NCBI GenBank assembly: GCA_964016885.1
Contig: OZ024742.1
Coordinates: forward strand, 311,488,001-311,552,000
Direction: 5' to 3'
DNA from: Eledone cirrhosa
Lineage: Eukaryota
DNA: 64,000 nucleotides
Below are positions 1 to 64,000 of the stretch, piece after piece. Each line of letters begins with the position of its first letter. The first letter of the stretch is position 1. The notes under the pieces were generated by a model that made no database searches, was not told where the DNA came from, and saw only the letters and a list, made by a program, of their open reading frames with translations. The position numbers and the translations under genes are program-made.

Positions 1-99
1 GAGGTGTGTGAGAGTGGTAATAAGGTGCTATAATAACCAAGCACCCTCACAATCATCATGTGTATAGTTGAAAGAATAAGGTGGAGGTGGTGATAAGTT

Positions 100-550
100 T
101 GAGACACTTCAGTTCACGTTCCTTCAATTAGCTCATCTGCGAAAATGAGATGTTTGGGGGAGTCGGGCTACTGACTGCGAGATTCCTATCTTCACTGGTG
201 GCTCGCCTAACCGAGATAACTGGTGAAGCTTGTGAGGGCGCTTGGTTATTCCAGCGCATCAGCCGAGCTTTATGCCGCGAGCGTGCTGGCTTAGCCTAAA
301 AATTATTAGAGGTTTCTGAGTGCTTCTCACGATACTGTTATCTTTTACTCTGGTAGTGACTCGGTTGCTCACCCCTTTCCCCTACCTTTTGTTGTATGTG
401 GTCCCAGATGTGTGCTAACCACTTCTGTGTTTTTTTTTCCTTTTCTTTCTTTATTTTTGGTTTTCCTTTTCCTTTATATTATATTTGTTTGTGCTTTTGT
501 TCTGTAAGCACTGTATTATTATATGTCTTTTTATACAACAGTGAATAAAG
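100..550 (+). mobile_element. 3' fragment of a CRE-clade non-LTR retrotransposon (end of restriction-like endonuclease plus 3' UTR)
   Basis: Translates to EMFGGVGLLTARFLSSLVARLTEITGEACEGAWLFQRIS, collinear with the C-terminus of the element at 32182-32592 (ETFGGVGPLTARFLSSLAVRLIKVTGKSCESAWLFQRIS); followed by a T-rich UTR and AATAAA. Confidence 0.8.
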
Positions 551-1395
551 ACTTATGCAGGGTGACCACAGTGTAATTCAAAGGACCAGCCTTGTCACAT
601 ATTGTGTTGCGTTGGATTGCCCCGAAAACTATGTTAAAGGTGCATGTGTCTGTGGAATGCTCAGCTAATTACAAATTAATTTCACGAGCAGGTAGTTCCA
701 TTGATTGGATCAACGTCGGAAACAACATGGACCTGTAACTCCTCATTGAGTCGTATGAGTGCTGTAGTGACATACGGCGTGTCTTGGGAATTTAAATCCT
801 GGCGGAATCCATTTCATCTCCCACCAGGTTTGAACACGGCCGATTTCTTCCAGAGAAGAGAGACAGTGTGGAAGTGAGAAAGAGATAGTAGAAGAAGAAT
901 CGAGCCCACTGCTGAACTGGTACATAGTTTTATCGACTTCGAAAGGATGAAAATTAAAGTGGACTTGGGTGATATTTGAACTTAGAGTACGGAAAATGCC
1001 GGGACGAATTCGCCGCCTTTCAAAATTATACATACCACCAAAGTGAAAGTGTATTTCGTAATTTTTGGATCCAGAACTAAATTAATATACTATTATTAAT
1101 TCGGCTCCATTTTCAACGGGCACTACAACGCTATTAGCTGTCAGTCGAAGCAGCCGATGAAAGCAAAACATCGTTTATTTACGTATTACTACCACGCGTA
1201 AGTGGAGTTACTTAAATGAAATTTTTTTTTTTCACTCGTTTTTTTTATTTTTTTTTATTAAAGCATATATATGTAAGTGGAGTTACTTAAATGAAAATAT
1301 AGGTGGCCCTTAAAAGGGCCAAATTCGAATATACCGCTGCGTTTTTACAGTTTTACTAGTTACACATACACACACATATATATATATATATATAC

Positions 1396-1476
1396 ACACG
1401 GTGTCCCCTCCAAAATATATACACACTTTGATTACTTTGCTGTTGAAGTGTGTATACATTTTTTGGGACACTGTGT
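1396..1476. mobile_element. Tiny Tc1/mariner-like palindromic MITE remnant
   Basis: CACGGTGTCCC...ATATACACACTTT and AAGTGTGTATACAT...GGGACACTGTG form an inverted pair embedded in (TA)n. Confidence 0.5.
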
Positions 1477-1477
1477 T

Positions 1478-1543
<66 letters not shown>

Positions 1544-1883
1544 GGGAAGGGAGAAATTTTCGGATGCTATACCTGACATAATAAAAAACCAAAATACACC
1601 CCTAACATTTGTCGGAATATCAATCACGAGAGTAGATAAATAAATATATAAATACATAAATAAGAAATGATAGAAAAGGAAAAAAAAAATCCCTACATTA
1701 TGTAATATTCCCAGTCACCCCTAAATTTCAAAACCGGGAGGGAAAAGTCCGAGGGTTAAAATCCCAAATGATGGTACCTCAAATACTAGTGTATCCCTTT
1801 GCATTACAGTTTAAAGCAATACATGTGATCGCTTTGATGACTCTTATTCGTTTCTAAGGGTCTCATTTTTTTCTCTTCTTTCT

Positions 1884-1945
<62 letters not shown>

Positions 1946-2032
1946 AAAATCTTTCCCTCTGTCTATCTTTTTCCCTCTCTGTCTATCTTTTGCCATAAAA
2001 ACGATAATGATAATCAATTCAATTAAGAAATA

Positions 2033-2084
<52 letters not shown>

Positions 2085-3426
2085 GACAGGGGGGAAGAAA
2101 AAAAGAAAAAAATGGCTTCACTTGTGCTTTCAACAAATTTATTTTCTTCACAAAATCCCAAAAGAATTTTTTTCCGGATTAGAAAAAATGTTTTCTTAAA
2201 AAAAAATATTTTATAAATTAAGTTGTTGGTTGTTGGTTCTTGGTTAACGTAGGAGGTATTGTTTCGTTTTTAGAAAGACCTTTCACGCTGAGGTGCGCTT
2301 GTCAAACTGATGTGTATGTGGTGTGTTGTTCTATATATAGGGATTTAACATGTCTGTGGTGTGGTGGGTTTTTTTTTCTCCCCCTTTAATAAGTGTAGGG
2401 GTGTAGGTGTGTTGAAAAAGTGTTAATAGCAGTAATGAGTTGAGACGGTGAGTAGGGTTGGGTGGGGAGAAATGTAGCAAGTGCGGCCTGCCCCGGTCAT
2501 TCTCGAAAAATTCCTTTATTCAGGGGAAAAAGCTTTTAGTATTCCTTTGTGTTGAGAATGGTCATAGGCAAACCTATGTGTACACGTGTGTGTGTGTGTA
2601 TGTGTGCGTGTATGTGTATATATGTATATTTAGTTATGTATCTTTATGTGTGTATATGTATGTATATGTATGTATATATATATATATACCCATGTGGAGG
2701 TATGAGTACATATTCGTGTGTGTACGTATGTGTATATGTGTTTTTATATGTGTCTTTATATGTTTTTATGTATGTATGTGGATGTATATGTACATGGGTG
2801 TGTGATTGATGGTGTGTGCCTATATATTCCTACATATGCCCGTGTGTGTATGCACGTATATACGCACATATGTGTGTGTTGAACAAAGGACTAATTTTGG
2901 GATGGACGTAGAAAAATTCTTCAGAAAAAAATAATTGTTTACAAACTTGGCAGGTGCGGTTTGCCTATGACCATTCTCAACACAAAGGAATACTAAAAGC
3001 TTTTTCCCCTGAATAAAGGAATTTTTCGAGAATGACCGGGGCAGGCCGCACTTGCTACATTTCTCCCCACCCAACCCTACTCACCGTCTCAGCTCATTAC
3101 TGCTATTAACACTTTTTCAACACACCTACACCCCTACACTTATTAAAGGGGGAGAAAAAAAAAACCACCACACCACAGACATGTTAAATCCCTATATATA
3201 GAACAACACACCACAGCGTGAAAGGTCGTTCTAAAAACGAAACAATACGTCCTACGTTAACCAAGAACCAACAACCAACAACTTAATTTATAAAATAATT
3301 TTTTTTAAGAAAAATTTTTTTATAATCCGGAAAACAATTCTTTTGGGATTTTGTGAAAAAATAAATTTGTTGAAAGCACAAGTGAAGCCATTTTTTTATT
3401 TTTTTATTTTTTTCTTCCCCCCTGTC
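2085..3426. mobile_element. Foldback element with ~480-bp inverted arms and TTAA flanks (Kolobok-like)
   Basis: Arms 2085-2574 and 2958-3426 are near-identical reverse complements (both strands give the ORF start MGGEKCSKCGLPRS); TTAA at 2081-2084 and 3427-3430; termini begin GA; TG/TA-rich spacer. Confidence 0.75.
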
Positions 3427-3794
3427 TTAATATACCTAACTGTACCAAGGATTACACACATTTTCCAATATATATATATATATATTATTAGTATTATTAT
3501 TAAAATTAAATACCATTTATTCTGCGGCAGAGAGCTTCATCTTCTCCATCATTCGCTCCTCCAGAATCGTAGTACTCGTCGTTATTGTATGTGTGTGTTT
3601 CTGCGTATATATATATATATGTGGTGTGTATGTGTTTGTGTGTATATGTATATATGTTTGCGATCGCCACTCTCGCCCTTCGTGAGGAGAATGCTGTGTA
3701 CGTATGTATATATATATGTGTGTATGTGTGTGCTTGGAATATTTACCAATGGTTGGTATATCGATGAACCTCTGATAGGCTTATACAGAATTAA

Positions 3795-3945
3795 TTGTTT
3801 CTACTTTAGGCACAAGGCCAGCAATCATCCAGTGCATTACTGGTACTTTATTTTATCGACCCAGTAAGGATGAAAGGCAAAGTCAACCTCGGCGGGATTT
3901 GAACTCAGATCGTAAAGGGACGTAACTATGCTGGAAAGCATGGAG
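3795..3945 (-). mobile_element. tRNA-derived SINE with Meta-domain-like core (other copies near 915-1030, 25136-25305, 30750-30932, 50980-51120, 58450-58655, 61590-61785, 63565-63750)
   Basis: On the minus strand: B-box GAGTTCAAATCCC then GTTGACTTTGCCTTTCATCCTTAC..GGTCGATAAAATAAAGTACCAG; recurs many times in the window. Confidence 0.75.
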
Positions 3946-4439
3946 GCTTATACAGAATTAATGGATCTCGTATCGGTTCCTTTCGTTCGATCACCAAGAA
4001 CTACCCACACATTTGAATTTATAATGTAAATGGTTAAATGTTTCACAAACACTTGTACTCCCTTACTTTAACATACCCCTCCCCCATATACACATACTAT
4101 GTGGGCACTCAGTTTGCTAGAAATAACAGCCAATTCTTTCCACCCACCTTAAAAAAAATATTAAGAAAGAACACGATGTTCGATAATGTACTTACTAGAT
4201 ACACCTAAAACGACGGGATGGTCGTGGCTGGAATACCGTTGATCATAATGGAATTCTATGGTTTAGTCAAGGTTGACCTAGGGCTAAACAACAACAATAA
4301 CGTAATCCCCAAGCAGAATCTATAAACAGACTAAAAAACAGCTTGTAAAAAAAGAATGATATGTATCTGATAAAGAGGTAGGAAGCAGCTAGTATTGATA
4401 TACAACAGGGTATTATATATATATATTCCAGTTCCTCAG

Positions 4440-5880
4440 TGAAGACGCTAACGTAAACGATGACGCAGACGCTAATGTAAACGATGACGTAAACGCTGAT
4501 ACAGACGCAAATGTAAACGCTGACACTGATGTAGATGTAAATACAGACGCTGACATAGAAGCTAACACAGACACTAATGTAAGCGCTGACGTAGAAGCCA
4601 ATGTAGATGCTGACGTAGAAGCTAACGTAAACGATGACGTAGATGTTAACGTAGACGCTGACGTAGATGCTGACGTAAAAGCTAACGTAAACGCTGACGT
4701 AGAAGCTAACAAAACGCTGACGTAGTTGTTAACGTAGAAGCAGGCGTAGAAGTTAGCGTTTACCCTTACCGCCGAAGCTGATCTCCAAAACGCAATTGCT
4801 GATGCGGATTGCTGAAGCCAAAGCCAAGCTAACGCTGACGCAAATGTTGAGGCAGTTTTGCCGGCGCTGACGTGTATGCTGACGCTAACGCAAATGCTGA
4901 TGCAGACGCTAGGGCTAAGGCTAACGCTAACGCTGACGCAAATGCTGAAGTTAACGCTTACATGGGATATGCAGACGCTGCAATGATGCGGACGCCACAG
5001 GAAAGGTTAATGGAAACGCCAATGCTAACGAAACTCTGACGTAGACGTTACGGAAACACTGACGTAGAAGCTAACGTAAACGCTGACACAGACGCTAACA
5101 TAAACACTGACGTTAACGGAAACACTGACGCTGATGTAGATGTAAATACTGACGCTGACACAGACGAGGTGGGAAACGCTGACGTAGAAGCTAACGGAAA
5201 CACTGACATAGATGCTAACGGAAATGCTGACATAGAAGCTAACGTACACGCTGACACAGACGCTAGCGAAATGCTGACAAAGACGTTAAAGGAAACGCTG
5301 TCGCAAACGCTAATGCTAATGTGAATGCTGATGCAGATGCTGACACAAATGCTAACCCCTACACAAATGCAAACGCTGATGCTAACACTGACTCAAACAC
5401 TAATGCAAACGCTGACACTGAGGGAAATGCTGACACTGACACAAGTGCTGACGCGGACGCTAATGATAATGCTGACTCAGAAGCTGACGTAGACACAGGC
5501 ACTGAAACAAACACTAATGCTAACACTAATGTTGACTCAGACGCTAAGGGAAATGCTGACACAATCACTATCACCAATGCAGACGCTGACGCAAATGCTG
5601 ACATAGATGCTGACACTTACGCCAACACTAAGGCTAATCCAAACACTAACGCATATGCTAACACCAATCCACATAGACACTAACACAAAAGCTTACATAG
5701 ACGCTTATGCAAATGCTAACGCTGATGCAGACAGTAACGCAAACAGTAACTGTAAGAGTAACAGTTACAGTAACACTAACAGTGACAGTAATGCTAACAG
5801 TAACACAGTCACTAACAATAAACTTACCATTAACAGTAAAACTTACCCTAACACTAACCCTAAATCTAACATTAACCCAG
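4440..5880 (+). repeat. Degenerate hexamer-periodic array (GACGCT/AACGTA/AACACT/AACAGT grading to TAACCC)
   Basis: Clear 6-bp periodicity giving dipeptide-like pseudo-ORFs in several frames; ends in ACCCTAACACTAACCCTAAATCTAACATTAACCC. Confidence 0.8.
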
Positions 5881-5989
5881 AGAAAAAAGTCATTTGCAAT
5901 CACATTTAAGGTCACTCTTTAAGATATAGAAGATAGGCATTACATTTTAATGATTTTAATTTAAAGAGAATCGCGCTATACGATGCAAC

Positions 5990-8900
5990 ACAATAACACA
6001 CCACACCACACTAACCTACACTACACCAAACCAGATTATACCATACCTTGGTAAATTTATGATAGGTTTCCATGTTATAACTACACCAAACTAAACCATA
6101 CCAAACTACAACAAACCAAACCACACCATAACTACACCATACTACATCACACCATGCTATTGAACTCAGTGTGAAAAAGTTTCTTCCTGCTTTTTTTGTC
6201 TTTTTTGTGTGTGTGTGCTTACCACCCAATCTGACATTAAAAGTGTTCGCAATTAACTATTATTTGCACATATTATCAATGAAGACTTTGAAACCTGTTG
6301 AAAATGACTAGCTTTGTAGAAAAAAGAGGGCGGAAAGTGGGTGGAAATACCATTCACAAAGCTTGTCATTTTTTATTGCAGTGAAAGTCATATTTGTTGT
6401 TAATATGGTAATGGAGGCACATGGCTTAGTGGTTAGAGCATTGGCCTTGCAATCGAAAGGTTGTGAGTTCAATTCTCAGACCAGGTGGTGTGTTCTTTCC
6501 TTGAGCAAGACACTTTATTTCACATTGCTCCAGTTTACTCAACTGTAGAAATGAGATGATAGGGACTGAGGTCCCTATCATTCCACTGCAAAGTGGTCGT
6601 GTAGGTGCCACAGCAAAAACCACCCAGCACTCACTGTAAATGAGGTTGGTGTTAGGAAGGGCATCCAGCAGTAGAAATCAAGCCAGAATCAGTTCCCGTC
6701 CCACCCTTGCAAGCAGGGAAAAGTGGACATAAAATGATGATGATGGTAAAAGCATAGTCGGCTGTGAGCATGTTGGAGGTTGGAAAACCATACCACATTA
6801 AACTACATCAAACTACACCATACCAAACTACACCATTCTACATCACATTTTTTTCTGTGTGTGTGTGTGTGCTTACCACCCAATCTGATATCAAAGGTGC
6901 TCACAAATGACTATTTTTTTACACATATTCAATGTATATAACATGGAAACCTATCATTTGCAATAGGTTCCCATGTCATAACTACAACAATCCAAACCAC
7001 ACCATAACAAACTACACCATTCTACATCACACCATGCTTTTGATCTCAGTGTGAAAAATTTTCTTCCTGTTTCTTTTTTTTATTTGTGTGTGTTCTTACC
7101 ACCCAATCTGACATCAAAGGTACTGCAATTGACTATTTTTCGCACATATTATCAATAATTATGACATGGAAAACTGTCTAAAATGACTAGCTTTGTAGAA
7201 AAAAGAGGGAGGATGTGGGTGGAAATAACATTTACAAAGCTAGTCATTTTTTATTGCAGCGGAAGTCATATCTTTTTTTAATATAGTAAAAGCATAGTCC
7301 ACTGCGAGCATCTTGGAAGTTGTATTAGTTGATAGCACATGCAAAAGTGAAGGAAAAAAATGTTTCTTACATAAATCAAATTGGAAATTTAATTCCTTAC
7401 TTATAACAAAGCACACCACAGCACATTAATCTACCCCAAACCACACCATATCAAACAGCACCATACTATGGTAAATTTATTACAGAACACCTACTCCTAT
7501 CATTTACATCACACCATGGTATGGACATCAATATGACAAATTTGCTACCTGTTTTTTTTTTTTGTGTGGTTACCACGCAAACTAACATCAAAGGTGCTTG
7601 CAAATGACTATTTTCCCACATTAACAATGAATATGACATGGGAATCTATCGTTTAGAATTGGTTTCCATTTCATAATTTCACCAAACCAGACCACACCAT
7701 ACCAAGTTACACCATACTACATCACACCAAGCTATTGATTTTGGTGTGAAAAGTTTTCTTCCCGTTTCCTTTTTTTTTGTGTGTGTGTGCTTACCACCCA
7801 ATCTGACATTAAAGGTGCTCCCAATTGACTATTTTTTTTTCAATAATTATGACATGGAAACCTGTCGAAAATGATTATCTTTGTAGAAAATTCACCAAAC
7901 CACGCCATACTAGATCACACCAAGCTATTGATTTTGATGACAAATTTTCATCTTGCATTTTTTTTTTTTTTTTTGTGCTTACCACCCAATTTAACATAAA
8001 TGGTGCTCGCAAATTACTATTTTATGCACATATTATCAATGGTTATGACATGGAAACCTGATGAAAATGACTAGCTTTGTAGAAAAAAGAGGGAGGATGT
8101 GGGTGGAAATACCATTTACAAAGCTGGTCATTTTTTATTGCAGAGGAAGTCATATTTTTTGTTAATATGCTAAAAGCATAGTCCACTGCGAGCATCTTGG
8201 AAGTTGATAGCATATGCAAAAATGAAGGAAATTTTTTTTTTCTAACGTAAATCAAAGTGGAAATTTAAATCCTCACTTATAACAAAGCACACCACAGCAC
8301 ATTATTCTACCCCAATCCACACCATAACCATACTTCACTATATGGTAAATTTATTACAAAACACCTACTCCTACCATTTACATCACACCATGGTATGGAC
8401 ATCAATGTGACAAATTTGCTACCTGCTTTTTTTTTTTGTGGTTACCACCTCAAACTAACATCATAGGTGCTTGCAAGTGACTATTTTCCCCACACAATAT
8501 CAATGAATATGACATGGGAATCTATCGTTTACAATTGGTTTCCATTTCATAACTTCACCAAACCAAACCAAACCACACCATACCAAGTTACACCATACTA
8601 CATCACACCAAGCTATTGATCTTGGTGTGAAGTATTTTCTTCCCGTTTCCTTTTTTTGTGTGCTTACCACCCAATCTGACATTAAAGGTGCTCCCAATTT
8701 ACTTTTTTTTTCACATATCAATAATTATAACATGGAAACCTGTCGAAAATGACTATCTTTGTAGAAACTTCACCAAACCACACCATACTACATCACACCA
8801 AGCTATTGATTTTGGTGTGACAAATTTTCATTTGGCACTTTTTTTTTTTTTTTTTGTGCTTCCCACCCAATTTGACATAAATGGTGCTCGCAAATTACTA

Positions 8901-11900
8901 TTTTATGCACATATTATCAATGGTTATGACATGGAAACCTGATGAAAATGACTAGTTTTGTAGAAAAAAAAGGGAGGATGTCGGTGGAAATACCATTTAC
9001 AAAGCTAGCCATTTTTTATTGCAGCGGAAGTCATATTTTTTGTTAATATGCTAAGAGCATAGTCCACTGCGACCTTCTTAGAAGTTGATAGCACATGCAA
9101 AAATGAAGGAAAAATTTTTTTTCTAACATAAATAAAAGTGGAAATTTAAATCCTCACTTATAACAAAGCACACCACAGCACATTAATCTACCCCAATCCA
9201 CACAATATACTTCACCATAACCATACTTCACTATATGGTAAATTTATTACAGAACACCTTCTCCTACAATTTGCATCACACCATGGTATGGACATCAATG
9301 TGATAAATTTGCTACCTGCTTTTTTTTTTTTTTGAGGTTACCACCTCAAACTAACATCAAAGATGCTTGCAAATGACTATTTTCCCACACATTAACAATG
9401 GATATGACATGGGAATCTATCGTTTACAATTGGTTTCCATTTCATAACTTCACCAAACCGAACCAAACTACACCATACCAAGTTACACCATACTACATCG
9501 CACCAAGCTATTGATCTTGGTGTGAAAAATGTTCTTCCCATTTCCTTTTTTTTGTGTGTGTGCTTACCACCCAATTTGACATTAAAGGTGCTCCCAATTA
9601 ACTATTTTTTTTTTCCACTTATCAATAATTATGACATGGAAACCTGTCGAAAATGACTATCTTTGTAGAAAGTTCACCAAACCACACCATACTACATCAC
9701 ACCAAGCTATTGATTTTGGTGTGAGAAATTTTAATTTGGATTTTTTTTTTTTTTTTTTTGGTGCTTACCACCCAATTTGACATACATGGTTCTCACAAAT
9801 TACTATTTTATGCACATATTATCAATGGTTATGACATGGAAACCTGATGAAAATGACTAGCTTTGTAGAAAAAAGAGGGAGGATGTCGGTGGAAATACCA
9901 TTTACAAAACTAGCCATTTTTTATTGCAGCGGAAGTCATATTTTTTGTTAATATGTTGAAAGCATAGTCCACTGCGAGCATCTTGGAAGTTGATAGCGCA
10001 TGCAAAAATGAAGGAAAAACATTTTTTCTAACATAAATCAAAGTGGAAATTTAAATCCTCACTTACAACAAAGCACACCACAGCACATTAATCTACTCCA
10101 ATCCATACCATAACCATACTTCACTATATGGTAAATTTATTACAAAACACCTACTCCTACCATTTACATCACACCATGGTATGGACATCAATGTGACAAA
10201 TTTGTACCTGCTTCTTTTTTTTGTGTGGTTACCACCTCAAACTAACATCAAAGATGCTTGCAAATGACTATTTTCCCACACATTATCAATGAATATGACA
10301 TGGGAATCTATCGTTTACAATTGGTTTCCATTTCATAACTTCACCAAACCAAACCAAACCACACCATACTAAGTTACACCATACTACATCGTACCAAGCT
10401 ATTGATCTTGGTGTGAAACATTTTTTTCCCGTTTCCTTTTTTTTCTGTGTGCTTACCACCCAATCTGACATTAAAGGTGCTCCCAATTTACTTTTTTTTT
10501 TCACATATCAATAATTATGACATGGAAACCTGTCGAAAATAACTATCTTTGTAGGAACTTCACCAAACCACACCATACTACATCACACCAAGCTGTTGAT
10601 TTTGGTGTGACAAATTTTCATTTGGCATTTTCTTTTTTTTTTTGTGTGCTTACCACCCAATTTGACATAAATGGTGCTTGCAAATTACTATTTTATGCAC
10701 ATATTATCAATGGTTATGACATGGAAACCTGATGAAAATGACTAGCTTTGTAGAAAAAAGAGGGAGGATGTGGGTGGAAATACCATTTACAAAGCTAGTC
10801 ATTTTTTATTGCAGCGGAAGTCATATTTTTTGTTAATATGCTAAAAGCATAGTCCACTGCAAGCATCTTGGAAGTTGATAGCACATGCAAAAATGAAGGA
10901 AAAATTTTTTTTCTAACATAAATCAAAGTGGAAATTTAAATCCTCACTTATAACAAAGCACACCACAGCACATTAATCTACCCCAATCCACACCAGAACC
11001 ATACTTCACTATATGGTAAATTTATTACAAAACACCTACTCCTACCATTTACATCGCACCATGGTATGGACATCAATGTGACAAATTTGCTACCTGCTTC
11101 TTTTTTTTGTGGTTACCACCTCAAACTGACATCAAAGATGCTTGCAAATGACTATTTTCCCACACATTATCAATGAATATGACATGGGAATCTCTCGTTT
11201 ACAATTGGTTTCCATTTCATAACTTCACCAAACCAAACCAAACCACACCATACCAGGTTACACTATACTACATCACACCAAGCTATTGATCTTGGTGTGA
11301 AAAATTTTTTTCCCGTTTCCTTTTTTCTTTTTCTGTGTGCTTACCACCCAATCTGACATTAAAGGTGCTCCCAATTTACTTTTTTTTCACATATCAATAA
11401 TTATGACATGGAAACCTGTCGAAAATGACTATCTTTGTAGAAACTTCACCAAACCACACCATACTACATCACACCGAGCTGTTGATTTTGGTGTGACAAA
11501 TTTTCATTTGGCATTTTCTTTTTTTTTTTGTGTGCTTACCACCCAATTTGATATAAATGGTGCTTGCAAATTACTATTTTATGCACATATTATCAATGGT
11601 TATGACATGGAAACCTGATGAAAATGACTAGCTTTGTAGAAAAAAGAGGGAGGATGTGGGTGGAAATACCATTTACAAAGCTAGTCATTTTTTATTGCAG
11701 CGGAAGTCATATTTTTTGTTAATATGCTAAAAGCATAGTCCACTGCGAGCATCTTGGAAGTTGATAGCACATGCAAAAATGAAGGAAAAATTTTTTTTCT
11801 AACATAAATCAAAGTGGAAATTTAAATCCTCACTTATAACAAAGCACACCACAGCACATTAATCAACCCCAATCCACACCATATACTTCACCATATGGTA

Positions 11901-12190
11901 AATTAATTACAGAACACCTACTCGTACAATTTACATCACACCAATGCTCGCAGTTGACTATTTTTTTCACATATTATGAATGAATATAACTTTGAAACCT
12001 AGCGTCAATGATTAACTTTGTAGAAAAATGAAGGCAGAAAGTGGGTGGGAAAACCATTCACAAAGCTAGTCATTTTTAATTGCAGTGGAAATCATATTTG
12101 TTGTTAATATGCTAAAAAAATAGTCAATTGCAAGCATTTTGGAGGGCAGATTAGTTGATCGGACATAAAAAAACAAAGGAAAACAAATAT
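5990..12190. repeat. Tandem array of ~885-bp units (about 7 copies) built from diverged internal subrepeats
   Basis: Marker AAAATGACTAGCTTTGTAGAAAAAAGAGGG recurs at about 6300, 7180, 8064, 8945, 9850, 10735 and 11620; CTTACCACCCAAT..GACAT..AA.GGTGCT recurs about three times per unit. Confidence 0.9.
6411..6745 (+). mobile_element. tRNA-derived SINE with RTE-type 3' tail, inserted in the first satellite unit
   Basis: A-box TGGCTTAGTGG, B-box GAGTTCAATTC, CTTGAGCAAGACAC core, GGTTGGTGTTAGGAAGGGCATCC tail ending (ATG)n; ATGGTAA duplicated on both sides. Confidence 0.85.
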
Positions 12191-12500
12191 TGTCTATATG
12201 TTCCTTTGGAAAGTCGGGTCTTCTGTATTACTGTGTGATGCCAGAGGTCATGGTCGTGTGTCATTGCCCTTGAGAGGTGCAATTGGGAAAGGTCGGCTCA
12301 GAAATATTTACTTCTGCGTTCACAGATTGATTTTTTTTAGTTTCAGAAGATCCCATTAAGGGTGAAAACAGCCGATTCTTTGCTTAAACTTTAATCTGTT
12401 ATTTTAATAAATATTTGCTCTACGGTTCTTATATATTTGATATATATTTATCCTTATTGAGCCCTCTTTGGATTTTAGTCTTCATATGTATTATTAATAC

Positions 12501-12589
<89 letters not shown>

Positions 12590-12629
12590 TAGTTTATATA
12601 TATGTGTGTATATATATATACATACGTAT

Positions 12630-12968
12630 TGAGAGCATTGGCCTTGCAATCGAAAGGTTGTGAGTTCAATTCTCACACCGGGTGATGTGTTGTTTCCTTG
12701 AGCAAAACACTTTATTTCACATTGCTCCAGTTTACTCAGCTGTAGAAATGAGATGATAGGACAGTGGTCGTGGAGGTGCCACGGCAAAAAAGCACCCAGC
12801 CCACACTGTAAAGTGGATGTGGAGGTGCCACGGGAAAAAAGCACCCAGCACTCACTATAAATGAGGTTGGTGTTAGGAAGGGCATCCAGCTGTAGAAATC
12901 AAGCCAGAATCAGTTCCCGTCCCACCCTTGCAAGCAGGGAAAAAGTGGACGTAAAATGAAATGATGAT
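12630..12968 (+). mobile_element. 5'-truncated copy of the same tRNA-SINE family
   Basis: Collinear with 6435-6745. Confidence 0.8.
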
Positions 12969-12969
12969 G

Positions 12970-13300
12970 AATGCTCCCAGCTTTGGTCACCCCATAGTAT
13001 CAAACTAACCATGGAGCTTGAAGCAATCCAATGAAGCTACACCAAGGAGGTTGCCACGATGAAGGAGATAAACTACTGGGAGAGTCTAAAAGAACTGAAA
13101 CTCTACTCCTCGGAATGAAGATGGGAGAGATATGCAATGATATACATATGGAAAATCCTGGGGGACTAAGACCAAACTTTCGCATTGAGAGCTGGACCAA
13201 TTCTCGAACAGGACGTCACTGTGTGGTACCAAAGGTCCCATCTTCCACATCTAGAATCAGGAACAGCTATTCCAATAGCCTGGGGTTCAAAGGCCCTCAA
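12970..13300 (+). mobile_element. CR1/L2-group LINE 3' ORF2 fragment
   Basis: YWESLKELKLYS...RTGRHCVVPKVP...NSLGFKGPQL; homologous to 14297-14728 and 53460-53700. Confidence 0.75.
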
Positions 13301-13377
13301 CTTGGTTTTCAAAATTTAAATTTGTGTTTCCTATTCATCAATGCTTCAAGCAAGCTATAAAATTCTGTTATATTTCA

Positions 13378-13760
13378 TCATCATCATTTTATGTCAGTTC
13401 TTCTACGCTAGCATGGGTTGTCCTGTTGTGGGCAGTGTCCGGTCGGCTGACCTTGTCTTGCTCATACGGGAACTGATTCTGTCTTGATTTCTACAGCTGG
13501 ATGCCCTTCCTAACACCAACCTCATTTACAGTGAGTGCTGGGTGTTTTTTTTTTTTTTTGGCCCTGGCACCTCCACGACCACTTTGCAGTGGAATGATAG
13601 GGACCCCAGTCCTATCATCTCATTTCTACAGCTGAGTAAACTGGAGCAATGTGAAATAAAGTGTCTTGCTCAAGGAAACAACACATCACCCGGTCCGAGA
13701 ATTAAACTCACAACCTTTCAATTGCAAGCCCAATGCTCTAACCACTGAGCCATGTGCCTT
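13378..13760 (-). mobile_element. tRNA-derived SINE, reverse orientation
   Basis: Reverse complement of the 6411/51907 family, with (CAT)n tail at 13375. Confidence 0.8.
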
Positions 13761-13764
13761 CTAT

Positions 13765-14230
13765 TGTTGGCAATGTTAGGTCAGGTGACCATGTCTTGCT
13801 CATAAAGAACTGATTTTGGCTTTGTTTCTACAGCTGGATGCCCTTCCTAATGCCAAGCTCATTTACAGTGAGTACTGGGTGTTTTTTGTTGATTCCTCCA
13901 CGACTACTTTACAGTGTGGACTGGGTGTTTTTTACCGTGTCACCATCACGACCACTTTACAGTGTTTCGGCCTGTTCTCATGAAAGATATATTGGCGGGT
14001 GGGATGGAGTGGTGCATACTGTATGTATGTTTCAGCCTTGGCCTGGGCCCGTGGGAAGTTGGGGTTTCTGTATTACCTCATAACGCCAGAGATCTTGGTC
14101 CTGTGTCATTGCCTTTCAGAGGTGCAATTGGGCAAGGTCGGTTTTTATCACTTCATCTCAAGTCTTTCTGGAACTTTATGTAGCTGTCATCCTTCATACG
14201 AATCACATGTCCATACCAACATAATCTCCT
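13765..14230 (-). mobile_element. RTE-clade LINE 3' fragment
   Basis: Reverse-complement match to the RTE end at 14960-15500 (WYGHVIRMKDDS...WDEVIK-like). Confidence 0.65.
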
Positions 14231-14249
14231 CTCCTGCACACAACATTTG

Positions 14250-14880
14250 ATTCCGGCTGAGACCATGATTGGGCACTGCCCTTGTTGCTACACATTCTAT
14301 CTCCAGCCTGTGTTGGCTGGCCATTGATGTAAGAGGGAGTTTGTTGCTGCTGCCCTTAGGTTACCTTCATACCGTGATGTGGGCTCATCCGGAATCCTGG
14401 ATAATAGGGTGTCGAGAAGTTTCTTGAAAATATCCACGGCCACACCATGTAGATCTTTCAAATCCCTCGGCAGTTTGTTGAAGAGTTGAGGGCGTTTGAA
14501 CCCCAGTCTATTGCAATATCTGCTTCTTGTTCTAGATGTGGAAGACGGGACCTTTGTCACCACACAGTGACGTCCTGTTCGGGGGTTGGTCCCGCTCTCA
14601 ATACCAAAGTTTGGCGCTAGTCCCTCCAGGATTTTCCATATGTATATCACTGCGTATCTCTCCCGTCTTCGTTCCAAGGAGTAGAGTTTCAGTTCTTTTA
14701 GCCTCTCCCAGTAGCTCATCTCATTCATCGTGCAATCCTCTTGGTGTAGCTTCGTTGGATTGTCTCAAGTTCCGTGGTTAGTTTGATACTATGGGGTGAC
14801 CACAACTGGGAGCAATAGTCCAGGCGGCTTAGGACAAATGGCCTTCATAGTATCAACATGGTCTCCTGGTCTCTTATATA
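14250..14880 (-). mobile_element. CR1/L2-group LINE 3' end
   Basis: ORF 14297-14728: MSYWERLKELKLYSLERRRERYAVIYIWKILEG...LFNKLPRDLK...FKKLLDTLLSRIPDEP, a typical CR1-group ORF2 C-terminus; LDYCSQLWSP upstream. Confidence 0.85.
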
Positions 14881-14959
14881 GAAAACCTCAAATAAAAAGT
14901 TTCGATTTAACAGAGCAGAAAGAATTCGCGTCAGAATATTCCAACCAATCCAGCCTATA

Positions 14960-15580
14960 TCAGCTGAATAAATATGTATATGGAACAACAAAGCATAAAG
15001 GAATTGAGAGAGAGACTGAGCATAAGAGGAATCAAATGCTGCGTGCAGGAGAGGCGGTTACGCTGGTATGGACATGTGATGCGTATGAAGGATGACAGCT
15101 GCGTAAAAAGGTGCAGAGCACTAGAAGTTGATGGAAACCGCGGAGTGGGGAGACCCAAGATGACTTGGGATGAGGTGATAAAAGCCGACCTTACCCAACT
15201 ACACCTCTCAAAGACAATGACACACGACCGTGACTTCTGGCGTCACGCAGTAATACAGGGTACCCGACCTCCCATGGGTACATGCTGAAGCATATAAACA
15301 ATATGCCCCCACTCCCCCCACCGCAAGGTGGTCGTGGAGGTGCCACGGCAAAAAAGCACCCAGCCCACACTGTAAAGTGGACGTGTAGGCGCCACGAAAA
15401 AGCACCCAGCACTCACTGTAAATGAGGTTGGTGTTGGGAAGGGCATCCAGCTGTGGAAATCAAGCCAGATCAGTTCCTGTATGAGCAAGGCATGGTCAGC
15501 CGACCAGACACTGCCCACAACAGGACAACCCGTCTAACCCATGCTAGCGTGGAAGAACGGACGTAAAACGGTGATGATGA
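14960..15580 (+). mobile_element. RTE-clade LINE 3' end with UTR and (GAT)n tail
   Basis: RRLRWYGHVMRMKDD...RGVGRPKMTWDEVIKADL...DRDFWR, followed by the same tail that the SINEs carry. Confidence 0.85.
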
Positions 15581-16264
15581 TATATATATATACACACCCA
15601 CATGCACATATATATATATATATACACACATACGCACGCACACACACATATATATATACACACACACACTCAAACACACACATACATATACGCATGCATG
15701 CATACATGATGGCTGCCCCCTCGTTATCGAGTATGGCCAATGCATGATATCCCATTATTAATAATTATTAATTAATTCTATCGTGCAATGCCTGTGCATG
15801 AAGATATTTTTTTAAATGAGGAAAGACTGTGCACTGAGCCAATCCCACTCTCTGAGCGACAGTAGCTATAACCCGAAAAGAAGAAAATATCAACATCATC
15901 GGAATGCCCTGACAAAGGCTAGGGGTCCTTTACTCTCAGTGGTTTAACCGCTCGATCGGGTGTCCAGCCTGATTATTTCTACGTCCCCGTGCATGTACAT
16001 ACACATGCACCCATGTATATACACATATACATACATATGTACATGTGTATATACATATTTACACACTTTTGGATGGCCGTTGACTCTTATGAGATCTTCT
16101 GCCCTTTGTCAGGTTTTGTTTTTTATCCTGCAGGGTGTCCAAAATCACCCTCCTCACCAAGTAAACTTGGTGGGGTTGCCAGTTTAGTCGCCGACGTCCC
16201 GACCATGCGACAGGTTGTACTGGGTTACATGTTATCAATAGCACTCAAGAGTGACCCGACATAC

Positions 16265-18750
16265 ATACATACATACTACATGATGGCTGAAAACTCGTGT
16301 TCAAGTATTGCCATCGCCCGATAAAATGTTCAAAAATGTGAAGCACAAATGTGACTCTTTAAACCAGCCAAATACTTGCACCCTCTGGCACACACATGGC
16401 AACTTTAGGCTTCCCCGAAACCTTCCATTGCTTTGTTCTGGTTGTATGTTCACATGTATCTTTTAAGACCTCCCATGCTTGTACATTTCTTACACCTTTT
16501 CAGATCATAATCTACATGAGGTCTACTGATATGACTTTGTTCATGTCTAATCAAACCAGCTTTGCTCAGGCTGACTCGACCACAGTACTGGCAAACCAGA
16601 TGATGTTCAACAGCAGGCAGTTCAGAACAGTCTCAATCCTCACCTTCCTTTTCAGAGTTAGGTGTTATCTCCAACGAGTTTCAAAGTGTTCACCACCTGA
16701 CTTGATCAAACGTCTCCACTTCACACGCTCGTCAGCCATTTTCTCCCATTCGTCAGATGAAATTCCAGCACAAGCCAAGGTGCCCCTGATACAGTCCCGG
16801 TATCGCCTTTTTGGTTTATGTGGTGGTCGCCTTCCTTCACAGTTCTCCATAGATAAGTTGCTTTGGAATACGATCATCAGACATCCGGACCACGTGACTG
16901 CACCACCTCAACCGATACCGAAAGATTATGCTCTCTATAGTCACGCACCTGCTCCGTTCTAGAACTTCCAAATCACCGACGAACATTTTCCACCACACCC
17001 CAAGTAACTTATGAAGAGATTGTTGGTGAAATCTCTCCAGATCCTTGAGGTGCTTTCTGTATGTGACCCACGTTTCACAAACATAAAGTAAAGAGGAGAC
17101 GACACAAGTCAGATACACTTTCACCTTGGTTTCGATAGTGATACCTCGTCTGGACCATAAACGTTGATGCAACCGTCCAAAAGCATCACTGGCTTTCTTG
17201 ATTCTTAAGGATATTTCATTATCATGTGTGCATGAAGTGTTCAACGTACTACCAAGGTAAACAAACTTGTCAGCAACTTTTAGCCTCTTTCCGTACACGT
17301 ACACACTTGGTGCAGTGTACTCGTTTCCAGGTACTGGCTGATACATCACAACAGTCTTTTCCAAGCTTATTGTGACGCCCAAAGTGCTGGAAGCTGCAGA
17401 AAAAGAGTTCATAATATGCTGCATGTCACTTTGTGAGTGTGCAAATAGATCGCAGTCGTCTGCATACAAAAACTCTCGGATTATAGATGTTAATACTTTT
17501 GTGCTTGTACCAAAGCGCCTGGTGTTGAACAACCTTCCTGAAGTGCGATACCTGATGTAAACCCCATGAGAACAATATTTGAATGCCATGAGAAACACTA
17601 TCGTAAAATATAAGGAAAACAGAGTTGGAGCCGGAATGTCCCCCTGCTTCACTCCATTTTCAACTGATATTGGTTCAGAGATGCTACCACCAATACTGAC
17701 CAAAGCCTTCATGTCATCATGGAAAATATGCAGAATCTTCTACCCTACCTTGGATTTTTTTCCCACAACGCAGTTAGATTGACAGTGTCAAAGGCCTTTG
17801 TCAAGTCAACAAAGACCTGGTAAAGGTCCATACATTGTTCGATACACTTTTCTTGCAGCTGCAGAGCAGAAACGATCATATCCACTGTTCCTCTTTCGTT
17901 TCTGAACCCACACTGCGACTCAGGCAACACATTCAGAGCAACTCTCGGGATCAATCTATCCATCAATATTCGACACGACTTTACCAACTACTGAAAGAAG
18001 GGATATGACATGATAATTGCCACATTTGTCCTTGCCGTCCTTTCCTTTATGGAGAATCACCATGAGGCATCCTTCTTGTGGGACATTCTCATCTTCCCAC
18101 ACCATTTTCATGAGGTCAGTCAGGCGCTGCGTGAAGTTTTCACCACCACACTTCAAAACCGCTCCACTCAGACCATCCATACCAGGAGACTTACCACAGT
18201 TCAGCTTATGCACAACAGAAGTCCCCTCTGCAAGAGAAGATACATTAGCCATCTCATATGCTTCACTGGTTCAATAGGAATGGAACAAATGAAATCATCA
18301 TCAACCTGGTTTAAGAGCTCATCAAAGTGATCTCTCTATCTGTCGAGTGTCTTTTGGGTCACGCAGTAATTGCTTGCCATCTTTCGATCTCAAAGGGGCC
18401 ACTGGAGAGCTGAAAGAGCCATACACCTCTGTGAGTAGAAAGTGCGGCAGTTTCACATTGTTGCCGTCAGATGCCACTTGAACTTCATCTGCTTTGTTGC
18501 TCCACCAGGTATTTTGCATAGCCCTGAGTTTCACCTGCACTTCCTTCTTTACCTGTCTGTAACGCTCATAATTGTCACCAACAGAGCTACCACCTTTAAG
18601 AACTGCATCAAGTGCCTTTTGTTTTCTGTCTAGCAGAGCCTTGACCTCCTGGTCATTCTCATCAAACCAGTCCTTGTTTTCTTGTAACAAAGCCAAGGAC
18701 CTCTGCTGAAGTCTCATAGACCGAGCTCCTGAAGTCCTTCCAGTTGTTCT
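16265..18750 (-). mobile_element. Decayed RTE (BovB-like) LINE ORF2 with RT domain and C-terminal C2H2-like zinc fingers
   Basis: Consecutive frameshifted ORFs: KSPGMDG, LPESQCGFR, FVDLTKAFDTVN, GVKQGDIPAPTLF, FLYADD, FVYLGS, RLRWCSHVVRMSDDRIPKQLIYGEL; downstream CQYCGRV and CHVCARGCKYLAGLKSH. Confidence 0.9.
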
Positions 18751-19519
18751 CATACACGCATACATACTTACATATATACATGTATACATAGATGCATACA
18801 TCCATACATACATGTATACACACATACATCCATACATCCATCCATACATACATACATGTATACACACATACATACATACATCCATCCATACGTGTATACA
18901 TACATACAATGGTTAAAGTGTTTGACTGACGACCATAAGTTCATGGATTCATATTTGGGACCGGGTAGTTATTGAATCAACCTGATATCAATGTTTATTA
19001 TACAGCACACTTCCTCTTTGGTATAATATGACACATAGTAATATCTAACATAGTACCCATCTAATCTGTTATAATATGATTTACCGTTCCTCTGTGAAGG
19101 CACATAACTTAAGGGTTACGGTACTGGACTAACCATTATAAAGTCATGGGCTCGTTTCTTCGATCCTGCAGCATGTTGCGTCCTTCAGTAAAATACTTTA
19201 GTTCGTGTAGTAGCATCTTCTACCAGGACTTGCGGCAGACAGATAATATCAGTAATGGAAAAAACCTTGTTTCATTAGTATGACCTGGAAATCAGTTCCA
19301 CTCTATTTATCTTCTTTATTAAAGGCAATCAAATTATTTTTTATTTTATTCTTTTTCTTATTTTTCCATGTTTGTTAAATAAATTCCAAAAAATCGAACT
19401 AAATTGAAATTTTGTAATAAAATTTCCATAAAAGTTAATGTTTACAATACAATAAAATGTAATAAAATGTATTGAAGTCGACGAAATGTGGACCTTCATT
19501 TTTGAAAGATGGATAATGC

Positions 19520-19772
19520 TATAAGCAGACCTTACAATATTGTACCACAATTTTCCTTTGTGCAAAAGTGGGCAGCCGAATTTAGGAAAGGATAGGGGAT
19601 TCTTGAAGATGACCCAATGTTTGGACGTCCTACAACTGCCACTACCGAGGAAAACATTAATCTCAGTACTGCAACACCGATGGAAGAAGTGTGTGGAACG
19701 CAAGGGAGACTATGTTGTAAAATATACCTCATTTGGTCACATTCCATGAGAGTATCTTTGTCAACCCTCGTA
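19520..19772 (+). mobile_element. Internally deleted mariner transposon remnant
   Basis: KWAAEF...EDDPMFGRPTTATTEENI (N-terminal mariner motif) joined to LQHRWKKCVERKGDYV (C-terminal motif), ending CAACCCTCGTA. Confidence 0.75.
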
Positions 19773-19807
19773 TCTATGCGCAATATACGTAAAGATACAG
19801 AATTGCG

Positions 19808-20217
19808 GGCACTACAACGCTATTAGCTGTCATATTTGTTGGTGTAAATAAATTTGATTATAAAACTTAAATTTATGAATGACTTGCTTTCTACATTGAT
19901 AACCATGACTTGTTTTCTAATTTGGCCCTTTTAAGGGCCACCTATATTTTCATTTAAGTAACTCCACTTACATCGATATGCTTTATAACCATGACTTGTT
20001 TTCTATTTGTTTTTTCTATTTGTTTTCTAATTTGGCCCTTTTAATTCTCCCCCCCCTCTCTCTCTTTTCCCTATCTCTCCTCTTCCCTCTCTCTCTCAAA
20101 AAAACACGTGAAAACTCCACATACGCGTGGTAGTAATACGGAAATAAACGATGTTGACGAGTGACGTCACCTTCGCCTGTTTTCCACTGGACTGACAGCT
20201 AATAGCGTTGTAGTGCC
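19808..20217. mobile_element. 410-bp MITE-sized unit sharing the right TIR of the 19-kb segment
   Basis: Third TIR copy GGCACTACAACGCTATTAGCTGTCA at 19808-19832; its left flank (GAATTGCG) does not match the right flank (TTTCAACG). Confidence 0.7.
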
Positions 20218-20610
20218 TTTCAACGTACCAATAACAAAAAATAGCCTATATAAACAAACAATCCCAAAAGTATACATATACACACTACTTCGATGTAGAG
20301 ATATACAGTTACAAACATTTTTCTTCTTTTATTCATTCTTCCCGATATTTTAGAATTTTATTATATATAAATTACGTGTCATAATAATAAATTTAACAAC
20401 TTAAATAAATGTTTAAAAAGATGAACATTAACTTCTTTTACATAAATTCATAGCACAAAATGATGACGTCAACCCCAAGCAAGATGACGTATTAAACATA
20501 TACTGATATTTATGTTTTCATTGTCAGTTGAACATTTATAAAATTTCTCTCTAAAATATTCCTTCCCTTCAGAGTACAATCTGGTCAAAAACTGTAACAA
20601 AGAATTTAAA

Positions 20611-20675
20611 ATGTCAGATCCTTATTCAAGTGCCAGAGGATCACTTAAACTGAAAAAGAATGCAAAAGTAAATAA
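20611..20675 (+). CDS. FAM32A: FAM32A coding exon 1
   Basis: ATG..MSDPYSSARGSLKLKKNAKVN, GxLKLK motif of FAM32A; phase-2 donor AA|GTAAGT. Confidence 0.85.
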
Positions 20676-20749
20676 GTAAGTACTTTGTTTATGAGTCTAA
20701 ATAAGTTCTCGAGCAGTGAGAAGAAAAAGGCCTTAAATATAGTTTTGTA

Positions 20750-21030
20750 GCGACACATTCTCTAGCGGCAACCTGGTGCAATGATGGTCAGACCCATGTT
20801 TCGTTGATCGACAAGCTGAAGATCGCAAGCTGTTGAAGTAACGGCCTCTTCCGATAGGTGTGTCTTTGAACCTGTGACGGTGGAGACTTCTTGTGTTATG
20901 GATCACCTCTCCACTGCCTGCTATCGAGGTAGAGTTGGATACCCGTGAGCTGGAATCGCTATTTCAAAGACGTCTCCTTCGTTATCCTCGGAGGTAACAC
21001 TTTCTCCAGTCTGTCAGCTGGGACCACGAA
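20750..21030 (+). mobile_element. Degenerate CRE-clade 3' fragment in FAM32A intron 1
   Basis: FEPVTVETSCV...LFQRRL..ILGGN, resembling the C-terminus of the restriction-like endonuclease. Confidence 0.55.
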
Positions 21031-21361
21031 GTAACTTATGTCTGGGGGACCATGAAGCACACCAGAAACTGTTCTCCCAGATTGTCCGGACATGAATCAT
21101 TGGAGTAGCGATGATGTAGGTTACTTATTCCCACATTTAACTAAACACTTTATTTGTAGATATATGGAAAGTAGAAATGAGATCGTGAGATTTTCACACA
21201 TATCGATCTCTACCCTTCATTTTTATTTGATGACCAATAGATTATTGTCCGATTACTTTAGAAATGAATTCCATCCTTGTTTACTTCCATTCGTTAATGT
21301 TTCTTTTTTTCTGCTTCGTGAATACGATTGATTCAATGTAGTGAAATAAATAATATATATA

Positions 21362-21675
21362 TATACATAAAAGAAAAAACACAAGCATGTAATTTACACA
21401 TCTAGGATCACATACAGGAAAAGGCAGGCGAAAGGGGTGGACAAAAGAACCGCTACCAGAGCAAAAGATAACATTATCTTGGGGAGCACTGGAAAACCTC
21501 TAATAATTTTTGAGACAAGCCAGCACGCTCACAACGTTACCTCGAGAGATGGCAAGGCTGAATCGCTGGAAAAGCCAAGCGCCTTCACGAGCATCACTAG
21601 TTACCTCGGTTAGGCGAGCCGCCAGTGAAGACAAGAACCTCGCAGCTAGCGGCCCAACTCCCCCAAACATCTCGT
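21362..21675 (-). mobile_element. CRE-clade 3' fragment
   Basis: Minus strand EMFGGVGPLAARFLSSLAARLTEVTSDAREGAWLFQRFSLAISRGNVVSVLACLKNY plus UTR; matches 32182-32360. Confidence 0.8.
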
Positions 21676-21989
21676 TTGGATCTGTATTTGTTTTAGCCTG
21701 AACGTAATCTCGGAAATCTTTTCATCGTGTCTTCTAATTTATTATATCGAAATAAACGTTCACATTTTTTCCGAAACAAATATGCTGACAAGATAGATTG
21801 GATTGCTTGAAATAACAGACACAAATGCCATAACTGTCTAAATGCAACACATACACAGATATATTTCTATTACTGTATTGTGGTATGGTAAATAAATATA
21901 TACATATACATCAGGTCTGAATACAATGGAACCAAATTCCCAGTCATTACCTCCGCCTCTCTCGCTCTCCCATCTCTCATTATTATAAG

Positions 21990-22450
21990 CAAATGGGGGC
22001 CCACGTGCTGGCCTCCTTGCGGGCCTGGCAGACAGAATAGAGAAGGCGTTTCCTCGGAGGATGGTGAGGAGATACACTGGAAAAACCATTCCAGCCCGCG
22101 AGGCTTACACTTGCAGGTAGCCAACTCTGTGCCGATGGTGGTGAGTAGGGAGGTGGTTCTAGGACTTAAGACACTGGAAATCTCCATTGTTATGGGCTCA
22201 ACTGCAAACCTGTCCGAAAGCGACTGATATTTGGAGAGTTTACTTTCCTTGGCCTGAAGTGCAGCAGAGCCTGGCTTAGCAGTCTGCATCAGGTTGTCGC
22301 TTCATGTGGCATCCCAGAAGAGGGGTTTACCACTGGGGAGCGGGAAGATGGTGATGCTGTCCCTTCAGTCCAGCCCCACCAGCTCGATCTGGGAGGGGAA
22401 GCCTGCAGCATCCAAGCTTTATGACCTCGTTGAGAGCAACATGGCATGGA
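21990..22450 (-). mobile_element. CRE-clade 3' fragment, second subfamily
   Basis: HVALNEVIK..LDAAGFPSQIE..GKPLFWDAT..KESKLSKYQSLSDRFAVEPITMEISSVL..WFFQCIS..LRGNAFSIL. Confidence 0.7.
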
Positions 22451-23019
22451 AGGTGGCTGGCACTATCTTTGCCTTTCATCTTTACGAGGTCGATAAAGTA
22501 CCAGTAACACACTGGGACCTATTTAATTGACTTTCCCCTACCCCCAAATTGCTGGCCTTGTGCCTATTGTAGAAATCATTATTATTATTAATCAGTCAAC
22601 TTTTTCAAGTTCACTTGAAAGGAAGATAAAAGTGGAGAGAGAAATGCTGCCCCCAGAACATTTTTTAAAAGGTAGGTGATTGTTGTTTGGATGGGCCCAC
22701 TCTGAACATGTGCCTGTAGGCTGGAAAGATGGAGGGAGAGAGGGGCACCCTCCTAGGGTGCTCTTGGAGATGAGGGTGGGTTGGGATTTGTGGGGTTCCT
22801 AATGTCACCCCTGGGCGGTACCCCCCCTCCCAGTGGGAATTTCTGTTGATATTTTGTTGTCAGTTGTTTTGTGAATTTTTTTTTACTCAATATTATTGTA
22901 AACCCCCACTGTCCCTATCTTTGTATTGTCCTCTATGTTCGGCCTTTGTGGCCAATAATAAAGAAATTATTATTATTATTATTAATATGGTTGTTATCAT
23001 TATTTGCTTTTAATATCAG

Positions 23020-23167
23020 GAAGAATTCTGGAGGTAAATCAAAAAAACTGAAGAAATCACTGGAGAAAGTTTCCAGTGATTCAGAAGTTCTAGATCCTTC
23101 TGTTAGAAATGTCATCCAAAAACAGACAAAAGCTGAATTAGCTTTTGAAAAATCTAAGGACAAAAGA
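23020..23167 (+). CDS. FAM32A: FAM32A coding exon 2
   Basis: Acceptor CAG|G restores the phase; KNSGGKSKKLKKSLEK...KQTKAELAFEKSKDKR; donor GT at 23168. Confidence 0.85.
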
Positions 23168-24369
23168 GTAAATATATCGTTTTATACTATTTATATCAAT
23201 CCCTCTCTTCTTTCTCTCTCTCTATCTATATATATATCTTCATTATCATCATTTTTTAACGTCTCTCTCCATGTTCTCTTTTACTCTTTTACCTTTTTTA
23301 CCCGTTCTAGACATCTGGCTGAGGTCATGCTGGGGTACCAATCTTCATTATCATCATCATTGTTTAACATCCATTTTCCACACTTGCATAGGTTAATCAG
23401 GTTGTCACATTATGAGACAATTCAGGTCATGAGACCACGTTTTGCTCATACAGATCTGTATTTTGGCTTGGCTTCTACAGCTGGATATTCTTCCTAATGC
23501 CAACCACATTTGCAGTGTGGACCTGGATTTTTGTATTGTGGGACCAAAACGCCCATGTTACAATGTGGAATGGGTGCTTTTTATCATGGCACTGAAACAT
23601 CCATCTAACAGGGTGGACTGGACACTTTTTCTGTCACCAGCATGACCACCTTACAGGATGGACTGGACACTTTTTGTTGTGTCACCAACACGACTACTTT
23701 ACAAGGTGGACTGCATGCTTTTGTTGTGTCACCAGCACAAACACCTTACTGGGTTGACTGAGTGCTTTTTCTCGTGTTACCAGGACAACCGTTATACAGG
23801 GTTAACTGGGGGCCTCCTGTCAAGTTACCAGCACAACCATCTTATAGAGTTCATTTGAAGCTACCGCTTGTCATGTTACCAGTATGACCACCTTATAGGG
23901 TGGACTGGGTGCTATTGTGGCACAAGATGGGTGCAATTATAAAAATCTACCCTAATGTTAAATGGTTTCCAAGTTTTTTAAGGCACACACATTATTCGAT
24001 GTGTATATTAAATAAAAATTTGTTACATTTGAGAGGATGGCGTTCTTGCTATCTGCTAAAAACAAAATGCAAATTACTTCCAGCATGTGAGTGGCTGGAG
24101 GTGAACAAAAATTTGAGAAACTTGTTGAATCTTAATAAAACGGATGAAATGGTAAAATTCATTTCATAATGTAGTTGTGAACCAAAAACTATACACTAGA
24201 TGACACTTAAAATATTTAGAATATCAAAATATTTAAACTTCATAAATATATTCTCCACTCATTTCATAACCACACCATCTAAATGTGTTGATTAGCTGCT
24301 TTGGCTTATACACAGGGCTTCGATTTTTACCCATTTCTCAGACATAAAATAGGGGTTGGTTTATATATT

Positions 24370-24720
24370 GGATTGCTTGGAGAGAGATGAGGCAAGCATG
24401 ATTCAAAGGATGTGTTATGTTAATGTGTGAGATGACCTGAGAGAGAAACTGGATATAAGAACAATCAGTAGTGTTGCAGGAGAAGAGACTGCATTGGTAT
24501 GGACATATAATGTGCATGGATGATGATCACTGGGTGAAAAAGTGCCAAGTAGTCCCAGTGGAAGGAAGCCACAATAGAGGAAGACCTGGCTGAAAGTGAT
24601 GAGAACTGATCTCAGATTGCTGAAGCTCATGGAGGAGATGGCAAAGTAATGTAACAAGTAAAGAGATGTTGTATTGCGAAGGACCTGTCTAATCCATGCA
24701 AACGTGGAACATGATGATAT
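24370..24720 (+). mobile_element. Decayed RTE 3' end in FAM32A intron 2
   Basis: RRLHWYGHIMCMDDDHWVKKC...RKTWLKVMRTDL, ending CCCATGC-like tail and (GAT)n. Confidence 0.7.
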
Positions 24721-25031
24721 ATATATATTCAATGTGGATGATGATGATATATATATTCAAAATTTATTTAACCCTTTACCATCGACATTACTCTATATTT
24801 ATTATTGTATTTTCGCAGTAAAGACTTTACCTTATATAATTATCAAACATAATATTGAATCTATGAGATTTTGATATTATTTATTTTGAGAACAATACCA
24901 TAACATCAATACAGGTGGCTGGTTACAGCCGGTTTGAACAGAGAGAGTTGAGATGATTCTGGTCGGATACGGCCAGTTTAAATCTTAATGGTCTGCTGTT
25001 TACATTGATTCATTTATTTTATTTTTTTTAG

Positions 25032-25085
25032 TTAGTTGAACAGATTGTGGAACGTGCTTCCAAGTCACACAAGGAAAGAATTATG
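25032..25085 (+). CDS. FAM32A: FAM32A coding exon 3
   Basis: TTTTAG|LVEQIVERASKSHKERIM|GTAAG; matches the FAM32A ASKxHKxR motif. Confidence 0.9.
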
Positions 25086-25544
25086 GTAAGATCTCTTTGT
25101 TCAGGATTTTATTCATTTTTATTGACAGTATCATAGGGCGGTGGATTGGCAGAATCGGTAGAGCGTCGGACACCATGCTTTGCAGCAGAGTTACACTTCT
25201 TTACGTTCTGAGTTCAGATCTTGGTGAGGTTGGCTTTGCCTTTCGTCCTTATGGGGGTCGATAAAATAATGTACCAGTGATGCACTGGGATTGATTTGGT
25301 TGACTTATTATTACTCTAACTCTTGTTAGCAAGGAAAGTGGCGGTTAAATAATGATGATGATGATAAGGATGATGTTGGTGGTGGTGGCAGTGGCATCAA
25401 TATCGTTGTAGATTTAATAACTCAAATTTGAGATTGGGTGGCCATTATTGAAATGCTTTGATTGTAGGTCTACTTGGTGTGAGCTAAACTAGAGCTAAAC
25501 AGCGTCATTGCTCTCTCTCTACCAGTCATTTTACTACTGTCATC

Positions 25545-25765
25545 ATCACTGTTTCCAATCACCTCTCCCTCCACCATCATCACCCACCATGACCACCTCC
25601 ATCACTACCATCATCACTACCATCATTATCACCACCATCATTGCCACCACCCCACTGTTGTCATCACCACTGCCATAATCATTACCAGCACCATTATCAT
25701 CACCACCAATACCATCATTATCGCTACCATCATCACCACTGTCATCATCACAACCATCATCATTC
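25545..25765. repeat. (CAC/CAT)n degenerate trinucleotide microsatellite
   Basis: Direct reading; lies in FAM32A intron 3. Confidence 0.85.
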
Positions 25766-26083
25766 AGTCATCAGAAGAAGGAAGGTAAAAGCCAAACTCG
25801 CTATTTTCAATTTAATGTCCGTACCTACCTTTACTTATGGTCATGAATCTCGAGTAATGACCAAAAGAATACAATTGCAAATATGAGTAGCTGAAATGTC
25901 ATTCCTCTAAAGGGTCTCCACTATCTTTACTAGTGGACAAATTGTTGAAAATTTGCAGTAAATTAGAGACTTCCATTTTTAATGTTTTACTAATGCAGTT
26001 TCATGTTAAGAGTTAATAAGGTTCCCCACTTAAAATAAAAAAAAATTTGAAGCCATTTCTTGATTTTGTTTTATCTTTTACAG

Positions 26084-26152
26084 GATTTCAACCGGCATTT
26101 GGATACTCTCACTGAGCATTTTGATATCCCTAAAGTCAGCTGGACTAAATGA
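26084..26152 (+). CDS. FAM32A: FAM32A coding exon 4 (last)
   Basis: CAG|DFNRHLDTLTEHFDIPKVSWTK-stop, almost identical to the vertebrate FAM32A C-terminus. Confidence 0.95.
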   Translation, partial: DFNRHLDTLTEHFDIPKVSWTK

Positions 26153-26192
26153 AACATTACAAGTCATCTCATTTTCTTTGTACAAAACTTCT

Positions 26193-26198
26193 AATAAA
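26193..26198 (+). terminator. Candidate polyadenylation signal of FAM32A
   Basis: AATAAA 40 nt after the stop codon. Confidence 0.45.
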
Positions 26199-27627
26199 AT
26201 TCATGATTATTTTATATTTCTAATTGAGAAGAAAGAATAGAATGTAAAATAAGAAAATATTTTTAAAAAATGAAAAAGGAAGGGAAAGGCAAGGGCTCTA
26301 GTGTCACAGAAGGAAGCGGGAGGAGGTGATTGGGCTTTGGGCCTAGGGCCCCGTGGATAGGACCACAAAAGCATTCCTGCAGACAATGGACAGCGACACC
26401 TGCTGCAACAGCACCCCAACATCGCAGGGCTGCTTCCTCAGATTGTACTTAGTGCATTTTATCATGGCATCTGCACTACAACATTAGAGAATGTACTGGA
26501 TATATTTCATTGTAGCACCAGCACTAGAGTGTTGACATGTGCTTGATAAAACTGTTGAGTCTACTTTATGTTATCTGTCAGCCAGTCAAGGCTAAAAGGG
26601 ACCTTTACTTATAAGTTTTTGGTCCCTTACTACATTTACATTTACCATCGCTGCAACTACAATTTGTAATTCACAAGTAAGGATTTCCCAAATATTTTAG
26701 TGAAAGAGTTAGATTGTGTTAATGACATGACAAAAAGTGCCCAATCCATGCTGTAAGATGGTCGTGCTGGTGACATGATTAAAAAGCACCTAATCAACCT
26801 TGTCGGTTGTTTTGTTACCACAATAAAAGCACCTACCCCATACTGTAACGTGGTTGGTGTTAGGAAGGGCATCAAGTCATAGAAACCAAGTCAAAAGCAG
26901 ATCCATATGAGCATGATGTGGTCACCTGACCTGACTTGTCATGACATGACAACCCATCTAACCCATGCAAGTATGGAAAGTGGATGTTAAAAGATGATGA
27001 TGAGAGCACATTTACAGACTACAAGATAAGGCTATATCCAGCCAGAATTCTCTCACCTCTTTCTGTACAAACCGGTTGTAACTGGCAACTCATACTAATG
27101 TTAAGGTATTGTTCTCAAAATAAATAGTTTCAAAATCTCGTACATTCGATATTATGTTAGATAATTATATGAGGTAAAATCTTTATCATGAAAATGCAAT
27201 AGTAAATATAGAATAATGTGAATGCTAAAGAGTTAATGAAAAATTCTCCCATATTTGACAATAATATAGTCACAAACATTCTCTGCGAAAATGTTTGTGA
27301 ATATCAGATGTGAAATGATGATAATGATGATGACAATCTATATATAGATTTGAGTGACTTCTGTCCATCACACAGTGTATGTGTGTTAAAAGAAGGAAAG
27401 GGATGGTGAAAAAAATAGAGCCAAACAGTGGCTGGCGTTCCATTCTCTATTCTGTATGTGTGTGTGTAAATGTATGTATTTGTATGAATATATGTCTGAG
27501 TGTATTTTTGTAAGTGTGTCTGTGTTTGCACATTTAAATTTATATACTCATACATATAAATATATGCATATACACATTAGCGTCAGCATGTTGAAAAAAA
27601 TTCTAGTGATTAAAATTATCTGTAAAT

Positions 27628-28095
27628 GAAATTCCAGTAATAATCAGGAGCTGAGTGATTGCCGGTCCAGCAAAAATTAGGAATTCGGATTGGTGCTCTG
27701 AAATAGCGATGTATACATGAATGTATGTATAATATATTTGGCAATATACCGTATGTTAATTAAAAACATTTAGAAGACCATTCGCTATCGGTTTTAAAGT
27801 AGTGACTATGTCACATTTTTGGCGAAAGAAGGGAGAGAGGCTGACAGTCTGTTTCACGCTGGTTGGTGTTCATCAGAACCACGCACTCCCCTGCTTCCAC
27901 CGAAAATTATAGAAGCTGGATTCTTATAGAATTCCAGTAATAATCAGGAGCTGATTATACAGAGCGATTGCCAGTCCAGCAAAAATTAGGAATTAGGATT
28001 GGTGCTCTGAAATAGCGATGTATACATGAATATATGTATAGTTTATTTGGCAATATACCGTATGTTTAATTAAAAACATTTAGAAGACCCTTCGC
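27628..28095. repeat. Local direct duplication (~160 bp, copies at about 27628-27785 and 27929-28095)
   Basis: GAATTCCAGTAATAATCAGGAGCTGA...TTAAAAACATTTAGAAGACC present twice. Confidence 0.85.
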
Positions 28096-28459
28096 TTTGA
28101 CTGTTAGAAACAAAAGATTTCCCACAATAGAAGCATTTTTCCTATTGTGTATTTCTTTGTATGCGAAAAGTTCATGTTAGGAAGAAAATATTTTTCACAG
28201 TGATATTCAGGACTATATGTTCATGCTATTAAATATTTATTGTTAAAAAGAGTTGTGTTAGAAGTGTTCAATATAGTTTTTTTAGGAGATCTTCAATACT
28301 GAGAAATGACTGAGTATATGTTACAGGTTTGTCAGATGAAGTTCATAAAATTTAGCACAAAATACTTAAAAGTTAGCAGATTGTGTTAGAAATTAAGCCA
28401 AAATGGAATTTTTTTAAATACACACACATAGATGTCTATATATATATATATATACACAT

Positions 28460-30750
28460 ACAGTAAGTAGCAAGTGTCCACAGGATACTTGCTCCTTCAA
28501 ATGCCCAGATGGTACTATAGAAATAGTCAACACTTTCCGTTACCTGGGTGATGAAATCAGCAGTAGACGAGGGTGTTCCGAAAGTACAGTAGCCAGAGTA
28601 AGAATGGGATGGAGAAAGTTCAAAAAGCTACTGCTGCTACTAGCTACAAAAGGTTTTTCCTTTAAAATGAAGGGCAGACTATGATGTATGTATATGAACA
28701 GCAATGTTACATGGTAGCGAAACCTGGACACTATGCAGAGGACTTGTGAAGACTGGAAAGAAGTGAAGCATGCATGCTCCGATAGATGTGTAATAGTAAT
28801 ATAAATGAACTAAGAGGGATCAGATGCAGTATGCTATAGAGGAAATTGTGTTGGCATGGTCATGTTATGCAAATGAAGGACAGCTGTATAAAAAGGTGCA
28901 GGGCGATTGAAATTAATAGAAGCTATGGATTAGGAAGACCTGGGATGAGGTGATAAAAGCTAACTTTGCGCAACTGAACCTCTCAAAGACAATGACAGGA
29001 TCGAGATCTTTGGTGTTGTGCAGTAAAACAGAAGACCCACCTCCCTATGCGCACACACAAATATACATTTTGTAGACACCTCTTAACCACTATACTACCA
29101 CCCTCCCATCTATTCCTGTCCATACCACCCTTATGCTGTGGACAAAACATAACCAGCCCACTGTAAAGTGGTCATGTAGGTTTCGCGACAAAAACTACCC
29201 AGCCCACACTGAAGTGGTCATTTAGGTGTCATGACAAAAAACACCCAGCCCACACTGTAAAGTGGTCATGTAGGTGTCACGACAAAAAGCATCCAGCCCA
29301 CACTGTAAAGTGGTCATGTAGGTGTCACGACAAAAAACACCCAGCCCACACTGTAAAGTGGTCATGTAGGTGTCACGACAAAAAGCATCCAGCCCACACT
29401 GTAAAGTGGTCATGTAGGTGTCACGACAAAAAGCATCCAGCCCACACTGTAAAGTGGTCATGTAGGTGTCACGACAAAAAACACCCAGCCCACACTGTAA
29501 AGTGGTCATGTAGGTGTCACAACAAAAAACACCCAGCCCACACTGTAAAGTGGTCATGTAGGTGTCACGACAAAAAACACCCAGCCCACACTGTAAAGTG
29601 GTCATGTAGGTGTCACGACAAAAAGCATCCAGCCCACACTGTAAAGTGGTCATGTAGGTGTCACGACAAAAAACACCCAGCCCACACTGTAAAGTGGTCA
29701 TGTAGGTTTCGCGACAAAAACTACCCAGCCCACACTGAAGTGGTCATTTAGGTATCATGACAAAAAACACCCAGCCCACACTGTAAAGTGGTCATGTAGG
29801 TGTCACGACAAAAAGCATCCAGCCCACACTGTAAAGTGGTCATGTAGGTGTCACGACAAAAAGCATCCAGCCCACACTGTAAAGTGGTCATGTAGGTGTC
29901 ACGACAAAAAACACCCAGCCCACTGTAAAGTGGTCATGTAGGTGTCACGACAAAAAGCATCCAGCCCACACTGTAAAGTGGTCATGTAGGTGTCACGACA
30001 AAAAGCATCCAGCCCACACTGTAAAGTGGTCATGTAGGTGTCACGACAAAAAGCATCCAGCCCACACTGTAAAGTGGTCATGTAGGTGTCACGACAAAAA
30101 ACACCCAGCCCACACTGTAAAGTGGTCATGTAGGTGTCACGACAAAAAACACCCAGCCCACACTGTAAAGTGGTCATGTAGGTGTCACGACAAAAAACAC
30201 CCAGCCCACACTGTAAAGTGGTCATGTAGGTGTCACGACAAAAAACACCCAGCCCACACTGTAAAGTGGTCATGTAGGTGTCACGACAAAAAACACCCAG
30301 CCCACACTGTAAAGTGGTCATGTAGGTGTCACGACAAAAAGCATCCAGCCCACACTGTAAAGTGGTCATGTAGGTGTCACGACAAAAAACACCCAGCCCA
30401 CACTGTAAAGTGGTCATGTAGGTGTCACGACAAAAAGCATCCAGCCCACACTGTAAAGTGGTCATGTAGGTGTCACGACAAAAAACACCCAGCCCACACT
30501 GTAAAGTGGTCATGTAGGTGTCACGACAAAAAGCATCCAGCCCACACTGTAAAGTGGTCATGTAGGTGTCACGACAAAAAGCACTCGGCACACACTAAAT
30601 GTGGTTGGTGTTAGGAAGGGCATCCAACTATAGAAAACTAGCCAGGAACAGTTCTGTATGTGCAAGACACAATCACCTGACCCAATTTGCCTGAAATGGG
30701 ACAACCCGTCTAACTTATGCTAACATGCAAAATGGGCGTTAAACGATAAT
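28460..30750 (+). mobile_element. RTE LINE 3' portion with an expanded 3'-UTR tandem array
   Basis: IVNTFRYLGDEISSRRGCSESTVARVRMGWRKFKKL...WHGHVMQMK...WDEVIK, then the 48-bp array, then the GGTTGGTGTTAGGAAGGGCATCC tail. Confidence 0.8.
29152..30590 (+). repeat. 48-bp minisatellite, about 30 copies
   Basis: Unit CCAGCCCACACTGTAAAGTGGTCATGTAGGTGTCACGACAAAAAGCAT (two main variants); explains the 16-aa periodic ORFs. Confidence 0.95.
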
Positions 30751-31899
30751 TGTTTCTACTTTTGGCACAAGGCCAGCAATTACCCAGTGCATTACTGGTA
30801 CTTTATTTTATCGACTTCGTAAGGATGAAAGGCAAAGTTAACCTCGGTGGGATTTGAACTCAGAATGACAAGGGCTGTAACTCTATGCGTCAAAGCATGG
30901 CGTCTGACCCTCTACCGATACTGCCAATCCACAATGACGATGATATATGTGTGTGTGTATATAACTATGTATATGTATACACATACACCCATATATATAG
31001 AGAGAGATTATGAAAGTAACTGAATTTATTTTAGCAACTGCTGGCCATAGCTCAATGAGATAGTAAGCATGCAATTGATTGGTTACACGTTGCATTATAG
31101 AGCAGACACAAATAGTGAGTTTTATGGAAGTGTGTATAGCAAGGGCAATATATTTTAACATTTAACATTCATTTTAAAACGTCAGATGCTCAGGGGTTGG
31201 TAAAATGCCAGAGAGCATGACAGTTTTCCTGTTCCACAGGGGTAGGCTCTTCATCTGGGATACTATATGTTGTGACACCTTCCCTAGTGGTAACCTTGTG
31301 AGTTTGACGACTAGACCAGGATGAAGAAGTCAAACAGTCAAAGTATTGTCTGCTCTCTGATATGTTTGGGGTTGAGCCAGGAGCAGTGAAGACTCCCGGC
31401 ATTCTTGGTCTCTGGACCATATCCCTGCTTGTAAGGCGAGCCCCGAAATGTTGGAGTGACTGTTCCAGCGCGACTCCCTCGCCGTCCACCGGGGCAATAT
31501 CTTCTCCATTCTGTCGGCAGGGGTAAGGTGGCAGTCTTCAGTTGAAAGGGTTAATAATGCTGACACACTGACACTCAACTATATATAGTTCAGTTCACTA
31601 TTTCTGTGGTACATCAATTGCATTTACGATTCGAAGCAGTCATATCTTTTCTTTTGTGAGGTGAAGTAAAGCTATATATGATAAAGCGAGATTTTTTGTA
31701 TTTGCCGTGCTGGTCATTTCTTTCACAACAAATAGACTTCGTTTTAAAGTTACCTTTAATTAGCGAAAAAAAAATTACATGTTTAGGTGAAAATTCTGAT
31801 CTTTATTTGCAGGCAAGGGGACAGTTATATTTTCAGTCTTATAAGAATTTTATTGTTTTACAGAATGGAAATATAAACACCTATAATACAATTAATACT

Positions 31900-34800
31900 T
31901 CATAGTTGCACAAACAACATTACAAATCGTTTGCAATTCCTTCAGAATGAAAATATAGACAGAGCATATAAATAAATTTATAGTAGAATAACATAACAAA
32001 TATGTTTTAAATATATACATAAATAACATTACAAATGCCTCGGTAACACTACAAAGGATGATACAATGAAAGATATATTCCTTCAATGCTACAATATTAA
32101 AGAAAATGTAAAGGAAGGGGTGAACAACGGAGCCAACACCAGAGCAAAATACAGCAACGTTGCGAGTACTGGGCAACCTCTCTAATGATTCTTGAGGCAA
32201 GCCAGCACACTCGCAGCGTTGCCTCGGGTGATGGCAAGGCTGATGCGCTGAAACAGCCAAGCACTCTCGCAAGATTTGCCAGTCACCTTTATTAGGCGAA
32301 CCGCCAGTGAGGAAAGGAACCTCGCAGTCAGCGGCCCGACTCCCCCAAACGTCTCGAAAGCCACAGGCTGAAAAATGTAGCTGGCCAACAGATCAGAGTT
32401 TTTGAGGGTCTTACTCCGCTTGGCTGCAGAAGTTGTGGCTCTTGTCCTAACCGCAGCATCCAGGATGTGGGAAAGAGCAAAGGAGTCACTAACAGTGACG
32501 TCCCAGACAAGGCACCTGCCTCTCGACCAGGGGCACAGGGTAAGGCTCTCTTCAGAATGAGATTTAGCTCTGTGTGGCGCGCGAAGTGGCAAGAAAGACC
32601 ATGGAGGCCTGTAGAGTCGAGGAGTTTACAGCATCGGCACCTCAGACCCATGCAGACGTCGGCTCCCACTCTGAGGGCGATGGAGACACAAAGTTTATCC
32701 AGGCTGAGTAGGCCACCAATGTTGGCCACGTGTAGGGCATCGACCCAGTCGGCTGAGAAGTTGGCGCTGGCAGATAGTAAGCGGCACCTTGCAAACTGAT
32801 CTGACTGGACGAAGAGGGAGTCGAACTTATGCTGTCCCAAGCTCTCTGACTTCGACTGTCCTCCACCTTCTCAGGAAGAGACAAGCCCAACTCACTCCAT
32901 TGCTGGAGAGCTTCACCCAACTTCCTGTTGGAACTAGTCCATGTTGGAGAGGAGAGGATGCTGCTCACCAGGGTGGAGCAAGCGTGGGTGAAGGGAAGGT
33001 AGCAGGGGAGAGAGAGGGACGAACACTTACAGAGACCAAGACCCCCAAATCGCGGGACTCCGGAGAGAGTCTAACATTGACCAGACACTCGAGTCTCTCG
33101 AAGATTAGGTCGTCGAAGCGTTGGAAGCAGGACGGAAATCTGTGAGAGGGGCTGACCCTGAGCAGATACAGAAGCTTAGGAATAGACAGGTAGTTCCTGA
33201 GTAAGAAGAAACCTTGATGGGGTTCGATAACTTCAATATTCCTCAGCAGCTGCTCAAGGCCAAACATCTTCGATTGGAAGGTTGACTCGAAGGCCAGGTC
33301 TGTGATTGAGGCTCCTAAGGAACACCAAGCCGACGGGGGAGGGACTGCGATGGAAGGAAAGGACTCTGCGAACATGTCGATCAGCTGTTGGTGTTGAGAA
33401 GCCGGGTGGTTGAGGATCCAGAGCTCTGGAGACCCCGGCGGCCAAGCTCCTCCACCATCTTGTTGGCAGTGGCGAGAACCATATCCGGAGTTCCCCCCAA
33501 ACAGGCGTCGTCGAGGTACCAGACATTGAGGTCCAACTCAGCCTCCATCTTGGTGACGTCATCAATGCCCAGTGCAAACAGTGCGAGCCTGAGTGGGTCA
33601 CCCTGTTGGACTGAGGCAGAGGTGATGATCTGGTCACCGAAAGAGAGGTAGGAGGGCTCCCGATAAATCTGCTAAGAAAAGTGGTAGAGTTGTGGGATCC
33701 TCTCTCTTACTGAGCCGAGGACGATGTCGCGGCTGACGGAGTTGAAGGCATTCCTGAGGTCAAGTTTGAGGATGACCTTGGGGGACGAGGAGGGCAAGTT
33801 GGCAAATGCTCTGGTAGCGTGGACAGCAGCCTCACATCCCAACCTGGTACCCACCCCCAGCTGGATGAGGGAAAATTCCTCCGCCAGTGAGTCAGAGACC
33901 AACAGCAAACGCCTTTGCAGTGAGGTGGCGAGGAGTGCAGCCAACCGCAATGGGGCGCAGATCCCCGTTGGGCTTGGTGAGACCAAATAGCTTCGCACCG
34001 AAGAACAGTGGGCGGATAAATGGGAGAACGTTCACTGAAGAGAACTGATTCACAAACTGAGTCAGACTCTCCAAGAGCTCGAGTCCGGTGACACCGGCCG
34101 ATAAGGAGATACCATCCCTGAGGTGTTGAGGGCGAAGGCGGTCAATTCCCGCGCCTGACCCAGCGGGGAAGGATGAAATTGCCTTTCTGAAGATATCGGT
34201 GATGTAAACTGGTCTCCAGTATTCTGGTGGTTCGGACCAGTGTAGCTGATCATCTGGGGCTGCCAAAGGTTGCTTCTCTTTCAGACGCTCAAGAGAATCA
34301 GAGTTGCACGGAGCAAGGGAGGACAGAGAAGAGAGGAGACGGACAGCCCCTTTAATGTCAAATTCGTTGAATTTGGCATTGACTGCTCGCTTGAGGTCTA
34401 CCAGTTGTCTGTTGGTGGACACCTAGCTCGGTGTCGAACTGAGATGAGACGTGGTTGGGGTGGACTCAAACAGCTGGAATTGCCGCTTGAGAGAGGACGT
34501 GAGGGAACCCGAGTTCCCATTGTGCACGTGAAAAGAGATGAGAGGAAACAAAAACAATTTCTGCCATTCAGACCTATTGTTGGACGAGCAAACATTTTTC
34601 AGTAAATTAGAGAGGGCACGTGCAAAGCTATTCCGAGCTCCCTTAGGGATCCGGTTAACGAGCTTTGATTTGGAGAAGCCCTGGAGGGCTGTGGCAAAGT
34701 CGTCGGTAGAGAGTTGGTCATCAAAGCGTGGGGCATCCCCACGGAATACGTTGGAGCTGAAGTGGCACCGATTACAGGTCCAGTGTTGAAGCCTTTCGAC

Positions 34801-35390
34801 TTGAGCTTTGGTGATGCTGACACAGCTTCTGTGGTAGCTTGCGTGGCATAGGTGACATTTAATTGTCTTTAAGTACCGATTAGGGTAGGCACAGATAGCG
34901 CAATCAGGTGGTAGCCTGTTAACAGCCGGCAGTAGAGGGTCAGCGTTGAAATTCGGTGGAGGGAGTGAGTCAGTAAAGGACACAGAAGTGGTTCTAACGG
35001 TGGGACTAAAGCGGAGGTTGGGTGGTGTGGTTGGCCGGGTTGGATTCGTTCGGAATCTGCTGTGAAGGGGAGGAGAGGGTAGGTGGGGGAAAGTTAGCTC
35101 CTCTCGTGCGTGCCGCAGTTGGTGGAGAATGAGAGGTCGGAGGCTGACCATTTGTCACATAGTCGTTCTACCAAGCAGGTCTCTTGGTCGTTCGACGCAT
35201 ACCACCGCCACCAGGTTAAAGTGGTGGCAACTTTAGCAATCGGCAATCGCTGGTGATAGTTCGGTCGAAACATCGGCCGACCGACGGGTTGAACGAATAC
35301 CTAGGTGGGTTGTGCGCGAGGACGAAGTAAGGGGTGAGCAAGGGAGGGATAGAAAGTGGAGAAGGGATGAAAAGATTATGAGTGCGGTCA
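31900..35390 (-). mobile_element. Near-full-length decayed CRE-clade non-LTR retrotransposon (PHD finger - RT - CCHC knuckle - restriction-like endonuclease)
   Basis: In order on the minus strand: CAIC..CHLC...HRSC..WTCNRC; RIPKGAR; GAGIDRLRPQHL; LRPIAVG; QLGVGTRLGCEAAVH; KLDLRNAFNSVSR; QQGDP; WYLDD; CRCCKLLDSTGLHGLSC; PWSRGRCLVWDVTV; FQPVAFETFG; LFQRISLAITRGNA. Many frameshifts. Confidence 0.9.
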
Positions 35391-37382
35391 TGTGAGAGGC
35401 ATAAGATGTTTCTTATTCATACACACGCAAAAATGCCTCTTTATATCTCACCTCGTTATCTGTGTGCACAGGAACCATATTTTTCTGTCTCTTCCTCTCT
35501 ATCTATCACTCTCTTATACCTTCCCTCTCTTTATTCATTCTCCGCCTTTGTCTATCTTTCCCTCTTATTCTTTCTATAGTTTCCTTACATTCTCTCTTCT
35601 TTATTTCAGATCCTGTATACATCCTCTCTACTTACCTATTTCTGTGTCTTTCTATATATTTATACATGTACAAACATATCGTATATATTATCTTCTAAAG
35701 ATCAACTTTGTACTAAACAAACAACTTGTTAGTTAAAACACGGTGTCTAAAGGTTCACCAACCTCCATTAGATAGCTTATATTAACTCTACCGATTCGTG
35801 GCTTCGTGCTAGATTAATTATCTTATTTACAAATATCACATGATAGATTGAGAAATACTTATATATAAACAACAATCAAAATCAAATTGCTAAATCAGCT
35901 CGATCGTCACGTTCATATGACGTGCAAGAGAACTTATTATTAATTTTGGTAAGTTAGTCAATCTTTCATTATTTATATGTCTGTTAGAATATTTCTAGTG
36001 TCCATTACATGTACATACGTAGACCGAGTCCATAACAAAACCTCCACCCGACAAAATCCTCACTCCTACAGGACAAAAACCTTTACATAATAAAAAATAA
36101 AACAGAATTTGAATACGGTCGGAAGCTAAAGAGCTATTTCTGTTTTTCACATAAATTTCATTTAATAGTTTAATTCTGAGTGTATTGTTTAATGTTAATT
36201 ACTTTGTGATTTACAGTATCCATTTTAATTTTTAATTTTTAAATATATACTTAAATAACATTACAAATATAATAATTGTACAGTTAAAAAAAAAAAAACA
36301 TTTCTCCAAATACCTTTATTTCATAATGGAAATTATACGCAGCAATAATGGTGGGTAGAGTAGGGGAAAAACTATGTTGTGGGTTATATATAATAAGTTG
36401 ACGAGACTAGCATGGGCTTCACTGCTAGTACCGGTTGCTTATATATATATATATGCAGTACTAAAAAAGCGGGAGGAGGCTTTAAAGAAAAATATATACA
36501 TTTTGTTTTTTACTGTGGTGGGTCTTTTTGTTCGTATTTCGCGTAGCCCAGAGTATTTTTTTTATTTATGAATATTCTCTACGAATATAGTTTTATCATA
36601 CGATAATTGTTTATGAGTGTTTGTGTTCCTAGTGTTTTGTTTAGCCTTATCACGACTTTGAACATACAGGTTTATATTCAAAAGTGTTCTAGTCTAGACT
36701 ATCCCGTCTATTTTATTTCTCAAATCCTTGTATATCTAAGACTATATTATTCTATAAGATTAGAGGGAAAAGGCAGTTGAGGTGGAATGTAAAAATCTGA
36801 TATGACTTTTCTAAATTACCGAAACGAATTAGTAAAAATGTTACATCTAAATAGATAAATCATGCATTTCCTTCTAATTTAAAATTTTGCTTATTTTTAG
36901 CAAGAAAGTGATCGTACTTGATGTTATAGTTCGCATTAAAAAAAATTCATTTCATCAAATAAATCTCATAAACATCAACTAAGTGTGTTAGTTTTTCTTA
37001 TGCCTTGTCTCTATTTATATAAAATAATACTGTATATAGAGTAAGGGCGAAATATATATGGGTCTTAACTATAGAGAATTAACAAAGAAAGGACAAGTTT
37101 AATAACCCCACTCAATTTTGTTTCTTAACTTTCTTAATGCATATTGTAAGACGGAGATTTTACATGGGTACATTGTTTTTATTTATGTGAAATAATTGGA
37201 GTGAAGACAAAATATGTTACAGTTTAGTAACCCTCTCTATTTTATTTAACGGACACTTGTTAAGGAAACTTTGAAGAGATACTTTTTAGATGTAGATTAC
37301 ATTTATGTTGAAATTAATTTTTTTGTATGTTGCAAATCATAACTGTAGAAATGCGTTTCTGTATAAAGTCTATGATACTACC

Positions 37383-37538
37383 CAGTGCCGGACTTAGGAT
37401 AAACGAAGCTCTGTGCTAGTTAAATTACGAGGCCGTAAACATTTGAAAAATTCATCGTAAAGAGGTTTAGGGGCAGGAAGATGGCACCCGCTGGCCAACG
37501 GGGCTCTGTGCTTAAGCACAGTGGTAAATCCTACACTG
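37383..37538. mobile_element. hAT-like MITE
   Basis: CAGTG...CACTG termini with perfect 8-bp TSD ATACTACC (37375-37382, 37539-37546). Confidence 0.85.
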
Positions 37539-38378
37539 ATACTACCCTGATTGATACTCATCAATATGAAATTGGAAGGCAGGAGTTAACGTTTTACTCA
37601 CAACAAACACAGATCGAAAATATCCAGTAAACGAAACCATTAACGATTAGAAGTATCAATAATGAAAATCTGAAAAATTAATTTCATCAACACAATCCGT
37701 AAATTTATAGCTAAAACAATCTATATAATAGTAATTATTGTATCTTTGTCTGTCAGTCACACAAACTCTACACTGGAAATCGTTCTAAAATCTTTATTTA
37801 GAATATATGAATTACAATATTTGTTCACACTTCGGAGTCCAAGACAACTATAACTTCGTTATTGATAGAGGATCTTTAGCTGTCGGTCTGGAGGTGACTC
37901 GTGAGGCAAATCCAGGCCTGGAAACTATGCCCACATGTGGGCACATATTAACTGCTACAGTGGTAATGGATGTGGATCATGCTTTGCCCGAGGAGTGCTT
38001 TCTCTGAGCCTCCGCAACGTGTCGGGTTTCTGCTGTACATGCTCTCTAAAAGATTTTGCTTTGCCTGGTTGGGTGGTCCAGGTCAAGTGATTTCAGCTAC
38101 TGGGATTGAATTTGAGGATTTTTGAGGGAGATTTTTAAATTGTCTTTGAAACATTTATTCTGCCCACTGACAAGCCAAAACAAAGCATACTAGCAGAACC
38201 TAGTCACCTGACTAGTATGGCCACAGCGTGTGACAGCCATCTAACTCAAGCAAACATTGGAAATTAGACGTTAAACAGTGATGATGATGATGTATATACA
38301 TAAATACAGGCAAACATTTTATATGGATTTGGTTTATGGAGGTTGTACTCTAGTTCAAATTTTCACTGCTGTGCCACC

Positions 38379-38571
38379 CAGTGCCAGATTTAGGACAAAT
38401 GAGGCCCTGTACTAGTTAAGTTATGAGGTGCCCGTTATTTGGGCCCTGAATTTGAAAAAATTCATCATAAAAAATTTGTTTGGCAGGAAGATGCCCCCTC
38501 ACCCCCCACCGCACTATCCTGGCCAACGGGGCCCTTGTGCACATCTAAGCATAATGGTAAATCCAGCACTG
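38379..38571. mobile_element. hAT-like MITE, same family
   Basis: CAGTGCCAGATTTA...TAAATCCAGCACTG; TSD GTGCCACC/GTGCCATC (7 of 8). Confidence 0.85.
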
Positions 38572-38769
38572 GTGCCATCAGTACAATTTTGGTCAATCAA
38601 CACAAAACATTTTTAAACATGATCTTTCAGTTTTTTCTACATGCCATTCTATGTGGAAAATTGTAGTTTAGACCTCTGTTATTTGAACACAACAGGTGTA
38701 GAGTATTTACTATCAAAAGTTATTCTTTTAATAAATCCTTGAAATCTTGAAGTTTCAAATCATGTTTAA

Positions 38770-38986
38770 CCCTTTAGCATTTACATTACTCTATATTTAC
38801 TATTATATTTCCACAGTAAAGGCTTTACCTCACATAATTATCTCATAATATCGAATCTGTAAGATTTTGATATTTATTTTGAGAACAATACCTTAACATC
38901 AGTATGACTGGCTGGTTAAAGCTGGTTTGAACAGAAAGAAGGGGAGAGAATTCTGGCCAGATACAGTTGGTTTAAATGCTAAAGGG
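38770..38986. mobile_element. piggyBac-like MITE (related copies near 24770-24990, 27040-27236, 39836-39950, 48500-48708)
   Basis: TTAA|CCCTTTAGCATTTA...TAAATGCTAAAGGG|TTAA. Confidence 0.85.
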
Positions 38987-39149
38987 TTAAACCTTTGTTT
39001 TTTTGTTTTTTTTTCTGTTTTCAAAAATAGACTACTAAGGATGACTATCGGGTGGTGGGAGTTAATCATGGGACTGCAGGATCATGAGATGAAGTGGTGC
39101 GAGGGAATTAGGTGTGGGACTGGAGGACCTCTGAATACAATAGGTGTGT

Positions 39150-39830
39150 TGTATTCAATGGACCAAGGCATAATATCAGCTTTTAAGCGATACAGCCTGT
39201 TACAACAGGTGTGTTCTCCAGCCAATGGACCAGAGGGTAATATCAATTTTTTATAACCTGTAGGAATTATTTAAGAAATGGTCAGTGTGATAGACACAAA
39301 CCCTGATAAGACTAAAATATTGCTCTTGGTCTTTCACTAATTTAAATGCTATCCTTTTTATTGCTATTGCCTGAAAAAAGGGAGTGCAAAAAAACTACAT
39401 ATACAGTTTGGAAGGAAGTTCTATCCAAATGAAAGACCATTGAAGTATTTGGACCGGTGGGGGGACAATGCTACAGTCATACAAGAAATTTTACATTTGT
39501 CCAGAGAGTCAGGATTGGATACAGTTACAGAAGATGACCTCTTACAATTGATTATTAATAAGAACAGATCTTTCTATCAAAGAATTAACAGAATTGGCAC
39601 ATCAGCTGGATAAAAAAAAAGAAAAATGATGTTTTGTGGAGATAATAATAAATGAAATTATTGTGCACAGTGCTCAGGTGCACTACAAACAATATAAACC
39701 TTCAAATAATTACTTACCTCTGCCAACTCCTTGATTGAAGAATGTTCTGAAAAGTTTGAATATAACTTTAGCTCCTTATTATGCAATTGTTATGGAGAGG
39801 AAAAGAAGACACACCAAACAGCAGTATCAT
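39150..39830 (+). mobile_element. Degraded pogo/Tigger transposase fragment
   Basis: MDQGIISAFKRY motif of pogo DDE domains, followed by degraded acidic-tail-like sequence. Confidence 0.55.
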
Positions 39831-40407
39831 CTTGATATTTATTTTGAGAACAATACCTTAACATCAGTATGACTGGCTGGTTAAAGCTGGTTGGAACAGA
39901 AAGAAGGGGAGAGAATTCTGGCCAGATACAGTTGGTTTAAATGCTAAAGGATTGAATGTGTCTCAGACTGGTCAGTACTCATGTGGAACCTCTAACCGCC
40001 AGGTTGGCCGGGGCCTGACATACAGTTCCACACAAACCAATTCTATTTTATTGTATCACCAACACTAGGGAATTTGTCATATTTTTGGCAAAACTGAAGA
40101 ATCTTCCCAACCCTTTGTTTAGAAGGTTTTCTATGGCTGGATGCCCATCCTATCACCAATCACTACAGAGTGTACTGGGTAATACTTTATTGTGTGGATC
40201 ACCAAAATTAGGGAGCTTGTCATGTCTATGACACAACTAAAGACTACTTCCAACTCTTTGTTTGGAAAATTTTTTGTGACGATGCCCTTTTTATTACTAA
40301 TCACTTTGCAGAGAGTATTAGGTGTTTATTATGATCACCAACACTTGAGAGGATCTCATGCTTGACACAGCAAAAGGGTCATATATATATATATATATAT
40401 ATATATG

Positions 40408-40700
40408 GAAGCGCGTGGTCTAGTGGTAAGGGTGTTGGGCTTATGACCAGGGCATAATATCAGCTTTTAAGCTATACAGCCTGTTACAACAGATGTGTTC
40501 TCCAGCCAAAGTTGTGGGTTCAATTCCTGGACTGGGTTGTGTGTTGTGTTCTTAGCCAAAATACTTTATTTCATGTTGCTGAAAATGAGTACAAGCAATA
40601 GCTGTGAGTTTAACCCTGTCCAGGGGTGAGTATTGTACTCTCAGTTGCTTATCGCCATGAAAACCGGCCTGATGAGCCTCCAGGCTTGAGACAGACTTTA
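40408..40700 (+). mobile_element. tRNA-derived SINE of a second family (another copy at 61926-62180)
   Basis: GCGCGTGGTCTAGTGGTAAGG A-box and GGTTCAATTCC B-box; collinear with 61926-62180 apart from a ~60-bp insertion. Confidence 0.8.
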
Positions 40701-40954
40701 TACATATATATATAGAGTAAAGGGTAAAGACCCCCTTTGATCATCAGTGACCATGGGATTTGCACCTAGAAAGTCCAAGCAATTGCCCATGCAGATTATT
40801 TTTTCTTCTCCACATCACTGATGTTGAAAGCTAAGGCTGATACAGTTTGGCACCAGTGATGTTGCAACCCATTTCTACAGCTGAGAGAACTGGAGCAATG
40901 TAAAATATAGTGTCTTGCTCAAGAACACAACACAGTCCAGTCCAGGAATATATA

Positions 40955-41265
40955 TATATGACGGTTGTCTGCTCAATACAAAAACTTGACCACGTCAGTA
41001 TACATGGAGCTCACTTCTGGCATGAAAACCCATGTGGCTTTTTAGACCAGACATACTTTTAAAATGTCGTCCACATAAATTGCACCTTAGATTCGAAGTA
41101 GCTTCAACTGCCTGAGTTGTCTGACCTTGATGAACCTTGAAATGTCTCTTTAGATTTGCATATTTTGTGACATATGTGGCATTGATAAATGTGAACTGGT
41201 TGGTATGTTCTGAGGTCAGTAGGAAGTGTTTTATGTGTGCTCTCATGTGACAGGCAGATTTTGCC
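40955..41265 (-). mobile_element. RTE 3' end carrying C2H2 zinc fingers
   Basis: LKRHFKVH and CNLCGRHFKSMSGLKSHMGFH then stop, short UTR and (TA)n; same layout as the RTE end at 16265-16620. Confidence 0.6.
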
Positions 41266-42599
41266 ACAAACTGTTCAAACAGAAAAAGTCCCATTAATTT
41301 TGTATTTACTTCCTGGTTGCTTTTTCCTTATATTCCTCTTAATATTTACCTGCATTAATCTATTTTGCTCAAAAGTTTTCACACACACACACACATATAA
41401 AATTGTGTACCAAGTAGGTGAATATATATTAAATTTATATCTGAAAATATACATATGTTCCAGTTTTACATGGTTTCTATGGTTGTGCAAGTAGATCAAA
41501 CAATAAACCATGTAGTTACATGTTTACCTCCAGTTCATTTAATATGTTCATCACTTTTTTCTTTTTTAGACACTGTGTCATTTGAGATGGATTTTGCTGT
41601 TATTTCCAGCATACTGGGTGATCACAAATATGGTGTCTCATTAACTTGATGTGTTTTCTTTCTTTAAGTTATCTGTAAACATTCTCCCTTCCCTATATCT
41701 TCATCACCACCATCATCATTGTTTTTACATCAACTTTTCCATCTTGGCATGGGTTGAATGAGACCTTTTGAGGCAATGTTTTATAGCTGGATACCCTTTT
41801 TGAGACCAGTTGTATGCATTGATCCTATACTAACCTGGGTACACACATAATGTTTAAAAAGAAATGATAAACTGAAAATAAAATTCTCTATTAACCCTTT
41901 CATGACCGCATTTCTAATGAAATACACTCTATTTAAATTAATTAATGAATAATTTTGAGGGATTTACAAAAATGATTACTTATTTCATTACTAAGATAGT
42001 AACATAATGCAAGGTTTTTATATAAAATTATGTTGGAAGATTTTCATTTGAATTGGAAACCTTCAAAATGGGTGGTTTTATTTCATAGAACCAAAGCTGG
42101 TTTTGGCTGGTTTGGTAACTAAAGGGTTAACATGGAAGAAGAAGAACCTATTAACAACCCAATACCACAATTGCCATTGTTATCACCATTACCGTTAACT
42201 GTAATTAATTTAATCATAAATTACAATTTCTGTCACATGAGTGAATCATTAATTAATTTGTTGAGCAATTATGTCAATGATGTGAAACAATTGTGTCATG
42301 TGAATACAATGATTTCACAAGGACAGTTCTGTACTTGGTTGCCATCTTTTCCTAAGTGGTAAGGTCAGTGTTAATTTAATATAGTCAGCTAAGAAATAGA
42401 ATTGTCTTGACAGACCATGTTAAGTATGTTAGCACCAACCTTACTATTTAGTTTCCATGCTGAGTGTGTCTCTGGGTATTTTTTCTTGTCTGTTTTTTAT
42501 TTCTTTTAATTTTGGCTATCACACCACTTACTGTTTATTCCCAAATAATTTATATATGTTTCGATTCATCTTCAGTCCAACAGAACTGATTAAAACTAT

Positions 42600-42642
42600 A
42601 CTTTACTGATGAGGTCTTATAAGTCTGAAACATATCCAGAGT
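42600..42642 (+). ncRNA. Degenerate minimal type I hammerhead ribozyme motif (Penelope/retrozyme-like)
   Basis: ACTTTA-CTGATGA-GGTC-TTATAA-GTCT-GAAA-CATA-TC-CAGAGT: core boxes in order, stems I and II each with one mismatch. Confidence 0.45.
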
Positions 42643-42949
42643 TGGCTCTGTACAGCCAAAATCAGGTTCACTCCATTTTACATTGCTCACATTTGTGTTC
42701 CCTACCTTTCTTGATCAGAATTTGTTCCCAAGCTAATGATTCATTATCTTCACCATACATATAATTATAATTAACTATAAAGTTTTGGTTACCTACATTA
42801 AGTATGTTAGCATCAACCTTACTATTTGGTTTTCACACAGAGCATGTCTCTGAGTACTTTGTCCTAACCTTCCTATTCTTAATGCTGAAAAACTGAAAGA
42901 CAGAAAAATAAATTGCCATCGGCTGCAATGAAGAATTGAACCCCATATC

Positions 42950-43262
42950 TTCCAGATACCGACTAGACCCCGAGATCAGAAGCAGAGTTGGACAAACAAC
43001 TTCAATATTTGCCTGACTAATGAAGAGAGACTAAGAGAACAGAAAACTAACTACAAATACGAATATTGCTGCCAACTAGAAGACAGAAGCAGTATCTCAA
43101 TGTCTTCCACAATCATAAGCTAAGACGCATTTTGGATATCAAGTGAACCAACTGGGTCACCAGCACTGAAGTCCTCAACTGTGCCAAGATACCCAGCATA
43201 TTCATCCTGCTCCAACAGCGGCATCGGTGCTTGCTGGGTCATGTACATTGTATGTCGGACAG
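42950..43262 (+). mobile_element. RTE ORF2 fragment
   Basis: LDPEIRSRVGQ...LNVFHNHKLRRILDIK...EVLNCAKIPSIFILLQQRHRCLLGHVHCMSD. Confidence 0.7.
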
Positions 43263-44299
43263 GTTATCTGTAAACATTCTCCTTTCCCTATATCTTCATC
43301 ACCACCATCATCATTGTTTTTACATCAACTTTTCCATCTTGGCATGGGTTGAATGAGACCTTTTGAGGCAATGTTTTATAGCTGGATACCCTTTTTTGAG
43401 ACCAGTTGTATGCATTGATCCTATACTAACCTGGGTACACACATAATGTTTAAAAAGAAATGATAAACTGAAAATAAAATTCTCTATTAACCCTTTCATG
43501 ACAGCATTTCTAATGAAATACACTCTATTTAAATTAATTAATGAATAATTTTGAGGGATTTACAAAAATGATTACTTATTTCATTACTAAGATAGTAACA
43601 TAATGCAAGGTTTTTATATAAAATTATGTTGGAAGATTTTCATTTGAATTGGAAACCTTCAAAATGGGTGGTTTTATTTCATAGAACCAAAGCTGGTTTT
43701 GGCTGGTTTGGTAACTAAAGGGTTAACATGGAAGAAGAAAAACCTATTAACAACCCAATACCACAATCGCCATTGTTATCACCATTACCGTTAACTGTAA
43801 TTAATTTAATCATAAATTACAATTTCTGTCACATGAGTGAATCATTAATTAATTTGTTGAGCAATTATGTCAATGATGTGAAACAATTGTGTCATGTGAA
43901 TACAATGATTTCACAAGGACAGTTCTGTACTTGGTTGCCATCTTTTCCTACTGACCACTGGCACAAGGATGGCCTCATCTTTGTTTCACAGATGTCTGCA
44001 GCAGAGATATGAAGTTAATAGATTTGAACATCAGTTTTCCATGTATTTTATATAATATAGTATATTTACTTCTAGGTTTACATATTGAAGGTGTTTTCTT
44101 TAATGATTATATGTATATAATCATCATCATCATCTTTATCATCACTGTTTAAAATTTATTTTTCATGCTTCATGAGTTAGATACATTATCATATTCTGTG
44201 GCTAGACAGGTCAAATGACAGTGTTTCATTCATATGTTCCATAACCATTTTATGGTGTGTACTAGGTACATGTTATTGTGGTATCACCACTAGCACCTG

Positions 44300-47200
44300 A
44301 TAGAGTGAATGGGTGCTTTTCATTGTGACACCAGCACTACCACTTTACAATGTGAGCAGTGTTATTGTATTGTGGCACCAACACTATCACTTTACTGTGT
44401 GGGCTGTGTGTATTGTATTCTGGCACCAACACTATCACTTTACAGTGTGGACTGTGTGTATTGTATTGTGGCACCAACACTATCACTTTACTGTGTGGGC
44501 TATGTGTATTGTATTGTGGCACCAACACTATCACTTTACTATGTGGACTGTGTGTATTGTATTGTGGCACCAACACTATCACTTTACTGTGTGGGCTGTG
44601 TGTATTGTATTGTGGCACCAACACTATCACTTTACAGTGTGGACTGTGTGTATTGTATTGTGGCACCAACACTATCACTTTACTGTGTGGGCTATGTGTA
44701 TTGTATTGTGGCACCAACACTATCACTTTACTGTGTGTATTGTATTGTGGGACCAACACTATCACTTTACTGTGTGGGCTGTGTGTATTGTATTGTGGCA
44801 CTATCACTACTGTGTGGGCTGTGTGTATTGTGGCACCAGCACTATCACTTTACTGTGTGGACTGTGTGTATTGTATTGTGGTACCAACACTATCACTTTA
44901 CTGTGTGGGCTGTGTGTATTGTATTGTGGCACCAACACTATCACTTTACTGTGTGGACTGTGTGTATTGTATTGTGGCACCAACACTATCACTTTACTGT
45001 GTGGACTGTGTGTATTGTATTGTGGCACCAACACTATTACCTTACTGTGTGGGCTGTGTGTATTGTGGCACCAACACTATTACCTTACTGTGTGGGCTGT
45101 GTGTATTGTGGCACCAACACTATCACTTTACTGTGTGGACTGTGTGTATTGTATTGTGGCACCAACACTATCACTTTACTATGTGGAGTGTGTGTATTGT
45201 GGCACCAGCACTATCACTTTACTGTGTGGGCTGTGTGTATTGTATTGTGGCACCAACACTATCACTTTACTGTGTGGGCTGTGTGTATTATATTGTGGCA
45301 CCAACACTATCACTTTACTGTGTGGACTGTGTGTATTGTATTGTGGCACCAACACTATCACTTTACTGTGTGGACTGTGTGTATTGTGGCACCAGTACTA
45401 TCACTTTACTGTGTGGGCTGTGTGTATTGTATTGTGGCACCAACACTATCACTTTACTGTGTGGACTGTGTGTATTGTATTGTGGCACCAACACTATCAC
45501 TTTACTGTGTGGACTGTGTGTATTGTATTGTGGAACCAACACTATCACTTTACAGTGTGGACTGTGTGTATTGTATTGTGACACCAACACTATCACTTTA
45601 CTGTGTGGGCTGTGTGTATTGTATTGTGGCACCAACACTATCACTTTACAGTGTGGACTGTGTGTATTGTATTGTGGCACCAACACTATCACTTTACTGT
45701 GTGGGATGTGTGTATTGTATTGTGGCACCAACACTATCACTTTACTGTGTGGGCTGTGTGTATTGTATTGTGGCACCAGCACTATCACTTTACTGTGTGG
45801 GCTGTGTGTATTGAATTGTGGCACCAACACTCACTTTACTGTGTGGGCTGTGTGTATTGTATTGTGGCACCAACACTATCACTTTACTGTGTGGACTGTG
45901 TGTATTGTATTGTGGCACCAACACTATCACTTTACTGTGTGGACTGTGTGTATTGTGGCACCAGTACTATCACTTTACTGTGTGGGCTGTGTGTATTGTA
46001 TTGTGGCACCAACACTATCACTTTACTGTGTGGACTGTGTGTATTGTATTGTGGCACCAACACTATCACTTTACTGTGTGGGCTGTGTGTATTGTATTGT
46101 GGCACCAACACTATCACTTTACTGTGTGGACTGTGTGTATTGTATTGTGGCACCAACACTATCACTTTACTGTGTGGGCTGTGTGTATTGTGGCACCAGC
46201 ACTATCACTTTACTGTGTGGGCTGTGTGTATTGTGGCACCAACACTATCACTTTACTGTGTGGGCTGTGTGTATTGTATTGTGGCACCAACACTATCACT
46301 TTACTGTGTGGGCTGTGTGTATTGTATTGTGGCACCAACACTATCACTTTACTGTGTGGACTGTGTGTATTGTATTGTGGCACCAACACTATCACTTTAC
46401 TGTGTGGGCTGTGTGTATTGTGGCACCAGCACTATCACTTTACTGTGTGGGCTGTGTGTATTGTGGCACCAACACTATCACTTTACTGTGTGGGCTGTGT
46501 GTATTGTATTGTGGCACCAACACTATCACTTTACAGTGTGGACTGTGTGTATTGTGGCACCAGCACTATCACTTTACTGTGTGGGCTGTGTGTATTGTAT
46601 TGTGGCACCAACACTATCACTTTACTGTGTGGGCTGTGTGTATTGTATTGTGGCACCAACACTATCACTTTACTGTGTGGACTGTGTGTATTGTATTGTG
46701 GAACCAACACTATCACTTTACAGTGTGGACTGTGTGTATTGTATTGTGACACCAACACTATCACTTTACTGTGTGGGCTGTGTGTATTGTATTGTGGCAC
46801 CAACACTATCACTTTACAGTGTGGACTGTGTGTATTGTATTGTGGCACCAACACTATCACTTTACTGTGTGGGCTGTGTGTATTGTATTGTGGCACCAGC
46901 ACTATCACTTTACTGTGTGGGCTGTGTGTATTGAATTGTGGCACCAACACTATCACTTTACTGTGTGGGCTGTGTGTATTGTATTGTGGCACCAACACTA
47001 TCACTTTACTGTGTGGACTGTGTGTATTGTATTGTGGCACCAACACTATCACTTTACTGTGTGGACTGTGTGTATTGTGGCACCAGTACTATCACTTTAC
47101 TGTGTGGGCTGTGTGTATTGTATTGTGACACCAACACTATCACTTTACTGTGTGGACTGTGTGTATTGTATTGTGGAACCAACACTATCACTTTACTGTG

Positions 47201-48222
47201 TGGGCTGTGTGTATTGTATTGTGGCACCAACACTATCACTTTACTGTGTGGACTGTGTGTATTGTATTGTGGCACCAACACTATCACTTTACTGTGTGGG
47301 CTGTGTGTATTGTGACACCAGCACTATCACTTTACTGTGTGGGCTGTGTGTATTGTGGCACCAACACTATCACTTTACTGTGTGGGCTGTGTGTATTGTA
47401 TTGTGGCACCAACACTATCACTTTACAGTGTGGACTGTGTGTATTGTGGCACCAGCACTATCACTTTACTGTGTGGGCTGTGTGTATTGTATTGTGGCAC
47501 CAACACTATCACTTTACTGTGTGGGCTGTGTGTATTGTATTGTGGCACCAACACTATCACTTTACTGTGTGGACTGTGTGTATTGTATTGTGGAACCAAC
47601 ACTATCACTTTACAGTGTGGACTGTGTGTATTGTATTGTGACACCAACACTATCACTTTACTGTGTGGGCTGTGTGTATTGTATTGTGGCACCAACACTA
47701 TCACTTTACAGTGTGGACTGTGTGTATTGTATTGTGACACCAACACTATCACTTTACTGTGTGGGATGTGTGTATTGTATTGTGGCACCAACACTATCAC
47801 TTTACTGTGTGGGCTGTGTGTATTGTATTGTGGCACCAGCACTATCACTTTACTGTGTGGGCTGTGTGTATTGTATTGTGGCACCAACACTATCACTTTA
47901 CTGTGTGGGCTGTGTGTATTGTATTGTGGCACCAACACTATCACTTTACTGTGTGGGATGTGTGTATTGTATTGTGGCACCAACACTATCACTTTACTGT
48001 GTGGGCTGTGTGTATTGTATTGTGGCACCAGCACTATCACTTTACTGTGTGGGCTGTGTGTATTGTATTGTGGCACCAACACTATCACTTTACTGTGTGG
48101 GCTGTGTGTATTGTATTGTGGCACCAACACTATCACTTTACTGTGTGGGCTGTGTGTATTGTATTGTGGCACCAACACTATCACTTTACTGTGTGGGCTG
48201 TGTGTATTGTATTGTGGCACCA
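44300..48222 (-). repeat. 48/43-bp minisatellite, roughly 80 copies, derived from the RTE 3'-UTR repeat
   Basis: Unit GTGGCACCAACACTATCACTTTACTGTGTGGGCTGTGTGTATTGTATT; its reverse complement aligns with the 29152-30590 unit (CAGCCCACAC.GTAAAGTG). Confidence 0.95.
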
Positions 48223-48310
48223 AATAAAATAATTTAAAAAAAATAACAAGTCTCTAACACTTACAATTTTCTATTTTTTACAGCAGAACGTATTCCTGAA
48301 AAAAAAAAAA

Positions 48311-48477
48311 ATGCTCTACTTAAAGACTGCCACTTGGTTTGCTTCTATTTTTCTAATGTGTGGTTGTGTGTTATCCCTGGACAATGGCCTTGCCTTAAAA
48401 CCGCCAATGGGATGGCTTTCATGGGAGAGATTCCGTTGTAATATTGACTGTGATAATGACCCTGATAACTGTATCAG
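48311..48477 (+). CDS. NAGA: alpha-N-acetylgalactosaminidase (GH27) coding exon 1, with signal peptide
   Basis: [55 protein letters not shown]; phase-2 donor AG|GTAAG. Confidence 0.93.
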
Positions 48478-49149
48478 GTAAGCAACCATTCATTTTATTA
48501 AACCTTTAGCATTTACATTACTCTATATATACTATTGTATTTTCGGGGTAAAGGCTTTACCTCACATAATTATCTCACATAATTTAATATTATTCATTTT
48601 GAGAACAATAACTTAGCATCGGTATGAGTGGCTGGTTACAGCTGGTTTGAACAAAAAGAGGTAAGAGAATTCTGGCCAGATATGGCCGGTTTTAATGTTA
48701 GAGGGTTAAGCCTTTTTTGTTTGTTTGTTTTTTGCTTTTTTCTGTTTTCAAAAATAATAGACAACTAAGGATGACCATGGGGTGAAGTGGTTGGAATTAG
48801 TTGTGGGAATGGAGAACTAAGGGGGACCATGAAGTGGTGGGAGTTAATCATGGGACTGAAGTGGTAGGAATTAGTTATGGGACTGCAGGATCATGAGATG
48901 AGTTGGTGGGTGGAAATTAGTTGTGAGACTGGAGAAACTTGGGATCAAGTGGTGGTGTGAAATCTCAAGATGAAGGTCGTGACAGATGACCTCACACAGG
49001 GACAAGAGAAGTAATATGTTGTACTGTAAATGAGTTGACCCCCATGTGTGTTGCAAGAAACTGTAAGATAAAGTTTGATGTATTGTAATTTAATATTTAA
49101 TTTAAAAAGGAGCTTTATTTTCATTTTAAAAGTAAAATAAATCAATGTA

Positions 49150-50734
49150 CAGTCTTCCCGTGCCATTTGTGGTCCCGCCATTCGCGGTCCTGGTTATTCG
49201 TGGAATTTTTCTTAGAACCTAACTAATAATTGTTCATAAAAACCACCATATATTTGTGGAATCATAAATATCTTCTGCAATTTTTTATGGCTTTTTTCAT
49301 GGCAATATATATTTTTTCATGCTTTTTAACACTAAATTCATCATCACCGTATTACATCCATTCTTCCACGCTAGCATGGGTTAGACGGGTTGTTCTGTTG
49401 TGGGCAATGCCAAGCCGGGTGACCATGTCTTGCTCATGCAGACTGATTTTGGCTTGATTTCTACAGCTGGATGCCCTTCCTTACCCCAACCTCATTTACA
49501 GTGTGTACTGGGTATTTTTTATCATGGCGCCTACACGACCACTTTACAGTGTGGACTGGGTGCTTTTTGTTGTGACACCTACACAACCACTTTACAGTAG
49601 GAGGAGGGTGTGGGCATACTGTCTATATGCTTCAGCTTTGGCTTGTACCCGTTGGAAGTCAGGTCTTCTGTATTACTGTGTAACGCCAGAGGTCATGGTC
49701 ATGTGTCATCACCTTTGAGAGGTGCAATTGGACAAGATCAGCTTTTATCACTTCATCCCAGGTCTTCTTGTGTCTCCCCACTCCAAGGCTTCCATTAACT
49801 TTTAGCGCTCTGCATCTTTTTATGCAGCTGTCATCCTTCATAAGCATCACATGTCCATGCCAACGTAATCTCCTCTCCTCCACATAGCATTTGATTCCTC
49901 TTATGTCTAGTCTCTCTCTCAATTCGTTTATGCTTTGCCATTCATGTATATTACTATTACACATCCATCGGAGTATGCAAGCTTTATTTATTTCCAATCT
50001 ATGCAAATCTATGCACACAATGGCCAGGTCTCACTACCATGCAACATTGCTGTTTGTATGCATGCATCATACAGTCTGCCTTTCATTTTGAGGGAAAAAC
50101 TTTTTTCAGCTAGCAGTAGTAGTAGCTCCCTGAACTTCTTTCATCCCATTCTTACTCTGGCTACTGTACTTTTCGAACACTGCTATTTCGGTCACCTAGG
50201 TAACAGAAGCTGTCTACTGTTTCTACAGAGCCCTCCCAGAATCTGGTAGTGTTTGTTTCCTGTAGTCATTTGCTGCTTACTGTCCCAGTGCAACTGTTAC
50301 ATGTAAAGCCTACATTTTTAGCTAAACTTTCTGAGATCCTACTATATCTCTTGTGTACCCATAATTTGCATTTGGGGCTGAGGATAGAATTTCTACCTAC
50401 ACTTTTCCTACATACTGAACAAGGCCATTTTCCTGAGGGGATCTGGGTTATATTTTCTCTTCTACTTATGAGGACCTTAGTTTTTGTCAGGTTGACTTTG
50501 AGACCCCTACTTTCTAGGCCCTGCTTCCATGTTTGGAATTTCTTCTCTAGTTCCACCATTGATTCAGCTATGTTTAAATTATCAATAACAATATACCATA
50601 TTTGCTGGCCTATATTTTATGTTATGTTTTGATGTTTATAGGCATTTTTAAGGACCACATCCAATATTCGCGGTTTTTCACTCTGCGCGGGTGCTGTAGG
50701 AACATAACCCCCGCCAATACTGAGGGGACAACTG
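49150..50734. mobile_element. Tigger/pogo-like MITE split by an RTE insertion
   Basis: TA|CAGTCTTCCC...ATTCGCGG left end and ATTCGCGG...GGGGACAACTG|TA right end. Confidence 0.55.
49338..50575 (-). mobile_element. RTE LINE 3' half with a PHD-like Cys cluster after the RT core
   Basis: LESRGLKVNLTKTKV, CSVCRKSVGRNSILSPKCKLWVHKRYS...CNSC, VDSFCYLGD, RRLRWHGHVMLMKDD, WDEVIKADL, then the UTR tail. Confidence 0.85.
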
Positions 50735-51906
50735 TATCTGGCAGTGGAACATCTGACCACAAAATATTCTCAACCACATTGAAGAACAAAGCCTGGAATT
50801 GTTCTGATGAGCTTTCCTGAGGGAGTTGTAGGGGCACCATATTGACATACAGCATTTCTAAGGCACCTTTTTAAAACCTGGCAGAGCCCACCTCCTTTCA
50901 AAGTCTGAATACAGCAGTTTCCTTTCAGAGAAAAATAGAGTGAGAGAAAGGAAATGATAAAGAGATATAGAGGAAGAATCGACCTAGTATTGAACTGGTA
51001 CTTTTTTATGGCCCTCGAATGGAGGAAGGGCAAAGTTTACCATGGCGGTATTTGAACTCAGAGAGCAGAGAGCCAAAACAAATATTACAAAGCACTCTAT
51101 CTGATGTTCTAACGACTCTGCTTTAATAGGTTTATAATATTTTAAATTCAAATCGATATAGCTTTCAATTTTGCTTTCATTCTTCTAAGGTTACAAAATA
51201 AGTACCAATAATATTTCAGTCATCTATAAAACTATATACATAAAAAAAATTGAAATTTTGCCTAATCCAAAGTTTTCTGTATTGCTTAGTCAATATTGTA
51301 ACTAGAGTTTTATTATTATAGACATAAGTTCAATACAGGCCATTGATTCAGGTGTATATGTCATCAGCTTTAGTAGTTGATATAGGTCATATGACTCAGA
51401 TGTGTGTATCATATGACAAATATAAGCTGAGGCATGTGATAGAGATTTATTTCATATCATATGAATTTTTGTCAGGTCACTCCTGGTTGCTACTGGTAAC
51501 ATGTAACCCAGTACAACCTGTTCCATGGTTGGGTCATCGGTGACTAAGCCAGCAACCTCATCAGGCTTAATTGGTGAGAAGGGCGATTATTGGACATCCT
51601 GCAGGACAAAATACAAAACCTGTCAAAGGAGGACATTTTTTTCAAGCTCTTCCAAAAATTCAGTTATAAAAACCAGGTCATTAACATACACAAGTTCATA
51701 TGACCAGGAGAAGGATAATAAACAGGAAGAGGCAGAAGATTCAGGCTTCATGAACACTCACTCTTTTACTTGCATCTTATGAAACACAGAGATATGGTCT
51801 ACATATTCTAAACTGAATACATACACACATACATACATAAATATATACATACACACATACATACATATATATATTATATACATATTATATATATATATAT
51901 TATTGT

Positions 51907-52338
51907 GAAGGCACATGGCTTAGTGGTTAGACCTTGCAATCGAAAGGTTGTGAGTTCAATTCTCGGACCGGGTGATGTGTTGTTTCCTTGAGCAAGACAC
52001 TTTATATCACATTGCTCCAGTTTACTCAGCTGTAAAAATGAGATGATAGGACTGGAGTCCCTATCATTCCACTGCAAAGTGGTCATGGAGGTGCCATGGC
52101 ATAAAGGTACCCAGCCCACACTGTAAAGTGGACGTGTAGGCGCCATAGAAAAAAAGCACCCAGCACTCACTGTAAATGAGGTTGGTGTTAGGAAGGGCAT
52201 CCAGCTGTAGAAATCAAGCCATAATCAGTTCCTGTATGAGCAAGACAAGGTCAGCCGACCGGACACTGCCCTCAACAGGACAACCCGTCTAACCCATGCT
52301 AGCATGGAAGAACGGACGTAAAACGGTGATGATGATGA
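51907..52338 (+). mobile_element. tRNA-derived SINE with RTE tail (neighbouring copies or tails at 52545-52925, 52991-53312 and 55049-55345)
   Basis: Same head, core and tail as 6411-6745. Confidence 0.85.
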
Positions 52339-53464
52339 TTATATACATATTATATATATATATTATATACATATTATATATATTATATACATATGAAATA
52401 ATTGCCTTATGTTGTTTATTACATAACTATTAAGCTCTGTAACCTACATAGAGCACTCTTTTTTCCTGGACCTTTCCGACGGAATTACTTCATTCATACA
52501 TATATAAATATATACATATCTATAAATATCCAGTCCGAAACAAATGAGGTCGTGTAGGTGTCACGACAAAAAAACACAGTCCACGCTGTAATGTGGCCGT
52601 GTAAGTAACACGGTAAAAACCTCCCAGTACACACTGTAAACGTGGTTGGTGTTGGCAAGGGCACCCAGCCATAGAAAACCCGCCAGACGTGTAGGTGTCA
52701 CGACAATAAAACACACAGTCCACGCTGTAATGTGGCCGTGTAGGTAACACGGTAAAAACCTCCCCGTCCACACTGTAAACGTGGTTGGTGTTAGGAAGGG
52801 CATCCAGCCGTAGAAAACCCGCTAGACAGTCCTGAGCAAGACAACCAATCTTGCCTCAAGTGGGAAAATTTCCGTCCAGACCCATGCTAGCGTGGAAAAT
52901 GGACGTTAAACGATGATGATGATGATGATATCTATATATATATAATATCATCATCATCATCATTTTACGTCCGCTTTTCCCTGCTTGCTAGAGGCACATG
53001 GCTTAGTGGTTAGAGCATTAGCCTTGCAATCGAAAGGTTGTGAGTTCAATTCTCAGACTGGGTGATGTGTTGTTTCCTTGAGCAAGACACTTTATTTCAC
53101 ATTGCTCCAGTTTACTCAGCTATCGAAATGACTGAGGTCCCTATTATTCCACTGCAAAATGGTCGTGGAGGTGCCACGGCAAAAAAGCACCTAGCCCACA
53201 CTGTAAATGAGGTTGGTTTTAGGAAGGGCATCCAGCTGTAGAAATCGAGCCAGAATCAGTTCCCGTCCCACCCTTGCAAGCAGGGAAAAGCGAATGTAAA
53301 TTGATGATGATGATATATATATATATATATGATGATATCATCATCATCATCATCATCATCGTTTAACGTTCATCTTCCACGCTAGCATGGGTTAGACGGG
53401 AGTTGTCCCACTTGAGGCAAAGTTGGTCGGGTGACCGTGTCTCGCTCATATAGGACTATCTGCA

Positions 53465-54975
53465 GGTTTTCCACATGTAGATCACTGCATATCTCTGCCG
53501 TCTTCATTCCAAGGAGTAGAGGTTCAGTTCTTTTAGCCTCTCCCAGTAGCTTATCTCCTTCATCGTCGCAATCCTCTTGGTGTAGCTTCGCTGGATTGCC
53601 TAAAGCTCCGTGGTTAGTTTGACAACTGGGAGCAATAGACCAGGCGGCTTAGGACAAATGTCCTCCATAGTGTTAACATGGTGTCTCGGTCTCTTAGCTA
53701 GAAAATCCTCAAGATCCAGCCAGCGAGTCGTCTGCACATTTTCGCCACTTTCATGATGTGTGAGGAAAAAGATGCATCATTGCTCATGTCTATACCCAGG
53801 TCTCGTATCGATTTCGACACAGGGATATTGGTCCCTCCTGGTCTGGCGTAACTGTGTTGTACTGTATTTGTGTTTTCAGGTTTGTATTGTAGGGCTTGGA
53901 ATTTGCCAACATTAAACTGCATGTTGTTGTCTTCCACCAATTTGTATATGGCATCCAGATCTTGTAAAAGGGCAGCATCAGCTGGGTTTTTGATTGCCTG
54001 TGCTATCTTAGTATCATCAGCATAGCTAGTGAGGGATGTTGTTGTATGTACTACAGAGGGCATGTCTAAGAGAGCCACCAAAAACAGTAGTGGTCCCAGG
54101 ACTGTGCCTTGGGGCACCCCACTTGTTATTGATGTTTCCTTTGAGAGGGCCCCATTTGCTGCGACTGTCTGGCTTCTGTCCTTTAAGAAGTCATGCAGCC
54201 ACTCACCTACTTCTCCAGGTATGCCGAGTCCATGTAGTTTGTGACATATCATTCTGTGGTCGACCTTGTGAAAGGCCTTCGCAAAGTCAAGATATATCAC
54301 ATCCACATGTGAGCTGTCTAGCAGTTGTTTCAGTACCTAGTCGTAGTGATGTAGCCGCTGTGTAAAGCAGCTTCTTCCTGGGCGAAAGCCATGCTGCGTG
54401 CTAGTCAGGCAGTCATTTTCCTCGAGGAAAGTGATCAGTTTCTTTCTGATGATTCGCTCCATGACTTTACTGATATGTGACGTCAGGGAGACTGGCCTAT
54501 AGTTTTTGGCCTCTGCTCTGCTACCTCCTTTATGGATAGGGCATATTGTGCCTTCTTTCAGCTCCCTGGATAGTATACCGCTAGCCAAGGAGCTTCTGAA
54601 GAGCGTCTTCAGTGGAGTTGCTAAGGCCCGCTTACATGTTTTTAAGAGGACTGCTGGGAATCCATTAGGTCCAGCAGCTGAGTCAGTTCTGATTTCATCT
54701 ATGGCGTATACCACATCCTCCTCCATTATGTCTATGTGGTTGATGGTCGCCATTTCTTCATGGAGTGTTGTGGCATCAAATAACTCTTCTGGCTTTGTTA
54801 TTTGCATGTGCCTCAGTGGACATGTGAACACACTTTTGTACTGTTCCTTCAGTATTTCACATATCTCTGGAGGATTCTCAGTTAATGAACCGTCTGTGTG
54901 GAAGAGTGGCCCAATCTTGCAGTGTACCGAGGCAGTTTCTTTTGCAAATTTAAAGAAGGCCTTAGGGTTTGTTTT
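53465..54975 (-). mobile_element. CR1/L2-group LINE ORF2 (RT) fragment in NAGA intron
   Basis: SAAGPNGFP, NYRPVSLTSHISKVMER, QHGFRPGRSC, DVIYLDFAKAFHKVDH, SGVPQGTVLGPLLF, YADDTK, RDLGI. Confidence 0.92.
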
Positions 54976-55589
54976 AATATTTTTTTTTTTTTTTTTATTT
55001 TTTATTTTTTTTATTTTTTATTTTTATATAATATATATATAATATATATCATCATCATCATCATCATCACCGTTTTACGTCCGTTCTTCCACGCTAGCAT
55101 GGGTTAGACGGGTTGTCCTGTTGTGGGCAGTGTCTAGTCGGCTGACCATGCCTTGCTCATACAGGAACTGATTTGGCTTGATTTCTACAGCTGGATGCCC
55201 TTCCTAACACCAACCTCATTTACAGTGAGTGCTGGGTGCTTTTTCGTGGTGCCTACACGTCCACTTTACAGTGTGGGCTGGGTGCTTTTTTGCCGTGGCA
55301 CCTCCACGACCACCTTGCGGTGGGGGGTGTGGGGGCATATTGTCTATATATATATATATAATATATATATAATATGTATATAATATATATATATGTGTAT
55401 ATAATATATATATGTATGTATGTATTTATGTATGTATGTATGTGTGTGCGTATTCAGTTTAGAATATGTAGACCATATCTCTGTGTTTCATAAGATGCAA
55501 GTAAAAGAGTGAGTGTTCATGAAGCCTGAATCTTCTACATCTTCCTGTTTATTATCCTTCTCCTGGCCATATGAACTTTTGTCCTGTAG

Positions 55590-56400
55590 TAGAAATATCT
55601 TGGAATCTAAATGATTCAGAGTAAACTTAGCAGAGACCAAAGTTTTAGTAAGTAGGAAAGAGAACAGGACCCAAATTCCACCAGGGAAGTGTCCATGCTT
55701 GGTATGTAAAAAAGGAGAGTGTAGGAACTGTATATGATGTACACAATGTAAGGTATGTTTATTCAAGAGGTCTAGTGGAAGAAAAGACAGATTTTGAATA
55801 AGGCAGATGCACAAGAATAGTGGTTAGTAAGCACAGCAATGAAATATACCTTTTCCAATTTCTAGAATGTACCATAGATGTAGTTGATAGTTCCTGTTAC
55901 TAAGGTGACCCAATTAGCAATGGAGGTGATTGCTCTGAAAGCTTGAAACAATTTAGGTAGCTACTACCTCTTTTGACAACAAGGGTAGATTGCATGATGC
56001 CTGCACGAGAAGAACAATGTTGTATGGCACTGAGACACAGGTAGCTGGATAGAAATGAAGTGAGCTTGCTTAGATGGATGTGTAAGGTTAATATTCATGA
56101 ATGGTGAAGAATGGATGAACTGAGAGAGCAACTGCATATAAGAGGATCAGATGTACTATGAAAGAGAGAAGACTGCTGTTACGGATGATAAATGAAGGGT
56201 GAAGAAGTGGAAGGAGATACCAGTGGAATGAAGCTGCAATAGAGAAAGATGGAGAAAAGGCTGGGCAGAGCTGATCTCAAAACACTGAACCTCACAGAGG
56301 AGATGACGATGGAATGCTGCGAGTGGAAGGAGGGTGTGCTTGAAAGGACCTGTACAACCCCTGAATGCATAGAAAAATGTATTCAAAACGATGATGATTA
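55590..56400 (+). mobile_element. Decayed RTE 3' half
   Basis: RVNLAETKVLVSRKENRTQIPPGKCPCLVCKKG, VDSSCY, LLRWMCKV, (GAT)n tail. Confidence 0.7.
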
Positions 56401-57147
56401 TGTGTGTGTGTTTATATGTGTATATCACTGAAAAATGTAAACATCAGAGGAAAACAATAATCTGGTGCTTTTTATCCTAATCTCTTGTGATGTTTGTTTC
56501 ACTTGAGTTCTAATGACACTCCCTTGTCACTGGCCACCATTTGCCCATTTTGAAGCAGTATTTACCATAACCAGGCAGATGATACTATGTTGTAGGGTTA
56601 AAAATTGAACTCTGGATCATTTTATAAGTTATTCAGCATAATACTTTAACAGCTATTGTGTCTCATTAAGAACTAGATTAAATTAGTATTGATGCTATAA
56701 TAAAATATACCCTGTACACCCTGAAATGTGTCAGTGATAGTACCACAATAAAATGCACCCTGTGCACCCTGTTATGTGTTAGTGATAGTACCACAATGAA
56801 ATGCACCCTGTGAACTCTGTAATGTGTTAGTGATAGTACCACAGTCAAGTGCACTCGGTACACCCTGTGATGTATCAGTGATAGTGCCATGATAAAATGC
56901 ACCCAGTACAGTCTGTAGTGGGATGCTATGATGTGATGCACCCAATACACTCTGTAAGGCGGTTGGCTGTAGAAACGGTGTCCAGCAGAAGTAACCAGTA
57001 GAACATATGAGCAAGACAGGTTGCTCTGACCCATCTAGTCTTGGACTGTGACAACCCATTCAATCCATGCCAGTGTGGAAATTATATGTAAAACGAAGAC
57101 AATGATGATGATATTAAGATGATGTATTTGCTATATTTTTTTGTCAG

Positions 57148-57322
57148 TGAAAAATTGTTTATGGAAATGGCTGATAGCATGGTTGCTGGTGGCTTCAAAG
57201 ATGCTGGTTATGAATTTATAAATATTGACGACTGCTGGTTATCAAAGAAAAGAGATGAGAATGAACGTCTTCAGGCTGATCCAAAAAGATTCCCTAGTGG
57301 TATTAAAAAGTTGGCACAATAT
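57148..57322 (+). CDS. NAGA: NAGA coding exon 2
   Basis: CAG|[59 protein letters not shown]|GTAAG; GH27 IDDCW motif. Confidence 0.95.
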
Positions 57323-57409
57323 GTAAGTTTCTTCGAAAGTTGCAAAAGAAAAAAAGAAATATATATATATATGATGATGATATATAACAAATTAATCTAT
57401 CATAAAATA

Positions 57410-58000
57410 TCTGCTTCTTCTCACCCTAATCTCTCTTCTGTCATTACTCTCTTCTTCTCCCCCCGATCTCTTCTTCTGTCACTGATCTCCTCTTCTGTCA
57501 CTGATCTCTCTTCTGTCACTGCTCTCTCTTCTCACCCTGATCTCTCTTCTCACCCTGATCTCTCTTCTGTCACTGTTCTCTCTTCTCACCCTGATCTCTC
57601 TTCTGTCACTACTCTCTCTTCTCACCCTGATCTCTCTTCTGTCACCACTCTCTCTTCTTCTCACCCTGATCTCTCATCTGTCACTACTCTCTCTCTCTCT
57701 TCTCATCCTGATCTCTCTTCTGTTACTGATCTCTCTTCTGTTACTGATCTCTCTTCTGTCACTGCTCTCTCTTCTGTCACTGCTCTCTCTTTTCACCCTG
57801 ATCTCTCTTCTGTCACTACTCACGCTTCTCACCCTGATCTATCTTCTGTCACTGCTTTCTCTTCTTTTCACACCTGATCTCTCTTCTGTCATTGATCTCT
57901 CTTCTGTCACTACTCTCTCTTCTCACCCTGATCTCTCTTCTGTCACTGTTCTCTCTTCTTCTTATCCTGATCTCTCTTCTCATCCTGATCTCTCTTCTCA
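57410..58000. repeat. CT-rich minisatellite (CTGATCTCTCTTCTGTCACT / CTCTCTTCTCACC modules)
   Basis: Direct reading; makes the spurious [10 protein letters not shown] extension of ORF 57119-57877. Confidence 0.9.
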
Positions 58001-59226
58001 CAATAATTTGTTTTCTGTCATTGCTGTGTAGAATAAATAGCCAGCATTACTTGCTGCATCAGCTACTCTACCTCATGGGGTATCCTTCCTTAGGCAGGAT
58101 GCAATCCTACTGATTTTGTGGCGGAAAATAGCAGCTGAGGGGCCAAGGATACTTGAAGTCTCAAGGGAAACAAATGGGACAAAAATATTGGAGTGGGGCA
58201 CTTGTGAGTGCTTGAGGTAAGTAGGAGGCTAAGGGAGACAACTCTAACAAAAATATCAGTGTTGTCCTGTAAAAGGTTTCTTGTTAAACTCTTGTCAAGT
58301 TTTCTGCAATGCTCATCCAGTCACATTTCCAACCATCCTGACTGGATCTAAATGATATGGGACAAGAGAATGCAGCTGATGCAGAGCAAGTTTTCACTTA
58401 AAACTATGTCACATGTGTCACCAGCTTCTTGGAACCACAATCAAATAATAGTTTCTAGTTTAGGAACAAGGCTAGCAATTTTGGGGGGAAGAGAAAATCG
58501 ATTAAATCAACCCCAGTGCATAATTGCTGCTTTATTTTATCGACTCTGTAAGGATGAAAAGCAAAGCTAACTTTGGCGGGATTTGAACTCTGTAAAGGGT
58601 CGTAACTCTATGCTGCAAAGCATGTCTGACACTCTACCGACACTGCCAATCCACCACAATCAAATAATGGCCCTTTCATTGCAGCAGTCAAGCTATCATG
58701 CAAATCTACAACAGTGAATTATTGCCACTTCCAAAGTTTCCTTGCTTGTAGGAGCAGACGGAAGGTACAGTATAGGTGAGAACAACCCCAATTCTCCAGT
58801 ACTTCACACATAACTGTCCTATATTGAAGTGCCACATAATAATCAAGGTCATTGTGTTAATTGATCACTGGTGAATGAACATGAGACATCATCATCATCA
58901 TTTAATATCTGTTTTCCTTGTTAGTAAGGGTTAAATGGGCCATCACAGACCAAGTCAGTATTTAATCAGCCTTGAACCCCTTAGACCTGATCAGGGACCA
59001 CATCTCACTTACATATGTTTCCACCCACTACAGAGTGCATTGGGTGCATTTTATTGTGGCACATGTACTAGGGAATGCACTGGGTGCATTTTATTGTGGC
59101 ACAAGCACCAGGGAGGTTGTTATCTCTTTGACACAGAAAATATAAATATACCTTTTAATTAAGCATATTCAGAGGGTTTAGAAAGACAATTGAGTTAAAC
59201 AGAATTTTTCAAAAATTCTTTTACAG

Positions 59227-59401
59227 ATCCACAGTAAAGGGCTTAAATTAGGAATCTATGAAGATTTTGGTAAAAAGACTTGTGGTGGATATCCTGGTAG
59301 TGAGTTCCACTTGAGTATTGATGCTCAGACATTTGCTGACTGGGAAATTGATTTACTGAAACTAGATGGTTGTTATGCTGATACTGCAGATATGGAAGTT
59401 G
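59227..59401 (+). CDS. NAGA: NAGA coding exon 3 (contains the catalytic nucleophile motif)
   Basis: CAG|[59 protein letters not shown]|GTAAG; LKLDGC motif. Confidence 0.95.
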
Positions 59402-60169
59402 GTAAGTACCATTCCAATTCAATCATCATCACCATCACCATCATCATCATTACCACCACCACTTAACATCTATTTTCCAAGCTTGCATGGGTTAGACGGG
59501 CTGTCATGTTTTAAGGCTAGACAAATCAGGTGATCACATCTTACTCATATGTTCCATTTCTTTGGCTTGGATTTCTACAGTTGGATGCCCTTCCTAACAC
59601 CAACCACATTACACAGGGGACTGGGTGCTTTCTATTGTAGCACCAGCACTACCACTTCACAGAGGGGTCTGGGTGCTTTTGTATTGTGGTACCGGTACTA
59701 CCACCTAACAAAATGGACTGGGTGCTTTTTGTTGTGGCATCCGTATGACCACCTTACATGGTGGACTGGGTGATTTTGTATTGTGGCACCAGTACTACTA
59801 CCTAACATGGTGAGCTGGGTGCTTTTTGTCGTGGCACCAATACCACTGCTTTACATGGGGGATTGGCTGCTATTTGTCAGAACTTACCTTCAAGAACTGA
59901 AATGTGAGGATGAGTATAACAGATCAATTTTGTCACTCAATTGGAAGGCAAAGTTAATCTTGGGTAGATTTGATCTCAGCATTCAAGACCATGCTACTAA
60001 ATACTTGAAGGCATTTTGTCAGTCACTCTACCAATTCTTCTAGTGTGTCACTCTAGCTTTTAAAATGAATATCAATTTTAATATTAATATAAAACTATAT
60101 ATATAAAAATTAATACAAAAGAAGAGGCATACTTGGAAAGGTTGAAAGAAGAGTAAGGAGCAAGGAACA

Positions 60170-60870
60170 GTGTTTGAGATGTTGTGTTTGCTATGTTGCA
60201 GTTGTGAGATCACCAGACCAGTCTTTAACATTTTGAGGTTGTGAGGTTACCAGGCAGCTTTTTTATGTTGAAGTTGTGAAGTTACCAGACCAGTCTTTGC
60301 TATGTTGAAGCTGTGAGATCACCAAACCATTTTTTGCTATGTTGAAGTTGAGAGGTCACCAGGCCAACCTTTATGTTGTTGTGAGATCAGCAGACAATCT
60401 TCGATATGTTGAAGTTGTGAGGTCCCCAGAGAAGTCTTTGATATGTTGAAGTTGTAAGGTCATGAGACCAATCTTTGTTATGTTGTGAGATCACCTGACC
60501 AATCTTTGATATGTTGCAGTTGTGAGATCATCAGAAAATTCTTTCCAATGTTTAGGTTGTGAGGTCACCAGACCAACCTTTGTTATGTTGAAGATTGTGA
60601 GATTACTTGACCAATCTTTGTTATACAGTCTTTGATAAGTGAAAGATCTGACATTGTCAGGCTATTGTTTGCTTTGCTGAAGATGAAAGATCACAACTTC
60701 TATGTTTGTGATACAGTTTTAGATGTTGAGGTTGTGATGTCTCTTTGAGATGCAGTCTTAGTTGTTTATGCTGTGAGGTCACTGTGAATATCTTTGTCAT
60801 GCAGTGTTTAATGTGGAGGTTGTGGTCCCACTAGGATTGTCTTTGTTATGCAGTCTTTGATATTGGAGTT
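60170..60870. repeat. Degenerate ~36-bp tandem repeat
   Basis: TATGTTGAAGTTGTGAGRTCACCAGACCARTCTTTG-like units. Confidence 0.8.
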
Positions 60871-60925
60871 GTGGGGGAATAATTATTGATAAAACTAATG
60901 TCTTTAATTCTCTCATGTTAAACAG

Positions 60926-61008
60926 GTTATCCATTAATGGGAAAATTTCTCAACATGACTGGCAGACCAATTCTTTATTCTTGCAGTTGGCCAGCTTACA
61001 CGGTTAAG
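60926..61008 (+). CDS. NAGA: NAGA coding exon 4 (gene continues beyond the window)
   Basis: CAG|[29 protein letters not shown]|GTAAC; SCSWPAY is the NAGA-type pocket, versus SCEWPLY in GLA. Confidence 0.92.
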
Positions 61009-61309
61009 GTAACATACATTTTTGCATTAACTGTTGAGGGCTTGGCAACCACTTTAGTGTTGGTGCCATGATAAAATACACCCAGTATACACTGTAAAGT
61101 AGCTGAAGATCAAATGAAGACAAGATAGAGTAAAGATGACTTTTCAGTTGTGCTGAGTACATGATAACATTACTAATGTTAGTGTCACGATAAAATACTT
61201 CTAATACATTGTGTAAAGTGGTAGTGCTAGTGCTATGATAAAGTGCACCCAGTACACTCTTTAAACTATATATATATGCATGTGTGTGTGTGTGTGTACA
61301 TACATATAC

Positions 61310-61530
61310 TAGCACTTTAGTTTTGGCTAAGTTTACTCTCAAACATTTTGATTCCAAATTCTGTTTCCATTGTCGGAACTTATTCTCTAGTTCTTTTATG
61401 GATTCAGCTATAAGGACCAGGTCATCTGCATAGAGAAATTCATATGCACAACCAGTCTTAAACTCCTCTGTCAGGGTCTTGAAGAACTATGATGAATGGC
61501 AGTGAGCTGAGAACTGAATCCCGATGGAAC
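61310..61530 (-). mobile_element. RTE RT-core fragment
   Basis: HRDSVLSSLPFIIVLQ...EFLYADDLVLIAES...LESKCLRVNLAKTKV. Confidence 0.7.
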
Positions 61531-62664
61531 ATAAACACTTTTAAAACTCCTTATATTTGCTTGTGTTTGTGTAGTATGCATACATAGTGATTTCTGATTT
61601 AAGCACAAGGCCAGCAATTTTGGGGAGGGGGAAAGTCGATTAAATTGCCCCCAGTAAGTTATTGGTACTTATATTATCGACTCTGTAATGATGAAAGGCA
61701 AAGCTAACCTCGGTGGATTTGAACTTAGAACGTAAAGGGCCATAGCTAAATACTGCAAAGCATTTTGTCCGACGCTCTACCAATTCATAATATACACACT
61801 TTACCACATGTTACCCTCTCGTTATTCACTTAATTATCTATTTTTAAACCCTATAAATTTTACTTTATTTTATATTTTATCCTATTCACTGATGTACCTA
61901 CTAATTAACTTCCCTATTTACTAATGGCAGCACGTGGCCTAGTGGTAAGGGTGTTGGACTTACGACCATTTTGTTATGGGTTCAACCCCTGGACTGGGTT
62001 GTGTATTGTGTTCTTGAGCAAAACACTTCATTTCATGTTGCTCCAGTATACTCAATTGAAAATGAATACCAACAATAGTTAGGAGTTTAACCCTGGAATG
62101 GACTGGCGTTTTGTCCAGGGGAGAGTATTGTACTCTCAGTCGCTTATGGCCTCATAAGCCTCTGGGCTTTAGACTTTAGATTTATTCATTTACTTCTATA
62201 TAACCCATTTTATATTTTCTTAAAAATATTCCTTCAACTTCTATACATAGTTGTACCCCTCACCTCCTCCACCCTCTATTCCTATGACCATTATACCTCT
62301 TCTCCTTCTACTCCACCCTTACTTACCCCACCCACATATCCTTCTGTCGCCTAGGCTGTTTAGATACACTTACCATTATTGCCCCCCCCCCCCCCCTCTG
62401 CATTTTCCTCCTTCCTCCTCATCCTCTCTCAGCCCAGCTTACCACCATGCCGGATCTAACTACAGAGTTGCTATGCTAACTAGTGACCTATCTTTACACA
62501 TCCCACAAAAATTCCTGTACCCTTGAAAAGGGTTGCTGAACACACAAGCCAAAACTCACTAGACCCAAGGGTCAGGATCTCTTTCTCTCTCTCTATATAT
62601 ATATATAGATATATATATAGAAAGAGAGAGATCCGTATATATATAAATGAGTTAGACAAAACTG

Positions 62665-62890
62665 TTCATCTGATCCAATCCGATCCTGGATCCCTGACCC
62701 AATTCAATTCCTGATCCAATCCCGGATCACCCGATCTGATCTTGGATCATCCGATCCGATCCCTGATCTAATACATGATACCGGATCCTCATATCCGATA
62801 CTGGTCCCCAATCTGACACCGGATCCCTGATCCAATAACAGATCCCTAATATGATCCCAATTCCTGATACTGGATTTGAACCAATCCTCA
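62665..62890. repeat. GATCC-rich degenerate short-period repeat
   Basis: Dense GATC/GATCC motifs at roughly 5-10 bp spacing. Confidence 0.7.
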
Positions 62891-64000
62891 TAGTGGTGTC
62901 ATCCAGTGCTGAACTCCGAAATTGTGGTTCCACTGCGAGAAGGGTTTGGCATGGCCAACTGGCCTGTCCCTTGTCATAGTGGAGTCATGAGGCATCCAAT
63001 ACCTGAACTGAAAGTTCACTGTGTGAAGGGTTCAGCATAGTGATGTCTCCCAGCGTCTGGTTCCCAAACTGTGGTTCCACACATGTCCTTCCTCATAAGT
63101 GTCATACAGTACCAGGCCCCCAAAACTATGGTTACATTGTGAGACAGGTTTGGCACAGCCAACTGGCCTGTCCCGCCTCATCACGGTGCCATCCAGTACT
63201 GGGCCACAAAACTGTGGCTACGTTATGAGATGGATTAGGCTCCTTGTATTGGTGCCATCAAGTATTCAGCTCCGAAACTATGGTTCCAATGCAAGACGAG
63301 TCAGGCTCCAAAACTATGGTTCCGCTGTGAGATGGGTTAAGCACAGCCAACTGGCCTGTCCCTCCTCATAACAGAGCCATGCAATTCCACACTATAAATG
63401 TGGTTGGTATTAGGAAGAGCATCCAGCTGTAAAATACCCGGCCAAATTTACAGTCCTTGTCAGCACAAGGTGCAGCATGGCCAACGCAGGCCAGACTTGC
63501 GTCCTGGTGTGGACAACTCATCTAACCCATGCAAGCGTGGAAAAATGGACGCTAAACAGTGATAATTGTTTCTACTTTTGGCACAAGGCCAGCAATTATC
63601 CCAGTGTATTACTGGTACTTTATTTTATTGACCCCGTAAGGATGAAAGGCAAAGTTAACCTTGGCGGGATTTGAACTCAGTCCATAAAGGGACGTAACTG
63701 TGCTGCAAAGCATGGCGTCTGACCCTCTACCGATACTGCCAATCCACTGCCCTCAGTGATAATGATGATTCAAATTTTTTTTATCAATATAAATAATAAA
63801 TTGTACCCAGTACACTCTGCATGGTAAAATGCACCTAGTACATCCTGCAAATTGTTAGTATTGGTGGCATGAAAAAATACTGTGTACATTCTGCAAAGTG
63901 GTGTCACGAAAAAATGCATCCAGTACACCCTGAATGTGGTTGGCACTAGAAAGGACATCTAGGCATAGAAACCATACCAAATATGGAGTGTATCAGCAAG

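Follow-up and report, generated by a model that had tools for sequence, protein, structure and literature searches.

A 19,099-bp segment of Eledone cirrhosa DNA very probably belongs to a family of giant Merlin transposons, as a copy that has internal deletions and lacks a transposase, and was likely placed at its locus in one cut-and-paste insertion by a transposase that sister copies encode. The segment lies in the window (the whole stretch analysed, 64,000 nucleotides; contig OZ024742.1, positions 311,488,001 to 311,552,000), to which all coordinates and strands (+ or -) below refer.

The terminal inverted repeats (TIRs) are 28 bp long and begin with 5'-GG (GGCAC). The left TIR (1119-1146, +) is the exact reverse complement of the right TIR (20190-20217, -), and the match extends over exactly 28 bp. 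A target-site duplication (TSD) of 8 bp adjoins them at 1111-1118 (+) and 20218-20225 (+); comparison of the outside flanks over lengths of 4 to 13 bp gives agreement at 8 bp alone. The position-wise chance of such an 8/8 match, given the flank composition of the family, is about 5e-4, and a 25-mer of the TIR had no match in 100 shuffles. Two subterminal blocks are also inverted between the ends (1119-1209 with 20217-20113 at 78%, and 1259-1329 with 19985-19915 at 96%). In all these respects the boundaries are those described in the sequence-only reading. That the duplicated 8-mer belongs to the element itself or is an obligatory target is ruled out, since among the ends listed it adjoins the window copy only. 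Targets of the family are rich in AT and show a loosely palindromic bias. The neighbouring gene has its ATG at 20611, at a distance of 394 bp from the right TIR, close to the earlier figure of about 390 bp. The putative name FAM32A is based on a C-terminal motif located at about 26084-26149; a Pfam search of the 22-aa piece with this motif gave no match.

The window copy is of the L2-B type. Its left subterminal region (1147-1330, +) is an L2-type end that carries the outer-end motif, and is followed by cargo common to other L2-type copies (1331-2050, +). A foldback element, which is a long inverted repeat in a (TA)n tract (2078-3436, no strand assigned), is present in the window copy only; copies E3 and E14 are continuous here. 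Shared cargo at 3468-4295 (+) matches E14 and E16 at 94-98% and ends at a deletion junction, where a 147-bp patch of family sequence (4296-4442, +) stands in place of about 7.5-7.8 kb of E14 and E16. The hexamer-derived array (4443-5900, +) belongs to the shared family core, and its frames are broken (the longest has 138 aa, on the + strand). It is followed by a satellite whose units measure about 886 bp (5940-12300, +), with about 7 units here and 0-11 in 23 other copies by unit marker count, and by a core common to transposase-bearing (A) and non-autonomous (B) copies (12301-14254, +). A second deletion, of about 1.4-1.9 kb, lies at 14254. The B-type tail (14255-19807, -) consists of decayed LINE pieces, with a reverse transcriptase at 16840-17987 (RVT_1), and a putatively mariner-like scrap at about 19440-19800 that has no match in Pfam. 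A third exact TIR of 25 bp, absent from the sequence-only reading, stands bare and without subterminal motif at 19808-19832 (+). The right-end module beyond it (19833-20189, +) matches the 3' untranslated and subterminal part of a compact Merlin element. The foldback, hexamer array, satellite and LINE reverse transcriptase pieces reported earlier were all found, as was the absence of a transposase: none of the 51 frames scanned matches a transposase family, and RVT_1, in two frames, is the only match. The window copy is non-autonomous, being without transposase, and since insertion it has gained two deletions and its own foldback insertion.

A genome search with the TIR and flanking 8-mers, as had been proposed, reveals same-TIR copies with their own TSDs at dozens of places. 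Exact TIR matches number 385, against none for the reversed control. On the three largest contigs (C1-C3), facing end pairs 15-100 kb apart share an exact 8-mer in 24 of 34 cases, are near in four (three at 7/8, one that fits 9 bp) and share none in six; this tally was made by eye from end listings, and a chance match is expected at about 5e-4 per pair. A script applied to 21 long pairs, picked because they looked paired, gave 19 at 8/8 and two at 7/8, with distinct 8-mers. Copy E18, covered here without its left end, was excluded from the TSD counts, and a 9-bp TSD occurs on C14. The median copy length among facing pairs on C1-C3 is about 30 kb, and the window copy is the smallest. The family comprises at least 70 dispersed copies that span 19-84 kb, mostly 22-48 kb, with about 20-30 kb of shared cargo. 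About 20 of 46 exact ends on C1 are without a facing partner, more than point mutation alone would lead one to expect. For two sister copies, paralogous empty sites in which a single TSD copy joins the flanks are present in other repeat copies (8 shown for E9 and 1 for E1). The flank test revealed no joined site for the window locus, whose right flank is single copy, or for most other loci; adjacent matches for E5 and E6, which have tandem or AT-repeat flanks, were uninformative and not counted as empty sites.

The autonomous partner that had been anticipated exists, as sister copies of similarly large size with the same TIRs and the same cargo encode a Merlin transposase. Its ORF sits about 0.4 kb inside their right end and matches PF12762 (DDE_Tnp_IS1595) with E values of 2e-19 to 7e-19, with the residues D, D and E aligned in place. 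Full ORFs of 300-302 aa were found at 3 of the 30 loci examined, including one in a 48-kb and one in a 7.5-kb TSD-bounded copy. Judged from these sequences, the sister-copy transposase likely moved the giant copies whole. Assignment to the Merlin superfamily, proposed from the termini, stands on the GG TIRs, the 8-bp TSD and this transposase.

The interior of the window copy recurs between the same TIRs elsewhere and is collinear across chromosomes, with a divergence of 2-3%; 88% of it is common to at least three other copies. Mean pairwise divergences in three blocks are 1.9, 2.8 and 2.9%. The tree is star-like with internal branches near zero, and gives no direction between the A and B subtypes. 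The sequence spanning the LINE frame breaks is common to 11 of 11 aligned B copies, and a 9-bp deletion to 6 of 11. The collinear interiors, star-like tree and identical LINE lesions indicate that decay of the cargo preceded its spread as a unit. They agree with the view that one insertion event brought in a large cargo whole rather than grown in place, to which the TSDs also lend support. The perfect TIRs and TSD had further been taken as a sign of recent mobilisation, and here the earlier view needs refinement: at a per-copy divergence of 1-1.5% both TIRs are expected to be intact in 43-60% of copies, so the window copy is not marked as unusually young.

The ends of the family stem from separate smaller elements whose inner termini are still visible. 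The upstream flank of the inner TIR is of one identical type in 75 of 77 exact genome matches, and the other two share another flank; this rules out a free MITE made of the right 410 bp as a common event. Truncated inner TIRs precede the transposase and also occur at the L1 end. A subterminal motif lies behind 114 of 116 outer ends and none of 21 inner TIRs, and a functional end appears to consist of the TIR plus this motif. In all 22 typed copies that are complete and of subtype A or B, the type of end goes with that of the interior. The founder would have held small Merlin modules with damaged inner ends about 22-25 kb apart, namely a truncated TIR (L1, left), a hairpin-capped truncated TIR before the transposase, and a bare TIR (the B module). 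The transposase would have paired the outer, complete ends and carried the intervening repeat-rich host DNA along. End swapping could have produced the three subtypes L1-A, L1-B and L2-B, which may have spread in one burst, with copy-specific insertions, deletions and array changes thereafter. Cut-and-paste insertion of the window copy would have left its 8-bp duplication. The cargo is most likely passenger DNA. No donor locus with cargo outside TIRs was found among the best candidates listed; a TIR lies just upstream of the left cargo start in 27 of 30 matches listed, and all four matches of another donor search are mutated B ends.

It is improbable that small Merlins inserted first and made the TSDs, and that the giant interior was copied in later by gap repair or ectopic conversion. 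Fill-in between resident ends has a counterpart in P-element replacement, and there are indeed short elements, 0.24-2.2 kb in length, that have the family's TIR and TSDs of their own. Several junctions lie within (AT)n or (CA)n tracts, and copy E21 holds 37 kb that come from the C5 locus on another chromosome and include a C2H2 zinc-finger ORF. This tract was acquired by ectopic copying between resident ends, which means that cargo can pass between ends without transposition. Further end recruitment is ruled out for E21, since no upstream end lies within 18-28 kb at the C5 source, and is also countered by both outer parts being no nearer to C5 than to other copies. For the family at large, however, subtype-specific sequence starts a few bases from the 25-bp TIR core and follows the interior, most short elements have other end types, and long copies are commoner than short ones among the matches listed. 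TSD decay also fits the age of the interior (24 of 28 are intact, and for TSDs of the same age as the interior 79-87% should be). That giant Merlins serve as gene-moving vehicles, through native moves of 25-50 kb, ectopic pickup of host genes, of which E21 gives an example, and then transposition, feeding gene-family expansion or rearrangement, is a tentative and rather unlikely proposal.

The sequence-only reading had left a choice between a giant Merlin-like and a composite transposon. The former stood; a composite at this locus, formed by two nearby small elements that moved local DNA once, is scarcely credible even though the right 410 bp, which end in a TIR on either side, look like a self-contained MITE. 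The same interior and inner-TIR flank are found at those 75 of 77 sites on many contigs, and a locus-specific composite is refuted because the cargo is common to the family. The composite step occurred once, in the family founder. That a small element slowly grew at this site as LINEs, SINEs and satellites nested within it has a next to negligible chance: the foldback and the satellite copy number are peculiar to the window copy, but the collinearity and the LINE lesions noted above refute such growth for all except about 12% of the sequence. It is very unlikely that the cargo represents a spliced accessory gene whose product, an acidic low-complexity protein, aids the element. In some copies a promoter-like stretch and then an ATG by a splice-donor-like motif follow L1-type ends, and several acceptor-like sites can be read ahead of D/E/N-rich frames, but the frames are broken, the ATG differs between copies and copies freely delete these parts. 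The sole Pfam match outside LINE and transposase in 93 frames is a sub-threshold VPS9 (18 bits), and a 205-aa array frame has no longer homolog, which is a weak test. A captured host gene in the shared core was likewise rejected, there being no Pfam support and, by the same weak test, no longer homolog.

The preferred reading, a giant Merlin family, differs from other large elements. Mavericks/Polintons and Teratorn carry polymerase, capsid or other virus-like genes and have 6-bp or TTAA TSDs; no virus-like Pfam match was obtained across 93 frames taken from the window copy and from E6, the TSD is 8 bp, and no viral or accessory genes were found in the giant copies examined. Starships, and, as described in one review, Teratorn (piggyBac plus herpesvirus), large CACTA elements and Pack-MULEs, are likewise DNA elements of at least 16 kb or cargo-bearing, and Teratorn also has internal TIRs (PMC6431247). 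In contrast to these, giant Merlins have no element gene other than that of a 300-aa transposase, and decayed repeats make up their cargo. Merlins, eukaryotic relatives of IS1016/IS1595, are described with 5'-GG TIRs of 24-462 bp, an 8-9-bp TSD, a single DDE_Tnp_IS1595 transposase and internal tandem repeats (PMC8101967). The present family resembles them in its 28-bp TIR with GG, its 8-9-bp TSD varying between copies and its DDE_Tnp_IS1595 domain. In Repbase table S1 of that paper the largest coordinates lie near 10.3 kb for Merlin-1_DR and 13.7 kb for Merlin-2_DR, lower bounds because the table gives no lengths, and recent insertions reported for Octopus vulgaris have a mean of about 2.6 kb (11 insertions, 28,998 bp; PMC13282606). 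The giant copies differ in their length of 19-84 kb, in their inner TIR remnants and in their swapped ends, and the family has about twice the size of the largest Merlins in that table. Set against the entries of this one table, the family is a new size and architecture variant of Merlin. Movement of intervening DNA by the outer ends of separate modules is described for maize Ac/Ds macrotransposons, for the foldback-flanked Ising TE of Drosophila and for bacterial composite transposons (PMC9910405, PMC6431247). A 28-kb Ac macrotransposon excises (PMC9910405), and this type shares the 8-bp TSD with giant Merlins. Such cases are described in these sources as single alleles, whereas the giant Merlin composite is a dispersed family, and its inner ends are never or hardly reused.

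According to the large-element review, whose main text mentions Merlin 0 times, transposition efficiency drops as the distance between TIRs grows, and elements over 20 kb are treated as exceptional and mostly explained by useful or viral cargo (PMC6431247). In E. cirrhosa a family whose cargo of about 25 kb seems to be of no use multiplied in a single burst to 70 copies or more, and did so with a transposase of 300 aa. With this family the size limit of transposition can be put directly to the test. The family also points to a transposase that is compact yet suited to large cargo, and its used and unused ends form a natural contrast. Under standard repeat annotation these elements would fall apart into pieces of LINE, SINE and satellite. 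Giant Merlins spread satellites and form long homologous templates, by which a host zinc-finger ORF was copied to another chromosome.

The 19,099-bp segment of the window is bounded by terminal inverted repeats (TIRs) at 1119-1146 and 20190-20217 that match exactly over 28 bp, and the same 8-bp target-site duplication (TSD) lies outside both; the flanks agree at no other length from 4 to 13. Boundaries, size and duplication are as the sequence-only reading had given them. That reading overlooked a third 25-bp TIR core, a bare inner copy at 19808-19832 on the + strand; the window has three cores, compared with 0 in 100 shuffles.

The segment is a family member, not a one-off. Exact matches to the TIR core number 385 in the animal's 3.0-Gb genome (reversed control, 0), and 303 of these are outer-type ends; of the outer-type ends, in three sets, 100 of 121, 41 of 41 and 100 of 141 were listed, complete for the three largest contigs (C1-C3). 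These contigs hold 34 facing end pairs 15-100 kb apart, read by eye. Their sizes reach from 19.1 kb, in the window copy, to 84.1 kb, and the median is about 30 kb. Most pairs have matching TSDs: 24 share an exact 8-mer, two segmental duplicates and two AT repeats included, and four a near match (three at 7/8, one fitting a 9-bp TSD), where chance would give a flank match in about 5e-4 per pair. The six pairs lacking a match and the many unpaired family ends count against this reading. Among 21 long pairs fetched, which were picked from the matches listed because they looked paired, flanks agree at 8/8 in 19 and 7/8 in two. Empty paralogous sites with one TSD copy exist for two sister copies, E9 (eight shown) and E1 (one), whose flanks are repeats; the window copy, with its single-copy right flank, yielded no such site.

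Some loci are more complex. An 84-kb TSD-bounded span (C3:42007068-42091191) holds further family ends, as nested or fused copies. Identical TSDs recur at 170-370-kb spacing on C5 (12.47, 12.64, 12.81 and 13.03 Mb), C211 (four sites) and C3 (252.5 and 252.9 Mb), reflecting segmental duplication after insertion; the repeated C5 block contains the zinc-finger ORF described below. Same-strand ends 164 kb apart (C2:160784366 and 160948391) have mutually reverse-complementary flanks, a possible inversion through a copy.

The ends are modular, and end type tracks interior type. Complete copies fall into L1-A (5), L1-B (2), L2-B (15, window included) and one other type (E13), where L1 and L2 are left-end types and A and B the transposase-bearing and non-autonomous subtypes; no L2-A combination occurs among them. 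No inner terminus is intact. At the L1 end, a small palindromic module, the inner TIR is truncated. The six A copies share one junction with the core, within a (CA)n tract; in five of them the link is a hairpin that carries a truncated TIR and has lost a part in E7. The B module opens with a bare TIR joined to the 3' region of the compact element. One flank is kept at 75 of 77 exact inner TIRs (8 of the 75 sit in two four-fold duplicated blocks), and four further inner sites have a mutated TIR. A subterminal motif lies behind 114/116 outer ends and 0/21 inner TIRs. The transposase would require the TIR plus this motif; it would have paired complete outer ends across damaged inner ends, and the DNA between would have been carried along. 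Among the best candidates listed by genome searches, there was no donor locus for the cargo.

Interiors are collinear between copies, and 88% of the window copy is common to at least three others. Three blocks, compared in 12, 12 and 15 copies, have mean pairwise divergences of 2.8%, 1.9% and 2.9%, and their trees are star-like. Sequence over the LINE frame breaks is shared across 11/11 B copies, and six of the 11, the window copy among them, have a 9-bp deletion. These common lesions show that the cargo LINE decayed first and that the element then spread, copy from copy. Intact TSDs (24/28) accord with the 79-87% expected at family divergence, at which both TIRs should be perfect in 43-60% of copies, so the window copy is of ordinary family age. 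Its perfect TIRs and TSD had been read as recent mobilisation of a large cargo; the cargo did spread as a unit, but this copy is not especially young.

Cargo can also move between ends by ectopic copying. In E21 (C3:260642967-260684456), a tract of about 37 kb was copied from the C5 locus (C5:12.46-13.08 Mb) into a resident giant copy. Its host-flank part, 11.4 kb long, includes a C2H2 zinc-finger frame of 339 codons (99% identical, with Pfam support); the remainder is the greater part of the C5 copy together with that copy's flank. The left junction is in (AT)n. Mismatch to C5 is 0.1-1.6% in 22/26 1-kb windows and 1.8-4.1% in four satellite windows, whereas the medians against other copies lie at about 2-13%. 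The end types and the age of the TSDs nevertheless speak against such copying as the main route.

The window copy is L2-B and non-autonomous; as first read, it has no transposase (0/51 frames scanned matched a transposase family). At 4296-4442 it has lost about 7.5-7.8 kb, at 14254 a further 1.4-1.9 kb, and at 2078-3436 it has gained a foldback; these changes took place either in this copy once inserted or in its immediate parent. It has about seven satellite units and 0.7-0.9% private substitutions. Between the end of the element and an ATG at 20611 lie 394 bp (about 390 bp in the earlier reading); the gene of this ATG is putatively FAM32A, by a C-terminal motif. An acceptor-like site 38 bp ahead of this ATG (window 20560-20680) suggests a possible upstream first exon, in which case the element may lie within the gene's promoter or first intron. 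The window also holds 48-bp minisatellite arrays at 29141-30596 and 44322-48223 (30 and 83 copies, 92-94% alike). E8 has a 26-kb tandem array of ~100-bp units (about 670-26800) inserted near its left end, with a Helitron-like ending in a hairpin and CTAG; the array also occurs at the left end of one copy on C4. Nothing supports the exon-like acidic frames of the core as a gene. In the left and middle parts of E6, the shared cargo has a promoter-like stretch with an ATG and donor-like motif, and repeated acceptor-like sites ahead of acidic D/E/N-rich frames.

The autonomous partner is subtype A, whose copies carry a DDE_Tnp_IS1595 ORF about 0.4 kb inward from the right end. Among the best 30 loci examined, the ORF is full length (300-302 aa) in three; a TSD-bounded copy of 48 kb holds one of these, and another of 7.5 kb holds a second. 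The D, D and E residues align with homologs, PF12762 matches at E 2e-19 to 7e-19, a zinc-ribbon match is sub-threshold, and Octopus proteins are the closest homologs that have a name (73-85%), by which the host is read as an octopod. The genome also contains a compact 2.18-kb version and short elements of 0.24-1.1 kb, which have this TIR and TSDs of their own, as well as other, distant Merlin transposase families (34-49% identity, open frames of ~325-340 aa).

The window family has the Merlin features given in the available part of PMC8101967, whose S1 table, as far as available, has largest coordinates of 10.3 and 13.7 kb, lower bounds on length. Recent Octopus vulgaris Merlins average 2.6 kb in the accessible text of PMC13282606. 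The giant-transposon review PMC6431247 sets its bar at 20 kb and does not mention Merlin in its main text; no paper on giant Merlins was found in the mostly open-access literature searched. The Ac macrotransposon, as described in the available part of PMC9910405, works alike, but here the composite became a family. The window element is real, and as a Merlin it is new in size and in architecture.
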